Origin: a virus
Taxonomy: Duplodnaviria; Caudoviricetes
Strand: one strand, 5' to 3'
DNA length: 64,000 bases
Virus record (IMG/VR): IMGVR_UViG_2928552194_000001
Coordinates: 853 to 64,852 of that record
The notes beneath the pieces are model-generated. The model worked only from the letters and a program-made list of their open reading frames with translations, was not told the DNA's origin and did not search any database. The translations under genes were made by a program, and so were the position numbers. How positions within the stretch are numbered: position 1 is the stretch's first letter; the number at the start of each line of letters is the position of its first letter. This document shows, one piece after another, positions 1 to 64,000 of this stretch.

Positions 1-225
1 CGCGACGTTCAGGTCCCAGCCAGCCCAGTCGCCGGTGGCGCCGGAGCCGACGATGTAGCGATCACCGTCTGTGGGGCTTCCCGGCGGCGCGGTCAGGTCG
101 CGATCCTTGACGGACAACTGCACGATGCCGTCGAGGATCCGCAACGCCTCGTTGTGGGTGACATGCTTCTGGGCTTGTGCGGCCATGATGAAGGGCAGCG
201 CCAGGTGCGCCGTGGTGTCGGACAT
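1..225 (-). CDS. DUF2793-family tail-associated protein, N-terminus (runs off window)
   Basis: Own translation MSDTTAHLALPFIMAAQAQKHVTHNEALRILDGIVQL is the typical DUF2793 start; GGAG SD upstream. Confidence 0.85.
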   Translation of the reverse strand, partial: MSDTTAHLALPFIMAAQAQKHVTHNEALRILDGIVQLSVKDRDLTAPPGSPTDGDRYIVGSGATGDWAGWDLNVA

Positions 226-3200
226 GGATGTCTCCGATGGTCAGAACCAGGGTGGTGGTGAGCGCAGCGCCGGCGCCGAGGAACTGCCCGATCTGGGCGA
301 TGCGGATGGTGAGCGCATCGCCGGGCTCGAGCGGCGCACCCCAATCGGCGGCCTGGTCGGCGCCAGTGTAGACGGCGCTGGTGGCAGCAGTGGTCAAGGA
401 TCGCTTGACCACTGAACCGTCGAGAATGTCGACGACATACATTTCGGATGCCTCGCTCATCGGCACTTCGGCGGCGTTCCAGCTGTCGGCGACAAGCGAG
501 CGGTCACAGCGCGTCCAGCGAATGGTGAGATCGCCGGGCACACGCGCCCGGCGCCATGGCTGCTCGACATGGGTCGGCGCGAACGGCCGGAGCCCCTTGC
601 CTTCGGGCGTGAAGCTCGCGGCAACATAGGTCTCGTCGCTGACCGGGCGGCTTGCCGGACCGATACGCCAGTTCCAGGGAAGCCCGAGATCGGCTTCGGC
701 GATCGGCAGTGACGCCAGCGCAGCGTCCAGCACCACGAGCCGCGCCCCGGCCGGGACCGGATTGCTCATGGCGCCCTCGGTTCCGCGCTGCCCGCGCAGG
801 AGTCGGGTGAGACGATAGCGCCCCGGTGCGATCAGTTCGGCCGCCCCCGCCTGCACGATTTCCCAGATGCCTGGTGCGCTCTCGACGGCGAGTGCGTTGG
901 CGCCGCCGAACAGCGCCAGATCGGTCACGCTCTCCAGCGTGCCCGACAGCAGATCGACCACCAGCACGTTGCCGAGATCGAAGCGCGCGGTCGGTCCCGA
1001 CCAGAAATCCGAAACCAGGACGCCGATCCTCGCCCGACCGCCGAAGGTGGTCAGCAGTTCGAAGCCATCGGACGAGCCGCTGCGAAACACCGCCATCTCG
1101 CCGGGCCATGGAACGGCATGGGCTGCGACGAAGGGACGATGAGCAGGCTGATCCTCGGTCAGTTGCGGCAGGTCCATCAATATCGCGTCGGGCGCACCGA
1201 ACACGACCGGGCGCGTCAGCGAGGCCGCACGCGGATCGCCGGGCGGCAGATCGTAGGTCACGCGGTCCTGGCGGATCGCCTCCACTCCGCGCGCCTCGGC
1301 ATCTGCGACGGAGACGAGACGGAACTCGATCTCCCGCCCGTCATGGGCGAGCCGGATCACGTCGGCGGGATCGAGCGCCAGCCGCGAGGGCGGAAGGCGG
1401 AAGGCCGCGCTCTCGCGCCCGGTCCAGGCTTCGAGCAGCGCACGACGGCAGCGGCGTTCCGCCTCTTCCGGCGGAACCGCCGTCGGGAAACTCTCCGATG
1501 CGATCCGCGCCGTGTCGACCGTGATGCGCCGTGCCTCGACGAGCGCGGCGTCGTAGTCCTCGTCGGCGCGGGCCAGTTGCCACTTCAGCGCCTGCGGCAG
1601 TTCGGTCTCCTGGCCCCGCGTCAGCTCCAGCACGTCACCCTCGCGGGTGGCCACCATCTCGTCGGGCGCGATGGTGGCGACGGAGGCCCGGCCGCGCATG
1701 ATGAAACGAATGACCCCCTCGGTCTCCACCGCGTCGAAGCCGAAATGCCGCGACAGCGTGGTGATCGAGGCGCGTGGGCTTTCCAGCGCGCCGATCGCGT
1801 ATCCCTCGACCGCGCCCCAGAGCCCGGTGACATCGATCCGGTCATCGGGCATCCCTGCGCGCAGGCAGAGGTGCCGGACGAGTGCTGCGAGCGACACCGC
1901 GCCGAGCCGACCGGTCAGCCAGTGTCCGAGCCGCCAGTTCGGCCCGTCGGTCCAGACGCCGGTCAGTTCCGGGAAGAAAGGATAGGGCCGTGCATCCCAG
2001 GTCCAGGCGGCGCATTCCGGGACATGGACCATCCGGCCGCCATAGACGACGGAGACCGGGTTGTTCGCGGCTTCACCCCACCAGAGATAGCTCGCCTCGA
2101 GATAGGCGCGCTGGATCGCATCGTCGCGCCAGCCCCGCGAGAAATACGGCGTGAAGCTCTCGGACGACTTCGGATCGAAGAAGACGTTGGGCTGGTTGGT
2201 GCCCCGGTCGATGGCGGGACAGCCGAGCTCGGTGAACCGGATCGGTTTCGACTGCGGCGCCCATGCCGTCGGCGTCGCGCTCTCCACCCCGCCCGGGCGG
2301 TTGTAATGCGGGTTCGACCACCAGGCGCGCAGATCCTTGTAGCGGAAGACCCACGGCTTGCCAGCGGCGCCATCGGCGATCGGAGTCCGCAGCTGCGCGG
2401 ACCGATCGGCGGCCGAGGCATAGAACCAGTCGAAGCCTTCGCCGCCCGCGATGTTCGCCTGAAGATAGGCCCGGTCGTAGATCGCAGGCCAGCCTGCGGT
2501 AGCGTCGGCATGCTCGAACCCGTCCCGCCAGTCCGACAGGGGCATATAGTTGTCGATGCCGATGAAATCGATCTCCGGATCGGCCCAGAGCGGATCGAGG
2601 TGGAAGAACACGTCGCCGCTGCCGTCGCCCGGCTGATGCCCGAAATATTCCGACCAGTCGGCAGCGTAGCCGATCTTCGTTCCGGCCCCGAGAATGGACC
2701 GGACATCAGAGGCCAGATTCCGATAGGCCTGCACGGCCGGATAGGTGGATGCGCCCGAGCGGATGGTGGTGAGGCCCGGCATCTCGGTGCCGATCAGGAA
2801 GGCGTCTACCCCACCTGCGGCCGCGCAGAGATGGGCATAGTGCAGGACCATGCGGCGCAGGCCCCAGTCGCCCGATGGGCCGGTCCAGACGACCGACTGG
2901 CCCGAGACGTTGAAATTCGCTGGCGTGGCCGCGCCGAACAGCGCCGCGACCTGGCTTGCCACCGTGGCGGTCTTGTCCACGGTCCCGGCGAACCCCACTG
3001 CAGGCGAACAGGTGATCCGCCCCCGCCAGGGGAAGGCGGGCTGGCCCATCTCGGCAGCGTTGTCGGAATACGGGTTCGGCAGCGTGTTGCCGGGCGGCAC
3101 GTCCATCAGGATGAAAGGATAGAAGGTCACGCGCAGCCCGCGCGCCTTCATCTCCTGGATCGCCTGCACCACGGCGAAGTCGGACGGCGTGCCGCCATAG

Positions 3201-4204
3201 ACCGGGCGGTCCTGGTCGTCGCGGCTGACCAGGAAGGCGCTTGCGCGGCTGACGCCATTCACCGACCAGCTGGCGGGCGTGGTCGACTTGGCCGACACCT
3301 CGACGCCCGGCCGCACCTTGCACGATCCCGCCCGCAGGTCGTCGCCGAACCAGGCCACGACGAGGCTGACGCTCTCGACCGCGGGCGCCATCGCCTGCAG
3401 CCGGTCCAGCGACTCCACCATGTCGGTGGAGTCGGCCAGCGCGTTCAGGTTCTCCGCCTTTGTCGTCCCGCCATCGGTCTTGCGGATGGCCTGCGTCGCG
3501 TAGGTGAACTCCCCCGAGGTCGGGATCATGGTGACCACACGGGTCAGCCCCTCGGCGGTGTCGGGATCGGCGAGCGGCCGGAACACCTCGAAGGACAGCT
3601 GCGGCAGGCGGTTGCCGTAGGTCGAGAGCGCCAGTTCCTCGAAGACGACATAGGCCGTGCCGCGATAGGCGGGCGTGTTCGCCGCGCCCATCCTGGCCGC
3701 GATGAACGGATCGGCCGTCTGCGCCTCGTCGCCCGGATACCAGCGCCAGGTGACGCCGGAGAGGTCCATCGGCTTGCCGTCGGCCCAGATGCGGCCGATG
3801 CCGGTGATCGGCCCCTCGCAGAGCGCCACGGCGAAGCTGGCGTAGTAGAGATACTCGGTCGTCTTGACCTTGCCGCCCCCGCCGCCCTTGCCGCCGCCCT
3901 GCGTGCTGGTCTTCGTCTCCTCGCGGAAATCCGTTGCCCAGATGATGTTGCCGCCCATCCGCATCCGGCCGTAGAGCCGGGGGATCACGGCCCCTTCGGT
4001 GGACGCAGTGACTCGCAGCGTGTCGAGCCGCACGCCCTCGATGCGCTGCGTCGGCGCCAGCGACGAGATGATCCAGCTGTCGACAACCGAGCCGATGCTG
4101 GAGCCGATGAAGCCACCGATGGTGGCGGCGCTGACGCCGAGGATCGCGCCGCCGATACTGCCGCCAATGGCGGCACCAGCGACACCGAGAACGAGTGTGG
4201 CCAC
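62..4204 (-). CDS. GTA-type baseplate/host-specificity protein (TIM-barrel, 'megatron'-like); C-terminus probably frameshifted
   Basis: 1380 aa; PRLYGRMRMGGNIIWA, FIGIDNYMPLSDWRDG and FTELGCPAIDRGTNQPNVF motifs; reads past the expected stop at 241-243 into the DUF2793 gene. Confidence 0.9.
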   Translation of the reverse strand: MATLVLGVAGAAIGGSIGGAILGVSAATIGGFIGSSIGSVVDSWIISSLAPTQRIEGVRLDTLRVTASTEGAVIPRLYGRMRMGGNIIWATDFREETKTSTQGGGKGGGGGKVKTTEYLYYASFAVALCEGPITGIGRIWADGKPMDLSGVTWRWYPGDEAQTADPFIAARMGAANTPAYRGTAYVVFEELALSTYGNRLPQLSFEVFRPLADPDTAEGLTRVVTMIPTSGEFTYATQAIRKTDGGTTKAENLNALADSTDMVESLDRLQAMAPAVESVSLVVAWFGDDLRAGSCKVRPGVEVSAKSTTPASWSVNGVSRASAFLVSRDDQDRPVYGGTPSDFAVVQAIQEMKARGLRVTFYPFILMDVPPGNTLPNPYSDNAAEMGQPAFPWRGRITCSPAVGFAGTVDKTATVASQVAALFGAATPANFNVSGQSVVWTGPSGDWGLRRMVLHYAHLCAAAGGVDAFLIGTEMPGLTTIRSGASTYPAVQAYRNLASDVRSILGAGTKIGYAADWSEYFGHQPGDGSGDVFFHLDPLWADPEIDFIGIDNYMPLSDWRDGFEHADATAGWPAIYDRAYLQANIAGGEGFDWFYASAADRSAQLRTPIADGAAGKPWVFRYKDLRAWWSNPHYNRPGGVESATPTAWAPQSKPIRFTELGCPAIDRGTNQPNVFFDPKSSESFTPYFSRGWRDDAIQRAYLEASYLWWGEAANNPVSVVYGGRMVHVPECAAWTWDARPYPFFPELTGVWTDGPNWRLGHWLTGRLGAVSLAALVRHLCLRAGMPDDRIDVTGLWGAVEGYAIGALESPRASITTLSRHFGFDAVETEGVIRFIMRGRASVATIAPDEMVATREGDVLELTRGQETELPQALKWQLARADEDYDAALVEARRITVDTARIASESFPTAVPPEEAERRCRRALLEAWTGRESAAFRLPPSRLALDPADVIRLAHDGREIEFRLVSVADAEARGVEAIRQDRVTYDLPPGDPRAASLTRPVVFGAPDAILMDLPQLTEDQPAHRPFVAAHAVPWPGEMAVFRSGSSDGFELLTTFGGRARIGVLVSDFWSGPTARFDLGNVLVVDLLSGTLESVTDLALFGGANALAVESAPGIWEIVQAGAAELIAPGRYRLTRLLRGQRGTEGAMSNPVPAGARLVVLDAALASLPIAEADLGLPWNWRIGPASRPVSDETYVAASFTPEGKGLRPFAPTHVEQPWRRARVPGDLTIRWTRCDRSLVADSWNAAEVPMSEASEMYVVDILDGSVVKRSLTTAATSAVYTGADQAADWGAPLEPGDALTIRIAQIGQFLGAGAALTTTLVLTIGDIHVRHHGAPGAALHHGRTSPEACHPQRGVADPRRHRAVVRQGSRPDRAAGKPHRR

Positions 4205-4207
4205 AGG

Positions 4208-4696
4208 TCAGGACTTTCTTCTGCGCCGAGCCTTCTTGCACTCGGATGCGGCCGGGCGGGGAAACAGGAAGGCGAAGGCGATGCGGCGACGCCATGTCGG
4301 CGTCAGCGCTTCTTCGATCACGCCGAGCCGCTCATAGGCGTGGATGAAGCTGTCGGGGCCGGTGAGGATCCCGACATGCTTGGCGATGGCGCGGGGCTTC
4401 ATCCGGAAGAGGACCAGCGCGCTGGGACAGGCCTCGGACGGGGCGATCTCGGGCATCATGCGCCGCGCGCCCTCGGCCAGCACCTCGCGCGGGCCGGTCT
4501 CGCCCCAGTCGCGGCTGTAGGCTGGGATCGGGAACGGCTCGGGGCCGACGATCTCGCGCCAGACCCCGCGGGCGAGGCCGAGGCAGTCGCAGCCCACGCC
4601 GCGCAGGCTGGCCTGGTCGTGGTAGGGCGTGCCGAGCCATGACCGCGCGATGGCGATGACGCGCGCGGGGTCGGCCAATGCGAGGGGTTGCGTCAC
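4208..4696 (-). CDS. NlpC/P60-family phage tail peptidase
   Basis: ARSWLGTPYHDQAS...GCDCLGL and KHVGI catalytic Cys/His motifs; GTA-like synteny. Confidence 0.9.
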   Translation of the reverse strand: MTQPLALADPARVIAIARSWLGTPYHDQASLRGVGCDCLGLARGVWREIVGPEPFPIPAYSRDWGETGPREVLAEGARRMMPEIAPSEACPSALVLFRMKPRAIAKHVGILTGPDSFIHAYERLGVIEEALTPTWRRRIAFAFLFPRPAASECKKARRRRKS

Positions 4697-5577
4697 AGCA
4701 CGCCTCCCTCGTGACCGCCGTCCTTCGTGGCGTAGCGGAGGACGGCATCCTGGCCGGGGATGTGCAGGAAGCCTCGGAAGTTGGCAGTGTTGGCGAACTT
4801 TGCGCCGCAGGTCTCCATGCGCTTGTCGCAGCCCGCGCGGATGGTGAAACCGTCACCCTCGGCGATGGAGCGCACCGGCGCTTCGAGCAGCGTCAGCACG
4901 GCGATGCCGTCGGTCAGGTCATGCGCGATGATCTCTGCCCGCCGTCCGGCATTGGCACCGCTGGTCCATTCGACCGTGCCGAAGGTGAACCAGCCGGCGG
5001 CAAACGCGCCGAGGCCGGAAGCCGTGAACGTTCGGTCACGCAGGAGATCAATGACGACGCCCGTTCCCCTGAAGGCCGATGCGTCCAGATCGACGCCGCA
5101 GCGCCCGTCCCCGAGCGCCGCGTCGCAAGTGGCCTGGAACGTCCGGCCGACCGTCTGTCCGAGGACATGTGCAAGCGAACGGACCTCTGCCACGAAGGCG
5201 AGCCGTCCCCGCCGGATCTGGCCGATCGCCCCGCGGCGCATCAGCACGCGCTGCGCCGGATCGCTCCAATTCACCCGCCAGACCTCGACCTCTGCATTGT
5301 CCCAGCGACCGTCGAGGATGTCGGTCTCGGTGATCCGGTCGGAGGTCAGCACGCCTTCGGCGTCCTGCGCGTCGACGGAGAGATCGGAACCGGAGCGGAC
5401 CTCCGACGCGGTCAGCCCGCTCTCGGGCTCGAAACCGGTGCCGTCGAAGGTGAGCGTCCCGTCATGGTCGGTGAACCCGAAGGTTGTGCCATCGGCGCGC
5501 GCGATCCGCCAGCACCAGGCCAGTGTGGTCGTGCCTTCGTCGAGATGGGCCTGGAAAGCAGGCGAGAGGGACTTCAC
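4693..5577 (-). CDS. DUF2163 baseplate hub protein (BR0599-like)
   Basis: TTTLAWCWRIARADG...GFTDHD and GCDKRMETCGAKFANTANFRGF Cys motifs. Confidence 0.9.
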   Translation of the reverse strand: MKSLSPAFQAHLDEGTTTLAWCWRIARADGTTFGFTDHDGTLTFDGTGFEPESGLTASEVRSGSDLSVDAQDAEGVLTSDRITETDILDGRWDNAEVEVWRVNWSDPAQRVLMRRGAIGQIRRGRLAFVAEVRSLAHVLGQTVGRTFQATCDAALGDGRCGVDLDASAFRGTGVVIDLLRDRTFTASGLGAFAAGWFTFGTVEWTSGANAGRRAEIIAHDLTDGIAVLTLLEAPVRSIAEGDGFTIRAGCDKRMETCGAKFANTANFRGFLHIPGQDAVLRYATKDGGHEGGVL

Positions 5578-5783
5578 TTCCGCCCCCAGCCGCGCAGAAG
5601 CGCCACGGAAGCCAGAAGCGAAGACACCACGCCTCCGCCCGCGCCGGTCAGGGCATAGAGATTGAAGGGCCGGATATCGAGGGTGCCGGTGGCGAGGTCG
5701 AAATCCGCCAGCCCGGCCATGGCGAGGCCGGATGCGGCAAGACAGGCCAGATAGACGAGGCCGCGGGCAAGGTTCCAGTTCAT
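5574..5783 (-). CDS. Small membrane protein of the lysis module
   Basis: MNWNLARGLVYLACLAASGLAMAG..., hydrophobic; start overlaps the lysozyme stop. Confidence 0.6.
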   Translation of the reverse strand: MNWNLARGLVYLACLAASGLAMAGLADFDLATGTLDIRPFNLYALTGAGGGVVSSLLASVALLRGWGRK

Positions 5784-6448
5784 GGACGTCCTCCGATCAG
5801 GGTGGTGAGGAATGCGATGAGGCGAGACAGCAGCGTGGGCGCAGCGGGCACCATCGGTATGGGGTCGCCGGCCGTCGGAGCCGGAGCCACCTTCGGGCGC
5901 AGTAGCGCGAGCGCCTCGTTCTCGGTCAGCCGCCGGATTGGTCGCGAGAAATCGACCCGGCCATTGCGGTCGACCGCCCAGACCGGGATGGTCCCGGTGG
6001 GGTAACGGCCATGGCGGAACAGATCGCGCTCGGCCTCGCGCCGGGGCCGGATCGCGGCGGGTTTGAGCCAACCCATGAAGGCCTCGGCCGCCGCCGCGCG
6101 GTTGCCTGCGTTCAGAGCCTTCGTCAGTGCGGCTCGCGCGATGCCGCCGGTGTTATAGTGAAAGCTGACCAGGGCATCGAATTCGTGCGGCTCGAGCGGC
6201 ACGGTCACCGCGCGTCGCACCGCCGCCTCGTAGGCGGCCAGATCGGTTCTGAAGACCCTGAACGCCTCACGGATACCGGCATCGAGATCGGCGGGCATGC
6301 CACGGGGCATCCTGGCCGGATCGGGCGACCCAGCCGAGGCCGTGTGGCCGATGCCGAAGGTCCAGACCTGTTTCACATCGAGATAGGGTCCGGGCACGAG
6401 TCCTTCGTGCCGGACGAGGGCCAGAAGGCCCCGGTCGGTCATGTGCAT
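5780..6448 (-). CDS. Phage lysozyme (GH24 endolysin)
   Basis: HEG...PYLDVKQVWTFGIGHT (E-x8-D-x5-T), FDALVSFHYNTG and RREAERDLF motifs. Confidence 0.92.
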   Translation of the reverse strand: MHMTDRGLLALVRHEGLVPGPYLDVKQVWTFGIGHTASAGSPDPARMPRGMPADLDAGIREAFRVFRTDLAAYEAAVRRAVTVPLEPHEFDALVSFHYNTGGIARAALTKALNAGNRAAAAEAFMGWLKPAAIRPRREAERDLFRHGRYPTGTIPVWAVDRNGRVDFSRPIRRLTENEALALLRPKVAPAPTAGDPIPMVPAAPTLLSRLIAFLTTLIGGRP

Positions 6449-6452
6449 GGCG

Positions 6453-6584
6453 TTATCCGAAAGTGGAAATCAGGAAGATCAGCGCGGCGATGGCGAGGCC
6501 GATGCGCAGGCGGTGGGCGAAAGCCTGGCGTGGGGCGGTGGGTTCGCAGCGAATGAAGCGCGCAAGTCGGAGAAGCTCATTCAT
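6453..6584 (-). CDS. 43-aa membrane peptide (below ORF-track cutoff)
   Basis: Own translation MNELLRLARFIRCEPTAPRQAFAHRLRIGLAIAALIFLISTFG; fills the gap between the holin-like gene and lysozyme. Confidence 0.55.
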   Translation of the reverse strand: MNELLRLARFIRCEPTAPRQAFAHRLRIGLAIAALIFLISTFG

Positions 6585-6924
6585 CGTCCCCTCCCTTCGC
6601 GCCGCGCAGGCGGGCGAGGACGAGTTCGATGAAGGCCGGGCCGAAGACGCCGACGAGATAGGCCGCGGACCCTGCTGCCCCGCCAGCTGGGATCGCCTCA
6701 GGCGGCAAGCCGAGCCACCTGGTGACGAGTGCCATGGAAAGGCTGCCCATCCCGGCCGCGATCAACCCGCCGAGCAGGATGTGCCGCAGTGCATCGCGCA
6801 GGCGCATCCTCGTGGTCAGCGCATTGGTCGCGCCGCCGAGCGCGCCCCAGGCGGCAAGGATCACCGCTGTGGAGGCGAGAAGATCGCGCAGGACCGCAGC
6901 GATGAATCCGGGCTCGTCGTTCAT
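6577..6924 (-). CDS. Holin-like multi-TM protein
   Basis: Three hydrophobic segments, upstream of the lysozyme; ATGA overlap with the DUF2460 stop. Confidence 0.6.
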   Translation of the reverse strand: MNDEPGFIAAVLRDLLASTAVILAAWGALGGATNALTTRMRLRDALRHILLGGLIAAGMGSLSMALVTRWLGLPPEAIPAGGAAGSAAYLVGVFGPAFIELVLARLRGAKGGDDE

Positions 6925-7547
6925 CTGCGGATCTCCAGCAGCGGGATGGAAGTGATCGAACCGAGCCGTTCGAGATCGAGGGTGACGTCGATTGCATCGG
7001 TGTCGAAGCGGACGGGCACGTCGAAGGCGAAGCCCGCCGTGACGGCGATGACCGCACCGGGTGCCGTGCCGAAGGTGACGAGGCCGGTCGATGTGGTTGC
7101 CGACCAACCGGAAGCCTGAGCCGTGCCGTTCAGGGCGATGGTCACGGTCCCGGCGACAGGCTTGGTGATGGTCCGTGTCCAGGACTGCGCGCCGGAGGTG
7201 TAGCGCTTCACCAGCTGGAACTGCGTTGTCGAACCGTCGCCGGTGCCGATCACCTGGTCGGTTGCGCCCGGCACCTGCGACGGCAGGCAGGACTTGAAGT
7301 CCGCCCAGTCCTTGAAGCGGAAGCCGTGAAGGCGGCCATTTCGCGCCTCGAAGAAGGCGACCACTGCCGCGAGATCATCGGTACGACGGATGCCATAGGC
7401 CACGTCATAGCGGCGGCGCGAGTTTGCCCAGCTGGCGTTGCGCTCCTCGTCGCCCGAGGCGAGTTCGACAATCTGGGTGCGTCGCTCCGGTCCGCCGCGT
7501 GCACTACGGCTGATATCGCCCGGAAACCGGACCTCGTGGAAAGCCAT
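6921..7547 (-). CDS. DUF2460 (TIGR02217) distal tail protein
   Basis: MAFHEVRFP...GGPERRTQIV and FDVPVRFDTD motifs; follows the TMP. Confidence 0.92.
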   Translation of the reverse strand: MAFHEVRFPGDISRSARGGPERRTQIVELASGDEERNASWANSRRRYDVAYGIRRTDDLAAVVAFFEARNGRLHGFRFKDWADFKSCLPSQVPGATDQVIGTGDGSTTQFQLVKRYTSGAQSWTRTITKPVAGTVTIALNGTAQASGWSATTSTGLVTFGTAPGAVIAVTAGFAFDVPVRFDTDAIDVTLDLERLGSITSIPLLEIRR

Positions 7548-7556
7548 GACGATGCC

Positions 7557-9707
7557 TCACATACCCCTTCGGCCGAGCGAGACCGCGCGGGCGATATCGG
7601 CCGCCACCTGTGTGCGGGATTGCCGGAAGCTCTCGGCGTCGCGGGCATTGATCGTGACATTGACGGTCTGGCCGGCGGTGGCGCCGTAGCCCGCTGCCTC
7701 GCGGCGCGAGAGCACGCGCTCACCGCGTTGCAGGATCGCGGGCACCTCGTCGGGCCTGAGGCCAGCCCAGCCCCCGGAATGCATGCGTGGCGCCCCGGCG
7801 AAGGCCATGGCGGGCACTATGCGGCCCGGTCCCGGCGCGCCGACCATGCCGCCTGCGTGCAGGATGTTGGCGAAGATTCCGCCGCCGAGATTGCCCAGAA
7901 CGCCCGAAAGCACACCTGCGAGCGGGCCAAGGATGAAACGCCGCGCGGCGAGCTTCGCCAGATCGGCGATCAGCGAGGTGACCAGATCACTGATCTTCAG
8001 CTTGCCGGTCTTCACGAATTCGCCGATCGCGTTCTCGGCGCTGCGGAACGCCCCGACCAAGGCATTGCCGATGTCGCCGCCGATGTCGCGCGCCTTCGTT
8101 GCATAGTCGGCCAGGGTCTGGCTCACCGCCGCCCAACCGGTTGCGGCGGCCTCGGCCCCGGCGCGCGTCTGCTCGCCAGCATTGCGCCCGGCCGCGCCGG
8201 CACGACCGGCAGCGGCCGTGGTATCGTTCAGAGCCGCCGTCACTCGACCTGCCGAAGCAGCGGCATCGTCCAGCGCGCCTTCGCTGTCATCGCCACTCAG
8301 CGCATCACGCAGCGCCTGCATCGCCGCGCCCACGCCGTCGAAAGCTCCCGCCCGGGTCTCGGCCGCCCGCTGGCGATAGCGGTCGGCCATCGCGCCGGCG
8401 TTGCTGGCGGCATGGTCGAGCATCGAGGCATAGGATTGCGCCCCGAACCAGTCGATCCGCGCGTCCGCACCGATCGTGTCGGCGACCGCGTTGAAGGTCG
8501 GTCCGATGGTGCCGAGAAAGTCGGCCCATTTGTTCGACAAGAAGGCCATCAGCCGCAGCCAGATCGCCTCGATATCCGCGCGCATGGCCCGGAAGTCATC
8601 CACGAAGGAGCCGAGGGTGGTCTTGATCCCGTCCCAGACGGCGCGCGCCACGTTGCCCATCAGCTCGAGCGCCGAACCGAAGCCGCCCGCGCCCTTCACG
8701 AGCTGGCCGAACCAGTAGATCAGCTCGCCCGCGCCGACGATCAATGCGCCGATCCCGGTGCGGATGATGGCGCCGCGCAGCAGCGTCAGCGCGCCCGACA
8801 GCGTGAGCGTCGCGACGCGGGCGGCAATGAGCCCCGCGACCCAACGCCCGGCCATGAAGGCCGCGAAGGCGATGCCGATGGCCGCAAGCCTCTCCAGATT
8901 GTCGGCCAGCAGGATCAGCGCCTCGGACACCGTCGAGGAGGCGCCCGCCATCTGATCCCAGGTCCCGACCAGCTGCAGGGCGGCATTGCCGATCAGCGTG
9001 AAGGCGTCGCCGATGGTCGCCGGCATGCTGTCGGCTTCCTCACGCAGCAGCTCGAGATTGCCGATCAGCGCCGTGCGGATGACATCGCCGGTGATCGCGC
9101 CCTGCTGACCGAGGGTGCGCAGGCCCGAGACGGTGGTGCCGAGCTTGGACGCCAGCAGTTCCGCGAGCCGCCCGCCGCTCTGGATCACGGTGTTGAGGTT
9201 GTCTCCGCTGAGCCTGCCGAGGGCCATGGCCTTCGAGAGCGCGTTCTGCACCGAGGCCGCGCGCTCGGCCCGCGCACCCGAGACGACCATGGCGTTGTTC
9301 AGCGCCTCGGTGAAATCCAGCGATTCCGCCGTCGTCAGTCCCAGTTCGCGCAGGGCCGTGGCATTGGCGAGCCAGGACTCTGTGGTCTGCCCCAGGCTCG
9401 AATAGGTCCGGCGCGCCATCGACGCGAGCCGGTCCATGACGGCCGCACCAGCTTCCTGCGAGCCGGTGGCGAGATCGACACGCGAGCGCAGGTCGGTCCA
9501 CTGGTCGGCATAGGCGACGAGCTGGCGCGTGCTGATCGCTGCGCCGAGGACGCCCATGACCCGGCGCACCACCGCTCCGGTGATGTCGGCCTGCCGCTCG
9601 ATCCGCCTGAAATTGTTCTCGCCTGCGTCGCCGATCCCCTGAAACTCAGTCTTCACCTGCCGGCCGCCTTCAGCGACGAGGCGGACGGAGACGCGTTTCT
9701 GGGCCAT
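7557..9707 (-). CDS. Tail tape measure protein
   Basis: 716 aa, Ala/Gly-rich; C-terminal HSGGWAGLRPDEVPAILQRGERVL. Confidence 0.92.
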   Translation of the reverse strand: MAQKRVSVRLVAEGGRQVKTEFQGIGDAGENNFRRIERQADITGAVVRRVMGVLGAAISTRQLVAYADQWTDLRSRVDLATGSQEAGAAVMDRLASMARRTYSSLGQTTESWLANATALRELGLTTAESLDFTEALNNAMVVSGARAERAASVQNALSKAMALGRLSGDNLNTVIQSGGRLAELLASKLGTTVSGLRTLGQQGAITGDVIRTALIGNLELLREEADSMPATIGDAFTLIGNAALQLVGTWDQMAGASSTVSEALILLADNLERLAAIGIAFAAFMAGRWVAGLIAARVATLTLSGALTLLRGAIIRTGIGALIVGAGELIYWFGQLVKGAGGFGSALELMGNVARAVWDGIKTTLGSFVDDFRAMRADIEAIWLRLMAFLSNKWADFLGTIGPTFNAVADTIGADARIDWFGAQSYASMLDHAASNAGAMADRYRQRAAETRAGAFDGVGAAMQALRDALSGDDSEGALDDAAASAGRVTAALNDTTAAAGRAGAAGRNAGEQTRAGAEAAATGWAAVSQTLADYATKARDIGGDIGNALVGAFRSAENAIGEFVKTGKLKISDLVTSLIADLAKLAARRFILGPLAGVLSGVLGNLGGGIFANILHAGGMVGAPGPGRIVPAMAFAGAPRMHSGGWAGLRPDEVPAILQRGERVLSRREAAGYGATAGQTVNVTINARDAESFRQSRTQVAADIARAVSLGRRGM

Positions 9708-9751
9708 GGGTCATTATTCCTGACGAACGGGACGACGCTTGCGGACCAGAT

Positions 9752-10111
9752 TCATTGCTCCGGCCCCGGCGACCGCCGGTCACTGGACACCATCTGTTCG
9801 TTGAGCTTGCGCACCATCACCGCCTCGATCTCGGGCAGGCATTCGGCAGCGACCAGCAGATCGAGCCCGAGCGCCCGCGCCATCGCGAGCGCCGCCGTCA
9901 TGTCCCAGCCGAGCACCATGGTCCCGCCCATGCCGGTCGCGATGCGAAGCTGCCCGGTAAGGCGCTGTGCCAGATCCCAGACCTGCCAACCTTCCGGAGT
10001 TTCCGGACGGTTCAGCCGCGCCGGGCAGTCCGGGCACGAGCCTTCGCAGGCCGCGCAGTAGCTTTCGCCCCCGCCGAAGTGCCAGTCTGCGAGGGCGCGG
10101 AGCCGTTTTTT
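9752..10111 (-). CDS. Tail chaperone GT-like extension reached by -1 frameshift
   Basis: -1 frame after A AAA AAC (10105-10111) reads KRLRALADWHFGGGESYCAAC...EIEAVMVRKLNEQM to TGA at 9752-9754. Confidence 0.75.
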   Translation of the reverse strand, partial: KKRLRALADWHFGGGESYCAACEGSCPDCPARLNRPETPEGWQVWDLAQRLTGQLRIATGMGGTMVLGWDMTAALAMARALGLDLLVAAECLPEIEAVMVRKLNEQMVSSDRRSPGPEQ

Positions 10112-10449
10112 TCCGCATCCAGCATCAGATGCGGCGCGAGGCAGCGGGTCTGGAAGGCCTCGAACACCGGCCAGATGTCCAGAAGCGCGTCGATCCCTTC
10201 CGGTGTGACGGGAACGGGATTGCCGTCGGCATCGCCGACACCTTCCCAGCCGGTGACCACGCGGCGGGCGACCGCCTTCGCCATCACCAACGCCTGTTCC
10301 TCCTTGCTCGCCCCCTCGGGTAGCGCTTCCACCGCCGGATCATTGCGTGCGGCGACCATGATCGCGGTGGTGACGGGCAGGACGTGCAGGCGCAGGCCAG
10401 AGCCGAGATCGAGCCATTTCGGCTCGCTGGAAAGGTCGAGACGGATCAT
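10012..10449 (-). CDS. Tail assembly chaperone (gpG-like)
   Basis: MIRLDLSSEPKWLDL...WEGVGDADGNP; between tube and TMP; ends just after a slippery site. Confidence 0.82.
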   Translation of the reverse strand: MIRLDLSSEPKWLDLGSGLRLHVLPVTTAIMVAARNDPAVEALPEGASKEEQALVMAKAVARRVVTGWEGVGDADGNPVPVTPEGIDALLDIWPVFEAFQTRCLAPHLMLDAEKNGSAPSQTGTSAGAKATARPAKARARTARRG

Positions 10450-10451
10450 GG

Positions 10452-11396
10452 TCAGTAGCTTTCGATGTCGTTGACGAGAACGGCGGTGCACATCCGTCCC
10501 AGCGCAGCGTCGCGCGCGGCCTGCCAGTCGAAGCTGGCCTGCACGCCCTGCGGTCCGGAAATCTCGATCCGCGGGCGCGGCAGATAGACCGCGTGCGCCA
10601 TGAGGGTCAGGCTTTCGCCGGAGAGCAGCGTGTAGGAGAACTCGAGCTCGCAAGGCGTGCCGTTGATCGCCTGGCTGACGAGCGTGCTGTCGGCGAAACG
10701 CACCTCGGTGCGGCCGGTGAGTGCGGCGATCGAGGGATCGGCGCCATCGATCATGCCGTCGGCGCGGATGGTCTCGATCCGATCGAGATTGTTGGCATAG
10801 GTGATCTCGGTCGAGATCACGTTACCCAAGGCGGTGCCGTTGCGTTTGATCGAGCCGTTGAAATGCCCGAAACGGATCAGGTCGAGCTCCGCCGGTGTTC
10901 CCGCGCCGCTGGTCGTGGCGACCGTCTCGCCCTGTGCCACCAGCCGAGCGGTGTCGGTGAGCAGACCCGAGCGCTGCATCTGCCAGCTGAGCTGGTCCAG
11001 CACCACGCCGGAATACATGGCGTAGCGCGGCACCTCGGGCATGGCGGTCTCGATCGCCATGCTAGGCAGGGTCCAACTGCCGGACTGAAACGTATGGGTA
11101 TATGGACCAGGCGAGCTTCCGGTGGTGGTCGGCGTGCCGAAGGCCGCCTTCAGCCAGAAGCCGAAGGCCTCGGCATCAATCGGCACCACCACATCGCCAT
11201 CGGCGGTCACCGCGTCCTTGATGGGCGCGAGAGGATCGCGACCGTAGCCCAGAAGCTCCGAGTTCAGGAGCGGCTGTTCCGCCCCGAGCGTGGCGCTGGC
11301 AAAGGGCATCCTCGTGTAACCGCTGCCGGGCGGGGTGCCATAGGTCGTCTCGAACGCGAGCGCCATCCGCGCTCGCGCCCCTTGGGCGCGTGCCAT
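10452..11396 (-). CDS. Tail tube (major tail) protein
   Basis: MARAQGARARMALAFETTYG...; 314 aa; position after the terminator; AAGGAG SD. Confidence 0.88.
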   Translation of the reverse strand: MARAQGARARMALAFETTYGTPPGSGYTRMPFASATLGAEQPLLNSELLGYGRDPLAPIKDAVTADGDVVVPIDAEAFGFWLKAAFGTPTTTGSSPGPYTHTFQSGSWTLPSMAIETAMPEVPRYAMYSGVVLDQLSWQMQRSGLLTDTARLVAQGETVATTSGAGTPAELDLIRFGHFNGSIKRNGTALGNVISTEITYANNLDRIETIRADGMIDGADPSIAALTGRTEVRFADSTLVSQAINGTPCELEFSYTLLSGESLTLMAHAVYLPRPRIEISGPQGVQASFDWQAARDAALGRMCTAVLVNDIESY

Positions 11397-11419
11397 GTCG
11401 GTCTCCTTGTCGAAGGGGT

Positions 11420-11528
11420 TCAGCCGAGCGGGTCGGCCGTGGAGTGAGGCGGATCAGGCGACAGTCCGGTGGACTGTCACCCCGCCGAACGCAGCACCCG
11501 CATCAGCCAAGCGGGTCCGAAGCGGAGT
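11420..11528. repeat. Palindromic element between two diverged copies of a gene 3' end
   Basis: GACAGTCC-GGT-GGACTGTC at 11460-11478; TCAGCCGAGCGGGTC at 11420 versus TCAGCCAAGCGGGTC at 11503. Confidence 0.7.
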
Positions 11529-11919
11529 GTAGAATGACAGGAATGACGGCCGCCTTCAGGCTGGCCGCGCCGTCCACCGGCAGGTCGACCAGCTGCGGCG
11601 CTTCCGCCTCGACCCAGTCGCAGAGGCCGCCCAGCATGCGGTCGGCGGCGAACGCCGCGCCGATGCTGGCGCAGAGCGTGTCGAAGGCCGTGTCACGGGC
11701 GGCTCCCTGCACGACCGCCTCGACCTCGGCGCGGTGCTGGTAGTGGTAGCGCAAGGGCGAGAGCGTCACCTCGGGCTCCCCCGGCTCGCCGTCGCGCAGG
11801 ATCAGCAATCCTTCGGCGGGGACGCGCTCGGGCAGCACCTCACCGCGCAGGGCGGTGGCGGGCAGCGCCGAAAGCCGCGCGTGCAGCGCGGCGAGGATGG
11901 TTTCGCGAGTGGAGGGCAT
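11503..11919 (-). CDS. Tail terminator/completion protein
   Basis: MPSTRETILAALHARL...LGGLCDWVEAEAP; directly upstream of the tail tube. Confidence 0.75.
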   Translation of the reverse strand: MPSTRETILAALHARLSALPATALRGEVLPERVPAEGLLILRDGEPGEPEVTLSPLRYHYQHRAEVEAVVQGAARDTAFDTLCASIGAAFAADRMLGGLCDWVEAEAPQLVDLPVDGAASLKAAVIPVILHSASDPLG

Positions 11920-11950
11920 GGCGATCCCGTTGTCCGGGACCCGCCCGGCT

Positions 11951-12295
11951 TCAGTGGTCCCTGTCGGGTTTCGGTTCCGTGATGGCAGCGAGCCGTCGCG
12001 GCAGGTCCGAGCGGGCGTGGAGGAAATCGACGATGATCACCTGCTCGGCATCCTCGACGAAGATGACGAAATGCTGGCCCGCGCGCGTGAACCGCAGATC
12101 CTCGGGCAAGTCCGGGTCGATGATCCGGCGGCAGTCCTGCGACATGGCCGTACCGGCTGCGATCTCCGCGCAGCGGGCGATCAGGTCGTCCTCATAGGCT
12201 GCGGCCTGTCGCGGGCCGAAGGTCTCGACCGTCCAGTTCGCACTGTCGACGAGCGATGCTTCGGCCTGCCGGGTCAGGCGCCACGGCTTGAGCAT
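11951..12295 (-). CDS. parE: ParE/RelE-family toxin
   Basis: WRLTRQAEASLVD..WTVETFGPRQAAAY and IIVDFLHARSD motifs; coupled to the antitoxin. Confidence 0.85.
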   Translation of the reverse strand: MLKPWRLTRQAEASLVDSANWTVETFGPRQAAAYEDDLIARCAEIAAGTAMSQDCRRIIDPDLPEDLRFTRAGQHFVIFVEDAEQVIIVDFLHARSDLPRRLAAITEPKPDRDH

Positions 12296-12552
12296 CAGGT
12301 TCTGGCGCGCGCACGAGCAAAGGCACGCCGGACAGCCTCCTCGCCGCTGCCCTCGGCCAGATCACCACGCCGGGCCTGCTCCAGCCCGGTCGCCAGCCGG
12401 TCACGCAACGCGCCAAGCTCGGTTTCCTCGCGTTCGAGCAGTCGCAGCCCGGCCCGCAAGGCTTCCGAGGCATTCTGATAGCGCCCGGAAGCGACCAGCC
12501 GGTCGACCAGGTCGGATTGGGTGTCGGTCAGAACGACGTTTCGCGTGGCCAT
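12295..12552 (-). CDS. parD: ParD-like ribbon-helix-helix antitoxin
   Basis: MATRNVVLT...LVASGRYQNASEALRAGLRLLE; GGAGG SD before ATG 12552. Confidence 0.88.
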   Translation of the reverse strand: MATRNVVLTDTQSDLVDRLVASGRYQNASEALRAGLRLLEREETELGALRDRLATGLEQARRGDLAEGSGEEAVRRAFARARART

Positions 12553-12615
12553 GCGCGCCTCCATGCAGGTGATTGGCAATATATGCCAATCGACCCTGAA
12601 TGTCGACCTCCCGTT

Positions 12616-12830
12616 GTTACGACCGAGGCTCCACCCATTCGCCACGATCAGCCCCGGCACCGCATCGCGCACCCGCTCGGCATCCCGCGCGAGGTCCAGC
12701 CGCTTCGGCAACCTGACCTGCGGGACCAGCAGGAAGATCGGCACGGTGGTCAATCCCCGGCCGGTCTTCGACCGTGATGCCACGGCACGGCCCTTCTTGT
12801 TCAGTCGTCCCTCCGCCACCAGCAGGCTTG
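12616..12830 (-). pseudogene. 3' fragment of a DUF6441-like neck/tail gene, 5'-truncated and frameshifted
   Basis: LLVAEGRLNKKGRAVASRSKTGRGLTTVPIFLLVPQVRLPKRLDL; no start or 5' part; apparent 1-nt loss near LIVAN fuses it in frame to parD. Confidence 0.7.
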
Positions 12831-12859
12831 ATTAGCAGGCCGCTAACCGCCTAGCCGCA

Positions 12860-12894
12860 AACACTTTGAAAATAATGGATTTTTCAGTTGACAA
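12860..12894. other. AT-rich att-associated segment with IHF-like site next to the tRNA 3' end
   Basis: Minus strand TTTCAAAGTGTTT resembles WATCAANNNNTTR; abrupt AT-rich patch in GC-rich DNA. Confidence 0.45.
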
Positions 12895-12985
12895 TGGCGG
12901 AGAGGATGGGATTCGAACCCACGAGAAGCTTTTGACCTCTACTCCCTTAGCAGGGGAGCGCCTTCGACCACTCGGCCACCTCTCC
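12895..12985 (-). tRNA. trnS: tRNA-Ser (anticodon GCT)
   Basis: GGAGAGGTGGCCGAGTGGTCGAAGGCGCTCCCCTGCTAAGGGAG...GGTTCGAATCCCATCCTCTCCGCCA: 7-bp acceptor stem, long variable arm, encoded CCA. Confidence 0.97.
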
Positions 12986-13023
12986 ACAGCGCGCTTTCTA
13001 AGGGTTTCCGTCAGTTTGGCAAG
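12986..13023 (-). promoter_or_regulatory. Sigma70-type tRNA promoter
   Basis: TTGCCA-16 nt-TAGAAA followed by GC-rich discriminator GCGCGC just before the tRNA. Confidence 0.6.
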
Positions 13024-13030
13024 GCTCAAT

Positions 13031-13100
13031 CTTGCAGATAGATGCGGGAACTTGCAGAACGATGCAGGAACTTGCAGGGGGAAGTGGGGGAAAATCGGGG
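13031..13100 (+). repeat. att-arm region: CTTGCAG x3 at 20-bp period plus GTGGGGGAAAATCGGGG
   Basis: CTTGCAG at 13031, 13051 and 13071; the 17-mer at 13084-13100 recurs with one mismatch at 63947-63963. Confidence 0.7.
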
Positions 13101-13106
13101 GAATAG

Positions 13107-13121
13107 GTTCATGGGCTGTTC
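13107..13121. promoter_or_regulatory. Alphaproteobacterial LexA box
   Basis: GTTC-ATGGGCT-GTTC matches GTTC-N7-GTTC exactly. Confidence 0.6.
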
Positions 13122-13199
13122 CTCTATCCACACATTTCGCTCGCTGTGGACAATAGGGCGGCAACCCTCACCCTAAACCTGGCGCGTCGCCTCCCTTCT

Positions 13200-13565
13200 T
13201 CAACGTCTGGTTCGGCTCTCCTCCTCCCCCACAATGCGCTCCTCCTCCACCCATGACCTCCTGCGCTGAGAGAACGAGTACCTCGGATAGCTCGCGCATA
13301 GCTCGTTGAAGGCCGCCCGCGCGACAATCGAATTGCTAGCGAATGCCACCACCTCCTCGATGTCGCCTTTGGCATCGAGTTTGTAGATGGCACTGCCCTG
13401 CGCATGAACGTCGATCCAGGAGCGACCCCGAGGCTGGCGCGGTGATTCGAGCATGAGCGCGATGAGTCTCGCGGTTTCCGGAGAAAGGACAGTGGTGCGC
13501 TTTTCGTCGGCCCTTGTTCGTAGGGCCGCCGCGAGTTCTGCTACGCTGTTCCATTTTCTCGACAT
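13200..13565 (-). CDS. Hypothetical protein divergent from SRAP, probably SOS-controlled
   Basis: ORF MSRKWNSVAELAA...; ATG 2 nt from a LexA box. Confidence 0.6.
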   Translation of the reverse strand: MSRKWNSVAELAAALRTRADEKRTTVLSPETARLIALMLESPRQPRGRSWIDVHAQGSAIYKLDAKGDIEEVVAFASNSIVARAAFNELCASYPRYSFSQRRRSWVEEERIVGEEESRTRR

Positions 13566-13567
13566 GA

Positions 13568-13582
13568 GAACAGAAGTGGAAC
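13568..13582. promoter_or_regulatory. Alphaproteobacterial LexA box
   Basis: GAAC-AGAAGTG-GAAC (GAAC-N7-GAAC) between the divergent hypothetical and SRAP genes. Confidence 0.8.
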
Positions 13583-13627
13583 AAGAACCCATTGCGGTCA
13601 AGATAAGTCGATGGCAGAATCGATCAC

Positions 13628-14308
13628 ATGTGCGGACGCTTCACCCGCTGCCATACCTGGCGCGAAATCCATGCGATGTACCGGCTGACCGTCTCGGAGG
13701 CCGGGCGGAACACCGAGGCGCGCTACAACATCGCGCCGACACAGGACGTCCTCTTCGTCACCGCCGGCGACGACGGTTACCAGCGGGTCCGCGAGGGTCG
13801 CTGGTGGCTCGTGCCGGGATGGGCCAAGGAGGTCCCAAAATATGCGATGTTCAATGCCCGCTCGGAAGAAGCGGCAGAAAAGCCAGCTTTTCGGGACAGC
13901 TTTCGGTCGAAGCGCTGCCTGATCCCTGCCGATGGTTTCTACGAATGGACCAAGGCCGATGATAGCGGGAAAGACCCGTGGTTTATCCATCTGCCGGATC
14001 AAAAGCCTTTCAGCTTCGCCGGTCTCTGGGCGTACAATCCGGCGCTGGACATCACGAGTTGCACGATCCTGACGGCAGCCGCGCAAGAGCCCATGTGCCA
14101 ACTCCACAGCCGGCAACCGATCATCCTCGATCCTGCCGCCTACGATGCGTGGCTCGATCCGGCCACATCAGTCACCAACGCCAAGGATTTATTGACACAG
14201 GACCTCGACGGCGATCTGCAATTTTATCGCGTCGGACGCGAGGTTAACTCGACGAGCAAAGGCGGCGCCGACCATCCTGGCCTGATCGGCCCGCTCAACC
14301 CGCTATGA
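13628..14308 (+). CDS. SOS response-associated peptidase (SRAP/YedK-HMCES family)
   Basis: N-terminal MCGRF, RYNIAPTQ, FNARSE, RCLIPADGFYEW and HSRQPIIL motifs. Confidence 0.95.
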   Translation: MCGRFTRCHTWREIHAMYRLTVSEAGRNTEARYNIAPTQDVLFVTAGDDGYQRVREGRWWLVPGWAKEVPKYAMFNARSEEAAEKPAFRDSFRSKRCLIPADGFYEWTKADDSGKDPWFIHLPDQKPFSFAGLWAYNPALDITSCTILTAAAQEPMCQLHSRQPIILDPAAYDAWLDPATSVTNAKDLLTQDLDGDLQFYRVGREVNSTSKGGADHPGLIGPLNPL

Positions 14309-14333
14309 GTGACGAGATGCGAGGCACATCGCC

Positions 14334-14606
14334 ATGACCCGACCGACAGCCGAAGAGGAATTCTTGACCGCGGATGTCGTCTACCCGATCAACGACGACG
14401 CCAAAGCGCAATGGATGATCGCCGCCAAGGATGCCAACGACGAATATGCGCACATCCGCTGGCGCAGGTGGCCCGACTCGGACGACCCTACCCCGGAGCA
14501 GCATGAGGAGTATTGGGCGCTGATGTCCACCGACGAACTCTTTGAGCCGATCGCCTGGGTTCCGACCCGCTACACCTATGACGACATGGTCAGGGTATAC
14601 GGATGA
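14334..14606 (+). CDS. Hypothetical acidic protein
   Basis: GAGG SD; operon with SRAP; ATGA overlap with the next gene. Confidence 0.65.
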   Translation: MTRPTAEEEFLTADVVYPINDDAKAQWMIAAKDANDEYAHIRWRRWPDSDDPTPEQHEEYWALMSTDELFEPIAWVPTRYTYDDMVRVYG

Positions 14607-14803
14607 GCGACGATCCGATCCGCCTCCCGGGTGAGGCACCAACAGCGCCGGCCGGCATCTATGAGCACTGGTGCGAGCATCCCGGCTGCTCGAAATGGGG
14701 CGGCTGGGGCTACAGCATCAACAAGCACACCCAGCCCCACTGGTACTGCTGGGAGCACCGGGACGATGGCGAGGCCCTGCTCAGCGGGTTTACTCGCCAG
14801 TAG
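14603..14803 (+). CDS. Small putative Zn-binding protein
   Basis: HWCEHPGCSKWGGWG...WYCWEH Cys/His pattern. Confidence 0.7.
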   Translation: MSDDPIRLPGEAPTAPAGIYEHWCEHPGCSKWGGWGYSINKHTQPHWYCWEHRDDGEALLSGFTRQ

Positions 14804-14953
14804 CGTCCGAAACGTGAAAGCCCCGCCACCCTTTAGATGGCAGGCCTGTTGCCAAACTTGCTACCTCCCAAATCGTCAGGCGCGATGGGCGACTGGCGAT
14901 TTGCCGCAGGCGCGGCTATAAGCAGAACGGAATAGCGATATCGGTCGGGGGAA

Positions 14954-15448
14954 ATGGCTTTTCAACTTTTTTGGGGCGATGAGACATCTATCCAGTTTGA
15001 ACATGCGTACAACGGAACGGAAGGGGTCGTTACGGCGCAATTGGGTTACGATGACATAACAGACGACACATATTCCCTAATGGTTTCACTCTCTCCGCCA
15101 GGAGGCGCATCTCCTGGCGAGTTTGAAATTGTTTTCTGCATCATCCAATATGACCATGGGGAAGAGTGTTCATATCAGCTATGGGATGGGCAACAGACGA
15201 AAAATCATTTCCCAAATACGGAGCACCGTGCGGCCTGCTTATGGGGAATTTGCGAATGTGTAAAAATCCTAATCGACCAACATTCGCCACAGATTGTTAC
15301 TATGCATGCCTACGCGCCGAACCTCCCTATGAGGGCCTTGCGGAAATATCACGCCGTCGCTAGTGTGTTTTCGGAGGCTGGATTTACGGTCGGTCAACCG
15401 GACCCGTTTCATGGTAGGCAAATGTGGCTGATGGAACGTGTGTCATGA
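14954..15448 (+). CDS. Low-GC moron protein, unknown function
   Basis: 164-aa ORF with GGGGG SD; visibly AT-richer than flanks. Confidence 0.7.
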   Translation: MAFQLFWGDETSIQFEHAYNGTEGVVTAQLGYDDITDDTYSLMVSLSPPGGASPGEFEIVFCIIQYDHGEECSYQLWDGQQTKNHFPNTEHRAACLWGICECVKILIDQHSPQIVTMHAYAPNLPMRALRKYHAVASVFSEAGFTVGQPDPFHGRQMWLMERVS

Positions 15449-15512
15449 TACCGCGTTGATAACCGATCGTCGGCATATTAAATGCAATCCAGAAACTGGG
15501 GCTTAGATTGAG

Positions 15513-15701
15513 ATGAGACAACCAGTTAACAGAGATCGCCAGATTGAGCTGGCCACCGGATTTGAGGAACGTGTTCAAAAGCACGTGGATAAGCTTTTGC
15601 GCGTCCCAGTAATTCGCGAAACGATTTCGCGCCCGAACCCGAAGCAGGGAGAGCGGAAAGCCTTTGTCGTGCAATCCGTGCGAGCTATTCGCTGCGCATA
15701 A
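15513..15701 (+). CDS. Small basic moron protein
   Basis: 62-aa ORF followed by a terminator. Confidence 0.5.
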   Translation: MRQPVNRDRQIELATGFEERVQKHVDKLLRVPVIRETISRPNPKQGERKAFVVQSVRAIRCA

Positions 15702-15729
15702 ATCGATTCCCCCGCCCCTCCCACTCATC

Positions 15730-15759
15730 AAGCCGCCTTCGGGCGGCTTTTTCGTTTTT
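15730..15759 (+). terminator. Rho-independent terminator
   Basis: AAGCCGCC-TTCG-GGCGGCTT followed by TTTCGTTTTT. Confidence 0.85.
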
Positions 15760-15803
15760 CTCAGACGAGTGCAAACTATCAACCTTAGCTCGGTCGATGT
15801 GCA

Positions 15804-16166
15804 TTAAGGTGGCGGCCTGCCCGTCATCGCGTACCAGGCCGAAGCAGCGCCGGCCGCCGCAGCGAGGATCATTTTTCCAATCGTCCAAAGCCCCTGACCA
15901 AGCCTTCCGGCGAAGATGACGCGGTCCCGCACCCGCTCCAGTTCGACCGTGGTCGGTTTGATCCCCTCGACCGAGCGCTCAAGCCCATCGAGCCGGTGCT
16001 TCATATTGATGATCTCGATCCGTGTTTCCTCCTGCGCCTGGTAGCCACGGCGCCGACTTTCCGCTGCCTCCTTGCCTTGGTCGACGAGGGTCGCAATGGC
16101 AGCCACCAGCGCCTTGATCTGCTCTTCCAACCGCACTTGGCGCTCGGCAATTGTTTCCCTGGTCAA
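15804..16166 (-). CDS. Coiled-coil plus C-terminal TM protein at the end of the lysis cassette
   Basis: TTG start with GGAGG SD; heptad pattern; hydrophobic C-terminus. Confidence 0.65.
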   Translation of the reverse strand: MTRETIAERQVRLEEQIKALVAAIATLVDQGKEAAESRRRGYQAQEETRIEIINMKHRLDGLERSVEGIKPTTVELERVRDRVIFAGRLGQGLWTIGKMILAAAAGAASAWYAMTGRPPP

Positions 16167-16236
16167 AGCGGCCTCCGAACAACGGCGACGAGGATTAAAG
16201 CCAGCAGGATCACGCCGGCGCACAGGACGGCATCAG

Positions 16237-16455
16237 CTATTTCCGGCACCACACATCCCTCGCAGCATTCGCCTGTCGAACCTCTTGCACCGTCTGGGCG
16301 GTATCCTTGCTGGCCGAATAGGTGACGACCGGCCAGACGGCGCATTCAGCGCGTGTTGTCGCGATTGTTGGGGTCTGACTGCATCCCGCCATCGTCAGGC
16401 CGCACAGCACGGCCAGCAGCGGCAGCGCGCTCGATATCCTTGATATGTTCAGCAT
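16237..16455 (-). CDS. o-spanin (Rz1-like lipoprotein)
   Basis: Signal peptide with lipobox MAG-C; overlaps the i-spanin in another frame. Confidence 0.75.
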   Translation of the reverse strand: MLNISRISSALPLLAVLCGLTMAGCSQTPTIATTRAECAVWPVVTYSASKDTAQTVQEVRQANAARDVWCRK

Positions 16456-16612
16456 AGCTGTCCCTTTCACTCGCTGCCTGCCTGTCACGTTCCCGCAGCG
16501 CGCCGGATGCACGGCCGCGGAGGTAGGTCGCGATGATGGTGAGGATGCCGATGCCGGCCGCGATCAGATAGCCGCCGGCATCGGATATGAGCGCGGTGAG
16601 CAGACCGGTCAT
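16346..16612 (-). CDS. i-spanin (Rz-like)
   Basis: N-terminal TM plus charged helical domain, downstream of endolysin and holin. Confidence 0.72.
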   Translation of the reverse strand: MTGLLTALISDAGGYLIAAGIGILTIIATYLRGRASGALRERDRQAASERDSYAEHIKDIERAAAAGRAVRPDDGGMQSDPNNRDNTR

Positions 16613-16809
16613 GTACGCCACCCCAACCGCTTGGCGAGCAGGTAAAAGCCCTCGGTGCCCACCCACACGATGCCGCCTGCAATGATCTCGAATGCGGCAT
16701 CACTGGCTGGATCGTTGAACACCTGGTCAACAGTATCGAGGCTGACCCAGCCACGGCCGATCAGGACACCCGCGGCTACACGGGCGACGATGCGAAGAAG
16801 CGGCCCCAT
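16609..16809 (-). CDS. Putative holin
   Basis: 66 aa, two hydrophobic segments, basic C-terminus; AAGGAG SD after the endolysin. Confidence 0.65.
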   Translation of the reverse strand: MGPLLRIVARVAAGVLIGRGWVSLDTVDQVFNDPASDAAFEIIAGGIVWVGTEGFYLLAKRLGWRT

Positions 16810-16810
16810 G

Positions 16811-17473
16811 TCAGGCTCCTTTGCCGAAAAGCTTGGTGATGATTGCGAGGATGACGGCCCAAAAGCCGCGCGCTGGCGCCGGCTGGCGCGCGGATGCCTG
16901 CGGCGCGGGCTCGGCCGGAGGGGATTGACGATCCACGCCATACCCTTCCGCCAGCAGAAGCGCGTTGAAGGCCTTGGCGTAGCCAGCAATGAGATCGGCC
17001 CGATCCGTACCGTTCACGATCCGGCGCGCCCACGTGTAATCGCTCCTGGTCAGGGTGATGTAGTCGGACAGCTTCTTGCCGGTGAACCAGCCGTCGCGCA
17101 TGCCCAGCACAAGGATTTCGGCGGCAATGGCCGGCTCCAGTGCCTTCGACGGGTTGCCGACCAGATCGATGCCCAGCTTCTGCCCTGCCTTCCGGTAATT
17201 CTCCTCATGGGTAAGCTGGACATATCCCCGGCCGAAGAACCCGCCGGACCAGTAGTTGCGCGTCACCCACTTCATCTTTCCGGCCTTCCACGCCTTGGTG
17301 AGCAGTTCCTTGGCTTTGGCGTCGGAACTCGCCAGCGTCTCGCGCACCGGTTTCATGGTGCCGGCCGTCTCGTGATAGGCCGTGGCCAGCACGTAGGCGC
17401 ACTGGTTGCGCAGCAGGCCATGTTTCGTGCAGACGGCAATAATCAGCCGCCCGTCGCCGTGCGACAGGTCCAT
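16811..17473 (-). CDS. Endolysin, glycoside hydrolase family 19
   Basis: AYVLATAYHET, FFGRGYVQLTHEENY and ARRIVNG motifs. Confidence 0.9.
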   Translation of the reverse strand: MDLSHGDGRLIIAVCTKHGLLRNQCAYVLATAYHETAGTMKPVRETLASSDAKAKELLTKAWKAGKMKWVTRNYWSGGFFGRGYVQLTHEENYRKAGQKLGIDLVGNPSKALEPAIAAEILVLGMRDGWFTGKKLSDYITLTRSDYTWARRIVNGTDRADLIAGYAKAFNALLLAEGYGVDRQSPPAEPAPQASARQPAPARGFWAVILAIITKLFGKGA

Positions 17474-17640
17474 GTCAGTTCCTTTCAGATTGTCAGATGA
17501 GAGCGATCAGGATAGATGGCCGGGCGGCTTCAACCCCAGGAGCCGCCGGGTCGGCGCGCTATCCGACAGGATCGAGACGGCTCGCCAGCCCGCGCCAGCT
17601 ATGCTATTCGTCAGATCTAAAACCCGCAGCGGGGCACGAG

Positions 17641-17841
17641 ATGATCAAGCGCATCCAAATCGCTCTACACCGAGCGATCTGCTTCCTTTACGGACAATCG
17701 CCAAACGATTGGCATGAGATTCGCTCATCCAAGAACGGACCCGTCATGCGGCGGATTTCCAGAGATGGCCTCGACTGGGAATACCGCCCCATGACGGAAG
17801 AAGAAACGCGGGACTTCCTGACGGACTGGGCCATTAAATAG
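17641..17841 (+). CDS. Hypothetical moron protein
   Basis: 66-aa ORF opposite to the late operon. Confidence 0.55.
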   Translation: MIKRIQIALHRAICFLYGQSPNDWHEIRSSKNGPVMRRISRDGLDWEYRPMTEEETRDFLTDWAIK

Positions 17842-17865
17842 TTGATGGGAAGAAGGTCCTCACAC

Positions 17866-18219
17866 ATGATGCGCGTCGAGGTGACTTATCGGGGATATTG
17901 CGGAGTAGCAAATCACGACGCTGAGAGCGGCCGGATACTCATAGAAGACACTCAAGACATCGACGACCTGTCCTGCTCCGGCGCGAATTACGAAGAAGCC
18001 TTCGCTCGCTTTTGTGAGCGTGTTGATAAGTGGTACGATGCCGGCGTCCCATCATCAGATTGGGTGCCGCGCTTTGCATGGCTACCCAAACCCCTTTCAG
18101 ACGGAGGCTATGCTTTTCTCGAAAAATACTGGGAGATAAAGACGGAAGCGGGTATTGCTCGACGCATTTTTCAAAGCAGGCACGACGCATACACCCACTA
18201 TACCGAATCCCCAATGTGA
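17866..18219 (+). CDS. HicB-like N-terminal domain protein (moron)
   Basis: TYRGYCG...DAESG...DDLSCSGANYEEAFARFCERVD resembles the HicB partial RNase H fold. Confidence 0.5.
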   Translation: MMRVEVTYRGYCGVANHDAESGRILIEDTQDIDDLSCSGANYEEAFARFCERVDKWYDAGVPSSDWVPRFAWLPKPLSDGGYAFLEKYWEIKTEAGIARRIFQSRHDAYTHYTESPM

Positions 18220-20127
18220 CTACGCGCCTTCGATCGCCCGGATGACGTTTTCGGCGATCATGCTGTGCCCCAAGTCGTTCGGGTGTAGACCGTCAGTGGT
18301 GTACTCCTCGAAATCCATCCCGCGAAAGATCGCATAGTTGTCGATGACGTCCACGTCCCGCTCCCGTCCGACCTGATAGATCACGTTGCGCACCTCCTGC
18401 TGGGTAAAGCTGTAGGTTGCGGGATCTTCGTTTTCGACCGGGTTGGATATCATGAGGATGACCTCCTTGCTGTCGAGGGCAGCGTTATCGAGCAGCGCGT
18501 TCAGGTTCTCATAGAATTGATTGACCCCGTTCGGCCGAACTCCCCGCCCACGGTCATTGACGCCAAGCTGGATGAACACAAAGCGGTCGCTGGCGGGGAC
18601 AGCCACCCCATGGCCGTTCGGGTTCCCTGCCATGTTGTTGGCCAGATAGGAGACAGTCGTTGCACCGTTGATGCCTTGATTTCGAACGGACAGTCGACGC
18701 GGGATGCGCAGGGCGGTGACATTTAGGTATCGGTTTCCAGACAGGCCGTTCCGCTTTGTCCTGATCTTCACGACGCCATCATGGACCATCGCCGGTAGCG
18801 TGATCGGGATTTGCTGGTCGAAGTTCCCCGCATCGACGACGAGGCCGTTGTTGCCCTCCTGCGCGTTGACCGTCTGCACCACCACGTCATTGACCAGCAC
18901 GTCGAAAAACATCGAGAGGTCGGCCTGAGTGATCCGAACCGAAAGAGTGAACATCGACCCGGTGAAGGGGAAGGCAATCTGGTGTCCGTAGTCCTGCCCT
19001 GGAATGTTGTGCGGCAACCCCAGCACCATGTAAGTGGGCGAGCGGGAATCCTGCTGGTTGGAAATTGGCGCGGTCGCTCCGAGATTGGAGACGGTGAATT
19101 TGCCATATCGTGGATAGACGGCGCTGATCTTCTGGTAGAGCGCATCACTTTGACCGCTCGGGGATGCCGGCCAGTTTCCGATGCTCTCGGATGAGCCCGG
19201 TCCGCTCCGATACGTCTCTTGAAGATATCTCTTGAGGAGATTTACAAAGTTCGGAGAGTCATAATTGGCTCGAGGGTCAGCCAGTGTGCCGTCACGAGGC
19301 GTTGAGGTTCCGGGATTTGACGCGCCAGATCCCCATGTGATGCTATCACCGATGGCCACGATACCCACATATTGGGTAAGCGGATCAGAGACAGCCTCCT
19401 TGAGCCTGCGCAGGGCGCGACCGGGTATCGCAACCTCTATTCCGGAGGCCAATGTCTGTGTGCCGCGCCGGGCGGTCTCGATTTCATCCGTGCTTGCCGT
19501 GACGGCATCTTCAAGGTCGGAAACCGCCCCGGCGAGCCCTTCCGGGTCACCACTCGTTTGCACAAACAACAAGTCGGTAGTTCCCACCACAATCGGCTCT
19601 TTCGTGGCCAGCCCGAAGGCAAGCCCCCCATTCACGGCGCCGCCGGTCACATAGACCATTGCCCCCAGCAACTCGGCCTCGGTGTCGGCATCCGTTGCGC
19701 GCGTCCATGCGCCCGACGAGTTGGTGACATAGATGCCGTTCTGCGCAGCGTTCGTCTGGTTCATAACCAGCCCGCGCTGGCCGTTTCCCGTACCGACGCC
19801 ATCGATGGTCTGCGAGCCGCTAAGTGTGATGTTGCCGGTCGTGGCAAAGGTGACAGGCTCTTTCCGCTGCGCCCCCTGGACTGCATCTATCCGGGCCGAA
19901 AGCGCAGCATCGGCGGCCTCCAGATCGGAAACGGCCTGCTCGCGCGCCTCCCGCTCCGCTTCAACCTTGGCATCGACGTTGCCCGTACCGTCCCCGATGG
20001 CCTGCTCGATCATCTGGCCAATCGGTCGGATTTCCGATTTCGCGGGATTATTCTTCCCGCTGGCCGGCACGCCATCGGTGACGAAATCCCGGAATGCGTG
20101 CCGGAAGGCATCAGCTATCTGCCCCAT
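18220..20127 (-). CDS. Tail fibre/tailspike with SGNH (GDSL) esterase domain
   Basis: N-terminal anchor, TIDGV/QNGIYV/WTRATDAD fibre segment, then GDSITWG, NQGING, GVND and DGLHPN blocks; GGAG SD before ATG 20127. Confidence 0.85.
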   Translation of the reverse strand: MGQIADAFRHAFRDFVTDGVPASGKNNPAKSEIRPIGQMIEQAIGDGTGNVDAKVEAEREAREQAVSDLEAADAALSARIDAVQGAQRKEPVTFATTGNITLSGSQTIDGVGTGNGQRGLVMNQTNAAQNGIYVTNSSGAWTRATDADTEAELLGAMVYVTGGAVNGGLAFGLATKEPIVVGTTDLLFVQTSGDPEGLAGAVSDLEDAVTASTDEIETARRGTQTLASGIEVAIPGRALRRLKEAVSDPLTQYVGIVAIGDSITWGSGASNPGTSTPRDGTLADPRANYDSPNFVNLLKRYLQETYRSGPGSSESIGNWPASPSGQSDALYQKISAVYPRYGKFTVSNLGATAPISNQQDSRSPTYMVLGLPHNIPGQDYGHQIAFPFTGSMFTLSVRITQADLSMFFDVLVNDVVVQTVNAQEGNNGLVVDAGNFDQQIPITLPAMVHDGVVKIRTKRNGLSGNRYLNVTALRIPRRLSVRNQGINGATTVSYLANNMAGNPNGHGVAVPASDRFVFIQLGVNDRGRGVRPNGVNQFYENLNALLDNAALDSKEVILMISNPVENEDPATYSFTQQEVRNVIYQVGRERDVDVIDNYAIFRGMDFEEYTTDGLHPNDLGHSMIAENVIRAIEGA

Positions 20128-20189
20128 GCTGTTCTCCATGCGTAATCGCCCCCCCAAGGCAGGGGCTGAATGTCAGGTTGTCGGATTGG

Positions 20190-22349
20190 TCAGGTGACGA
20201 TGATGGAGCCGGTCGGAACGGCGCTAGCAGGCACGCCGCTCTGGTTCGCCGCAACCAGCCAGTAGTAGTAGGTGCCAGCCGAAAGGCCGCTGTCTTGCCA
20301 ACTGTCCGCGGCGCTTGGCGCGCCGTACTCGGTAACCACCAACGCAGCCGACCCAAGGTCATTGACCGTGTTGCGATAGATGATGGTGGCGAAATAGTTC
20401 GGGCTGTTGGGCGCGGTCCAATCGATATCAACCACGCCGGCGCCGCCAACAGCATTGACGCCAGTGACCACGCCCGGCGGCACCGGATCGACACGAGCGG
20501 TTACGGCAATGGGCGGTTCAGGCCGCCACTCCGATGCCTTGCCGGAATTGGTCATCGCCCGGGCCTGGACATGGTAGGTCTGATTATCGAGCAAGCCGAG
20601 GATGTTTTGGTGGCTCTGGCCCACCGGAGCGTTGAGCGTGGTCCATTCACCCGGCGGCGAAGCAACACGATAGCGCACCTGATGCAGCAGGCTGTCACGG
20701 GGTGGCGCTGCCCATTCGACACGGATCGCGACAGATCCTGCATAAGGCTGGCTGACCGCCGTCACACCGGTTGGAACCGGAACCTCCGATGAGATCTCGA
20801 TCGAGGTCCGCTTCGGCTTTTCTGGTTCTTCCGCGGCCGAATTGAACGCGAAGTCTGAAGCCTGCACCGAATGCGCCTCGATCGACCAGGTGATGCCGTC
20901 CTCGTTGCGCTTCAACTTGTCGACTTCAAAAACCTGATCGAGGTTACCGAACTCGGCATGACGTAGGCGGAAGAAGCGCTTACCGATCAGGCGAATGCCG
21001 TGATATTTGAGCGTGGCGCTGATCTTGTACTTGGCGCGGGAGACCAGAAGCAGGCGCTTAGAAACCCGAACAGCCTGATTGTGGTTCGGCGTCCAGTAGA
21101 CGCGAAGGCTGTCTTCCTCGTAGGGTTCGTCCGGAACTTCGAGCACGTAAGGTGCACTTGCCGCCTCACGGTAGCCGATCTCGGGTTCCGTGTATTCGAC
21201 CGAGAACGCATTGGCGATGTCAGTGCCGGCCTGCCCTTCCGTGTATTGGATCGACAAAATATCATCATCTGTGATCTCGACATCGGGCTGAATAAAGCGG
21301 CCGACATTGAAGCCGACAATGCCGTTGGTGTCCTCGTAGAAGAAGGCATCGCAGGCAACGCCCATCGACGCGCGCACTGTGTCACGGTCATCTGCTGATG
21401 AATACACGCCGGAAAGCTGCCATCGGGGGACAGGATTGCCGTTGCGATCAATGATAATCTCGTCCGATACATCCGCCTCAATGGCGACCTGATTCCAGTC
21501 GACCTCCCGGTCGAGGCCATCTTTCGAGGTGATCCAGTCCGCGATGATCAGCGCGGCATTGGTGGTCCATTTCGTCTGCTGGTCGCGCGGATCATAGCAT
21601 AGATACCCCTCGACAACGGGCGCGATGACCGGTTCGCGACCACCGGGATAGACTTTTGAGAAGTCTTCAGCCTTAACCGTTTCCGCCACGGCAACGACAT
21701 GGGCCAGCCCCGCCATGTCATGGGCTGCGGTCCACTGCGGGAAATTATCTGCCAGGAGGGCCGGAGCGATCTGTCCCGCCGCACCGAGAAAGGCAGCAAC
21801 CCGCAACCTTGACCGGCCGTCAGATTGGAACCGCGCCTGCTGTGCGAGACCATTACCGTCGACAGTGAATTCCGTCTCGTCGGCAAACCACTGCCTGATC
21901 CCGTTGATCTGTCGGGCAGCCAGGATCACGTCATAGTAGCGTTTGCCGTCCTTGGCCTGCCAGAAATTGACCGGGCCTCCTTTCCTGACCAGCCCATAGG
22001 CATGTTCGAAAAAGCTGATCGGCTGGCGCATATTGACCATGCGCGCACCCGGATTGGGCGGCGCATCAGGCCGCGGTCGCAGCAATGTCGCAAGAGCCGA
22101 AATACCGACAGACAAGGCAGCATTGAGCAGCAAGCCACCCAATGCCGAGCCCGCGAATGCCCAACCGGCCGCGAATGCTCCGGCTGAAAATCCACCGAAG
22201 GCGCCCGCAATAGCACCACCAATGGCCGGAGCGCCCAACGCCGTGATGATGCCACCGATAAATCCGACGACTGGCGGCATGGCATACGCCGGCGACGGAT
22301 AGAGTGCCGTCGTGCCGAGCAGGAAGGCGGCGTAGAGCGTCTTACGCAC
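20190..22349 (-). CDS. Tail tip/central fibre protein (J-like) with fibronectin III domains
   Basis: YGLVRKGG and GYLCYDPR motifs; C-terminal FN3-like repeats; position in tail module. Confidence 0.82.
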   Translation of the reverse strand: MRKTLYAAFLLGTTALYPSPAYAMPPVVGFIGGIITALGAPAIGGAIAGAFGGFSAGAFAAGWAFAGSALGGLLLNAALSVGISALATLLRPRPDAPPNPGARMVNMRQPISFFEHAYGLVRKGGPVNFWQAKDGKRYYDVILAARQINGIRQWFADETEFTVDGNGLAQQARFQSDGRSRLRVAAFLGAAGQIAPALLADNFPQWTAAHDMAGLAHVVAVAETVKAEDFSKVYPGGREPVIAPVVEGYLCYDPRDQQTKWTTNAALIIADWITSKDGLDREVDWNQVAIEADVSDEIIIDRNGNPVPRWQLSGVYSSADDRDTVRASMGVACDAFFYEDTNGIVGFNVGRFIQPDVEITDDDILSIQYTEGQAGTDIANAFSVEYTEPEIGYREAASAPYVLEVPDEPYEEDSLRVYWTPNHNQAVRVSKRLLLVSRAKYKISATLKYHGIRLIGKRFFRLRHAEFGNLDQVFEVDKLKRNEDGITWSIEAHSVQASDFAFNSAAEEPEKPKRTSIEISSEVPVPTGVTAVSQPYAGSVAIRVEWAAPPRDSLLHQVRYRVASPPGEWTTLNAPVGQSHQNILGLLDNQTYHVQARAMTNSGKASEWRPEPPIAVTARVDPVPPGVVTGVNAVGGAGVVDIDWTAPNSPNYFATIIYRNTVNDLGSAALVVTEYGAPSAADSWQDSGLSAGTYYYWLVAANQSGVPASAVPTGSIIVT

Positions 22350-22749
22350 GGTCGACCTTCCACGCTGCTAGGATTTCGAGTGGCTTGCAAATGACCACGG
22401 TGTACTCGCCTTTGAGCGCCCAATTTTTGCCGAGGCAGACCGCGCCCATAAGTTTGATGCCGTCCTGGTCGCGGATGCGCACCACGCCGACATCGCCGCG
22501 GTCGGGATCGTCGGTTTTGGGGAGGCCCACGGACGCAGCTGCCTCGCCCATCACGCCGACCGGGTTTTGCAGAAACCCGCTGACGCGCTGACAGGAGAGC
22601 GCGCTGTCATACTGACTACGCCATTTGGCGGCAGCATCGGGAAAGCCGAGCGCAATGAGGTAGTCAGCCAGCACAAGCATGCAGTCCGATTTTCCCCACA
22701 CGAAAGGCTCCGCCATCCACCGGTGAAGATGGGCGTAGAGGATGTCCAT
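22342..22749 (-). CDS. DUF6950/NlpC-like tail assembly protein
   Basis: PFVWGKSDCMLVLAD and RGDVGVV motifs. Confidence 0.75.
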   Translation of the reverse strand: MDILYAHLHRWMAEPFVWGKSDCMLVLADYLIALGFPDAAAKWRSQYDSALSCQRVSGFLQNPVGVMGEAAASVGLPKTDDPDRGDVGVVRIRDQDGIKLMGAVCLGKNWALKGEYTVVICKPLEILAAWKVDRA

Positions 22750-22761
22750 GATGCTGTTTGC

Positions 22762-23376
22762 CTAGAGTCCGAACAGACTTTGCTCGTCCACACCGTGGAC
22801 CGGCATGTATTCCAACGACGGGTTTATAACGCCGGAAGGCAGCCCCAGCCGCCGCGAATGATCCGCCGTATTATAGCGGCCGCCGACCGGCTTCGCGCGC
22901 AGATTGAACGGCCCTTCCACCTGCAGCGATATCCGCCTGATCTGCGGGCCCTCGAACGAATAGCCGAGGTTCACCATCTTCCGTTTCGTCAGAAGCTGCG
23001 GCTGGTAGACGGGACGGAAGAACTCGCTGGTCGCTTCCAGGTACTGGATAAGGAACCGGGCTTCCCGATCCTTGATGACGTCATTCCCAAGCGCCCGGAC
23101 CTCGGAGATTAGATCAGGTTCGTCAGGATCCTGAATGAAGGTCAGCCCCAGCTCGATGCCCGGCGCCGATCCATTGATGGAGAACTCGACCTCAGAGCAG
23201 CTTATCAGGCGCGAACCGACCCAAACGTTTCCGGACAGATCCTTGAACCAGCCGTCATCGCCCAGCAGGAACCGAAAAACGCCGACGGTGGTGTCCAGTT
23301 CGATCAGGTTGATGATGCCGACGTTCTCCGATCGAAAATCGTACTCGGACGGCATCGTCATGGTCGAGACGTCCAT
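22762..23376 (-). CDS. Minor tail (hub-like) protein
   Basis: Synteny between distal tail and NlpC-like genes; RYNTADH motif. Confidence 0.65.
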   Translation of the reverse strand: MDVSTMTMPSEYDFRSENVGIINLIELDTTVGVFRFLLGDDGWFKDLSGNVWVGSRLISCSEVEFSINGSAPGIELGLTFIQDPDEPDLISEVRALGNDVIKDREARFLIQYLEATSEFFRPVYQPQLLTKRKMVNLGYSFEGPQIRRISLQVEGPFNLRAKPVGGRYNTADHSRRLGLPSGVINPSLEYMPVHGVDEQSLFGL

Positions 23377-24047
23377 TCGAGCAGTTTCACGGAAGCCGTG
23401 ATGAGCCGGCCTCGCTCCAACGGCATCCGGCCCTCCAGATCGGTTTCAAACACCATGAGCGCGGTTGCTTGAAGCGTGATCTCGTGTCCCTGCTGAATGT
23501 CACGGCGCAAGGGCGGTTCAAAAGCAAAGGTCGTTGCCCCACCCTCACCTTCCCACATGCCGGTGACCCGATAGGGCCAGTCGTCGTGCGAGAACCACAT
23601 GCCCGGCTCCAGCACATGATTCACCGACGAGGTATCCACGGTCATTTCCTCGGCACCCGCTTCTAGGAGCGACGGCATCACGACGGTCGGCTCCTGCGCA
23701 TAGTAGGTGCCATCAGAAAACGGGCTTTGATCGCTGTGCGGGATATGGCTCATCGACCATTCATCGAGACCTGGAATGCCCAGATCGACGGGGCACAGAT
23801 CAATGAGGGGCACGCGCAGCACATTGATCCGGCCGCGCATGCTGCTCTGGATTGCGCTCCATGTCCGAAGTCCTTCGCATCCTATGGCCGCAAGATCGAT
23901 GGTCGTTTCCCACCTGGGTTGCGCGCCGTAGGCCACCTGGCCGGTGCCGGTAACACCGTCCCCGGCAGACTTGCCACGGACGTTGATGATCCAGTCGTTC
24001 GTGATCTGGCCAAACGAACGCGGGAGATCGATGATTTTTCGCTTCAT
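23358..24047 (-). CDS. Distal tail protein
   Basis: Directly after the TMP; GRINVLRVP and FEPPLR motifs. Confidence 0.65.
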   Translation of the reverse strand: MKRKIIDLPRSFGQITNDWIINVRGKSAGDGVTGTGQVAYGAQPRWETTIDLAAIGCEGLRTWSAIQSSMRGRINVLRVPLIDLCPVDLGIPGLDEWSMSHIPHSDQSPFSDGTYYAQEPTVVMPSLLEAGAEEMTVDTSSVNHVLEPGMWFSHDDWPYRVTGMWEGEGGATTFAFEPPLRRDIQQGHEITLQATALMVFETDLEGRMPLERGRLITASVKLLEWTSRP

Positions 24048-26092
24048 CAGATCGTCCCGCGCTTTTGGTAGTAGCCGCTGGCCCCCGGCAATCCCTTGCG
24101 GCTCATGCTGGTGCTCTGCTTGACGGACACCTGAAGCATCGGCCCAGATGCCAGTTCGATTTGCTGGTCCGCGATTTCCGCCATACGCCCACTGTCATCG
24201 CGCAGGACGATCTCGATTACCTCGCGCCCCTGCGCTACGGCGGCATTGCCATGATACTGAGGGGCCGACGCGACGTAACCGCCGACATCGTAGCCGCGAA
24301 GATTGCTGTTGGCTGGGGAATGCATTCGGGAAACGAACCCGCCCGCCATGTAGCCTTTCGCCGCCCTGTGAACCTGATCGAGGTAATTCACCCCGATCCG
24401 GTCAACCGCCTTCTTGGAAAACACGTATTCCCCGGCATGAACGACACCGGCAGGCTGAGAGGCGGAGCCTGGGCCGGTATACCCGCCCTTGGCGAACCCA
24501 AACAGTTTGCCGATCCCACCAAGCAGGGAACCTAGGAAACTACCGCCGCCACCGCCGATACCGGTCGATGCGTTGTTGACCTGGAAAATCGCGTCGAGAA
24601 CGTCATTCATGAGCTTATCGGCGATCTTGTTCAGCACATTGATCGCCGCATCTCCGAACGCACGCCAGAAGCTCTTTCCCTGCTCGAGACCGGACCGAAG
24701 ATCAGAAACAAAGCCTCCAACGAGATCGCGAGCAAACTTCATCGCCGCTTCGGCTGATTTGTCGACGGTCTCTCTCAGACCTTTCCACTGATCCGTAGCG
24801 CCCTTTGCCGCATCGTTGGCGGCCCTCCCCGCCTTCCCCGACGCATCCTCGACCTTGCCAAAACTCCCGGCGAGTTCACGGACCTTGTCGGCGGCAGCGG
24901 AAGCGCCTTTCGCGACGGCGTCATAGGTGGCGCCGACATAGTCGGTGCCCATTGCCGAGCCGAACGCTCCCTTTGCCGTATCGACTGCCGCGCTTGCGGC
25001 CCCGGCATAGGGGTTTCCAAGACGGCCCAGTGAAAACTCACCGATCGTCCCGATATTGATATTGTCGCCCATCCCGAAGGGCAGCGACTTCATCGCGGAA
25101 TTGACCTTCCCGATGAATCCGTCGATCAGGCCGGCAACCTTGTTGATCATGCCTTCAACGCCGCCGATCACCGCATTTGCGGTGGATATGACGAGATCGC
25201 CAAGGGCAGCGGGCAAAGCTGACCAGGTGGCTTTGATGGCGTTGAAGCCTCCGACGAATGCACCGATTACCCAGTTCACCGCATTCTTGGCATCGGCGAC
25301 AATATCCCGGCCGAAAATCTGTGTGAGTTCGTCCCTGAAGATGTTTGCAGCCACGATCGCCGCCGTGATGCCGAGGACAAAAGCGGCGGCCGGGTTCGCG
25401 GCTGCAAAGGCGATGGCTGCAGCGCCCAACGCCCTCACGACGCCCCATATGCCAACGGCAAGCGCGCCGACCCCTGCCAGAATTGCAGGAGCGTAGATCA
25501 GAGCGAGAGCGGCGGCGGCGCCAACCGCATATGGCGCGATGACCTCCATGGCATCAGCCAGGCCATGGAGGGCTGTAACGGCGAGAGCGCCCCAGTCGAC
25601 CATCTTCGCCAATTCGGCGAGGAGAATGCCGATGCCGACCGAGATGGCATTCAAGACGATGCCGGCCAGCGCCTGTTTCACTTTCCCCAGCGCGAGCGCG
25701 AAACCTTGCGAGGCAAGAGAGGCACGTTCGGACTTGCGTCCCGCCTGATCTACGGCATTGCCGTGATTAGTGACCTTCTGTGCGGCGTCATTCGCAGCCG
25801 CGCCCTGATTGGAAATGCTCTTTGCCGCCTGATCCGCTGCCTTGGCGGAATCCTTGATTTTTATCCCAAGACGGGCCGCCGTTTCTTCGGCGGTTTCCCA
25901 CTGTATCCTGGCCTTGCCAGTCGCAGTAGTGATGTTCGCCGTTGCCTTGGCGGCTTTGTCCGACGCGCCGGCAATGCCGGCTGTCGCGTCTTCCGCCTTC
26001 TTGGCCGCCGCGGTCATTCTTGTGAGCGCAACAGTCGCCTTGTCGGCATCCTGATAATCGACGGCCAAGCCGAGATGGGCAATGTCAGTCAT
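24047..26092 (-). CDS. Tail tape measure protein
   Basis: 681 aa, Ala-rich; FAKGGYTG...AGVVHAGEYV C-terminal motif. Confidence 0.9.
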   Translation of the reverse strand: MTDIAHLGLAVDYQDADKATVALTRMTAAAKKAEDATAGIAGASDKAAKATANITTATGKARIQWETAEETAARLGIKIKDSAKAADQAAKSISNQGAAANDAAQKVTNHGNAVDQAGRKSERASLASQGFALALGKVKQALAGIVLNAISVGIGILLAELAKMVDWGALAVTALHGLADAMEVIAPYAVGAAAALALIYAPAILAGVGALAVGIWGVVRALGAAAIAFAAANPAAAFVLGITAAIVAANIFRDELTQIFGRDIVADAKNAVNWVIGAFVGGFNAIKATWSALPAALGDLVISTANAVIGGVEGMINKVAGLIDGFIGKVNSAMKSLPFGMGDNINIGTIGEFSLGRLGNPYAGAASAAVDTAKGAFGSAMGTDYVGATYDAVAKGASAAADKVRELAGSFGKVEDASGKAGRAANDAAKGATDQWKGLRETVDKSAEAAMKFARDLVGGFVSDLRSGLEQGKSFWRAFGDAAINVLNKIADKLMNDVLDAIFQVNNASTGIGGGGGSFLGSLLGGIGKLFGFAKGGYTGPGSASQPAGVVHAGEYVFSKKAVDRIGVNYLDQVHRAAKGYMAGGFVSRMHSPANSNLRGYDVGGYVASAPQYHGNAAVAQGREVIEIVLRDDSGRMAEIADQQIELASGPMLQVSVKQSTSMSRKGLPGASGYYQKRGTI

Positions 26093-26549
26093 CAGCTATT
26101 CTCCTGACACCCTGCTTGCTGGCCCGGCCCAGTCCGTCTTTCATCGCCTGTTGCCTGTCACGCTCATTCGCCTGTTCTGCCATCTTGGACAGGTAGAGGT
26201 CGTCGATGTCCTCGATGAGCTGGACATCGCCAGGATCGAGCCGCAGGCCTGTGCGGCGGATGAAGGCGTCAATCGCCTCGATTGTGATGGGACTCGGCCC
26301 ATTGACCCCTGCCGGCGTCCGACGGCGTAGTCTCACCCACGCCTGCCAGAGATAGGAAAGAGCCATAGGGAACGGCGGGCATTCCAACTCCGCTTGAAGC
26401 TGCTCGGCGATGTCCTGCCGGTTCTTGCGGATGGCCCGCTCCAGGCGCGATGTCAGGCGGTCCCGGCGGGTGCGGCCTTCTTCGTTCCGGTCGAGCTCGA
26501 ATGATCGCTCGGCGAAGGCTCGGAGGTTGTCGCCGAGCGCCCGGAAAAA
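26085..26549 (-). CDS. Tail chaperone GT-like extension (-1 frame)
   Basis: -1 frame from T TTT TCC reads FFRALGDNLRAFAERSFELD...LECPPFPMALSYLWQAW with no stop until 26085. Confidence 0.7.
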   Translation of the reverse strand, partial: FFRALGDNLRAFAERSFELDRNEEGRTRRDRLTSRLERAIRKNRQDIAEQLQAELECPPFPMALSYLWQAWVRLRRRTPAGVNGPSPITIEAIDAFIRRTGLRLDPGDVQLIEDIDDLYLSKMAEQANERDRQQAMKDGLGRASKQGVRRIADD

Positions 26550-26959
26550 GCCACCTCGTCTCCAAGGAATTCGAGCGCCTGAATGAGGAGATGTCCCTTA
26601 CGCCGATCTTTCAGAATCAGATTGGCATTCTCGACCGAGTACGGAAACGGCGTGCCATTCAGGTTGATCGGCGACCAGCCAAGAAGCCGGTCAGTCACAA
26701 GCTTGACGTTCCGATCGAGGGCTTCGTCCGGCGTCTCATCCTCAGCCTTCCACTTTTTGCCATTCACCACGGCCTGTTCCTGCGCCTTCTCCCGGCGGAG
26801 CCGCTCCTTGGCAAGGCGGTTGGATTGCTCGACGGTCTTCGGGTGGCCGGGACCAGCGAATGTCCAGGTCCACGTCGTTTCCGTGCCATCCTTCGTCTTC
26901 ACCGTCATGACGTCTTCATCGACGGTATCGAAATCGGAAAGGTCGAGTTCTTCGCTCAT
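26453..26959 (-). CDS. Tail assembly chaperone (gpG-like)
   Basis: FAGPGHPK motif; between tube and TMP; low-complexity tail after the slippery site. Confidence 0.78.
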   Translation of the reverse strand: MSEELDLSDFDTVDEDVMTVKTKDGTETTWTWTFAGPGHPKTVEQSNRLAKERLRREKAQEQAVVNGKKWKAEDETPDEALDRNVKLVTDRLLGWSPINLNGTPFPYSVENANLILKDRRKGHLLIQALEFLGDEVAFSGRSATTSEPSPSDHSSSTGTKKAAPAGTA

Positions 26960-27043
26960 AGTTTCACCTATCGGGATATGTCGGGTGTCGGGGTTGGCCC
27001 GCCCTGCCCCGACGACAGGGCGGGCCGCTCTGCGCAGAAAGGA

Positions 27044-27814
27044 TCAGGCAGGCACTTCGGCGGTCGGCGCGCTTTCGGCGGTCGCGGCGCCGGCACTATT
27101 CGTCCCCGTCACAGCAACGGAGATGGACTTGCCGACGTCTCCGGCTTGGATCGTGTAGGTCTTGGCGGTGGCGCCGGGAATATTCGCGCCATCGGCCTTC
27201 CACTGGTAGGTAAACGTCGGGCTTCCGGTCCACACGCCGTCGATGGCGGTCAGAACCTCGCCTTCATCCAGCACGCCTGCAATCGACGGCTCCAGCGTAT
27301 TCGTGGGCGCAGCCAGTTCCTCGCTGGAAACCTCAAAGATCGCGGTATTGATGCCGACGGTGAAGGTGCGGCGCACCACGTTGGACACGTTGCCCAGATT
27401 GGTCGGGGCGCCCTGGACCATGCCAGCATAATAAAGCACGGAGTTGCTGTGTCCGGCCGTTCGCGCATCCGCCAATTCGATCTTGATCGGGAAATCAAAC
27501 TTGGTCCGCTCGGCAGCGATAAACGCCTCCTGTCCATCATCCAGAGGATCACGGCCAACGACGATCGTCTGCGTGCCGGCGTCTCTCGGACCCTTCAGCT
27601 TCCGGACGCGGGCGTTGTTAAGCGCCGTGAATGTAATCGCTTCCGAGGTGTCTCCCAGTTCTCCGAGGTCTTCCAGCTCCTCGACCTCGACCCAGTCGTT
27701 GATACCCTCGAAGAACGCGACCGCAGAGGCGTCGTTCATCGCGTTGATCGTGTCGACGTTCACGGAAGTCGGGGAAATGAACAGCTTGCTGTCCGCATTG
27801 GTATGGATCGCCAT
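27044..27814 (-). CDS. Major tail tube protein with C-terminal Ig-like domain
   Basis: LGELGDTSEAITF...RKLKGPRDAG tube motif; TFTYQWKADG...TYTIQAGDVGKSISVAVT Ig-like domain. Confidence 0.88.
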   Translation of the reverse strand: MAIHTNADSKLFISPTSVNVDTINAMNDASAVAFFEGINDWVEVEELEDLGELGDTSEAITFTALNNARVRKLKGPRDAGTQTIVVGRDPLDDGQEAFIAAERTKFDFPIKIELADARTAGHSNSVLYYAGMVQGAPTNLGNVSNVVRRTFTVGINTAIFEVSSEELAAPTNTLEPSIAGVLDEGEVLTAIDGVWTGSPTFTYQWKADGANIPGATAKTYTIQAGDVGKSISVAVTGTNSAGAATAESAPTAEVPA

Positions 27815-27891
27815 CGCGGTTGCTCCTTTTCAATGGCATGAAAAAAGCTCCCGCGAAGGGAGCCGGGGTTACCCGGATGGCCGGGAATGGG

Positions 27892-28341
27892 TTAGGCGAA
27901 GGCCTGGTAGCTCACGCGCACCTGCGTTCTGAGATAGGCATCATCGCGATATGCCCCGAGGACGTCCGGGGCTTTCGTAACGCGCACTCGGACGCCGTCG
28001 AAGTCCATCGGCTGGTCGACCGGGAAGTGCGCGCCGATCTGGCCGGCGTATTCGCGGATCGCGTCCCGGTGCGTCTTGCCGGATCCTGACCCGACCTTCG
28101 ATAGCGGCCAGCAGAGTGTCAGCAGCAGGAGGCCCGGCCGCTGGTGTGGATCGCTCGATCCGATGAAGTGACGGACCGTCCGGTTCGGTTCATCATGCGC
28201 CACGATGTATGGCTCTGGCTGGCCGCCTGATGCCGGTAGCGCTGCCGGCGCATCATCGGTCCACAGAACCACGAACGGTATTGGCAGGCTCGCCACGCGG
28301 GCCTGTATGGCCTGCGCGATCTTCGTCTCGACTGTCGGCAT
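27892..28341 (-). CDS. Tail terminator-like protein
   Basis: Synteny between HK97 gp10-like gene and tail tube. Confidence 0.7.
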   Translation of the reverse strand: MPTVETKIAQAIQARVASLPIPFVVLWTDDAPAALPASGGQPEPYIVAHDEPNRTVRHFIGSSDPHQRPGLLLLTLCWPLSKVGSGSGKTHRDAIREYAGQIGAHFPVDQPMDFDGVRVRVTKAPDVLGAYRDDAYLRTQVRVSYQAFA

Positions 28342-28348
28342 GGCGCTC

Positions 28349-28801
28349 CTATAGCCCGAAGCGGGCTTTCACTTCCGCGGCCTTCTGCGCCACAATCTGC
28401 TGCCACCGCTGTGCAACGAGGTCGACCCAAGGACGGGGTGCCATTTTGGAGGTGCCACGCGCGACCATCGCTCCGTATTTCGCGGTGTAGCCCAAGAAGA
28501 TTGTCTGGCCCAGCTCGGCGCCGGCGATGACGAGGATCACGTCGCCGGCATCCGCATTGACCGTCACGCCCGGGTTATCGCGGATCAACTGCGGCATCGC
28601 CTCGGTCGAGGCCATCAATGAAGCTCGCAGGAAGCCGGTGCGCTTGTAGCCGGGGCTTTCTGGCGTGTCGTAGATCATCTCCGTGACCTGGTCGTTGAGC
28701 TGCTTCACCAGCTCTTGTGCTGCCTCTTTAAAGACTGCTTCCTCGGCCTCCTTCACGCGCCGGGTCCAACCCTCGATCACCGCCGAGAAGGTGTTAGCCA
28801 C
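28349..28801 (-). CDS. HK97 gp10-like tail completion protein
   Basis: RTGFLRAS and GTSKMAPRPWV motifs; GTG start at 28801. Confidence 0.8.
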   Translation of the reverse strand: MANTFSAVIEGWTRRVKEAEEAVFKEAAQELVKQLNDQVTEMIYDTPESPGYKRTGFLRASLMASTEAMPQLIRDNPGVTVNADAGDVILVIAGAELGQTIFLGYTAKYGAMVARGTSKMAPRPWVDLVAQRWQQIVAQKAAEVKARFGL

Positions 28802-29861
28802 CGGTGCGCTCCCGATACCTGCGCAACGCCTGCCCCGTGAAGTCGATGGAAATGTCCAAAGAGCACTTGCAGCCCACGACATGCCTTGCCGGCAGGCTGG
28901 GATCATGCGGCCCGTCGCACTGGATGCCATCGGGCAGCGTGAACTTCGCGCTGAACGGGATGGCGGGCTGGGAGGCCATCGCCAGATGCTCCATCCGCGG
29001 TTCACGGCTGACCGTCCGGCGCCACTTCTTCGTCACGAGGTCAGCGTCAAGCTTGCCCTCGCTGATCTGCTGCTGGTAAGCATCGCGCTTTGAACGCGCC
29101 AGCGCCGAATGCGTCTCCAGAATGGAGATGGTATCCGCCCGGAACTTCAGTGCCTTGTTGGCATAGAGACGCGTGACCCGCTCGACTTCTTCGGGAGCAA
29201 GGCCCCTGCCCTCACGGATCGCCTTCATAACCGTGCGGTCGAGCCGCTTGTCGCGGTTGGCGAAGGTCAGGTAGTCCCTCATGTAGGCCATGTCGCCCTC
29301 GCGCATGGCGCGCTGGATTTTGGCGACGGTCTCCATCTGTGGACGAGAAAGGCCGACAAGACCGCCCTCGCGCCGGCCAGTGACGCGGTTCACGCGACCG
29401 GCGATCAGCCTGCCGGCATCATATGGCGACTGCCCGCGCGCAAGGTTCTCGGTCAGGATTGCTGCAATGCCGTCCCGCGCCTCGGTGACGATACCGGTGA
29501 CCAACCGAGCGGCATGATCGCGCATGGCCTGTTCGGCAGGGAGGTTGCGGACACCCCACGAGAATACGACGCGGTTGCCCGACGGATGGCGCAGCGCAGG
29601 CATGGTGTCCACCGTCGCGATACCGCCGGCATGGTAGGCCTGCACCAGTGCCTGCTCGAACTTGGCAAAAGCCCCGTCGTCGATGCCGAGATCAGCAACC
29701 ACGCCAGCCACGTCTCCGCGCTCCAGCTTCTCCACGATGCGCTTCAGGACGATGTTCGACCGGATGCGATCAATCGCCTCGATCCAGGCAAGCCGAACCT
29801 GCGGCTCGAAGTCGGCTGCGACCTGCTCGAGCAATTCACGGGCTGTCAGCCTCTTGAGCAT
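28794..29861 (-). CDS. Head morphogenesis/minor head protein (Mu gpF/SPP1 gp7-like)
   Basis: RADTISILET, KKWRR..PRMEH and C-terminal GPHDP...GCKC motifs. Confidence 0.8.
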   Translation of the reverse strand: MLKRLTARELLEQVAADFEPQVRLAWIEAIDRIRSNIVLKRIVEKLERGDVAGVVADLGIDDGAFAKFEQALVQAYHAGGIATVDTMPALRHPSGNRVVFSWGVRNLPAEQAMRDHAARLVTGIVTEARDGIAAILTENLARGQSPYDAGRLIAGRVNRVTGRREGGLVGLSRPQMETVAKIQRAMREGDMAYMRDYLTFANRDKRLDRTVMKAIREGRGLAPEEVERVTRLYANKALKFRADTISILETHSALARSKRDAYQQQISEGKLDADLVTKKWRRTVSREPRMEHLAMASQPAIPFSAKFTLPDGIQCDGPHDPSLPARHVVGCKCSLDISIDFTGQALRRYRERTGG

Positions 29862-29864
29862 CGG

Positions 29865-30311
29865 TCAGCCTCGAATAATGAATTTGTGCGCTGCCTTCAC
29901 ACCCGCGCCAGGTATCGGAACCCGCTGGAGCGTGGTGAACGGCAGCCCATCGATATTCACGACCTCCGGCACAACGAGATCGAACGGGACCTCCACGTTC
30001 GAAGCGACTGGATCGTCATCGCCGGTCCGCGTCGATATCAGCGCCATCCAGTCGGCGCAGATCAGCATCTGGTCGGACGCTAGGACGTTGGTGCCGTCGA
30101 CCAGTTCTTTGCTCACACCAGAAACTGCGCCGCGCAGGAGATAGGTCTTGATGGTAATGGCGCCTTCCCACGGCTCCCATGTGGGCCAGTCGGACGGCAT
30201 CGGCTCTTGCTCAATGCGCACCACCGTGATGGCGCCCTGCCCGAGACCTCCGGCACTCTCTGGCGCCAGCAGCTCACGGGCCATGTCGGCCATTTCACCG
30301 TAGAAGCTCAT
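29865..30311 (-). CDS. Head closure (stopper) protein
   Basis: MSFYGEMADMARELL...LVDGTNVLASD; synteny. Confidence 0.7.
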   Translation of the reverse strand: MSFYGEMADMARELLAPESAGGLGQGAITVVRIEQEPMPSDWPTWEPWEGAITIKTYLLRGAVSGVSKELVDGTNVLASDQMLICADWMALISTRTGDDDPVASNVEVPFDLVVPEVVNIDGLPFTTLQRVPIPGAGVKAAHKFIIRG

Positions 30312-30817
30312 GGCCCGATCGACCAGATGCCGATGCCGATCCCGTCCATCTCAGGACAGAGGAACGGCGTGACCATGCCGGCGATACCCGCATCGACGTT
30401 ACCAACGACGCCAGTGACGCCACCTTCGGCCGCCGCTGCGCTGTCGAAGAACTCGCGCTCGATTGTATCGACCTTCTGGCGCTTCACGCGACGGTTCGGA
30501 TCGATTGAGCCCGAAGCCCATCCGGGATTGGTCGCCTCAAGCCAGGCAGCGCGATACGACGCGCGCACCCACGCCGTTGGGATCACGTCATCGGCAATCG
30601 TCTGACCGCTGACCCGGTGTCCAGTGCGGGGCCATGCCCGTTCCTGATCGAACCCGCCCGTAGGCGAACTGCATGTGAGCATCGGCCCGTAGGTGGCATC
30701 CACATAGTCGCTACCGCGCTGGCGCAGGGCGGCGACGGCCGGCGCGTCAGCGGGAAGAGAAAGCCCCTGCCCGCTTAGCCACACCTCGAACTCCCCATCG
30801 CTCCCATAGCCAGCCAT
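30308..30817 (-). CDS. Head-tail adaptor
   Basis: ALRQRGSDYVD, QERAWPR and KRQKVDTIEREF motifs. Confidence 0.75.
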   Translation of the reverse strand: MAGYGSDGEFEVWLSGQGLSLPADAPAVAALRQRGSDYVDATYGPMLTCSSPTGGFDQERAWPRTGHRVSGQTIADDVIPTAWVRASYRAAWLEATNPGWASGSIDPNRRVKRQKVDTIEREFFDSAAAAEGGVTGVVGNVDAGIAGMVTPFLCPEMDGIGIGIWSIGP

Positions 30818-30822
30818 CGCAA

Positions 30823-31167
30823 TTAGCCCTGCTTGCTGGCTTCGACGTAGGCGCGGCGATCATCCTCGCTCATCTGGTTGAAAGCGTCGGCATCGGCCTT
30901 GGACAGGCCGGTCAGATGCACCGTCTCGCCCTCAGTGACGTTGAACCGGCCACCGCCATGATGCTCAGCCTTCAGGCTGGTATCGGCCTCCTTGCCCTTG
31001 CCCTTGGCCGGGTTGGTCACGGCCTCCTTGCCCTTGGCTTCGCCTCCGGAGATGACGCGATAGCGCCCGGCCCAGCCCTTCGGGGCTTCCTTGACCGTCA
31101 GTTCGGTCCCGACCGGGATTTCGCCCTTGGCACCGAAGATGCCGCCTGCGGTGATTTCGATCTTCAT
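30823..31167 (-). CDS. Small head-associated hypothetical protein
   Basis: AAGGA SD; follows the capsid gene. Confidence 0.6.
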   Translation of the reverse strand: MKIEITAGGIFGAKGEIPVGTELTVKEAPKGWAGRYRVISGGEAKGKEAVTNPAKGKGKEADTSLKAEHHGGGRFNVTEGETVHLTGLSKADADAFNQMSEDDRRAYVEASKQG

Positions 31168-31255
31168 GTCAGTGTTCCTTTGCTCTCTGGCCATGACCTC
31201 ACCGAACGGGCCGACACTGGGCCGGCCCGTCTCAAAGGCCATCTTCAGGGAATGA

Positions 31256-32326
31256 TCAGTTCACCACCACCGAGTAAAACACACCCGATTTCCCGTTCCA
31301 GTCGGAGCGGATGTCGAGGCCCATCGCGCCCATGACAAGGAAGTTGTAGTCATCGACCGGGTTGGTGCGGACCATCGCCGTGGTGTTCACAGCCATCCCG
31401 ATCAGCGGGCGGATGAAGTTCGCGTTCGGCACGAAGCCGAAGAACTCATTGCCGCTGAGCTTCCACGTGACGACGATCTTGTTGATGCGCCGGTTCGTAA
31501 GGACGAAGTCCATGATCCGACCGCCCTTGAACCCAGCCGATCCGGAATACTGGCGGTCCCAGTTCCGGGCGATCTCCGGCGAGATGTAGAGGTTCACCGG
31601 GCTGGTGATCAGGTTCGCGTCCAGCATGGCGCCGAACGGCCCGGTGAAGAACTCGTCGATCTCGTCGGCGGTGGTGGTCGGATCAGCCAGATCGATGTTT
31701 GCCCCACCAGCGGCGCTGCCGAGGTTGATCGACTTCGACGCAGGATGGTTGCGGATACCGTAGCCAACCGCACCCTCGAAGGTGATCGAGGTGTCCCCGT
31801 CCAGTGCATAATCCGCCATGTCCTCTCGAATCGCGGCGGTATGGTTCTCCTGATCGTCCGACAGGGCGTCGAAGTTCTCAGACTGGAAGGTGTTCCACTC
31901 GCGCCAGGACCGGCCGTAGCCAGTGTTGAATATCGGCACGAGCGTGCGGCGGTAGTCGTATTCGGTCTTGCCCATGACCTCGGGCACCTGACCGGACAGC
32001 GACCGGCGGACCGTCCCGGCATCGCTCGAAACGCGATATCCGAAGGCGATCTTGCCGATATGGACCGGGCGGGCCAGCGCCATGAGGTCGGCCATGTAGG
32101 CCTGCCCCTCGTCGTCGCGCATGACACGGCGGGTGATATCGTCCATCTCCAGCCACGCGTCACGTGGCAGGATGGCAGCCGTGTTGGTCACGAGGCCCGT
32201 ACCGGACGCGAGTTCCGCCATGCTGTTTTCAACAACATGGAAGCTCTCACGCTGGGTCGAGACCTCGGCCCACCACTGAGCGTGGGGGCGGGAGTTCGCG
32301 ACCAGCTGTTCATCAAAGTAGCGCAT
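31256..32326 (-). CDS. Major capsid protein
   Basis: 356 aa, strong AAGGAG SD, position after protease/scaffold and decoration genes. Confidence 0.85.
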   Translation of the reverse strand: MRYFDEQLVANSRPHAQWWAEVSTQRESFHVVENSMAELASGTGLVTNTAAILPRDAWLEMDDITRRVMRDDEGQAYMADLMALARPVHIGKIAFGYRVSSDAGTVRRSLSGQVPEVMGKTEYDYRRTLVPIFNTGYGRSWREWNTFQSENFDALSDDQENHTAAIREDMADYALDGDTSITFEGAVGYGIRNHPASKSINLGSAAGGANIDLADPTTTADEIDEFFTGPFGAMLDANLITSPVNLYISPEIARNWDRQYSGSAGFKGGRIMDFVLTNRRINKIVVTWKLSGNEFFGFVPNANFIRPLIGMAVNTTAMVRTNPVDDYNFLVMGAMGLDIRSDWNGKSGVFYSVVVN

Positions 32327-32338
32327 GTCGCTTTCTCC

Positions 32339-32800
32339 TTATGCGCCGGCCGACAGGTAGCTCTGCGATCCGGCGGGCCGGATACGGATGAGCTGGTCGG
32401 TGCCAGTGTTGTTGTTGAAGACCTCGTCGGCATAGGCGACGACAAGATCGGAGGTGGCGGCGATCCCGAGCATGCCGTTGGCCGCCGGCGTCAGCGCAGT
32501 GCCCACGGCCGGGATGTTCACGCCGGTGGCGATGCGAGCCGCATAGATGACATCGTCCTGCATCTCGATGCCCAGAACGCGGTCATCGGTGTCATAGGCA
32601 GTATCGACACCCTGCATGGAGAGGTAATTCTCCTGCGCGAGCCAGACCTTGCCGACCGTCGCGGCACCGGCGAGTGCAAATTTGCCGGCGGTCACCACGA
32701 CGAGACAGCCAGGCTTGGTGGATGCTGCAGCCGGGAATTCGAGCACCTGCGGATCGTTCTTCCGCGCCGGCCCGAGGATGATCTTGGAATAGCGGCCCAT
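32339..32800 (-). CDS. Capsid decoration/cement protein
   Basis: 153-aa Ala/Gly-rich beta protein immediately before the capsid gene. Confidence 0.7.
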   Translation of the reverse strand: MGRYSKIILGPARKNDPQVLEFPAAASTKPGCLVVVTAGKFALAGAATVGKVWLAQENYLSMQGVDTAYDTDDRVLGIEMQDDVIYAARIATGVNIPAVGTALTPAANGMLGIAATSDLVVAYADEVFNNNTGTDQLIRIRPAGSQSYLSAGA

Positions 32801-32804
32801 CTGA

Positions 32805-33962
32805 TCAGCCCTCCGCCTTCGGCAGCTTGAAGCCGCCCTTGTCGCCGCCAGTGGGCTTGAATGCGCCGTTCAGCGCAGCCGCCTTGCCGGGTTCGGCCTT
32901 CTTGGCGAGAGCGCGGGCCGCGTTGAGCGTAAGCTCCTTGGCCGCATCCTCATCCAGAAGGTTGGACTTCACGATCTTCTCGCGAAGTTCGGTCAGTTCG
33001 GCCTCATCTTTGGCCTTCTGGTTGGCGATGACCTCGTTCTGGGCATCGACCAGCGGCTTGATGGCGTTCGCGACGGCGGCGCCGACGGTCTCACCGATCT
33101 TGCCGAGGCTTTCCGAGAGGGCGTCAACCTTCTGGGAAAGCTCATTGAGCTCTTTCTCGCTCATGGCATCTTCCTTTTCATTGGTGGAGGTTTCCCGCTC
33201 GGAGCCGAACAGATCGACTATTGCGGTCTTCATTCGCTCGATGAACGACGCTCGCTCGCGGCGCTCCAGAGCACGGGCGATGGAATCCACCGCCCATCCA
33301 AGCTCCCGATCCGCATCGTCTTCGATGACGGAGTTGATCACCTGGATTTCCTTGCCGTCGCGGACGGCCTTGTTCACAAGCATGCCGACGCCCTGATCGG
33401 GCGTGGCGGCACCCGCCTCGCCCAAGAGGATGGCGTCATGGTCGAACTCGATGTCGGAGGCGATGAAATCGGCCTCATCATCATTGTTCGTCGCGGTCAT
33501 GATTGCGTAGAGACCGGTCGACGTGTGGATCGGCTCACCCTTCTCGATGGCGTTGAGCACCGCCTTACCGCCTTCAAGCTGCATGGCGGTGGCGACGTCG
33601 ATCACCTTGTCGAGGAAGACGCGGCCATTCTCACGCCGGACATTCCGGTTCCATGCGCCGATCCAGCCGCGCGCGAGCCCTTCAGGATCCTTGGCCGAAA
33701 CGAACTGCCCCTCGATGTCGGGATGGCCAAGCGGTGCCGGCGTGTTTTCCAGCGAGGCAAAGCCCTTCTCGATCTCCTCGGCGGGATAGCGCACCCTGTT
33801 CATGACGATATTGTCGGGCAGCGTGGCGCTGGGCACGATGATGTAGTCGCGGCCGTTGCGGCGCTCCCTGCGGATCGACGCCGCGTTGACGGAGGTGTGC
33901 ACGTTGACGCGCACCGGGTCGCCGGCAGCGTTTCCGCTCCGGTTGGCAAGCAGTTTCGGCAT
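32805..33962 (-). CDS. Prohead protease/scaffold (DUF2213-like)
   Basis: APLGHP, HTSTGL and DHDAILLGEAGA motifs; helical C-terminus with internal SD/ATG (MSEKEL). Confidence 0.8.
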   Translation of the reverse strand: MPKLLANRSGNAAGDPVRVNVHTSVNAASIRRERRNGRDYIIVPSATLPDNIVMNRVRYPAEEIEKGFASLENTPAPLGHPDIEGQFVSAKDPEGLARGWIGAWNRNVRRENGRVFLDKVIDVATAMQLEGGKAVLNAIEKGEPIHTSTGLYAIMTATNNDDEADFIASDIEFDHDAILLGEAGAATPDQGVGMLVNKAVRDGKEIQVINSVIEDDADRELGWAVDSIARALERRERASFIERMKTAIVDLFGSERETSTNEKEDAMSEKELNELSQKVDALSESLGKIGETVGAAVANAIKPLVDAQNEVIANQKAKDEAELTELREKIVKSNLLDEDAAKELTLNAARALAKKAEPGKAAALNGAFKPTGGDKGGFKLPKAEG

Positions 33963-33967
33963 GTCGA

Positions 33968-35335
33968 CTATTCCTCGGTTGGCTCTCGCGCAGGCGGCGT
34001 GATCACGTCCCGATCTTCGTCTTCGTCGCGATACTTGTCTGCGTCGCTCAGCGGCTCGTAGTCGGCGGCCGCGCGGATTTCCTCGGGCGTGAAGACGAAC
34101 TCCCCACTGTCCTTCATCTTCTGGTTCACGTCCGCCATTTTGACGGTGCGCTCGATTTTCTCGCCCATCGAGGTTTCGGTCAGGTCGGTCCAGTCAAGAT
34201 GCCAATCACGCTCGGGCAGGATGCCGAAGCGCTCCAGCCGGTTCACTAAGGTCATGATGTTTGGGATCACCTGCCCGGTGCGGCGTGACATGTTCGTCTG
34301 CGCCCACTCCTGCGCGTCTTCCGTGCTGGCACGCTCGCCGGTCTGCATGCCGATAAGGATCTTGATCGGGATGCGCATCGAGGCCGCGAAGGACTGAAGC
34401 GGCGCCGCCCAGAAGTGCTCCGGGCTGGGCAGCGTCACACCGAGGGTCTTAGCTTGCATGCCCTGCAGCATGAGAAGCTGGTCGAACCCCTTCTGCCAAT
34501 CCGCGACCTGTTCGTTCATGCGGTCGGCGATCTCGGTCTCCGGCACGCCCATGACCTTCGCCATGTCCCGGATATTCGCCTCCTTGTCGACCTCGAGCAC
34601 TGGAGCCGACTTGGCGTTCTTCCAGAAACCCTCGCCGCCCGCGCCCTTGATCTTCTCCATATCGATCAGGTCGTTGTAGCCGGGCTCCAAACTGGATCGG
34701 CCGTGAATGGTCCCGTCTCGTGACCAGATGATGACGCGATCAGGATGGACGTTGAACGCACGAGGGTTCGTCGTCTTCCCGACCGCCGCCTCGTTGAACT
34801 GGTACATCTTCGGCTGGCCATAAGCCTCAGATGTTTCGTCATTGTCCCATTCGGAAACCTGAAGTTGCCCCTCCCAGACCGGGACAAGCTCGACAACACC
34901 ATCGATACCGCCCGGCACCGTGTCGACTGGCTCGGAAAACCGCTTGCCGTCTGCCAGCCGTAGGATCACGCCTGCGTAACGGCCCACCATAGAGCGGCGA
35001 TCAGCTTCCGACAGGTGCATCCAGACGCGCAGATCATCGAATCGCAGCCGGATTTCCTTCTCCAGCTTCGTTTCCTTCTCGATTGTCCCTTGGCTGCCGT
35101 CCCGTTCCGCCTCCTGCAGGAATGGCTTGTCCTGCCAGGTCTTGTCGATCGTCTTCTCGACCGCAGCGTGGGCAACACCGTTGCGCAGGTAGATGCGGTA
35201 GAGATCATCGAACTTCAGGTCGGTCGGATAGCCGAAATCCCGATAATGATCATGCTTCGGCGCGTTGAAAAACGCCGGAAACATCCGGTCGAGACGGCGC
35301 TGAAACTCGTTGGTGACGAGGCGCAAAACAGTCAT
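33968..35335 (-). CDS. Portal protein (DUF1073-like)
   Basis: 455 aa after TerL; VHPDRVII and IPIKILIGMQTGERASTED motifs. Confidence 0.88.
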   Translation of the reverse strand: MTVLRLVTNEFQRRLDRMFPAFFNAPKHDHYRDFGYPTDLKFDDLYRIYLRNGVAHAAVEKTIDKTWQDKPFLQEAERDGSQGTIEKETKLEKEIRLRFDDLRVWMHLSEADRRSMVGRYAGVILRLADGKRFSEPVDTVPGGIDGVVELVPVWEGQLQVSEWDNDETSEAYGQPKMYQFNEAAVGKTTNPRAFNVHPDRVIIWSRDGTIHGRSSLEPGYNDLIDMEKIKGAGGEGFWKNAKSAPVLEVDKEANIRDMAKVMGVPETEIADRMNEQVADWQKGFDQLLMLQGMQAKTLGVTLPSPEHFWAAPLQSFAASMRIPIKILIGMQTGERASTEDAQEWAQTNMSRRTGQVIPNIMTLVNRLERFGILPERDWHLDWTDLTETSMGEKIERTVKMADVNQKMKDSGEFVFTPEEIRAAADYEPLSDADKYRDEDEDRDVITPPAREPTEE

Positions 35336-37017
35336 GATCTGTGCCTCTTCATCAGGAACATGGCGACCGATGGCGCCGCTGGCGGGTCAACGAATGTGAG
35401 CATCAGGGCGTCCGCGTGATCCGGGCTGGCAATTCCGCGCTTGGCTAGGGCTTCCTTGCGCTCGATCACGATCTTGCCCTTGTCGTTTCGGCCCCACTTC
35501 ACCAGCGATAGTTGCAGGCATAGCTGGTCGCTCTCCCGGTCACCGCTGGGCAGTGCCAGAAGATCGGTCAGCGGATGCTCGCGCCCGTTCTCCTTGCCCT
35601 CGATCCACAGCACATGCTCGTGCGTACGCTGTAGGGCGGTTCGACAGAGCCACCAGATCTCAGCCTTTAGGTTGCCGAACATCTCCTCGGATGTGCGACC
35701 GTCCGGCCAAAGCCGCTCGGATGGCGAAATACCAGTATTGACAGGGACCACGGCCAGGTGAGCGAAGCGCTTTGCCCGTTCGGCATCGGCGGCAGTCTCA
35801 TTGTCGTCGCGGTGCATCAGCGTGGACGAGACGCCGGCGCCAACGCCAGGCGCATCGAAGTTCAACGCGTCGCAGCCTGTCTCGACGGCCGTTTCCAGTC
35901 CCCACCATGCCGTGCCGGTCGTATCCGGGTGGCCGCGGACCTTGGGCGGAAGGACAATCGGACCCTTGCGCGGGATCGCCACAGACTTCGCTTTACCCGC
36001 GCCTACGTCGAGGCCGACGACACCAGCATTCGATGGCTTGAGCCTCGGTTCCATCGCGGCGAGCCGCTTCGCGCTCTCCACCCACAGCGCCGGGATGCAG
36101 ATGCCCTCGACCGACGCGGTGTAATCGATGTCGTATTCCGACGCCCACGTCGTGGGGTCCGAGAAACTGGCCTGCTTGGCCGCAGCCCATTCTTCGGTCT
36201 TGCGCGGGTCATCGCGCCAGTGCAGGCGCATGATCTGATGCGGCTTCATGATGGAATGGCGCTTGCGGGCAAACAGGTTGCCCATGCCATTGACCGACGA
36301 CACCCACATCACGCAATCAGTGTTACCCGACAGCGCCTTCTCGACCGCATCAGCGTTCGGCACGAAGGCCGCCTCGTCCACCACATAGAGCGACGAGCGG
36401 CCGCCACGGCCCATGTCCTCGCCGCCCTCGCCCGAGATCACGGATCCGGTCGCGGGGTTGACCAGGCGCATGTAATTGTCGTGCTGCGCCCAGTTGAAGC
36501 CCTCAGGCATCAGTTCGGGCGGCTGGCGGCGCGCCATGATCCGAAGCTTAGCGAAGATGCTGTCCGGGTTGTCCTTCTTGTCGACATAGTCGACCTTGCG
36601 GGAGCCGAATGTCGTCTTGAAGCCCGGCACGAAAAGCCAGCGGTGTAGCGCAAAGCCGGCCGTGAGGTATGTGGCGCCGGTGTCACGGCTCTTTTCGATC
36701 AAGCCCTCTTCGCCGGCATCTACCAATTCGCCGATCTGGAGGAGGATTTCCCGCTGCTTCGGCCAGAGGCGGAAAGGCACATACGGGCTCTTCCGCGTGC
36801 CATCCGGGTTCCGCTCGCGCGTCAGGCGCGGGTCGTATGTCCAGACGTGTCGGTCGAACCAGTAAAGAATATCGGCCGCGCACTTCTTGCGTTCGATTGC
36901 CCATCCACCGGCCTGGCGCTCAACCTCCCGCTTCGCCTTCTGCTGCTGGATCGCCGACCAGTCCAAGCTTCCGGAGAACCGGATAGGCTCTTTCAAGGAG
37001 CGCAAGTTCATCATCAC
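35332..37017 (-). CDS. terL: Terminase large subunit (true start uncertain)
   Basis: KSRDTGAT Walker A-like, GRGGR..YVVDEAAF Walker B, GLDVG...SPDHADAL nuclease. Confidence 0.93.
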   Translation of the reverse strand: MMMNLRSLKEPIRFSGSLDWSAIQQQKAKREVERQAGGWAIERKKCAADILYWFDRHVWTYDPRLTRERNPDGTRKSPYVPFRLWPKQREILLQIGELVDAGEEGLIEKSRDTGATYLTAGFALHRWLFVPGFKTTFGSRKVDYVDKKDNPDSIFAKLRIMARRQPPELMPEGFNWAQHDNYMRLVNPATGSVISGEGGEDMGRGGRSSLYVVDEAAFVPNADAVEKALSGNTDCVMWVSSVNGMGNLFARKRHSIMKPHQIMRLHWRDDPRKTEEWAAAKQASFSDPTTWASEYDIDYTASVEGICIPALWVESAKRLAAMEPRLKPSNAGVVGLDVGAGKAKSVAIPRKGPIVLPPKVRGHPDTTGTAWWGLETAVETGCDALNFDAPGVGAGVSSTLMHRDDNETAADAERAKRFAHLAVVPVNTGISPSERLWPDGRTSEEMFGNLKAEIWWLCRTALQRTHEHVLWIEGKENGREHPLTDLLALPSGDRESDQLCLQLSLVKWGRNDKGKIVIERKEALAKRGIASPDHADALMLTFVDPPAAPSVAMFLMKRHRS

Positions 37018-37393
37018 TGAGTGAATCCAGCTTCTCGGCCGTGATGGTCACCTGCACCGAACCGCTCAGCCTGCGGTTCTCGACGCCGAGGCCGAACAGC
37101 TTGGCCTTGCCCATGGTGGCTTGCACCGCGGCGCTCGACTGCTTTTCCTGCAGGGCAATCGCGCGGGCCTCCTCGAGCTCTCCGGCGAGGCTCTCGACGG
37201 TCACCTCGACCTTCTTGGCGACCTTCTGCTGAAGCTCGGCGACGCGGGCGGCGATGTTACCCTTTGCTACCAGCCGCGAAGCATGGGAGCGGTTAGGCTT
37301 ATACCCAGCGTCGGCATATGCCTCGGTTGCCGTCTTGCCCTTTGCAAGGGCTTGGGCAAATGCTTCATGCCTTGGGTTCGGGAGGACGGGCAT
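36920..37393 (-). CDS. terS: Terminase small subunit
   Basis: LPNPRHEAFAQALAKGKTATEAYADAGY...ASRL HTH typical of TerS. Confidence 0.88.
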   Translation of the reverse strand: MPVLPNPRHEAFAQALAKGKTATEAYADAGYKPNRSHASRLVAKGNIAARVAELQQKVAKKVEVTVESLAGELEEARAIALQEKQSSAAVQATMGKAKLFGLGVENRRLSGSVQVTITAEKLDSLSDDELALLERAYPVLRKLGLVGDPAAEGEAGG

Positions 37394-37673
37394 GAACCGA
37401 AATCACCTTCGCAAACGAATACTGCATCAAGTTGCGCTGCTTCGGGCGATGGCAGATCGGCTTAGCGACATTGCCGAATATCTGGAGAAGACAGCGAAAA
37501 CCCTATCCCAGAAGCCGATGAGAATAAGTCGAAGCGAAGTCGACAATGAGTCTGATTCTGTAGCCGCACTAGATCCAGCGGCGATCGCAACATCCCTCGC
37601 TGCGATCGCCAAGGACATGACCCCAAACATGGATCAGATTACAAATTCCAAATACAACCGGAACTACGATTGA
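37392..37673 (+). CDS. Hypothetical 93-aa protein antisense to the late operon
   Basis: ATG 37392 with GGAGG at 37381-37385; CGCAGG/CCTGCG hairpin after the stop. Confidence 0.45.
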   Translation: MNRNHLRKRILHQVALLRAMADRLSDIAEYLEKTAKTLSQKPMRISRSEVDNESDSVAALDPAAIATSLAAIAKDMTPNMDQITNSKYNRNYD

Positions 37674-37711
37674 CCTGATACGCAGGACAGGGTCCGCCTG
37701 CGATCGGATGG

Positions 37712-38413
37712 TTATGCCGCCTCTTTCTTCCGCTTGGCAGCGAGCCGGGCAGCCTCTTCGGCCTTCCTCAGCGCTGCCTGTCGTTGCCGCTCCGCTTCCT
37801 CGCGGCGCTGCTTGTTCACCTTCTCGATGTGTTTGGCGATTTCGGCTTCCGAGCCGTGAATATGGACCGGGATAGCGTCATCCGCGCGGTGGTAAGGCGT
37901 ACGCTTCACCTGTGCGCGGCTATCCGAGGCTACCTCGGTTGACACGCGTTCTGACTGATTTTGCGACACGTCGTCAACTGGCATCGTCAACCGAGTTGCA
38001 TGGTTTCGGTTGAGATTGTCCGCAATCTGTTGACAGCAGCGGTTTACAGCGCGTTCGAAAGTTCGCTTTACCCAGCCGTTTCGGTCGCACCACTTGGCCA
38101 ACGTAAGGCCTTTGCGGGTGGTGATGAAGCCATAATCGTAGACCAGCTTGCGGTCTTTCTCGCATAGCCAAGCGTTGATCCATGTCCATGTCTCTTCCAT
38201 TCGGGAAAGAGCACCGGGCGCGGGGACACGCTTGATCCGGGTCGGCTCACCGCGGCGGTAGTCATCCAGATACTCTTCGAACAGCTCGGACATGCTGCCG
38301 AGCATCCGGGGACCAAGGGCAGCGGGCGACATCAGAAGCGTTTCGGCCGCCTCGACTATGCGGGCGCGCACGGCGTCGTACGTCCATGCCTGATATGTGA
38401 CGTGAATGGTCAT
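37712..38413 (-). CDS. Putative late-gene regulator (DUF6362-like, Q-position)
   Basis: WTYDAVRARIVEAAETL...P.PGALSRMEETWTW; last early gene before terS. Confidence 0.6.
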   Translation of the reverse strand: MTIHVTYQAWTYDAVRARIVEAAETLLMSPAALGPRMLGSMSELFEEYLDDYRRGEPTRIKRVPAPGALSRMEETWTWINAWLCEKDRKLVYDYGFITTRKGLTLAKWCDRNGWVKRTFERAVNRCCQQIADNLNRNHATRLTMPVDDVSQNQSERVSTEVASDSRAQVKRTPYHRADDAIPVHIHGSEAEIAKHIEKVNKQRREEAERQRQAALRKAEEAARLAAKRKKEAA

Positions 38414-38862
38414 GCCGCTCGCCTCCAGTCGTCGGGGAACATGTCACCCTGGTCCTCGCTGTAGAAATGGTCGGCCAGAAGGTTCAGCATCGCCTCCCAG
38501 ACCTGCTGATGCCGGCCCTTGACCTTCTTTGCCCTTCTCCGGAGAGCGCCGAGGTCGATCCGGTCGAACTCATCGAAGAGATCCAACCCGCGCTCGATCA
38601 GCCACGGCATTGTCAGAAGCAGTTCGGATATGGCGGTGATCGTTGCGGCCCATAGCTCGGTCGCATTGCCTTTGGTTTCTACGATAAGCCTCAGAACCAT
38701 GGTCAGGTGCCCCTCTCCGTGCCGTACCACCTTCTGGAGCGTCGGCATGCAGAAACAATGCTTCGGTCGCACGGAAGTCGGGCTATGACGGCTGGCATCG
38801 AGCACCTTGACGCCAAGCGCCCGTGTAACCTTGTAGACGTTGTGGCCGCCGGATTTGCTCAT
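38410..38862 (-). CDS. Conserved phage hypothetical protein
   Basis: HGEGHLTMVLRLIVET motif; ATGA overlaps at both ends. Confidence 0.65.
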   Translation of the reverse strand: MSKSGGHNVYKVTRALGVKVLDASRHSPTSVRPKHCFCMPTLQKVVRHGEGHLTMVLRLIVETKGNATELWAATITAISELLLTMPWLIERGLDLFDEFDRIDLGALRRRAKKVKGRHQQVWEAMLNLLADHFYSEDQGDMFPDDWRRAA

Positions 38863-39035
38863 TGGTGATCCTTCCGCCGCCGTGGCCGGCCCACAATCTT
38901 CTCGATGGTGGTCATTTTCTCCCCGCACGACGCGCAAATCCTGGTTCTGCGCTGGGCCTCGTGGATGGGTCGGCTATCCAACGTCCGGAGCATCCGCTTC
39001 CCGCAGGCGATGCAATGAAGGCCGACCGGCTTCAC
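38859..39035 (-). CDS. 58-aa NrdR-like zinc-ribbon protein (not in ORF track)
   Basis: Own translation VKPVGLHCIACGKRMLRTLDSRPIHEAQRRTRICASCGEKMTTIEK; GGAGG SD; GTGA and ATGA overlaps. Confidence 0.75.
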   Translation of the reverse strand: MKPVGLHCIACGKRMLRTLDSRPIHEAQRRTRICASCGEKMTTIEKIVGRPRRRKDHQ

Positions 39036-39664
39036 GATGACCTCCCGCCGAATGCGCGCTCAATATTCCATCCGCGATTGAGCCGTGCTTGTGCTGTATT
39101 GTAGTTGACGCCAGACATCTCGCAGGCTTCCGCGACAGTCACATCTCGGCCATTAAGGCAAACAATGCGGTTGTCCCTGCGGTTTCTATTTTGTTGGCGA
39201 CCTGTGGCCCATCGGACATTTCCGGGTTCGTAGCCGCGATTATTGTCGATCCTGTCGATCGAATGCCTTTTTGATGGTCGATCGGGAATATCAGCGATGA
39301 AGCATTCGAGGCCGGACAGCTCGCTTTCGCCGATTTCCCACCTGGGGCAAACAGTAATGCCCCTCCCGCCGTATCGGTAGTAGTCCTTGTTTTCTGGATT
39401 GATGCAACGCTGCACCATACCGTACCAAGTGCGATAAAGCTCGTGCTGATGCAGGCCATGAGTGGCGGTTCTGTCGTATCTCAGACATCCGCACGATTGA
39501 ATGCGACCGACGCGCAGATAGATGCCCGCGACAGTCGTATTGGTGCCACAATCGCAACGACAGAGCCAAAGCGCCTGCTTTGTCGCATTGTACCCACACA
39601 TGGACACCGCCACGAGGCGCCCATATCGGTTTCCCTTCTCGTCCTTGTATCGCAGCTTGCTCAT
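39032..39664 (-). CDS. HNH homing endonuclease
   Basis: WLCRCDCG, YGGRGITVC and SIDRIDNNRGYEPGNVRWAT motifs. Confidence 0.88.
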   Translation of the reverse strand: MSKLRYKDEKGNRYGRLVAVSMCGYNATKQALWLCRCDCGTNTTVAGIYLRVGRIQSCGCLRYDRTATHGLHQHELYRTWYGMVQRCINPENKDYYRYGGRGITVCPRWEIGESELSGLECFIADIPDRPSKRHSIDRIDNNRGYEPGNVRWATGRQQNRNRRDNRIVCLNGRDVTVAEACEMSGVNYNTAQARLNRGWNIERAFGGRSS

Positions 39665-40053
39665 CCCGCCATCTCCCTTCCGAGTGCGCTGCGCTCAGGG
39701 ATAGGATCGCCCATGATTATTCCGGTCAGGGAACGCCGATCAGGGAACCTGTCCCATATCCGGCGCCGCTCGATATGCTCGGGAGGAATGCTCACGGTAC
39801 GGTCCATGCCGACCAAGGCCATGTTTTCCACGGCCTCGCGGATCATTTCCCGCAATTCGCGCGACCTTCTGCGGGCGCGCTCCGGATCCGGCTTCCGCTT
39901 CTGCTTGATCGCTTCGGCATTTCCGTCACGGTAGCGGGTATCGTATTCGAGCCTTTTCCTGCGACGGTTCTCAGCGCTGCAGGCAGGGCCACAGGTAATG
40001 GCACGGGGCTTGGCCTCGAACTCGGCGTCGCAGATCACGCATCGCTTGGTCAT
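39661..40053 (-). CDS. Zn-finger hypothetical protein
   Basis: CVIC...CGPAC; GGAGG SD. Confidence 0.65.
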   Translation of the reverse strand: MTKRCVICDAEFEAKPRAITCGPACSAENRRRKRLEYDTRYRDGNAEAIKQKRKPDPERARRRSRELREMIREAVENMALVGMDRTVSIPPEHIERRRIWDRFPDRRSLTGIIMGDPIPERSALGREMAG

Positions 40054-40376
40054 GACGGCTCCTCCTCCATTGCTGGAGAGAGCAGTGCCGTGAAGATGCT
40101 GATGTCGGTCTTGCGCGTCTGAATCTTCCGGAATCCAGAGTGGTGATGCCAAACCTTTCCGTGCTCGACATCAACACATCCGACAAATATGCTCGGGCCT
40201 TTATGCCTTCCCTTCGCGAACCGTTTTCGGATGCACATATCGAGGATCGCGTATTCCTCCCCTATCGCGAGGAAAGGAACGCGGTTGAGACGCTTCTTGC
40301 CACTGAAAGCCCCTATCTTTTCGGGGTATCCGACAAAGATGACGCGATCACCGATTTTCCAGTCGAGATAACTCAC
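40050..40376 (-). CDS. Hypothetical protein
   Basis: WKIGDRV start; overlaps neighbouring genes. Confidence 0.6.
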   Translation of the reverse strand: MSYLDWKIGDRVIFVGYPEKIGAFSGKKRLNRVPFLAIGEEYAILDMCIRKRFAKGRHKGPSIFVGCVDVEHGKVWHHHSGFRKIQTRKTDISIFTALLSPAMEEEPS

Positions 40377-40726
40377 GACGCTCTCCCCGACATCACGATC
40401 AGCTTCTTCCGCCCCGGCCGATAAACCGTCTCGGCCTGTTTCACGTCTTCCCGCTTGGACTTCAGCCAGCTTTCCGCGTCAGCCAGCATCTTGGCCTCCA
40501 TGCGGGCCTCTGCCTTCTCGGGGTCGATCTGGATCGTTGCCCTGATTGTTGGGTTCAAACGCGCCAGATAGGCGTTCTCCGCCGCGTCCACCGCCATTGA
40601 CCGGCTCGGGAATATGATCGGCTCACCACCTGATTTGACGATGCGCCACGTTCTTTGCCCCGGTGGCAGGAATTCGGCCGAGTAGCCGCCTCGGAACTGC
40701 TTCGCGCGCCAAGGTTTGATGTCCAT
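40373..40726 (-). CDS. Hypothetical protein
   Basis: ATG overlaps the dnaB stop (TGATG). Confidence 0.6.
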   Translation of the reverse strand: MDIKPWRAKQFRGGYSAEFLPPGQRTWRIVKSGGEPIIFPSRSMAVDAAENAYLARLNPTIRATIQIDPEKAEARMEAKMLADAESWLKSKREDVKQAETVYRPGRKKLIVMSGRAS

Positions 40727-42216
40727 CAGAAAAACCCCAGAGGATTGTCGACAGCGGGCACAAGCTCGGGCTCGTTCTCGCTGCCTGTTTCGTAGAATGT
40801 GGTGGTGGCGCCGTCCCATCCGCAGTCGGATTCGCGGGGCCAATGGCTTTCGCGGGAAAGTGCGAGAACGATCTTGGCCTTCCGCTCCTGATCCGAGACC
40901 ATCGATTCCCATTTCAGGTGAAGGTCGGAGTGCTGCGGCGGCTCGTGCTCTTTCAGGAATACCGATGGACGGAACGGGATAATGACGTGATCTGCGTCGC
41001 GCTCCATGGCGCCGATAAGGTCGGTATATCTGGGACGACGGGCGACGATCTGGTCAAGGAACTTCTCATTCAGCGGACCACGCTCTGCAAATGTGTTCTT
41101 CTTTAACTGGGCGCATCCGATCACCGGGCATTCGATCTCCCGCGCAAGCTGCTTCAGGTTCATGGTGACTTCCTGCCCGAACTCCCATTCCGACATGGCC
41201 TTTTGGCCGCGGCCGCGCTCGACCAGGCCGATATGATCAATGACGATGAGGCCCGGCCCCTTCTTGCGCACGAACAGCTTTGCCCGCTCGACAATCGCGT
41301 CGACCGTCAATCGCTTGGGCTGGATGAAGATCGGAAGGTGGATGTGGTCGGTACGAAACTGGACCAGCCGTTCAAAGTCCGCCTCGACCACCTTGCCGCG
41401 CTTCTGGCGGCTCACGGAAACCTTGGTCTCGCGACTGCTTTCGCGCATCGCCAGTTCGGCAGGAGACATTTCCCCGGAATAGAACCAGACCGGGCTCCCC
41501 TTCTCTGCTGCGCCCATTGCAAGCTGGCCTGCCAGAGCGGACTTCCCCTGCTTGGTGGCACCGCCGAGGATGATCAACTGCCCCGGTGAAAGCGGGCCGA
41601 TCAGCTTTTCAAGCGGTGAGAAGCCATAGGAAATGCCCGACGTCTTTCTACCGGAGAATGCCGAGTTGGTGATTTCCAAGGCATCATCGAGGGCGTCTGC
41701 GAATGACACCGCACCGTAGATCGCATCGTCTCCGGCCATGGCGTCGGAAAGATCGACAATCGCCTTCTCCGCCAAATCGTTCGGATCGCAGTCGACCTCG
41801 ATGTTCCTAGCCGACGAAAGCATTTCCTCTGCGATCGACACGAGCCGTCGGCGCTTTGCCATGTCTCTGATGAGGCCGGCATCCGTGATCAGGGATGAAG
41901 GATTTGCTGCTGTCGCTATCCGGGCCAGATAGGCTGCCACGGTAGCGGGCTGCCCCTCAATACGAAGGTTCTTGTAAGTCTCGGGCAGGAAGGTTTTCAC
42001 GGTGATCGGATTTGCCACCTTCCCCGACCGCACCATGTCGGAGATCACCTCATAAACGTCCCGGTGCATGGGCTCGAAGAAGTGCTCCGGCAGGAGATAG
42101 TCCTTAATGTGAAGCAAGGCGTCATTCGCGAGGAACAGTGTTCCCAGAAGGCTTTGCTCGACCTCGATGTTGCAGATTTCGGTGGGCGCTTGAAATTCGC
42201 GTGAATAAGCGTTCAT
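40726..42216 (-). CDS. dnaB: DnaB-like replicative helicase
   Basis: EVEQSLLG N-domain, GGATKQGKS Walker A, FYSGEMS, IVIDHIGL, CAQL and MERDADHV motifs. Confidence 0.92.
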   Translation of the reverse strand: MNAYSREFQAPTEICNIEVEQSLLGTLFLANDALLHIKDYLLPEHFFEPMHRDVYEVISDMVRSGKVANPITVKTFLPETYKNLRIEGQPATVAAYLARIATAANPSSLITDAGLIRDMAKRRRLVSIAEEMLSSARNIEVDCDPNDLAEKAIVDLSDAMAGDDAIYGAVSFADALDDALEITNSAFSGRKTSGISYGFSPLEKLIGPLSPGQLIILGGATKQGKSALAGQLAMGAAEKGSPVWFYSGEMSPAELAMRESSRETKVSVSRQKRGKVVEADFERLVQFRTDHIHLPIFIQPKRLTVDAIVERAKLFVRKKGPGLIVIDHIGLVERGRGQKAMSEWEFGQEVTMNLKQLAREIECPVIGCAQLKKNTFAERGPLNEKFLDQIVARRPRYTDLIGAMERDADHVIIPFRPSVFLKEHEPPQHSDLHLKWESMVSDQERKAKIVLALSRESHWPRESDCGWDGATTTFYETGSENEPELVPAVDNPLGFF

Positions 42217-42851
42217 GCCGTGGCCCTCTCGAAAAGGTCACTTTGCAATGGTAATTCGCCCCACTGATCGGCCATCGCCTCTGCAATGCCGGGGAAGAAC
42301 CTAGAGCGTTCTTTCCAGCGGTCAGGACCGGGCGACATATGATGGACGCGCGGTTCTCTGCCCTCGACTATATTTGTCGGGACGAGCGGCGGCAGGTTCT
42401 TGAGCCACAGGCACGTGCGCTTTGTTTCGCCATGGCCGAACTGCCACGGCTGCACCGACTGCACCGGCTCCTGATAATTGCGGATGCGAGCCTTGGCATG
42501 CTTGTGCATCACCGGGTTTTCGACTGCGATCCGTTCGACTGGCGCATTCCAGAGGTCCGAGAACAGCGCGGCGCCGGCATCGAGGTCGGCCCACATTTCA
42601 TCGAGGGTGCGGCCGGCCGGCGGCGCCGAAAGCCAGCGGACACCGGAATTGCAAAGCCGGGTACACGGCGGGTGCGCCACGATCAGCATATCCCAGCCAT
42701 CGTCGAGGATGCCGCGGACATCGCCGGTGATGTGCTTGTTCGACCGATCTTCCGCTGGAAGAAGGTCGCAGGACCACGCATCGTGTCCGCGGGCCGCAAA
42801 TGCCCGCCTGACAATGCCGGAAAACTCACAGGCTACGAGAATGCGTCCCAT
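42213..42851 (-). CDS. Short phage C5-cytosine methyltransferase-like protein
   Basis: LVACEFSG, AHPPCT (motif IV-like) and VENPV (motif VI-like). Confidence 0.72.
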   Translation of the reverse strand: MGRILVACEFSGIVRRAFAARGHDAWSCDLLPAEDRSNKHITGDVRGILDDGWDMLIVAHPPCTRLCNSGVRWLSAPPAGRTLDEMWADLDAGAALFSDLWNAPVERIAVENPVMHKHAKARIRNYQEPVQSVQPWQFGHGETKRTCLWLKNLPPLVPTNIVEGREPRVHHMSPGPDRWKERSRFFPGIAEAMADQWGELPLQSDLFERATA

Positions 42852-43519
42852 TAAGCTGCCACCTGCAGGTCAAGCTTCTTCTGGGCACGCTTGGCTGCGG
42901 CCTTGGCCTTTTTCTCGTTCCGACGGCGCTCCTGCTCCTCTTTGCCACCTCGGATAAGCCAGAACATCATTCCGAGGGCATCGGCCTCGTTGTCATTCTT
43001 GGGGCGCAAGCCGCGCTTCGCGCACTCGGCCATGACAGTTCGCTTCAACCATTTGCGACGCTCTTCGAAACGTTGCGCATCGGGAAGCCCGGCACCAACT
43101 TCTTTCGGAGCTTTGGTGCAGCCGATATATGCCAAGCGCCAGTTATCCGGCGGGCAGGTTCGGGGATATGGAAGGCCCTTGCGTTCGCACATCATTTCCA
43201 GAACCGCGAGCCAGAGCGCCGCGGTGCGCCGGCCGGCCTCGCTCTTCTGGGATCCGTAGGATTCGCCTTCGAGAATGATCTCGACGTCTTCGCCTTCGAT
43301 TCCATGCTTCCGCATCAGGGCATTGAAACAATGCCAGAGGTTCCAGGCATATTGGCCGCGGCGGCTGCACTTCTTACCGTCCTCATCGCGGGTAAGGTCC
43401 CATGTGCCGTAGAACAGCCGCTGGCCCACCTGCCGGCGTTCTTCCTCCGGCTTGTTGCTGTCGTCGACCAGAAGGCACCAGCCGAACTGCGTTGCAGGGT
43501 CGAGGGTGAGTTTGTGCAT
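42851..43519 (-). CDS. RuvC-like Holliday junction resolvase/nuclease
   Basis: LTLDPATQFGW, IILE and KNDNEADALG acidic RNase H-fold residues. Confidence 0.7.
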   Translation of the reverse strand: MHKLTLDPATQFGWCLLVDDSNKPEEERRQVGQRLFYGTWDLTRDEDGKKCSRRGQYAWNLWHCFNALMRKHGIEGEDVEIILEGESYGSQKSEAGRRTAALWLAVLEMMCERKGLPYPRTCPPDNWRLAYIGCTKAPKEVGAGLPDAQRFEERRKWLKRTVMAECAKRGLRPKNDNEADALGMMFWLIRGGKEEQERRRNEKKAKAAAKRAQKKLDLQVAA

Positions 43520-44874
43520 CACGCGGCCTCCCCGCCGAAGAGCGGCCCGAAATCTGCAGCCTTGGGCTTCTGTGGCACCCGCCACTCGGTTTCGATGCGA
43601 CGCTGCGCCATCTCGGCATATTCTGGATTGAGTTCGATCAGTGCAGCGCGTCGACCGTGCCGTAGGGCGACGAGGGCGGTCGTTCCGGCGCCCCCGAATG
43701 GATCGAGAACCAGACCGCCCTTGGGACAGCCGGCGCGAATACACCGCTCGGCTAGTTCAGGCGGGAACGTGGCGAAATGAGCATCAGAGAATGCCTGCGT
43801 TGCCATAGGCCAGACAGAGAGCGGGGCCGGCTCGAAATTCCGCAGCAGCCGACCATTGGCCTGCTGTTCGGCTTTCTCCATTTGGTCCCACCGATCGTTG
43901 AAGCCCGCATGTCGGCGGGAATGACCGCGCTGCTTATCAATGGTCTTCCCCGCCTCGCGACCGTTGCGGTGGTGCGATCCATGCCCACCAGGACCAGTGT
44001 CCCAGCCGTCGGGCATCTTGATCCGCTTGTTGCCCGTTACAACGCGCGGCCCCGGCACACCCCCAACATACGATCCGCCCCTAAAGGTTGCGGCGTCCTC
44101 GTCGGACGTTCTTCCCTGCCGAACCGCCTCCGCATCATAGTAAGAACCGATACGAATCCAGCGGGCACCATCGCGTTCTGGGTCAGTTATGAGTGGGCAA
44201 CGCTCCGAAAGGTCGGGGAAGAAGCTAATCTCGCCGGTATCGCGGGCGCGGTAGACTTCGCCGTCGTCCGATTTGGTCAGCAGGAAAATCTTCTCGTGCG
44301 CCGTCGATGGCCGTTGAGCGCCAGAACTATCCGGCATCGGGTTGGTCTTGCCCCAGACGATTTCGGATCGAACCCACCATCCTGCGTCCTGCAACGCTAT
44401 GGCAAGCCTATTCGGGATCATGCAGAGGTCTTTTGCCTTGAGAACCCCTCCACGCCTATCGAAGTGCTGTCCTTCCCCGCCATTGCTACGAGATTGGATC
44501 GGTCCGACAGTCGAGAACGGCTTGTCGCGGAATGTCCGATCGTCATTGCCTTCCGCCTTATAGGCTGCAGCGCACCTGCCGTTCGGCGTCGTCGCATAGC
44601 AATCGCCGTAGTTGAGCCAGAGCGTGCCGGTCGGTTTCAGAACGCGCTTCACGGCCTCGAACACACGCACCATGACGTCGAGATGCTCACCCAGAGTCGG
44701 CTCCAAGCCGATCTGGCCGTCGACACCGTAGTCGCGCAGCCCCCAATATGGCGGCGATGTCACGACGCAATCCACGCTATCAGGCTCCATCGCAGCCAGA
44801 GCCTCGAAGCAGTCTGTAACCCATAGGATCACTCGCCCATCTAGGAACTGCCGATAATCGGGATGGACGCTCAT
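43519..44874 (-). CDS. N4-cytosine/N6-adenine DNA methyltransferase (beta class)
   Basis: VTSPPYW, HFATFPPEL and VLDPFGGAGTT motifs. Confidence 0.92.
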   Translation of the reverse strand: MSVHPDYRQFLDGRVILWVTDCFEALAAMEPDSVDCVVTSPPYWGLRDYGVDGQIGLEPTLGEHLDVMVRVFEAVKRVLKPTGTLWLNYGDCYATTPNGRCAAAYKAEGNDDRTFRDKPFSTVGPIQSRSNGGEGQHFDRRGGVLKAKDLCMIPNRLAIALQDAGWWVRSEIVWGKTNPMPDSSGAQRPSTAHEKIFLLTKSDDGEVYRARDTGEISFFPDLSERCPLITDPERDGARWIRIGSYYDAEAVRQGRTSDEDAATFRGGSYVGGVPGPRVVTGNKRIKMPDGWDTGPGGHGSHHRNGREAGKTIDKQRGHSRRHAGFNDRWDQMEKAEQQANGRLLRNFEPAPLSVWPMATQAFSDAHFATFPPELAERCIRAGCPKGGLVLDPFGGAGTTALVALRHGRRAALIELNPEYAEMAQRRIETEWRVPQKPKAADFGPLFGGEAA

Positions 44875-44972
44875 CTCACCACCGTCATGAAAATCACGAA
44901 GGCATAGGCCGAGGTCACGGCCAGCCCCCAGATGCAGTTGATGAAGAACAGGCGACGGGTCTGCGGAGACAC
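44871..44972 (-). CDS. 33-aa membrane peptide
   Basis: Own translation VSPQTRRLFFINCIWGLAVTSAYAFVIFMTVVR; ATGA overlap with the MTase start. Confidence 0.45.
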   Translation of the reverse strand: MSPQTRRLFFINCIWGLAVTSAYAFVIFMTVVR

Positions 44973-44977
44973 AGGAC

Positions 44978-45532
44978 TTACTCCGCGGCTTCGGCAAAGG
45001 GGTCGTCGGCATCGTGGCCGGAGATCAGTTCGTCGCCGTCTTGCTCGGAATTCCGCTTTTCCATGGCCAAGGCGAGATCAGACAGCATCTGCTCCTGCGC
45101 CTTCTTCCATGACGCGGACCATGCCCGGCCCATAGGGCTGTTGGCATCGTATGGAGGCTCGCAGTCCTTGCCGGCAAAGCCTGCTGCCTCGCCTTCTCGC
45201 GCTGCACGATCCTCGCCGGGTTCGCGGTCCACATCACCGAACAATTCCGGCTGAGCACCGATCGGCAGAGCAAACCACTGCGCAATTTCGGCTTCCCGCT
45301 TGATGCGATCGGTCAGGATTTCCGGGTCTTCGATCTCCGCGCACTTCATCATGAAGTCGATGTCGCTGAGAACGATTCCGTCGGCCTTCGCCAGCCTGCG
45401 CAGGCGCTTGTACTCGGCCTGCTGCTCGGCAACCTTGACCTGCTGCGCGCTGATCGCCGCGAAGTGATGGAATTTGAGCGCCTTCCATTCGGCCGGCGTC
45501 AGTTCCGAGTTGTGGCCTGCTTCTGCGTTCAT
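44978..45532 (-). CDS. Hypothetical protein with RMF-like C-terminal motif
   Basis: GHNS start; RAAREGEAAGFAGKD..PPY...AWSASW. Confidence 0.65.
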   Translation of the reverse strand: MNAEAGHNSELTPAEWKALKFHHFAAISAQQVKVAEQQAEYKRLRRLAKADGIVLSDIDFMMKCAEIEDPEILTDRIKREAEIAQWFALPIGAQPELFGDVDREPGEDRAAREGEAAGFAGKDCEPPYDANSPMGRAWSASWKKAQEQMLSDLALAMEKRNSEQDGDELISGHDADDPFAEAAE

Positions 45533-45543
45533 GTCGGGGCTCC

Positions 45544-45774
45544 TCAGAATGGGATTTCGTCGTCAAGGTCGCCGGGCCGCAGATCGATGAACTGGACATC
45601 GACCTTCTCAACGGCACCGACGGTTTCGAGAATGAAGAAGCGGACACCGGGGACCATTCGCGCCAGCCGCTCCGCTTCTGTACGCGCACTGTCGAAAGAC
45701 TTGTGTCTGGCCGTGGGAGCACCCTGCCCCGCGCCGTAGACCATCCAGAACCGCTCGTTGTTCATGCTGATCAC
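45544..45774 (-). CDS. Small phage hypothetical protein
   Basis: FWMVYG..PTARH...EAERLAR motif; C-terminal DDEIPF. Confidence 0.65.
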   Translation of the reverse strand: MISMNNERFWMVYGAGQGAPTARHKSFDSARTEAERLARMVPGVRFFILETVGAVEKVDVQFIDLRPGDLDDEIPF

Positions 45775-45925
45775 CTCTCGTCACCACGCCGTGGCGCGCT
45801 GGATGGATGGGCTGGGTTCACTTCCGAACTGGACCGAGGCATTGGCGATGAGCACCAGCCCGACCACGACCGCGACCGCGGCGGCGAATGCGAGGACCGG
45901 GCGCAACCGAATTCGCTCGCCAGCC

Positions 45926-46351
45926 TCAGCCTTGAAAATCAGCGTCGCGCCGAGCCCCTGTATCCTGCCGCCGGTCCACAAGAGGGAACGACCGGCCATA
46001 ACCAGGATCGATCTGCTCAAGCCGACGCCTGAGTGCTTCTGCTTCGGTCTGGGCGATGAAGAGTTCGTGTTTTGCACGGCTCAGGGTTTCCTCGTTGTGC
46101 TTTGCCAAGGCTTCGCGGATCGCGTCGGCAAGATCGGCCGGAACGCGCTTGATCTTCCGCCAGCGAAGGCGCTCGATTGTCGTGTGAGGCAGGCGCGCCG
46201 CGCGTGCTGCCCGTGTGATCTGCTCTTTGGCAGAGCCGTCACCACCAAGGACGCGGACGGCTGACGCCATCTCTTCCTGGATTGCTTCAACTCGATACAT
46301 TTCCGCCTCGCGCCGTGGATTTTCCGGTTCGCGCCGTGAGATTTCCGTCAT
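45926..46351 (-). CDS. HTH regulator in cII-like position
   Basis: KEQITRAARAARLPHTTIERLRW HTH-like segment, downstream of cro. Confidence 0.55.
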   Translation of the reverse strand: MTEISRREPENPRREAEMYRVEAIQEEMASAVRVLGGDGSAKEQITRAARAARLPHTTIERLRWRKIKRVPADLADAIREALAKHNEETLSRAKHELFIAQTEAEALRRRLEQIDPGYGRSFPLVDRRQDTGARRDADFQG

Positions 46352-46543
46352 TGAGAAGTGCTCCACGCCTAGATTGATCGGCGTGGGGGTCGGGCCTGAA
46401 CGGCTCGATCTCGAAGGGAAGAAAGGGAATGATGAATGCGCTCTTTTCCGAACCGCCAAGAACAGACGAGAGCGACGCAACTGGTACTGCCGTTCCCCGA
46501 TTGGGGACGGCGAAGGGCTGACAATGACGATGACCCATTCGCA

Positions 46544-46744
46544 TCAGCGCCGAACCTCCCAGTCACGGGTGAACTCGCACTGCTCAAGATCGACATGGCT
46601 CCGAAGCTCGGCAGCAAGATCGCGCCGGGCAGCCTCACGCTTGATGATCTCGTGGCGCGCTGCGGCCCTGCCGAGCAGATAGCCAGCAAAACCGGTGACG
46701 ACCGGCGATAGGGCCACGAACAGATCGAGCCAGGTCGAGATCAT
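46544..46744 (-). CDS. Small membrane protein
   Basis: N-terminal TM; overlaps the upstream stop. Confidence 0.5.
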   Translation of the reverse strand: MISTWLDLFVALSPVVTGFAGYLLGRAAARHEIIKREAARRDLAAELRSHVDLEQCEFTRDWEVRR

Positions 46745-46947
46745 GACGCTCGCCTTTCCGTCTCGACCGGAAGGGCCTTTTCACGGCAGCGCTGGCAATA
46801 GACGCGCCGGGAAGCAACGGCTTCCGAAACGCCAAGTCGTTCAGCAATCTCGACCGTATCGAGGCCCATGAGAAACAGGGCATATGCCGACGGTTTGCTG
46901 CGTGGGCGCTGATCATCGCCGGCGAATTGAACGAGGGCCTGGGTCAT
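46741..46947 (-). CDS. Small HTH protein
   Basis: GLDTVEIAERLGVSEAVASR. Confidence 0.65.
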   Translation of the reverse strand: MTQALVQFAGDDQRPRSKPSAYALFLMGLDTVEIAERLGVSEAVASRRVYCQRCREKALPVETERRAS

Positions 46948-47993
46948 GCTGCCCTCGCCTTCATTGCCGCATTGGAGCAGGCAGAGCACGAGGCTTGCGA
47001 ATGAGCCCACTTGCACGTTTCCGGCTTCTGGCAACGCGGGTTGAGGAAATTATCGACCGCACCGGCATGGGCGGGGGGCTTGGGGGATGCCGGTGCGGCC
47101 TCGGCTGGGGTAGCCGATGGGGTGTCGGACGGCGACGGTTCAACGCCAGCGGCGTTCGCCAGTCGGGCCATGCCCTTCACTGCAACGAATGCGTTGCCGT
47201 CCGATTGGGAATTGGTGGTGACGGACGCTGCTCCACCAAAGGCTTCAACATCCCGTCCGTCACCTTCGCCGGTATTCGTCGCCGGCGTCGACCTACTCAC
47301 CTCTCCCGCCATGCTGTCGGCTCGCCTCATCGTGGCCTTGCCGGTCGCACCGTTGTCCTCGGAGGCTTTCGCTTGGAATTGGAGATTGTTTCGGGCCAGG
47401 AAGAGCGCCCTGCCCTCATCGCCGGCGCGGTCAAATGGCGACTGAATGGCGTCGGCATCGCGCTCAGGGGCCGCGCGGGTGTCGACGGCCTGCGCAGCGG
47501 CATGACGTTCACCGGTTTTCAGGAGGTTGACCGATACGCGCTCGTTCTCACGCTCGACTCGCTCACGCCAGTCCGAAACAATTTCAGTGAACTCGGCTTC
47601 GGGGATCGCTGCCAGTTTACGAGCGCGGTCGGCGAGATGCTTATCGATGCCGGCATCAGCCAATGTCGGGCGATCATCCCGCGGGTCCGTTTGCGACCCA
47701 CGGCGAAGCGAGCCGGTGTTGAGGCCGACAGTAGCCCTTTGATCGGCGATCATTTCGCCCAGCCGGCGCTCAGCCCTGATCCTGATCTCGGCCGCGTCGA
47801 CCTCAAGCTGCTTGTTCTTCGCCTGCCTCGCGTAGGCCCGCATCGCTTCCGAGCGGTCGCGGATATCCTTCACATCATCGACGGACTTAGCTTCGGCAAG
47901 CGCACGGCAGGCGGCATCATATCGAACCAGCGACGGCTCGTTTGCCGCAGGCGGCGCAGCCTCTCCAGACTTTATGTCGCCGTAGGAGATCAT
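46944..47993 (-). CDS. Phage protein with helical N-domain, low-complexity linker and Cys-rich tail
   Basis: YDAACRALAEAKSVDDVKDIRD...RAERRLGEM..TLADAGI domain; ATGA overlap with cro. Confidence 0.65.
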   Translation of the reverse strand: MISYGDIKSGEAAPPAANEPSLVRYDAACRALAEAKSVDDVKDIRDRSEAMRAYARQAKNKQLEVDAAEIRIRAERRLGEMIADQRATVGLNTGSLRRGSQTDPRDDRPTLADAGIDKHLADRARKLAAIPEAEFTEIVSDWRERVERENERVSVNLLKTGERHAAAQAVDTRAAPERDADAIQSPFDRAGDEGRALFLARNNLQFQAKASEDNGATGKATMRRADSMAGEVSRSTPATNTGEGDGRDVEAFGGAASVTTNSQSDGNAFVAVKGMARLANAAGVEPSPSDTPSATPAEAAPASPKPPAHAGAVDNFLNPRCQKPETCKWAHSQASCSACSNAAMKARAA

Positions 47994-48211
47994 GCGGCTT
48001 CTCCGGTGGCCGGGGCCTCGAAGAACCAAGCATCGTTCCAGTCGATCGACCGATCGGCGGCAGCACGGCGGATCGCCTGCATTTCGTCGAGAGACGGCGC
48101 AACACCGGCTTCCCAACGAGACACGCTCGCCTGGGTCACACCTGCCAAAGCCGCAAATTCGGCCTGTGTTACCTTGAAAATTTCTCGACGGATGTATCGG
48201 ATCGCGCTCAT
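47990..48211 (-). CDS. cro: Cro-like HTH repressor
   Basis: VTQAEFAALAGVTQASVSRWE; divergent from cI. Confidence 0.88.
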   Translation of the reverse strand: MSAIRYIRREIFKVTQAEFAALAGVTQASVSRWEAGVAPSLDEMQAIRRAAADRSIDWNDAWFFEAPATGEAA

Positions 48212-48224
48212 GGCTACGCATATT

Positions 48225-48293
48225 ATGCGCAAACGGATAGTTTGCAAGCGCAAAATTATGCGCAAGCGGATTTTCCTTTATCCGCCCTACATG
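48225..48293. promoter_or_regulatory. OR-like operators between cro and cI
   Basis: ATGCGCAAACGGATA (48225-48239), ATGCGCAAGCGGATT (48258-48272) and a degenerate TATCCGCCCTACAT; same motif at 52063-52130. Confidence 0.82.
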
Positions 48294-48307
48294 GCAGCGT
48301 CCTTTTC

Positions 48308-48958
48308 ATGACGATCGAGCAGAAAATCCGCGCCATCATGAAGGCTACTGGCTGGAAGCAGCAGAAGCTTGCTGAGCATTTCGAGGTATCGCAATCGACA
48401 GTGAACCGCTGGCTGTCCGGATCTGAACCGGAAGGCCACCGCCGCGATGCGATTAACGAAACCTATGAACGGCTGGTAGACCACGGTCCGAAAGATGGCG
48501 ACGGCTCAGAGGTTCCCCTTATGGGATTTCTAGGAGCTGGCGCGGAAGTCGAGCCGGACTATGAGCAGGTCCCACCAGAAGGGCTTGACCAGATCCATAT
48601 CCCTTTTCCGGTCCCAGACGATATGATTGCGTTTTCTGTCAGCGGGATCTCGATGATGCCGGTCTTCAAACCCGGCACGATTATCGTGGTTTACCGCGAA
48701 CAGAAGAAGCCGATCGAATCTTTCTATGGGATGGAGGCTGCCGTTCGGACAGCGGAAGGCCGGCGCTTCATCAAGACGATCACCAAGGGCAGCAAACCCG
48801 GAACGGTCACCCTCACGTCGTGGAACGACCCCATGCCGATTGAGGATCAGAAACTGGAATGGATAGGCGAGATATTCGCGGTGCTGCCGCCGGCCGCATT
48901 GAGGAAGGTCGAAAAGCAGGGTGGCATCCAAGGTCATCTTGGTTTGAAGACAGCATAG
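48308..48958 (+). CDS. cI: CI-like repressor (HTH plus S24 autopeptidase)
   Basis: QQKLAEHFEVSQSTVNRW HTH; GAG cleavage site; GISM (Ser) and FIK (Lys) dyad; no SD, so possibly leaderless. Confidence 0.92.
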   Translation: MTIEQKIRAIMKATGWKQQKLAEHFEVSQSTVNRWLSGSEPEGHRRDAINETYERLVDHGPKDGDGSEVPLMGFLGAGAEVEPDYEQVPPEGLDQIHIPFPVPDDMIAFSVSGISMMPVFKPGTIIVVYREQKKPIESFYGMEAAVRTAEGRRFIKTITKGSKPGTVTLTSWNDPMPIEDQKLEWIGEIFAVLPPAALRKVEKQGGIQGHLGLKTA

Positions 48959-48971
48959 CTCTGGAGGCTTG

Positions 48972-49355
48972 ATGATGACAGTCGATCGCGGGGAACCCGA
49001 TCTTTACGTCAAACTTCCAGAACGCCCCGATCTGGTCGGCACGATGATGCGCGGCCATACAATGGGCGCGATCAAGGATGGCTGGATCGTCTACTACTAC
49101 GATTTGCGGCGCCGGCCCTCAGATGATCTCGTGGGGGAATTGTGCATTGTCATGACGGAAGGCGGGCGGAAGCTCATTCGCTATCTCCGCCGCGGCCACC
49201 TACCGGGAACGTGGGATCTTGTGACCGATTCCGGGAACCACATCCTCGACGTCGTTCTCCAGTGGGCAGAAAAGGTAGTTCTGATACAGCCCTATGTGCC
49301 CAATGGGGAAGAGTTGGCGAAGTTGGCCAAGCACAACTCGGTTAGCACCGAATAA
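48972..49355 (+). CDS. Stand-alone S24-like domain with altered catalytic residues
   Basis: Aligns by eye to the CI C-domain; GHTM and LIR replace GISM and FIK; GGAGG SD. Confidence 0.7.
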   Translation: MMTVDRGEPDLYVKLPERPDLVGTMMRGHTMGAIKDGWIVYYYDLRRRPSDDLVGELCIVMTEGGRKLIRYLRRGHLPGTWDLVTDSGNHILDVVLQWAEKVVLIQPYVPNGEELAKLAKHNSVSTE

Positions 49356-49372
49356 GCGCGGAAGGGCTTGGA

Positions 49373-49597
49373 ATGACCCCAGACCAGCTCGACGCCGCCC
49401 TGCACGACATACGCTGGACGCCCGACATCCTGGCCCGGGCGCTGGGATGCGACGTCTCGCTTGTCCATGCCTGGCTCGACGGAAACGCCGAAATCCCCAT
49501 GAAGGTCGGCGTCTGGATCAAGGTCGTTGCCGACCACCACCAAGCTTTCGAGCAGACCAAGCCGGCCGGCGTGAAGGGCAAGAAGTATCTGGAATGA
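49373..49597 (+). CDS. Small XRE-like HTH protein
   Basis: ILARALGCDVSLVHAWLDGNAEIP. Confidence 0.75.
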   Translation: MTPDQLDAALHDIRWTPDILARALGCDVSLVHAWLDGNAEIPMKVGVWIKVVADHHQAFEQTKPAGVKGKKYLE

Positions 49598-49776
49598 AAA
49601 TCACCCTCACCCTCTTGACCGACGAGCGAATTGCCTTGCGTCGGTTTGCCAATGCGACGGGTAAAAGCCTGGATGACGCGGCACATCTGGCACTCCGGGA
49701 ATATCTGATCAGCACCGGAGATTTGGAGATGCTGCACGAGTTAGGCGAGGATACGGAGACGGCCGGAGAGGCGTAA
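49594..49776 (+). CDS. Small ribbon-helix-helix-like protein
   Basis: MKITLTL..ERIALRRFA...LDDAAHLALREYL; ATGA overlap. Confidence 0.6.
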   Translation: MKITLTLLTDERIALRRFANATGKSLDDAAHLALREYLISTGDLEMLHELGEDTETAGEA

Positions 49777-49801
49777 CGCGTCATCCGCGGCATATTGTCA
49801 G

Positions 49802-49845
49802 TTGACGTTAACGAACTATATAGGTATCACCATGATACATAGTTC
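49802..49845 (+). promoter_or_regulatory. TA promoter with palindromic operator
   Basis: TTGACG-17-TATCAC; GTATCA-CCA-TGATAC nested within GAACTAT...ATAGTTC. Confidence 0.7.
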
Positions 49846-49875
49846 AAGCGGGAAAGCTCGCTTGCAGGGGGAGCT

Positions 49876-50247
49876 ATGACTGCAACTCAGCCGTGGGAGC
49901 CGGGCCGTGCTACCATTGAGATTAGATCGATCGCACGCAGCAAAAAACTTAATATTAGCTACAAGCTGCATGCGCGGGACCGATTGGCCGAACGCAGCCT
50001 AATCGTCTCGGATGTTTTGCACGCGCTGAAATACGGCAACGTTTATCAGGCCCCCATACCGGCAACCAGGGCCGGCCACTACCGCTATCGAATTGAATGC
50101 CGAACGCCAAATAGCGGAAGCAGGACAATCGGGGTCGTCGTTATCCCGTCGAAAAGTGGGTGCTTGATAAAAGTTGTATCGGTCATGTGGATCGATGAGT
50201 TCGAGCGGAATGCAGGCTCGATAATTGGAGTACCAGAAGATGAATAG
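49876..50247 (+). CDS. DUF4258-family (RelE-fold) toxin
   Basis: YKLHARDRLAERSLIVSDVLHALKYG...YRYRIE...VVSVM. Confidence 0.8.
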   Translation: MTATQPWEPGRATIEIRSIARSKKLNISYKLHARDRLAERSLIVSDVLHALKYGNVYQAPIPATRAGHYRYRIECRTPNSGSRTIGVVVIPSKSGCLIKVVSVMWIDEFERNAGSIIGVPEDE

Positions 50248-50698
50248 CTCACATCATTACACCGAATGCGGCCTCATGAATGTCTACATCGATGGCATCG
50301 CCGTGGAGATGGATGATGACGGCGATGAAATCATCACCATTCCCGCCGTGAACGAGTTGCACCACATCATTGCGCTCGGCATTGTCCAGCACGAAAAGGG
50401 CATGAGCGGCGACGAGCTAAGGTTTCTCCGGACCGAAATGGGGTTGACACAGGCTGAATTGGCGAACCTTGTCCATCGCGACAAGCAATCGATCGGCCGG
50501 TGGGAACGGGATGAGATTGACATTGATAGCACATCGGAGGCGATCATTCGTCGCATGGCTATCGAGAAACTTAAGCTTCCGGTCGAGGCAGGGATTGATG
50601 AACTGTCTCGCCGAAGTGTTCCTACTGTCGATGAGCAGCCGATCAAGATCCAAAAGGTCGATAATGACCATCGAACTTACGAGTTGCTCGCAGCATAG
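50240..50698 (+). CDS. HTH antitoxin (HigA/MqsA-like)
   Basis: HYTECGLMNVY N-domain and ELRFLRTEMGLTQAELANLV...IGRWE HTH; overlaps the toxin. Confidence 0.82.
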   Translation: MNSSHHYTECGLMNVYIDGIAVEMDDDGDEIITIPAVNELHHIIALGIVQHEKGMSGDELRFLRTEMGLTQAELANLVHRDKQSIGRWERDEIDIDSTSEAIIRRMAIEKLKLPVEAGIDELSRRSVPTVDEQPIKIQKVDNDHRTYELLAA

Positions 50699-50702
50699 TC
50701 TA

Positions 50703-50731
50703 GACCCCGGCTCCGGCCGGGGTTTTCGTTT
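50703..50731 (+). terminator. Rho-independent terminator
   Basis: ACCCCGGC-TCCG-GCCGGGGT followed by TTTCGTTT. Confidence 0.8.
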
Positions 50732-50765
50732 CAGGCGATCAATGGTGGGCAACCGAGGTGCCCCT

Positions 50766-51068
50766 CTACCGCCAGCTTCTCGCGTCTCGATCACGCTGAT
50801 CTAGCAAGTGCTTCATCGCTTCATTCCGGCTACATCGATATTTTCTGGCCGCCCCCGCGATCAATTCCTCCTGCCGCTTAACTCCCATCATCGCGAAGAC
50901 GTTGCGGAATCGTAGCTCGGTCGCGGACACAGGACGGCGCCAGATTCGGCTTATCTTTCGCCCAGAGACAACCAGCGCCAGTAGGGAAAGGGCCACAAAG
51001 GCTACCGCGGCCAGGGCGACCGTTACAACGTTGGCCCGAACTAGTTCTATGATTTCTTCAAGCCCCAT
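50766..51068 (-). CDS. Membrane-anchored hypothetical protein
   Basis: Single N-terminal TM, basic C-domain. Confidence 0.6.
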   Translation of the reverse strand: MGLEEIIELVRANVVTVALAAVAFVALSLLALVVSGRKISRIWRRPVSATELRFRNVFAMMGVKRQEELIAGAARKYRCSRNEAMKHLLDQRDRDARSWR

Positions 51069-51140
51069 GGCTTTGATGATGGCTCGAACAGATTACCGAA
51101 TGGGAAATGGCTGATCGCTGGTTGGTCAGCGCCATCCTTT

Positions 51141-51488
51141 CTACGTTTCAGCCCGTGTCTTTTCGGCCAGATACGCGGCCGGATCGATGTGACGGACCTC
51201 CGATGCCGCGCCGAACGTGCCGAGAATGAATGGCTCGCGGCCGACCGGAGCCTTGCCGCCTTGTGCGTTCGGACAGAGCGAACGCTGGAGTTTCACCATG
51301 TACGGGAAAAGCGGCTTGGACCGATCGTTGGTGAACTTGGTTTTTTGCCGGCCGAGCGTACGCGCCATCCAGTACGCCTGCCGCTCGCTTTTTAGAGCAT
51401 CGACGTCGACACCCTTGCGCCGAAGCCAATCGCGAAGCGGATAGAGTGCTTCTGGCCAGTCGTATGTCGTAATCGGACGTTTGCTCAT
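51141..51488 (-). CDS. Basic hypothetical protein downstream of the long leader
   Basis: MSKRPITTYDWPEAL...; GGAAGG SD before ATG 51488. Confidence 0.65.
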   Translation of the reverse strand: MSKRPITTYDWPEALYPLRDWLRRKGVDVDALKSERQAYWMARTLGRQKTKFTNDRSKPLFPYMVKLQRSLCPNAQGGKAPVGREPFILGTFGAASEVRHIDPAAYLAEKTRAET

Positions 51489-51489
51489 G

Positions 51490-52043
51490 TGGTTTCCTTC
51501 CTGATCCCATAGGCTTCCAAAAGGAGCGTCCTTCACACATCGAAGGCCGTCCTTTCCCGTCGGCTCGAAGACCGACCAAGCATCCGTGAAACCGATATAC
51601 GCCCAGCCTGGCATTTGATTTGGCAGTGCCCACCTGCCCTTCACCGGCATCCTCCCGCCTGTCCAGCGGTGCGAACGGAACGCGCCGATACGAAACTCAA
51701 CTATGGCGTGTGATAAGTTGGCTGGGATTATTCCTCGCGCAGCAAGCGTTGTTCGAGGACGGGCGCTCCAAACCCCGTCGGCTTCGTCCGATGATTCCGC
51801 CACCGGCAGCGGTTGGGAAATTCATGCACCGGATGATCGGCGCGACGGGGCAAAATCCCCTGAAGACCGTCGCCTCATGCGCTTGAACCGCTACGTCTTG
51901 CCGGGAACCTCCGAGCAGACACAAGATGTTGCGACTTTCGCGCCGCGCAGGCCCGTTTGTTGTTGTCGATCCGGTCATGTTCTGATACATAAGCCGTCAG
52001 TTATCTTTGTGCTGCGCGCCCCGGTCGGATCATCCCGCCGGGG
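51490..52043 (-). ncRNA. Candidate ~550-nt structured RNA or long leader
   Basis: No convincing ORF; several stems (e.g. CCCCGTCG 51773 / CGACGGGG 51843); predicted minus-strand promoter at 52049-52077. Confidence 0.45.
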
Positions 52044-52053
52044 CTTTTCTTTT
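51998..52053 (+). ncRNA. Candidate ~55-nt antisense RNA
   Basis: TTGTCG(51963)-17-TACATA(51986) promoter; GCCCCGG/CCGGGGC terminator (52018-52044) plus TTTTCTTTT. Confidence 0.5.
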
Positions 52054-52135
52054 ATCCGCGACTATCCGCCTTCGCAATTAATTTTATCCGTTTGCGCATT
52101 TTCTTTCTTGACGTTTATCCGTTTGCGCATATTAT
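52049..52135. promoter_or_regulatory. OL-like operators with divergent promoters
   Basis: TATCCGTTTGCGCAT at 52085 and 52116, degenerate copy at 52063; + strand TTGACG(52108)-16-TATTAT; - strand TTGCGA-17-TAAAAG. Confidence 0.8.
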
Positions 52136-52197
52136 CCGCTCATACCCACCACGAAGAAGCCCCGGCCGATCTGGTGGATTTGAGAGGAAACGGAACG

Positions 52198-52632
52198 ATG
52201 GCAGCCGATACGAAGACGATTGACCGGATCAAGTCACTGCGCCGCGAGGCTGCAGCAATTGCCGGTTTTCATGCGCTCTATTCCGAGAAGTATTCGCCCG
52301 ACAGTCATTGCGACAAGAAGGGATACGGCTTCGGTGGTGACGACCGTTTTGCAGCGTTCACCATCAACTCCAAGTTCGAGAGCCATGCCGGATACTACGG
52401 CAATTCGTCCTGCTCTCGCATCCTCAATGTCTACGACCGCGAGATTGTCGAGAAGGCTTTCGTCAAGGCTCTCAACATTCACCAGAAAGAGCTTTTCGCG
52501 ACCGCAGCCCGCCTCATGCGTGAGGAGGCCGCGAGCCTGACCGATCAGGCTGCGAAGGAAATCGAAGCGCTCAAATCGCTGCTCGACACGGCGCTTGCAG
52601 ATGTTGCCGAAGCGCAATCCGAAGCGGCGTGA
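52198..52632 (+). CDS. First gene of the PL-like early operon, hypothetical
   Basis: GAGAGG SD before ATG 52198. Confidence 0.7.
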   Translation: MAADTKTIDRIKSLRREAAAIAGFHALYSEKYSPDSHCDKKGYGFGGDDRFAAFTINSKFESHAGYYGNSSCSRILNVYDREIVEKAFVKALNIHQKELFATAARLMREEAASLTDQAAKEIEALKSLLDTALADVAEAQSEAA

Positions 52633-52647
52633 CGGGAGGCCAGTCTC

Positions 52648-53052
52648 ATGAACATCCACTCGCAGGACTACCTTGCCGATACGCCGATGAAGGTGCGCCG
52701 GGACTTGCTGGCGGCGGTCGAACTTTATCGGAACGAAGACACGATCATGCTGGAGCAGGCCATCGAGGCCATAGCTTCGGGCCGGGCCGTGTACTGGACC
52801 GCCTCGGGCTATTCCAACGCCCGCGCCTCGGACCTGCCCTACGAACTTAACCGGGGCAAGCCGATCCTTGAGGCGATCGACGCGGCATATGCGGGCCGTG
52901 AGTTCCTGCGCCAGCAAGCTCTCGACACCATTGTTCCGATCAACCGCAAGGCCGCGAATGCCCTTGTTCTGGCTTATGCCAAGTTCGGGTCTTGGGTGGA
53001 CGAGGACGAGCTTTTGGAGCGCCGGGTGCGTGATGTGCGGAGGGCTGCGTGA
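52648..53052 (+). CDS. Hypothetical protein
   Basis: GGAGG SD; tight packing. Confidence 0.65.
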   Translation: MNIHSQDYLADTPMKVRRDLLAAVELYRNEDTIMLEQAIEAIASGRAVYWTASGYSNARASDLPYELNRGKPILEAIDAAYAGREFLRQQALDTIVPINRKAANALVLAYAKFGSWVDEDELLERRVRDVRRAA

Positions 53053-53309
53053 TGTCCTACGCAAGCGAGCAAGGCGTTCTGAATGCGCAATGGAATGCGG
53101 CTGAGATGGCCTTTCAGGCCGAGAGAGCAAAATGCTCTCCGCATGTCCTGATGCGCCCCAGATCGTTCCCTGACGGGAACATGTGGTGCGCCCTCTATGG
53201 GGAAAATTTGCAGGAGGGCGTAGCTGGCTTTGGCAAAACTCCAGAGCGTGCCGTCGCTGACTTCGACAAGAACTGGCGCGAACAGACTTTGGCGGGTGGG
53301 ACGACATGA
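53049..53309 (+). CDS. Small phage protein with HicB-like motif
   Basis: DGNMWCALYGENLQEGVAGFGKTPERAVADFD. Confidence 0.65.
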   Translation: MMSYASEQGVLNAQWNAAEMAFQAERAKCSPHVLMRPRSFPDGNMWCALYGENLQEGVAGFGKTPERAVADFDKNWREQTLAGGTT

Positions 53310-53560
53310 CCCGCGCCCGCCACGAACGCCAGATCAAGCTGACGAGCTACACCCACAACGGACGCAACACGTTCGAGGCCGCGCTTTTCGAGGTCCTGTA
53401 TCGACGCGGCGCACTCGACCTTTCCTGGCTCTCCGACGATCTGATCGCGGAAGTCCGACACCGCATGATTTCAAAGGAATGGTCCCGCCACAAGTTCCGC
53501 CGCGAGCAGCGGAAGCAAGCGCAAGCCATCCTCGCAAAGCAGAAGGAAGAAGCGGCATGA
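53306..53560 (+). CDS. Hypothetical protein
   Basis: ATGA overlaps at both ends. Confidence 0.6.
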   Translation: MTRARHERQIKLTSYTHNGRNTFEAALFEVLYRRGALDLSWLSDDLIAEVRHRMISKEWSRHKFRREQRKQAQAILAKQKEEAA

Positions 53561-53979
53561 GCGCGCTCGGATACGCAGAAGGCGAAATGTGCAACCGGGG
53601 TGGCTGCGTTGGCGTCATCGAATTGCACCGTAGCGAAAACTGCTCGTGCCACATCACCCCACCGTGCCTTTCCTGCACATCGCCGCGTGGCTATTGCCCC
53701 GCCTGCGACTGGCAAGAGGCCGATGACCCGCTCGTCGTGATGGAAGTCACCACGATCCACCTGCCGACCGGCTTCATCGAGCGCAGGAAGCGCGTCCTCG
53801 ACCCGTCGAAGATCGACTACCGCATCGAGGCGCATAGCAACTCGTCGCAAAAAGTCATCGGCGTCTACCCGGAAGGAACGGCGCGGGCAGAGGTAGAGCA
53901 GCGCGTCAAGGGCACCTTTGGTGGTCGCTTTGAGCGCTTCGGCTCCGGCCATTTCACCTACATCGCGTCCACAGACTAG
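53557..53979 (+). CDS. Cys-rich hypothetical protein
   Basis: CNRGGC...CSCHITPPCLSC...CPAC. Confidence 0.7.
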   Translation: MSALGYAEGEMCNRGGCVGVIELHRSENCSCHITPPCLSCTSPRGYCPACDWQEADDPLVVMEVTTIHLPTGFIERRKRVLDPSKIDYRIEAHSNSSQKVIGVYPEGTARAEVEQRVKGTFGGRFERFGSGHFTYIASTD

Positions 53980-53991
53980 GAGGCCGCATAG

Positions 53992-54318
53992 ATGCCCGCC
54001 GATACAGTGAAGCATACGCCGGGGCCGTGGCACATCGTTGACACCTTCGACGGTAAATACACCATCGCGGCGGGAGACAGCATCGTTGCGCGCGTCGATG
54101 GCAACGAAATGGGAGCCGCGTTCTCACCCAAGCAGAACAAGGCCAACGCCGACCTGGTTGCGTTCACCAGCACCGCTTTCAGCCGAGAACGTCTCGAACC
54201 CATTCTCATCGACCTCGTCACGAAGGGCATTGAGGGATGGAAGAAGAACGACGAGGCTTTGATTGATCTGGCAATCTCAGATGCCATTGCAACCATCGCC
54301 AAAACGGAGGGCTGCTGA
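53992..54318 (+). CDS. Phage hypothetical protein (HTPGPW family)
   Basis: KHTPGPW...ANADLVA motif. Confidence 0.7.
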   Translation: MPADTVKHTPGPWHIVDTFDGKYTIAAGDSIVARVDGNEMGAAFSPKQNKANADLVAFTSTAFSRERLEPILIDLVTKGIEGWKKNDEALIDLAISDAIATIAKTEGC

Positions 54319-54506
54319 TGTCCCCCGCCCCCGAATTCATCACCATCGAACTGGCCCGCCTTACCCGCGCTGAGGGTCAGTGGGCCCGCCGGTTTCGAGA
54401 TTACGAACTGCTCCTGACCGCCGGCCTGTCCTGCGAGGAAGCGGCGCAGATCGTCACCGATCTGGCGCGAGAGGCTGAATCCCAACGCGAATTGGAGGCT
54501 GTGTAG
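54318..54506 (+). CDS. Hypothetical protein
   Basis: GGAGG SD; TGATG overlap. Confidence 0.55.
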   Translation: MSPAPEFITIELARLTRAEGQWARRFRDYELLLTAGLSCEEAAQIVTDLAREAESQRELEAV

Positions 54507-55511
54507 ATGGAACGCATTGAGCCCGATCGTTTCGAATCCGTCGGCGCCGTGGTCGGAAATCTGGTCAACGGCCTCTCTGGCGAACATGTCTACCGCGGCG
54601 GCCAGATCTCCGAGCCTGGCGTTTATTCCGGCGTCGATATCGAGCGCTACCACCACGATCCCAACTTGTTCGACGGCTTCTCGATTTCATCCAGCGGCGT
54701 CCGTTCCGTTCTGCGCCGGCCGCTCGAATACTGGTGGACCAGCCCGTACAATCCCAACCGGGAAGAACCGGAGAGCAAGCCTTCCCTCGACTTCGGCAAG
54801 GCAGCGCACATGCTTCTTCTGGGCGAAGATGGCTTTGCCGAGCGATATGCGCTGCGTCCGGCCAAATACGAGGACGACAAGGGCGTCTGGAAGCCGTGGA
54901 ACGCCAATTCCAACCTCTGTAAGGAATGGCTGGCCAAGACCGCCGAGGCCGGCAAGACGGTAATCACCGAAATCGAAATCGGCCATATCCGCCACATGGC
55001 AGCCGCACTCCAATCCAAGGAAGCGGTTCGGCTCGGCATCCTGAACGGCAGGATCGAGCGGTCGATCTTCACCAAGCGCAACGGCATCTGGCTCAAGAGC
55101 CGGCCCGACGTAATTCCCAACTCATCGGGCGATTTCGTTGATCTGAAAACCGCTGCGTCTGTCGATGACGAAAGCCTGTCGCGGGCGATTTTCGCCCATG
55201 GCTATCACGTGCAGGCAGGGTTCACCCGCATGGTCGTTCGCGACGTGCTCGGGCCTGACGCCTTCACGTCCTTCACCTTCGCCTTTGTCGAGAAGCAGCC
55301 GCCCTACGACGTGCGGATCATGCAGTTGAAGGACAGCGACATCGACCTTGGCGAGCGTCAGGCGATGCGCGGGCTGGCAATCCTGGCTGAGTGCATCACG
55401 CGCGGAGAGTGGCCCGGCTTCGATGGGCACGACCAGCACATTTCATTCGTGGAAATGCCTGCATGGGCGCGGACGCGGATCGACACTGAATTGAATGCGG
55501 TGGCGGCATGA
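54507..55511 (+). CDS. RecE/ExoVIII-like PD-(D/E)XK exonuclease (DUF3799)
   Basis: ISSSG, FGKAAHMLLL, KSRPD..VDLKT, GYHVQA and FVEK motifs. Confidence 0.88.
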   Translation: MERIEPDRFESVGAVVGNLVNGLSGEHVYRGGQISEPGVYSGVDIERYHHDPNLFDGFSISSSGVRSVLRRPLEYWWTSPYNPNREEPESKPSLDFGKAAHMLLLGEDGFAERYALRPAKYEDDKGVWKPWNANSNLCKEWLAKTAEAGKTVITEIEIGHIRHMAAALQSKEAVRLGILNGRIERSIFTKRNGIWLKSRPDVIPNSSGDFVDLKTAASVDDESLSRAIFAHGYHVQAGFTRMVVRDVLGPDAFTSFTFAFVEKQPPYDVRIMQLKDSDIDLGERQAMRGLAILAECITRGEWPGFDGHDQHISFVEMPAWARTRIDTELNAVAA

Positions 55512-55750
55512 TCATCGATCCCGACTTCCGCGAGGTCGATGAGCCGGTTGTCACGCTTCAGATGAGCCTCAGCCAAGCCGAAGCCCTCTCAAGTGGCATG
55601 TCCGACCTGCTGTGCTGGGCCAACGGTTTCATGGCCGCGAAGGGCGAGGACTTCCGCTTCGACCCCATGGGCACCCACCAAATCCGAGAACTGAACATCG
55701 CCCTGAAAAGCGCAATGGCGCGGGCCGAGAAAGAGGAAACGAGCGAATGA
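55508..55750 (+). CDS. Hypothetical protein
   Basis: ATGA overlaps at both ends. Confidence 0.6.
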   Translation: MIIDPDFREVDEPVVTLQMSLSQAEALSSGMSDLLCWANGFMAAKGEDFRFDPMGTHQIRELNIALKSAMARAEKEETSE

Positions 55751-56436
55751 AGGTCCGCGTCATTGATTTTGAGACAACCGGCCTGCCCGAGGATCAAACC
55801 AAGGGCATCTGCGAAATCGGCTGGACCGACGTCACCGACGACTGGCAGGTTCATGGGCCATATTCGATACTGGTCAATCCCGGTCATTCGATCCCACCAG
55901 TCACCCGAGCCATCCATCATATTTCCGATGCTGACGTTGCCGGGGCGATCTCGCCCGACGTTGGCTGCGCCAAACTGATGGCCGGCATGGAGCCGGGAGA
56001 CGTTTTCGCCGCGCACAATGCCAAGTTCGAGCGGGCATTCTTTGGCGGCGGTCAGCATGACTGGATTTGCACGCTTCAGTGCGCCCGGCATCTGTTTCCC
56101 GATGCTCCCGGTCATTCGAACCAAGTCCTTCGCTACCATCTTGGCATCGACGAAGAAGACGATTTCGACTCGGAAGCCTCCATGCCGCCGCACCGTGCCG
56201 GCCCCGATACGTTGGTCACGGCCTTCATTCTGCGCCGCCTGATCTTCGCGTCGAGCCTGGCCAAGCTGGTTGAACTGACCACCGCGCCCGTCGTCCTCCA
56301 GACCATCACCTTCGGCAAGCACCGCGGCACCAAATGGGCCGACCTGCCGCGCGATTATCTCCAATGGATCGCGTTCAAGTCCGAACTCGGCGCGGATGAG
56401 AAGCACACCGCACGTCACATTCTGGGAGCCAACTGA
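55747..56436 (+). CDS. DEDDh 3'-5' exonuclease (ExoX-like)
   Basis: IDFETTG, AHNAKFE, HRAGPD and C-terminal FGKHRG motifs. Confidence 0.9.
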   Translation: MKVRVIDFETTGLPEDQTKGICEIGWTDVTDDWQVHGPYSILVNPGHSIPPVTRAIHHISDADVAGAISPDVGCAKLMAGMEPGDVFAAHNAKFERAFFGGGQHDWICTLQCARHLFPDAPGHSNQVLRYHLGIDEEDDFDSEASMPPHRAGPDTLVTAFILRRLIFASSLAKLVELTTAPVVLQTITFGKHRGTKWADLPRDYLQWIAFKSELGADEKHTARHILGAN

Positions 56437-56437
56437 T

Positions 56438-57616
56438 ATGAACCAGATCGCCACTCAATCCGACAGCCGCATGTTGGCCATCGAGGAAAAGATCAATCGC
56501 GACGTGTCATCTGCAATCACCGTCGGCGTCGGCGGCATCACCTTCCAGAATGCCGGCGAGGTCATGGAGTACGCCAAGATGATGGCCGTCTCCGGTTCGG
56601 CCGTGCCAAAGCATCTTCGCGGCCAGCCCGGCGCCTGCCTCGGCATCATCGACGATGCGATCCGGTTTCGGACCAGCCCGTATGCGCTGGCCCGCAAGAG
56701 CTACTTCGTCAACGACAACCTGGCTTACGAGGCTCAGGTCATCGCCGGCGTCATTAATGCCTTTGCGCCTTTGAAGCAGCGCCCCGATATTAAATGGGAA
56801 GGCGAAGGGCCGGATCGCGTCTGCATCGTGATTGCCGAGTTCAAGGACGGCGCGGTGCGCGAGGTCAAGAGCCCGAAGCTCAAGGACATCCATCCCAAGA
56901 ATTCGCCGCTGTGGAAGTCTGACCCGGATCAGCAGCAATCCTACTATACCCTGCGGTCCTTCGCCCGCCGGTGGTGCCCGGAAATCATTCTCGGCATCTA
57001 CGACGTGGAGGAAATGCGCTTTGCCGAGATGCGTGACGTCTCGCCCGAACAGCCGTCGGTCATGCAGCGCCTTCAAGCCCGACAGGAAGGCTCCCAGACG
57101 CGCGAAGGCTTCGATCAGTCCTTTGTCACCCGCGAAACGGCCGCGCTCACTGGCGAGGCCGACAGCGGCCAGACCGAAGACAATTCCCAATCGTCGGTGC
57201 CCTCTCCCGACGACGGCAGCAGCGGCGGGGAAACGCCATCCTCTCAAACCGCTGCTGCCACCAATTCACAGCCCGATGATGAATCGGGCACCTCGGAGGA
57301 AGGCGACAATCCCGGTCAGGTAACCACGGAAACGGCCGCACCTTCCTCCGACCTCCATTCCGGGGACCGGGCATGGTTGCTCGAGCTTGCAAAGCAGCTT
57401 TGGGCCGCAACCGGTCTTGGCGAGCAAGAGCTTGTTTCGGCCATCGCCGCCGATCTTCGCAAGACGGCGCCCGAAGATCTGTCCCAGTTGGCCCGCGACA
57501 AGGCCCTGTCCGTCGTCAAGCAATGCAAGCTGGTCTGTTTCGGAGAGCAGGAAGCTGGCGACACGCTGCCGATCATCGCTGGTATCGTTGGTGTCGAAGT
57601 CGGGGAGATTGCTTGA
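56438..57616 (+). CDS. recT: RecT-family single-strand annealing protein
   Basis: VPKHLRGQPGAC, AYEAQ, SPLWKSDPDQQ and RRWCPEIILGIY motifs. Confidence 0.82.
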   Translation: MNQIATQSDSRMLAIEEKINRDVSSAITVGVGGITFQNAGEVMEYAKMMAVSGSAVPKHLRGQPGACLGIIDDAIRFRTSPYALARKSYFVNDNLAYEAQVIAGVINAFAPLKQRPDIKWEGEGPDRVCIVIAEFKDGAVREVKSPKLKDIHPKNSPLWKSDPDQQQSYYTLRSFARRWCPEIILGIYDVEEMRFAEMRDVSPEQPSVMQRLQARQEGSQTREGFDQSFVTRETAALTGEADSGQTEDNSQSSVPSPDDGSSGGETPSSQTAAATNSQPDDESGTSEEGDNPGQVTTETAAPSSDLHSGDRAWLLELAKQLWAATGLGEQELVSAIAADLRKTAPEDLSQLARDKALSVVKQCKLVCFGEQEAGDTLPIIAGIVGVEVGEIA

Positions 57617-58287
57617 TGGCTGATCTCCCTATTCTCTTCTCCGCCCCCATGGTCCGCGCGATTCTGCGCGAGATCGAGCAGCCCGGCACCGGCAAGACGC
57701 AGACGCGGCGGGTGTTGGACGCGTGGTGCGATGAGCCGCCTGCGGTCGTCGATGAGGGCGTCATCACCGCCTTCGATGAGAACGACAAGCCGTATCGATG
57801 GCCGCGCACAGCAGCCGTCGGCGACCGCCTCTATGTCCGCGAGGCGTGGCATGCGGCGCGGAGCCTCGACCGAACGCCGCCGAGAGATATTCCGCGCGAT
57901 GCTGATATTGAGCACGCGGCAACGGCCCGCAGCTATGCCGAGATCGGCCTGAAAGGGAAACTCCGTCCGGCGATGTTCCTGCCCCGCTGGGCCAGCCGCA
58001 TCACCCTGATCGTCACCGATGTCCGCGTGCAGCGGCTGCAGGAGATCAGCCGTGACGATGCAATTTCGGAAGGTCTCATTCACAAGCCGGGCGTGATTGA
58101 GCCAGATTGGTGGGTTCTGCCGGAACCCTTCCATCAAGGTAGCTGGCTCTCTCCTGTAGCGGCCTTTCGCTTTCTCTGGGAGAGCCTCAACGCCGCGCGC
58201 GGATACGTCTGGGACACTAACCCCTGGGTTGCCGCCTACACCTTCACGCCGATCCTCGGGAATATCGATCAGATCGGGGGCGCATGA
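57616..58287 (+). CDS. ASCH/PUA-like phage protein
   Basis: PILFSAPMVRAIL..KTQTRR, GDRLYVRE and MFLPRWASRITL..VRVQRLQEIS motifs. Confidence 0.75.
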   Translation: MADLPILFSAPMVRAILREIEQPGTGKTQTRRVLDAWCDEPPAVVDEGVITAFDENDKPYRWPRTAAVGDRLYVREAWHAARSLDRTPPRDIPRDADIEHAATARSYAEIGLKGKLRPAMFLPRWASRITLIVTDVRVQRLQEISRDDAISEGLIHKPGVIEPDWWVLPEPFHQGSWLSPVAAFRFLWESLNAARGYVWDTNPWVAAYTFTPILGNIDQIGGA

Positions 58288-58709
58288 TGGCCCGCCCCGT
58301 CAAAGAGTGGATAGGCGCCCACCACGGCGTCAACATCCCGCCCCGCGTCCGCCTGCGCGTCTTCGACCGAGACGGCGGCATCTGCCACCTGTGCAAGCTG
58401 CCGATCAAGACCGGCGAGACGTGGCAGGCCGATCACGTCGTCGCACTGATCAATGGCGGTGAGCACCGCGAGACGAACCTGGCGCCGGCGCACTCCCATT
58501 GCCACGTCGGCAAATCCGCTCAGGACGTAAGGGAAAAGGCCAAGGTGGCCAAGGTTCGCGGCAAGCACACCGGTGCCGTCCGCCCATCTTCCAAGCTCTC
58601 CACCCGAGACAAGCGCGCTCCCAAGCGCCTCACCAAACAACTCCCGCCGCGCGTCCGCGACGTGTACGGCAGACCTGTCGCCAAGGAGGCGCATAGCCAT
58701 GCAGATTAA
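58284..58709 (+). CDS. HNH endonuclease
   Basis: CHLC...ADHVVALINGG...NLAPAHSHCH. Confidence 0.85.
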   Translation: MMARPVKEWIGAHHGVNIPPRVRLRVFDRDGGICHLCKLPIKTGETWQADHVVALINGGEHRETNLAPAHSHCHVGKSAQDVREKAKVAKVRGKHTGAVRPSSKLSTRDKRAPKRLTKQLPPRVRDVYGRPVAKEAHSHAD

Positions 58710-59286
58710 TGAAAAGGCGCTCAAGCCCTGCCCCTTCTGCGGGACAGCGATGATGCTTCGCGGTGCGCTCTGGCCTTCAGAAGGCGACCGGGATGCCGTC
58801 ATCCATGCAGAGCCTACAGACTGTCCGCTTCCTCATTTCTCGAATGACACCTTTGACGGGAGCATTGTCGAGGTCTGGAACCGTCGCGCCGAAGCCGTAA
58901 CGCCGCCTGATGTGGCGGGGCTGATCGACGTACTTGTTGAGTGCGCAGAGATGGTTGAAGACGGCCGACAGGACGGCCTGACGCAATTCTGGCACGACGA
59001 AACGGCAAAGCTGACCGCAAAAACCTGCCTCGAAGCCGCCACCGCGCTCCGTCTCTCCGCAGGTGGTGGGTGGAGATCGATGGATAGCGCGCCGGAACTG
59101 GATCGAGTGATTGTAGCGGGGTGGCAAAAGCCCACCCGAAGCTGCGCCGGTTACTGGTGGATGCATGAAGACGTAATCATTAATGGCCGACCTGACGAGC
59201 GGCCAGATGCTCTCCTGTGGCATCCCTTCCCTGCTAGGCCAACTGGCCTCCCCGCATCCCCCACCGCACCGGAGGCTGTCCGATGA
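58699..59286 (+). CDS. Lar-like Zn-ribbon plus DUF551-like protein
   Basis: LKPCPFCG...WNRR, then WRSMDSAP...WHPFP. Confidence 0.65.
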   Translation: MQINEKALKPCPFCGTAMMLRGALWPSEGDRDAVIHAEPTDCPLPHFSNDTFDGSIVEVWNRRAEAVTPPDVAGLIDVLVECAEMVEDGRQDGLTQFWHDETAKLTAKTCLEAATALRLSAGGGWRSMDSAPELDRVIVAGWQKPTRSCAGYWWMHEDVIINGRPDERPDALLWHPFPARPTGLPASPTAPEAVR

Positions 59287-59831
59287 GCAGGATCGCCTAT
59301 GCCGACCCTCCTTATATCGGATGCGCCCACCTCTACCGGGATCACCCAGATTATGCCGGGGAGGTTGACCACGCCGAATTGCTTGATCGCCTGGAGAGCG
59401 AGTTCGATGGCTGGGTGCTTCACGCGTCCGCCACACCAACCAGCATGGCAACACTCGCGCCTCTTGTCGCCAAGATCGATGGCGCGCGATGGATGTCATG
59501 GGTGAAGGGATTTGCCGCCTTCAAGCGCAACGTTCCCGTCGCCTATGCGTGGGAGCCTGTCGTAGTGAAGCCCGCCCGAAAGCCGGTCGTCAGCAAGCGA
59601 CTGGTGATGCGCGACTGGATTCAGGAGAGCATTACGCTCAAGCGCGGTCTGACGGGGGCCAAGCCCGAGGCTGTTTGCCATTGGGCTTTCGAAATGGTCG
59701 CAGCTCGGCCCGATGATGAATTGCACGATCTGTTCCCCGGCACGGGCGCAGTCACCGAAGCGTGGCGGACGTGGCGGCTCAAGTTCGCATTGCCGGAAGA
59801 TGGGCCGCTGTTTGAAAGGAAAGCGTCATGA
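59283..59831 (+). CDS. Minimal adenine DNA methyltransferase-like protein
   Basis: YADPPY catalytic motif, GAKP and DLFPGTG SAM motif in 182 aa. Confidence 0.72.
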   Translation: MSRIAYADPPYIGCAHLYRDHPDYAGEVDHAELLDRLESEFDGWVLHASATPTSMATLAPLVAKIDGARWMSWVKGFAAFKRNVPVAYAWEPVVVKPARKPVVSKRLVMRDWIQESITLKRGLTGAKPEAVCHWAFEMVAARPDDELHDLFPGTGAVTEAWRTWRLKFALPEDGPLFERKAS

Positions 59832-60154
59832 CTGACAAGCCCGTCTACACGATGCGCGAATGCGTAGAACTCTCTCTCATGTTGGTGACCGTGCAGATCA
59901 GAGAAGAACGCATCAACAGCATCGAAGAATTATATGGCCTGAAACGGCATTTCGAGACCGTTCTAGATGAAACTTCACCCGCCCGCATCGAAGCCTTGGA
60001 AGCCGAGAATGTGCGGCTGCGGGCGGCGCTGGAACCATTCGCGCGTCACGCCGACGGACGGAAATCAAAGGGTCTTCTTGGTGGCGTAATTTTTACACAG
60101 CCTGCGCTGCTAGCCGCCCGCTGCGCCCTTGAAGGAGGCAACGAAGATGGTTGA
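59828..60154 (+). CDS. Hypothetical protein
   Basis: IEALEAENVRLRAALEPFA coiled segment. Confidence 0.6.
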   Translation: MTDKPVYTMRECVELSLMLVTVQIREERINSIEELYGLKRHFETVLDETSPARIEALEAENVRLRAALEPFARHADGRKSKGLLGGVIFTQPALLAARCALEGGNEDG

Positions 60155-60986
60155 GCGCTACACTCTTGTCAGGGACGGTCGCCAAGGATGGGGTTTAGCC
60201 AAGCGGCCCAACGGTGTTTATGTTCACCACTCCGATTACGAAGCCCTTCGCGCCGAGCTTGAGCAGGTCAGGCGGGATCGGGATGCAAATCATAACCTCG
60301 CTATCGCGAATGGCGAACGCGCTAAGGACGAACACAGACGCGCCGAAGCCGCCGAGCGCCTTGCCGAGGCGCGGGTGGTGGTCAAGCCGCTGGAGTGGTC
60401 GGAATACGAGACAGAGGGCTGGGCCGACCGCGCCGACGCGGAAGCCGGTTCGTTTGGGGTTTTCTATAACATAGATATCCAGAGAGATGGATATCGCGTC
60501 GTGTTCGACCGCGAAGCTGTGGGCGCTATAGGAACATTTGAAACCGCAGACGAGGCCAAAGCCGCCACCCAAGCCGATTACGAGCGCCGCATCCTCTCCG
60601 CCCTTGCCGAGCCTGCCGGAGAGGTGGAGCCGGAACCTGTGGCGTATCCGAAGATCATGTATGTCTGTGAGCACTGCCACGAGCACAATCCAGAAATGTG
60701 CGGGCACGACCGTACCGACATTTATGTGACGCCAGACGGGCGGTGGCTTTGCGACGGGTGCCTAGACGAAGAAGGAGTACCACACCGCGACTGCGTGTCT
60801 CCGCCGACGCTCTACACCTCTCCCGTCGCCACCCCTCCAGCGAGCGCGATAAGGGGGGCGCTACCCGCGACGGGCCGGTATGTGGACAGACTCATCCGCA
60901 TCTTCCGTGACAGGCCAGACGACGACACGAGCGCTGTAGTCTTGCAGGACTATGCCCGTGCCGCCCTCGCAGGGAGCGCAGAGTAA
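60147..60986 (+). CDS. Mosaic Ead-like early protein
   Basis: VKPLEW, EAKAATQADYERRILSAL and CEHC/CDGC modules. Confidence 0.65.
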   Translation: MVERYTLVRDGRQGWGLAKRPNGVYVHHSDYEALRAELEQVRRDRDANHNLAIANGERAKDEHRRAEAAERLAEARVVVKPLEWSEYETEGWADRADAEAGSFGVFYNIDIQRDGYRVVFDREAVGAIGTFETADEAKAATQADYERRILSALAEPAGEVEPEPVAYPKIMYVCEHCHEHNPEMCGHDRTDIYVTPDGRWLCDGCLDEEGVPHRDCVSPPTLYTSPVATPPASAIRGALPATGRYVDRLIRIFRDRPDDDTSAVVLQDYARAALAGSAE

Positions 60987-61358
60987 AGAACATGATCACG
61001 TCATTCGTCCTACAACGCGCCCCAGCCCGCTATAACATGGTCGGCCAGCGCCTACCGGACAGCCTCCACGATACCGATCAGGTCATCTCTCCCGGCCTTG
61101 TCCGTCGCTTGCAGCGATACGCCCTCGGACGGCTCCAGCAAGACGCCGGTTTCCGTGTCCGCGACTGGCGGTGCGAGGTCTACACGATGGATGGCGACAC
61201 GCCGCGCAGCGAGCGGTTCTACTGCGTGGAGTTTACAAACGAGCGCGGGGGCATGCTCGGCGTGCAGGGTATTGCGATTGGACGGGGCGGACATCCGTGC
61301 TTGGACCACGGCATTTGCGTTGAAGAGGGCAGAGACGCAATAACAGGGAGCGCAGAGT
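60970..61358 (+). repeat. 15-bp direct repeat CAGGGAGCGCAGAGT
   Basis: Identical at 60970-60984 and 61344-61358. Confidence 0.85.
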
Positions 61359-61360
61359 GA
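60992..61360 (+). CDS. Hypothetical protein flanked by direct repeats
   Basis: 122-aa ORF ending GSAE like the preceding gene. Confidence 0.65.
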   Translation: MITSFVLQRAPARYNMVGQRLPDSLHDTDQVISPGLVRRLQRYALGRLQQDAGFRVRDWRCEVYTMDGDTPRSERFYCVEFTNERGGMLGVQGIAIGRGGHPCLDHGICVEEGRDAITGSAE

Positions 61361-61671
61361 TGGGCGCGCGCGAGGTGATAGCTAAATGGTCCGCTGTCGA
61401 TATCGGAGGGCCGGGAACGCGCCCGAACAAGGCAGATTTGGCAATTGCAGACCAGATCATCGACGCCTTGAAAAGCAAAGGCTACGTGATCCTGTCTCCC
61501 GACGAGGTGCGGGGGATGACGCCGGGCGCAGCGGAAGCTTTCGCGGCTCTCGATCTTGCGGATCGCCTCATTGAAAGCGCCTACGGAACCGATACCCCGC
61601 GAGAATGGAACAAGGCGTTTCGGCAGGTTGCCAAAGCCCGCTCGATGAAAGGAGGCGCAGGATGCGACTGA
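61357..61671 (+). CDS. Hypothetical protein
   Basis: ADQIIDALKSKGYVI motif; overlaps neighbours. Confidence 0.6.
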   Translation: MMGAREVIAKWSAVDIGGPGTRPNKADLAIADQIIDALKSKGYVILSPDEVRGMTPGAAEAFAALDLADRLIESAYGTDTPREWNKAFRQVAKARSMKGGAGCD

Positions 61672-61907
61672 CTGACGATGAGCGCCGGGAACTAAGGTGG
61701 CTCGCGCGCCAAGCTTTCCCTGTATGGGGCGGAGTTTATGACAGAGGCGGTGACGAGTTCACATCGAAAATGATGAGGCTTGGCTACGTGGCATCCGTCG
61801 AATGCCCCGTCAGGGTAGGCAAGTCAAAGTTCTCAGGTGGATACCGCATCACCCCCGCAGGTCGCGCCGCACTCAAAGCTCTGGAGGCGCAGGATGCGAC
61901 TGACTGA
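61651..61907 (+). repeat. 25-bp direct repeat GGAGGCGCAGGATGCGACTGACTGA
   Basis: Identical at 61651-61675 and 61883-61907; contains SD and ATG. Confidence 0.9.
61662..61907 (+). CDS. Small winged-helix-like protein
   Basis: MRLTDDERRELRWL...YRITPAGRAAL. Confidence 0.65.
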   Translation: MRLTDDERRELRWLARQAFPVWGGVYDRGGDEFTSKMMRLGYVASVECPVRVGKSKFSGGYRITPAGRAALKALEAQDATD

Positions 61908-62439
61908 GGCGCAGCGGAGCGACCGCGACGATGCGGTCGCGATTGAACTCTCCGGTGGAGAGTTTGCCATAATCGACGCTGAAGACCTTCCGAAGATTGA
62001 AGGCCGAAAGTGGTGGGTGAAGCGCAGTCGAAATACGTCATATGCCATCGGCCATGGCGGGAGAGGGTCTCCATGCCTAAGGATGCACCGGATTATCATC
62101 GGTGCTAAACCCGGAGAGATTGTCGATCATATCGACAGGAATGGCCTTAACAACAGAAAGTCAAATCTGCGGATTGTATCCCACAGCCACAATGCCGCGA
62201 ATATTGCCCCCCGCAGCAAGTATGGGTATCGGGGAATAGGCTTCAACCCGAAGGGGAAGGTCCGCCCATGGCAAGCGATGGCGAAATTGGATGGGAAAAT
62301 CCATCGATTTGGCTGGTTTGATTCGAAAGAGGCGGCGGCTCTTGCTCACGACATCGGCATATTTGGCCTTCGCCGCGATCTGGCTCTGCTGAATTTTCCA
62401 AGCCTGTTTTCCGCTCTCACGGAGGGGAAGGATGACTAG
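61894..62439 (+). CDS. HNH-AP2 homing endonuclease
   Basis: MHRII...VDHIDRNGLNNRKSNLR plus SKYGYRGI...WQA...GWFDSKEAAALAHD. Confidence 0.9.
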   Translation: MRLTEAQRSDRDDAVAIELSGGEFAIIDAEDLPKIEGRKWWVKRSRNTSYAIGHGGRGSPCLRMHRIIIGAKPGEIVDHIDRNGLNNRKSNLRIVSHSHNAANIAPRSKYGYRGIGFNPKGKVRPWQAMAKLDGKIHRFGWFDSKEAAALAHDIGIFGLRRDLALLNFPSLFSALTEGKDD

Positions 62440-62446
62440 CACCCCA

Positions 62447-62701
62447 TCAATCCGCCAGTATCCCGGCCTCGCGCGCGGCCTCGGCAAATGCCTCTTGGGC
62501 CTTGGCCTGCGCTTTAGCATTGTCGGGGTTGGAATAGGCCTCCAGCGCCGCTTTCCGTGCCTCCAGATAGGCAGGACCGTCGCCCGGCCAGTCGCCCAGC
62601 AGCAACTCGACGGCGCGGCCGAGGCGCGTGACGGCGACAACGCTGCTGTCGGTTACGAAAACATGCACGGGTTTGTCCCACCAGGCAGATGTGTCGGCCA
62701 T
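62447..62701 (-). CDS. DUF982-family protein
   Basis: WDKPVHV...LLGDWP..GPAY..A...AFAEAAREAGIL; GGAGG SD. Confidence 0.82.
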   Translation of the reverse strand: MADTSAWWDKPVHVFVTDSSVVAVTRLGRAVELLLGDWPGDGPAYLEARKAALEAYSNPDNAKAQAKAQEAFAEAAREAGILAD

Positions 62702-62762
62702 GTCGGCCTCCTTTCCCTGTGGCAACGGGGGACGGGACTTGTTGTTCCGCCAGGGTGCCGCG

Positions 62763-63086
62763 ATGGGTAGGCCAGCGACCATTCTGGATCGTGCAATCTC
62801 GCCTGCCGAGGCTGTGGACATCCTGTGGAAACGAGGCGTCGAGATTTCAGAGCGCGCTTTGAGGGAGCGAGCGCGGGAAATTGGCGCTTATCGTCAGATC
62901 GGAAGGGCGATGTTCTTCACCCCCGATGACCTTGAAAGGATAATGGAGCCGGTAGGATGCTCACCCTCACAAAGCGCCCAAAAAGCCCATACTGGATCGC
63001 GCGGGGCACGTTCAACGGTATCCGAGTTGAACGAAGCACGGGCGAGACTTCAAAGCCTGAAGCAAGGAAAAAACTTGCGGAGATAA
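62763..63086 (+). CDS. xis: Excisionase-like HTH protein overlapping int
   Basis: SPAEAVDIL...ISERALRERAREIG.YRQIGRAMFFTPDDLERI. Confidence 0.75.
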   Translation: MGRPATILDRAISPAEAVDILWKRGVEISERALRERAREIGAYRQIGRAMFFTPDDLERIMEPVGCSPSQSAQKAHTGSRGARSTVSELNEARARLQSLKQGKNLRR

Positions 63087-64000
63087 TCCAAGAACTACAG
63101 ACAGCCCCAACCCGGGCAGGCTGGCAGGATATGTCGTTTGCAAAGGCCATGACGGCCTACATCGACAGCGGCAAGGATACCCGCTTCCTCGATAGGCTTC
63201 TTGAGCATTTTCAAGAAACGAGGCTTGGTGACATCGACAATGTGGCGATGACACGCGCGGCGAACGCGATTTATCCCGGCCGTGCGCCGGCCACGATCCG
63301 TCGACATCTCTATGTGCCGGTATCCGCCATTATCAATTTTGTGAAAGACGACAAACTACGGGCGCCAAAGGGCGGCGGCGCCAGGACGATGTTCGTCATG
63401 CCCGCTCTGGCCGACGCAATCATCCAGGCAGCAACAACCCAACCCAGCCCTTGGCTGCCGGCTCTGATTACATTCTGGTTTGGTCAGGGCACCCGTGCCG
63501 GTGAGACTTTCGCCATCGATGGGCGCGACGATGTCAGCCTTCAAGGACGATGGGCAATGCTTCGCGATCCCAAAAACGGACATGAGAGGAGGGTGACCTT
63601 GCAGCCGCGGGTGGTTGCAGCCCTATCGGTTCTTCCAAATATCGGTGAGCCTGGGCCACTGTTCCGTCGGTTCGATGGCAAAGCCTTCACCGAGAAGGTG
63701 GGCAGAGGAGGTCAGGTCAGAACGGCTTTCGCGCGAGCCGTTGAGAACGGCGGCGGCGATCCCAAGGTCATCACTCCTCATGTATGCCGCCATTCGTGGG
63801 CAACATGGTTCTACGCGCAGACGAAGGACACGCTGCGCCTGAAGGAGGAAGGTGGGTGGCTTTCAAACGAGCATGAGCGCTACGTGAAACTCGGAACGCC
63901 GGAGATCGGCGCCGAGGCGTTTACGAAGGGCTGGGATTTCACAACTGTGGGGGAAAATTGGGGTAAAGTCGTTCCGCTTGTAGCAAAAACAAGTGCTTAA
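62957..64000 (+). CDS. int: Tyrosine integrase
   Basis: GTRAGE (Arg), PKNG (Lys), HVCRHSWAT (H-x-x-R), GGW and RY (Tyr). Confidence 0.95.
   Translation: MLTLTKRPKSPYWIARGTFNGIRVERSTGETSKPEARKKLAEIIQELQTAPTRAGWQDMSFAKAMTAYIDSGKDTRFLDRLLEHFQETRLGDIDNVAMTRAANAIYPGRAPATIRRHLYVPVSAIINFVKDDKLRAPKGGGARTMFVMPALADAIIQAATTQPSPWLPALITFWFGQGTRAGETFAIDGRDDVSLQGRWAMLRDPKNGHERRVTLQPRVVAALSVLPNIGEPGPLFRRFDGKAFTEKVGRGGQVRTAFARAVENGGGDPKVITPHVCRHSWATWFYAQTKDTLRLKEEGGWLSNEHERYVKLGTPEIGAEAFTKGWDFTTVGENWGKVVPLVAKTSA
63947..63999 (+). other. att-arm motif and IHF-like site inside the int 3' end
   Basis: GTGGGGGAAAATTGGGG (63947-63963) matches 13084-13100; AAACAAGTGCTTA (63987-63999) has one mismatch to WATCAANNNNTTR. 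Confidence 0.6.

What the first reader, a model, noticed from the sequence alone, without database searches (positions are those of the whole stretch)
51141..52135. Candidate RNA-controlled replicon: operator-gated ~550-nt structured RNA plus ~55-nt antisense RNA in a phage with no visible initiator
Seen: 51490-52045 is the longest stretch in the phage without a credible gene. It has several stems: CCCCGTCG 51773/CGACGGGG 51843 enclosing an inner CCGAT..TCCG/CGGA..ATCGG stem, CCTCG 51733/CGAGG 51754, CAACT 51698/AGTTG 51716 and TCTTG 51896/CAAGA 51922. A minus-strand promoter (TTGCGA 52077-52072, 17 nt, TAAAAG 52054-52049) points into it and is overlapped by a degenerate copy of the repressor operator. 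A plus-strand promoter (TTGTCG 51963, 17 nt, TACATA 51986) would give a ~55-nt RNA ending at the 52018-52053 terminator, complementary to the 5' end of the long RNA. Known: this geometry matches ColE1 RNAII/RNAI primer control and the ctRNA control of repABC and ColE2 rep leaders. Inference: the phage may start replication from an RNA primer that is derepressed on induction and limited by antisense RNA. Alternatively, the RNA pair controls the 115-aa basic ORF at 51141-51488. The promoters are predictions, and one stem pairs better on the plus strand, so the folding strand is uncertain.
Basis: partly seen in the sequence, partly recalled or inferred. Interest (0 to 1): 0.85.

Follow-up and report, generated by a model that had tools for sequence, protein, structure and literature searches.

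The report
Conserved structured RNA beside phage switch
A roughly 540-base, gene-free stretch next to this prophage's early promoter is a conserved, folded RNA locus with its own small antisense RNA, shared by dozens of related phages and absent from RNA family databases, though its function is still unknown.

Summary
Window 51507-52053 is non-coding and has homologues in 69 loci, 57 of them distinct at 97% identity. They come from IMG/VR viral contigs and from Mesorhizobium, Chelativorans, Hoeflea and related genomes. In the core, 33 of 47 tested base pairs show changes on both sides, against 20.2 in shuffles (0 of 500 reach it). Of 21 distinct indels, 20 are not multiples of three. Rfam gives no match.

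The element always lies between the repressor operon and the operator-controlled early promoter, a lambda PL-like layout. All copies end in a plus-strand terminator with a near-invariant loop. An embedded promoter (TA in 53 of 53) would give an sRNA of about 55 nt. A minus-strand TTG box sits at a fixed distance in 46 of 55 copies and would start a long RNA at the hairpin base.

Two hairpins lean the other way.

The geometry is supported. The replication-primer reading is neither supported nor excluded; I put it at about 0.12. I read the locus as a new switch-associated sense/antisense RNA module of unknown output. The scan had flagged look-alikes four times on other DNA.

The parts
51507..52053 (.). 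Whole conserved non-coding element (about 547 bp)
   Evidence: Conservation profile over 57 distinct homologues. The left limit matches the junction 51148|51507 in a relative's contig. The right limit is the end of the T-run.
51519..52046 (-). Inferred long structured RNA (about 525 nt). The start is inferred from the promoter-like site, and the end from a terminator-like hairpin that is not universal.
   Evidence: A.C versus G.U asymmetry in covarying helices; promoter register. The 115-aa ORF start lies 19 nt beyond the element's left end, leaving no room for a promoter of its own. No transcript was observed.
52049..52077 (-). Minus-strand promoter-like site: -35 TTGCGA 52077-52072, 17 nt spacer, -10-like TAAAAG 52054-52049
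   Evidence: TTG at one fixed position in 46 of 55 hairpin-anchored homologues (4 more shifted by 1), against 0-4 at every other position. The -10-like box is CAAAAG in 21 and TAAAAG in 14. This box is weak by the TATAAT standard.
52052..52070 (+). Two degenerate operator half-site copies (TTATCCGC, CTATCCGC) inside the minus promoter's spacer and -10
   Evidence: Read. The full operators are defined.
52084..52130 (+). Two exact 16-nt operator copies (52084-52099 and 52115-52130). Related copies lie at 48225-48240 and 48258-48273 between the cro-like and cI-like genes.
   Evidence: 4 matches with up to 3 mismatches, against 0.58 expected.
52108..52135 (+). Early (PL-like) promoter TTGACG-16-TATTAT
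   Evidence: TTGAC is conserved in homologues.
51963..51991 (+). Embedded promoter of the small RNA: -35 TTGTCG, 17 nt spacer, TG at 51983-51984, -10 TACATA
   Evidence: TA in 53 of 53. The best -35 hexamer starts TTG in 36 of 53, and a 17-nt spacer is best in 35 of 53. TG stands two bases before the -10 in 37 of 53, while the surrounding sequence varies.
51998..52053 (+). Inferred small RNA, about 55 nt (54-56 nt in most homologues, 59-85 in the others)
   Evidence: Distance from the -10 to the terminator. The start point is inferred, not observed.
52018..52053 (+). Intrinsic terminator: stem 52019-52024/52038-52043, near-invariant loop GGATCATCC, T-run 52045-52053
   Evidence: 98.7% of cells paired, with CG/GC swaps in 22 sequences and UA in 4. 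There are 7-9 T in the 10 nt after the stem in 55 of 55.
51944..52018 (-). Helix H_B (51944-51949 with 52013-52018). It encloses the variable stretch that holds the small-RNA promoter.
   Evidence: 5 of 6 pairs change on both sides; for example UA 25, GC 18 at one pair.
51879..51943 (-). Central long hairpin: 51879-82/51940-43, 51889-91/51931-33, 51895-51901/51921-27, with a near-invariant apical loop at 51902-51920 that carries GGAGG on the minus strand
   Evidence: 12 of 14 pairs change on both sides. A.C 71 against G.U 14.
51831..51838 (.). Conserved segment GGATGATC, complementary to the terminator loop at 52028-52035 (pseudoknot or kissing site)
   Evidence: 94.6% of cells paired. One homologue (L063) changed two pairs on both sides and kept pairing.
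51843..51872 (.). Helix 51843-51848/51867-51872
   Evidence: 6 of 6 pairs change on both sides.
51787..51806 (.). Hairpin 51787-51793/51800-51806. Its loop is AGCCTGG in most homologues and differs in the window.
   Evidence: Pair types GC/TA/AT/CG at single pairs. It is misaligned in A4 (60.9% paired).
51523..51780 (.). Left half: further hairpins, including 51559-63/51572-76, 51622-26/51633-37, 51655-58/51666-69 and 51733-59 with inner 51737-39/51747-49
   Evidence: Covariation among 20 homologues of the same left-half type. Other homologues carry 2-3 different left-half sequence types.
51519..51553 (-). Terminator-like hairpin 51553-51523 followed by UUUU on the minus strand
   Evidence: A site of this kind was found in only 11 of 57 homologues, 4 of which were too short to test.
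51141..51488 (-). 115-aa ORF: an accessory gene, not part of the conserved element
   Evidence: It has one homologue beside an element, in L182 at 76% identity, so it lies beside the element in 2 of 57 loci, the window and L182. A further copy lies away from any element in L006. It is skipped in a relative's contig. No Pfam or PHROG match.
52137..52197 (+). Leader of the early operon, with motifs conserved across phages that have different operators
   Evidence: Alignment print; conservation peak at 52137-52156.

Best explanation
This is a previously undescribed sense/antisense RNA module belonging to the genetic switch of a family of temperate phages of Hyphomicrobiales.

Shown:
- The element is conserved, non-coding and about 540 nt long, with many covarying helices.
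- It always sits between the 3' end of the repressor (cI-like) operon and the operator-controlled early promoter.
- It ends in a plus-strand intrinsic terminator whose loop hardly varies.
- An embedded, conserved promoter lies 25-27 nt upstream of that terminator in most copies.

Inferred:
- The embedded promoter makes a plus-strand RNA of about 55 nt.
- A second promoter diverges from the early promoter and is overlapped by weak operator copies. It starts a minus-strand RNA of about 525 nt at the base of the same hairpin.
- The small RNA is therefore fully complementary to the first ~50 nt of the long RNA.
- Pairing would begin loop to loop.
- Pairing would also take away two things the long RNA needs for its fold. 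One is a strand of covarying helix 51944-49/52013-18. The other is the 5' loop, which otherwise pairs with the conserved segment 51831-38.
- The small RNA would thus refold or destabilise the long RNA and limit its activity.

I think the long RNA acts in lysis-lysogeny control. It could work against the convergent repressor operon, or on a conserved host or phage partner through its invariant loops. I do not think it acts as a replication primer. Whether CI switches the long RNA off or on is not known.
For: - Homologues: 69 loci, 57 distinct at 97%.
- Non-coding: 20 of 21 distinct gap runs are not multiples of 3.
- Covariation on 53 sequences: 33 of 47 pairs change on both sides, against 20.2 +/- 1.9 in shuffles (0 of 500). 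The covariation score is 0.257, against 0.115 shuffled and 0.043-0.075 with partners slid.
- Small RNA: -10 TA in 53 of 53. The best -35 hexamer starts TTG in 36 of 53, with a 17-nt spacer best in 35. TG precedes the -10 in 37 of 53. The T-run has 7-9 T of 10 in 55 of 55.
- Minus promoter: TTG at one fixed position in 46 of 55, against 0-4 elsewhere.
- Strand: outside one misaligned hairpin, A.C 110 against G.U 33. In the central hairpin plus H_B, 42 of 53 sequences have more A.C than G.U and 3 the reverse.
- Context on the right is constant: operators, early promoter and a conserved leader.
- Context on the left varies. A plus-strand repressor-type or small gene ends just before the element in 14 of 57 loci. 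In the window and L182, minus-strand ORFs lie there instead. This fits an RNA that starts at the right.
- The 115-aa ORF starts 19 nt beyond the element with no room for a promoter.
- Pseudoknot: 94.6% paired, with two compensatory changes in L063.
- Layout resembles lambda cI-terminator-OL/PL. The early operon holds RecE-like, RecT-like, excisionase-like and integrase genes. Four operator copies lie at the two control regions.
Against: - No transcript start, end or strand was observed. The public runs gave only contigs.
- The minus promoter's -10-like box has no T at its last position and is weak by the E. coli standard.
- A terminator-like 3' end on the minus strand was found in only 11 of 57.
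- The strand evidence is mixed. Hairpin 51787-51806 and the 51758-63/51774-79 pairing carry more G.U than A.C. Consensus folding energies are about equal on the two strands.
- The better single-sequence folding of the minus strand is reproduced by shuffled sequences, so it reflects composition.
- Where the repressor gene abuts the element, few loci show a plus-strand terminator in between (9 of 57). Plus-strand read-through RNA is therefore also expected in lysogens.
- The sequences are related, so counts overstate the number of independent events.
- The output function is a guess.
Confidence: 0.5

Rival explanations
1. The functional long RNA is the plus strand. It would be a large structured 3' untranslated region, or a separate RNA, made in lysogens downstream of the repressor operon and ending at the strong terminator. 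The 55-nt RNA would be a 3'-coterminal product. In effect this is a lysogeny-expressed 'ornate' phage RNA.
For: - The only unambiguous transcription signal is the plus-strand terminator, present in 55 of 55.
- In 14 of 57 loci a plus-strand gene ends just before the element. Few loci have a terminator in between.
- Two hairpins carry more G.U than A.C.
- The loop/51831-38 pairing works equally well within one plus-strand RNA.
Against: - A.C 110 against G.U 33 in the well-aligned helices.
- There is no conserved -35 at the left end.
- In the window, two minus-strand ORFs and a terminator-like site at 50709-50724 separate the element from plus-strand operons. Even so, the element is intact.
Confidence: 0.25
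2. The long minus-strand RNA would be a ColE1-like preprimer, or would activate an origin, for lytic replication. It would be gated by CI and limited by the antisense RNA, in phages that carry a DnaB-like helicase but no initiator.
For: - The geometry matches: a long RNA plus a short antisense RNA at its 5' end.
- The window phage has a DnaB-like helicase and no recognised initiator.
- The protein next to the cro-like gene looks like DUF3102-type phage proteins, not an initiator.
- Related phages share the same set: DnaB-like, RuvC-like, methyltransferases, phrog_26995 and phrog_33995.
Against: - Nothing tested bears on priming.
- There is no similarity to any Rfam family, including plasmid replication-control RNAs.
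- The 3' half, where the origin should be, is the least conserved part and comes in several types.
- Cumulative GC skew shows no turning point near 51.5 kb.
- Conserved proteins of unknown function (phrog_26995, phrog_33995) could be the initiator.
- In most loci the RNA would run into the repressor gene.
Confidence: 0.12
3. The RNA pair is a leader and attenuator that controls the downstream minus-strand genes: the 115-aa ORF and the 100-aa membrane protein.
For: - In the window and L182 the 115-aa ORF follows directly.
- A terminator-like hairpin lies between the element and the ORF.
- Two metatranscriptome contigs span the ORF start and the element's left part.
Against: - The ORF lies beside the element in only 2 of 57 loci, the window and L182.
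- A relative's contig joins 51148 to 51507 without it.
- In 14 of 57 loci the left neighbour is a plus-strand gene.
- So this can only be a local add-on.
Confidence: 0.08
4. It is not an RNA at all. It would be conserved DNA-level sites, or a degenerate protein-coding gene.
For: - Open frames of 50 aa or more overlap the element on the minus strand in 43 of 57 loci and on the plus strand in 32.
- The window's own MFE z-scores are unremarkable.
Against: - Compensatory changes occur in many helices.
- Frame-breaking indels account for 20 of 21 gap runs.
- Open frames on both strands fit composition rather than coding.
- Pfam and PHROGs find nothing for the 220-aa extended frame.
Confidence: 0.05

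Closest known systems
ColE1-type RNAII/RNAI replication control (recalled, not tested beyond Rfam)
   Same: A long structured RNA of about 0.5 kb is paired with a short antisense RNA. The antisense RNA is complementary to the long RNA's 5' end and is made from a promoter inside the long RNA's template. The expected mode of action is loop-loop contact followed by refolding.
   Different: There is no sequence or structure match in Rfam. The locus sits in a phage immunity region, divergent from an operator-controlled early promoter. There is no evidence of an origin, and the 3' half is poorly conserved.
IncI-alpha/IncB-type antisense control with an activating pseudoknot (recalled)
   Same: The loop targeted by the antisense RNA is also complementary to a distal segment of the same long RNA. 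The antisense RNA would therefore compete with a pseudoknot.
   Different: In those plasmids the distal segment adjoins the rep start codon. Here no conserved ORF or start codon follows.
Phage antisense RNAs such as P22 sar, lambda OOP, and the P1 c4, P4 CI and N15 CA immunity RNAs (recalled)
   Same: These are small phage RNAs in or near immunity regions that act by base pairing.
   Different: Their targets are mRNAs of protein genes such as ant and cII. Here the partner is a 0.5-kb non-coding structured RNA conserved across phages with different operators. There is no Rfam C4 match.
Large ornate phage-associated RNAs GOLLD and ROOL (search listings and abstracts seen)
   Same: They are several hundred nucleotides long, richly structured, often in prophages, and of unknown function.
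   Different: There is no covariance-model match. The host group differs (Hyphomicrobiales). This element has a fixed place in the genetic switch and an antisense partner, and it is not next to tRNAs.
Lambda OR/PRM-PR and cI-rex-terminator-OL/PL layout (recalled)
   Same: The repressor operon runs towards a terminator that lies just before the operators and an early promoter. That promoter serves recombination, excision and integration genes. Divergent promoter-like sites share the operators.
   Different: The leftward promoter-like site here faces the repressor operon and would transcribe a non-coding RNA, not the repressor.
Convergent-transcription switches with antisense RNA, such as pCF10 prgQ/prgX (recalled)
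   Same: Two opposed transcription units overlap, and a small RNA acts on the nascent opposing transcript.
   Different: That system is a plasmid conjugation system with different RNAs. No attenuator was found here.

Membership tests
Any Rfam 15 family (including RNAI, C4, GOLLD, ROOL and alphaproteobacterial sRNAs) | Covariance-model match at or near the family's gathering score | tested here: not met
   No match at E<=1 in 44000-58000. In 51600-52080 at E<=10 there were only six weak hits. The best four lie over the plus-strand small RNA and its terminator, and the top one is NsiR1 at 21.4 bits against a gathering score of 39. No match at gathering in 10 relatives' loci, 93189 bases.
ColE1-type primer control | Short antisense RNA complementary to the 5' end of a long RNA | tested here: inconclusive
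   Conserved promoter-like sites and a terminator give this geometry. No transcripts were observed.
ColE1-type primer control | The long RNA forms a hybrid at an origin and is processed into a primer; the fragment replicates autonomously | not testable with these tools
   This needs replication assays. The 3' half is the least conserved part.
IncI-alpha/IncB-type pseudoknot control | The target loop pairs both with the antisense loop and with a distal segment | tested here: met
   51831-38 with 52028-35 is 94.6% paired, with two compensatory changes in L063.
IncI-alpha/IncB-type pseudoknot control | The distal segment adjoins the ribosome site and start of a rep gene | tested here: not met
   The nearby ATG is missing from whole subgroups. 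No conserved ORF exists, and indels break the frames.
Type I toxin-antitoxin (hok/sok-like) | A conserved small hydrophobic ORF in the long RNA | tested here: not met
   No frame is conserved in the core. The left half comes in several sequence types with covarying hairpins. No dedicated hydrophobicity scan was run.
Intrinsic terminator | G+C-rich hairpin followed by a U-run | tested here: met
   The stem is 98.7% paired with compensatory swaps. There are 7-9 T of 10 in 55 of 55.
Sigma-70-type promoter (small RNA) | -35 and -10 boxes in register, conserved within variable sequence | tested here: met
   TA in 53 of 53. The best -35 hexamer starts TTG in 36 of 53, a 17-nt spacer is best in 35 of 53, and TG is present in 37 of 53. 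Activity was not tested.
Sigma-70-type promoter (long minus RNA) | -35 and -10 boxes in register | tested here: inconclusive
   The -35 TTG is fixed in 46 of 55. The -10-like box, CAAAAG or TAAAAG, lacks the final T.
Lambda-like immunity layout | Repressor operon, terminator, operators, then an early promoter serving recombination, xis and int genes | tested here: met
   cI-like S24/HTH protein; RecE-like, RecT-like, excisionase-like and integrase genes; operators.

The most novel reading that the evidence does not exclude
The long RNA is a preprimer or R-loop-forming origin RNA. On this reading a whole family of temperate alphaproteobacterial phages, which carry a helicase but no initiator protein, would start lytic replication from a repressor-gated transcript. 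The dose of that transcript would be limited by an antisense RNA. In effect this is a ColE1-style replicon built into a phage genetic switch.
Probability: 0.12. Interest if true: 0.9.

Novelty: categorically new. Interest (0 to 1): 0.78.

Why it matters
Large, conserved, structured RNAs of unknown function are rare finds. This one has a defined place in a phage genetic switch and a built-in antisense partner. It also has dozens of natural sequence variants, some in cultured hosts such as Chelativorans multitrophicus DSM 9103 and Mesorhizobium hunchu CN5-321. That makes it directly testable.

If the long RNA controls the lysis-lysogeny decision, it would add an RNA arm to a switch thought of as protein-run. 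If it primes replication, it would explain how these phages replicate without an initiator. In either case it is a new RNA family for the databases, and a marker for the immunity region of this phage group.

Tried and rejected
1. Single-sequence folding. The z-scores are unremarkable on both strands.

2. Choosing the strand by MFE of single hairpins. The minus strand folds better in most hairpins. Dinucleotide shuffles show the same bias, so the test says nothing.

3. RNAalifold energies are about equal on the two strands.

4. RNAalifold on the first MAFFT alignment of 32 sequences recovered only 17 pairs. Helices were then found by a covariation scan.

5. BLASTN against 50,697 deposited phage genomes gave no match.

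6. An order-wide pattern search with 3 mismatches found matches in 25 of 401 genomes. Most had 3 mismatches, and the reversed control pattern also matched in several genomes. It was not used for distribution.

7. Duplex prediction between the early leader and the long RNA gave long duplexes at inconsistent places and was uninformative.

8. Public runs gave only contigs, so there is no strand, start or end.
   - Contigs of runs X2 and X3 cover 51384-51549 and 51458-51608.
   - X5 covers most of the element at 90-95% likeness.
   - X1 is probably DNA.
   - Parts without cover are not evidence.

9. A protein-atlas look-up of the 115-aa ORF gave nothing.

10. Three literature searches (listings and abstract starts only) turned up no description of such an element. 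Supplements were not seen, and papers outside the library cannot be excluded.

This was not attempted.

12. Rejected readings: protein-coding gene, tRNA or tmRNA (one search finds only the tRNA-Ser at 12895-12985), and repeats or a mobile element (one copy per phage, at a fixed place).
Full report
WHAT IS THERE

The window is a high-GC chromosome (about 69% GC) carrying a prophage of about 60% GC from near the tRNA-Ser at 12895-12985 to beyond 64000.

The finding lies in the prophage's immunity region. A cI-like repressor (HTH plus S24 peptidase) is read on the plus strand from about 48.3 kb, divergent from a cro-like gene. Four copies of one 16-nt operator occur. Two lie between the cro-like and cI-like genes (48225-48240, 48258-48273). 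Two lie at 52084-52099 and 52115-52130 (4 matches, 0.58 expected).

The second pair overlaps a plus-strand promoter, TTGACG-16-TATTAT at 52108-52135. The operon that starts at 52198 holds these genes:
- a RecE-like exonuclease;
- a DnaQ-like exonuclease;
- a RecT-like protein;
- an HNH nuclease;
- an excisionase-like protein;
- an integrase.

This is the lambda layout as I recall it: repressor operon, terminator, OL/PL, then recombination, xis and int.

The cro-side operon on the minus strand holds methyltransferases, a RuvC-like nuclease and a DnaB-like helicase at 40729-42216.

CHECK OF THE OBSERVATION

The window sequence by itself is not remarkable. Folding z-scores are -0.64 and -0.96. 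The evidence has to come from comparison.

HOMOLOGUES

BLASTN in 202 genomes of the genus found 10 with a match. Four besides the window's own genome had long matches, all ending exactly at the T-run.

A pattern taken from an invariant block found 21 viral contigs, and all 21 proved to be full homologues. These included records titled Mesorhizobium hunchu, Chelativorans multitrophicus, a Hoeflea MAG, a Rhizobiaceae MAG and a Hyphomicrobiales MAG. One 2-kb contig was binned as Gemmatimonadota.

A second pattern, taken from the terminator loop, brought 73 new viral loci (87 matching stretches in all). Of these, 35 matched the element's profile and 31 matched over nearly its whole length.

Altogether there are 69 loci, 57 distinct at 97% identity. 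Deposited phage genomes gave no BLASTN match.

Conservation is strongest from 51775 to 52053. It continues at a lower level to about 51510, where the left half falls into three or four sequence types.

NON-CODING AND STRUCTURED

In the conserved core, 20 of 21 distinct gap runs are not multiples of three, and variability shows no three-base phase. Open frames exist on both strands in many copies, as expected from composition.

I tested a structure of 47 pairs on an alignment of 53 right halves.

| Measure | Observed | Control |
|---|---|---|
| Cells paired | 84.5% | 75.0% in shuffles |
| Pairs changing on both sides | 33 of 47 | 20.2 +/- 1.9 (0 of 500 shuffles reach 33) |
| Covariation score | 0.257 | 0.115 shuffled; 0.043-0.075 with partners slid |

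The sequences are related, so the shuffle control overstates significance. The slid control does not share that weakness.

The best helices are:
- 51944-49/52013-18;
- a long central hairpin, 51879-51943, with a near-invariant 19-nt apical loop;
- 51843-48/51867-72;
- the terminator stem.

The left half of the 20 sequences of the window's type shows further covarying hairpins.

The segment 51831-38 is complementary to the terminator loop, with 94.6% of cells paired. In one divergent homologue (L063) two of these pairs changed on both sides and kept pairing.

TRANSCRIPTION SIGNALS

The terminator's T-run has 7-9 T of 10 in 55 of 55 copies.

Inside the variable stretch enclosed by helix 51944-49/52013-18 lies a promoter pattern that is conserved in register:
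- TA of the -10 in 53 of 53;
- the best -35 hexamer begins TTG in 36 of 53;
- a 17-nt spacer is best in 35 of 53;
- TG two bases before the -10 in 37 of 53.

Its distance to the hairpin would give an RNA of 54-56 nt in most copies.

To the right of the T-run the sequence differs between phages, because the operators differ. When the sequences are anchored on the hairpin without gaps, a minus-strand TTG still stands at one position in 46 of 55 (4 more are shifted by one). At every other position it stands in 0-4. It is 17-18 nt from CAAAAG or TAAAAG, the complement of the T-run. A start would therefore fall at the base of the hairpin.

That -10-like box is weak by the TATAAT standard. From recall, alphaproteobacterial housekeeping promoters are more tolerant at the last position.

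In the window, two degenerate operator half-sites lie in this promoter's spacer and -10. A full operator lies 7 nt upstream of its -35. CI could therefore repress it, or activate it as at lambda PRM. I cannot tell which.

WHICH STRAND FOLDS

Helices cannot tell the strands apart except through wobble pairs: G.U on one strand reads A.C on the other.

In the well-aligned helices, A.C outnumbers G.U by 110 to 33. In the central hairpin plus 51944-49/52013-18, 42 of 53 sequences have more A.C than G.U and 3 the reverse. Single pairs show the path G-C, A.C, A-T, which on the minus strand reads G-C, G.U, A-U. Hairpin 51559-63/51572-76 has 14 A.C and no G.U.

Against this, hairpin 51787-51806 and the 51758-63/51774-79 pairing carry more G.U. 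Consensus energies are equal. The single-sequence energy advantage of the minus strand is a composition effect.

Context adds an argument for the minus strand. The right flank is constant, while the left flank varies.
- In 14 of 57 loci a plus-strand repressor-type or small gene ends just before the element.
- In the window and L182 a minus-strand 115-aa ORF begins 19 nt beyond it.
- A relative's contig joins 51148 directly to 51507.

An RNA that starts at the right explains this. An RNA starting at the left would need a promoter for which I see no conserved -35. The 115-aa ORF, with no room for its own promoter, must be transcribed through the element.

I put the minus strand at about 0.6 and plus alone at about 0.25; the rest goes to both strands mattering.

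Plus-strand read-through from the repressor operon is likely wherever that gene abuts the element. Few loci show a terminator in between (9 of 57).

HOW IT MOST LIKELY WORKS

Shown: the conserved element, its helices, its fixed place, the terminator and the embedded promoter pattern.

Inferred: a small plus RNA and a long minus RNA overlap by about 50 nt. The overlap covers the long RNA's 5' hairpin and one strand of helix 51944-49/52013-18. The 5' loop can also pair with 51831-38.

A cis-antisense pair stays complementary whatever mutates. The near-invariance of this loop therefore points to a third partner, and the internal segment is a candidate. Binding of the small RNA would then undo two long-range contacts and refold or expose the long RNA. 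This is how antisense RNAs work in plasmid copy control, as I recall it.

The output is not known. My preferred reading is a role in the lysis-lysogeny switch. The long RNA runs towards the repressor operon, and only 11 of 57 loci have a terminator-like 3' end on the minus strand. Its invariant loops, one carrying GGAGG on the minus strand, could also bind a conserved host or phage partner.

THE REPLICON IDEA

- No initiator is recognisable in the window phage.
- The protein after the cro-like gene resembles DUF3102-type phage proteins.
- The commonest cro-side gene clusters of related phages are phrog_26995 (13 loci), RuvC-like, DnaB-like (7 loci), phrog_33995-like, methyltransferases, HNH and ParB-like proteins.

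But unknown conserved proteins could be the initiator, and nothing here tests priming. The part of the RNA nearest a putative origin is the least conserved. GC skew shows nothing at this place. I give it 0.12.

COMPARISON WITH WHAT IS KNOWN

Rfam 15 has no matching family, either for the window or for ten relatives. Three full-text searches found no description; I saw listings and abstract starts only.

The module works like ColE1 RNAII/RNAI in geometry and like IncI-alpha/IncB control in the loop/pseudoknot competition. It fails the membership tests of both: no model match, no rep gene, no shown origin.

It resembles GOLLD and ROOL only in being a large structured phage RNA of unknown function.

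First readers of this scan had flagged look-alike ORF-free, hairpin-dense stretches of about 530-600 nt in immunity regions of four other genomes. I did not test those notes.

VERDICT

This is a real, widely conserved, previously undescribed RNA locus. The functional claim is open.

Noticed in passing
52137-52197, and the same place in homologues: The 5' leader of the early operon carries motifs (CCTCATCAGCC, GAAGAAGC, GCCGATCTG) that are conserved across phages with different operators. It could be a nut- or put-like site, or a target of the RNAs.
   Followed up: partly
51141-51488 (-) and L182:8648-8971: The 115-aa basic protein is a real conserved gene with no family match. It lies beside the element in the window and in one of the 56 other distinct loci (L182, 76% identity). 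A further copy is in an unrelated place of a same-genus genome (L006).
   Followed up: partly
50766-51068 (-): A 100-aa protein with an N-terminal hydrophobic helix. In a relative seen in a metatranscriptome contig, it follows the element directly.
   Followed up: no
49876-50698 (+): Two overlapping small genes, the second with an XRE-type HTH by eye, followed by a terminator-like site at 50709-50724. They look like a toxin-antitoxin or moron pair. I ran no family search on them.
   Followed up: no
44981-45532 (-) and 46947-47993 (-): phrog_26995 and phrog_33995 (DUF3102-like) proteins are the most widely shared cro-side genes among phages carrying the element. Both are of unknown function and are candidates for a missing replication initiator or helicase loader.
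   Followed up: partly
48225-48273 and 52084-52130: The same 16-nt operator occurs in two pairs in opposite orientation at the two control regions, giving an OR/OL-like arrangement.
   Followed up: yes
L021 (JAKFCC010000065.1, 1995 bp): A full-length homologue lies on a 2-kb contig of a MAG labelled Gemmatimonadota. All other named carriers are Hyphomicrobiales, so this is probably a binning error.
   Followed up: no
L002 (G021:C78): A related prophage shares the operators and early genes at 90% identity (52053-52194). BLASTN finds no match there to 51156-52052, the stretch that holds the element, so the element appears to be exchangeable as a module.
   Followed up: partly
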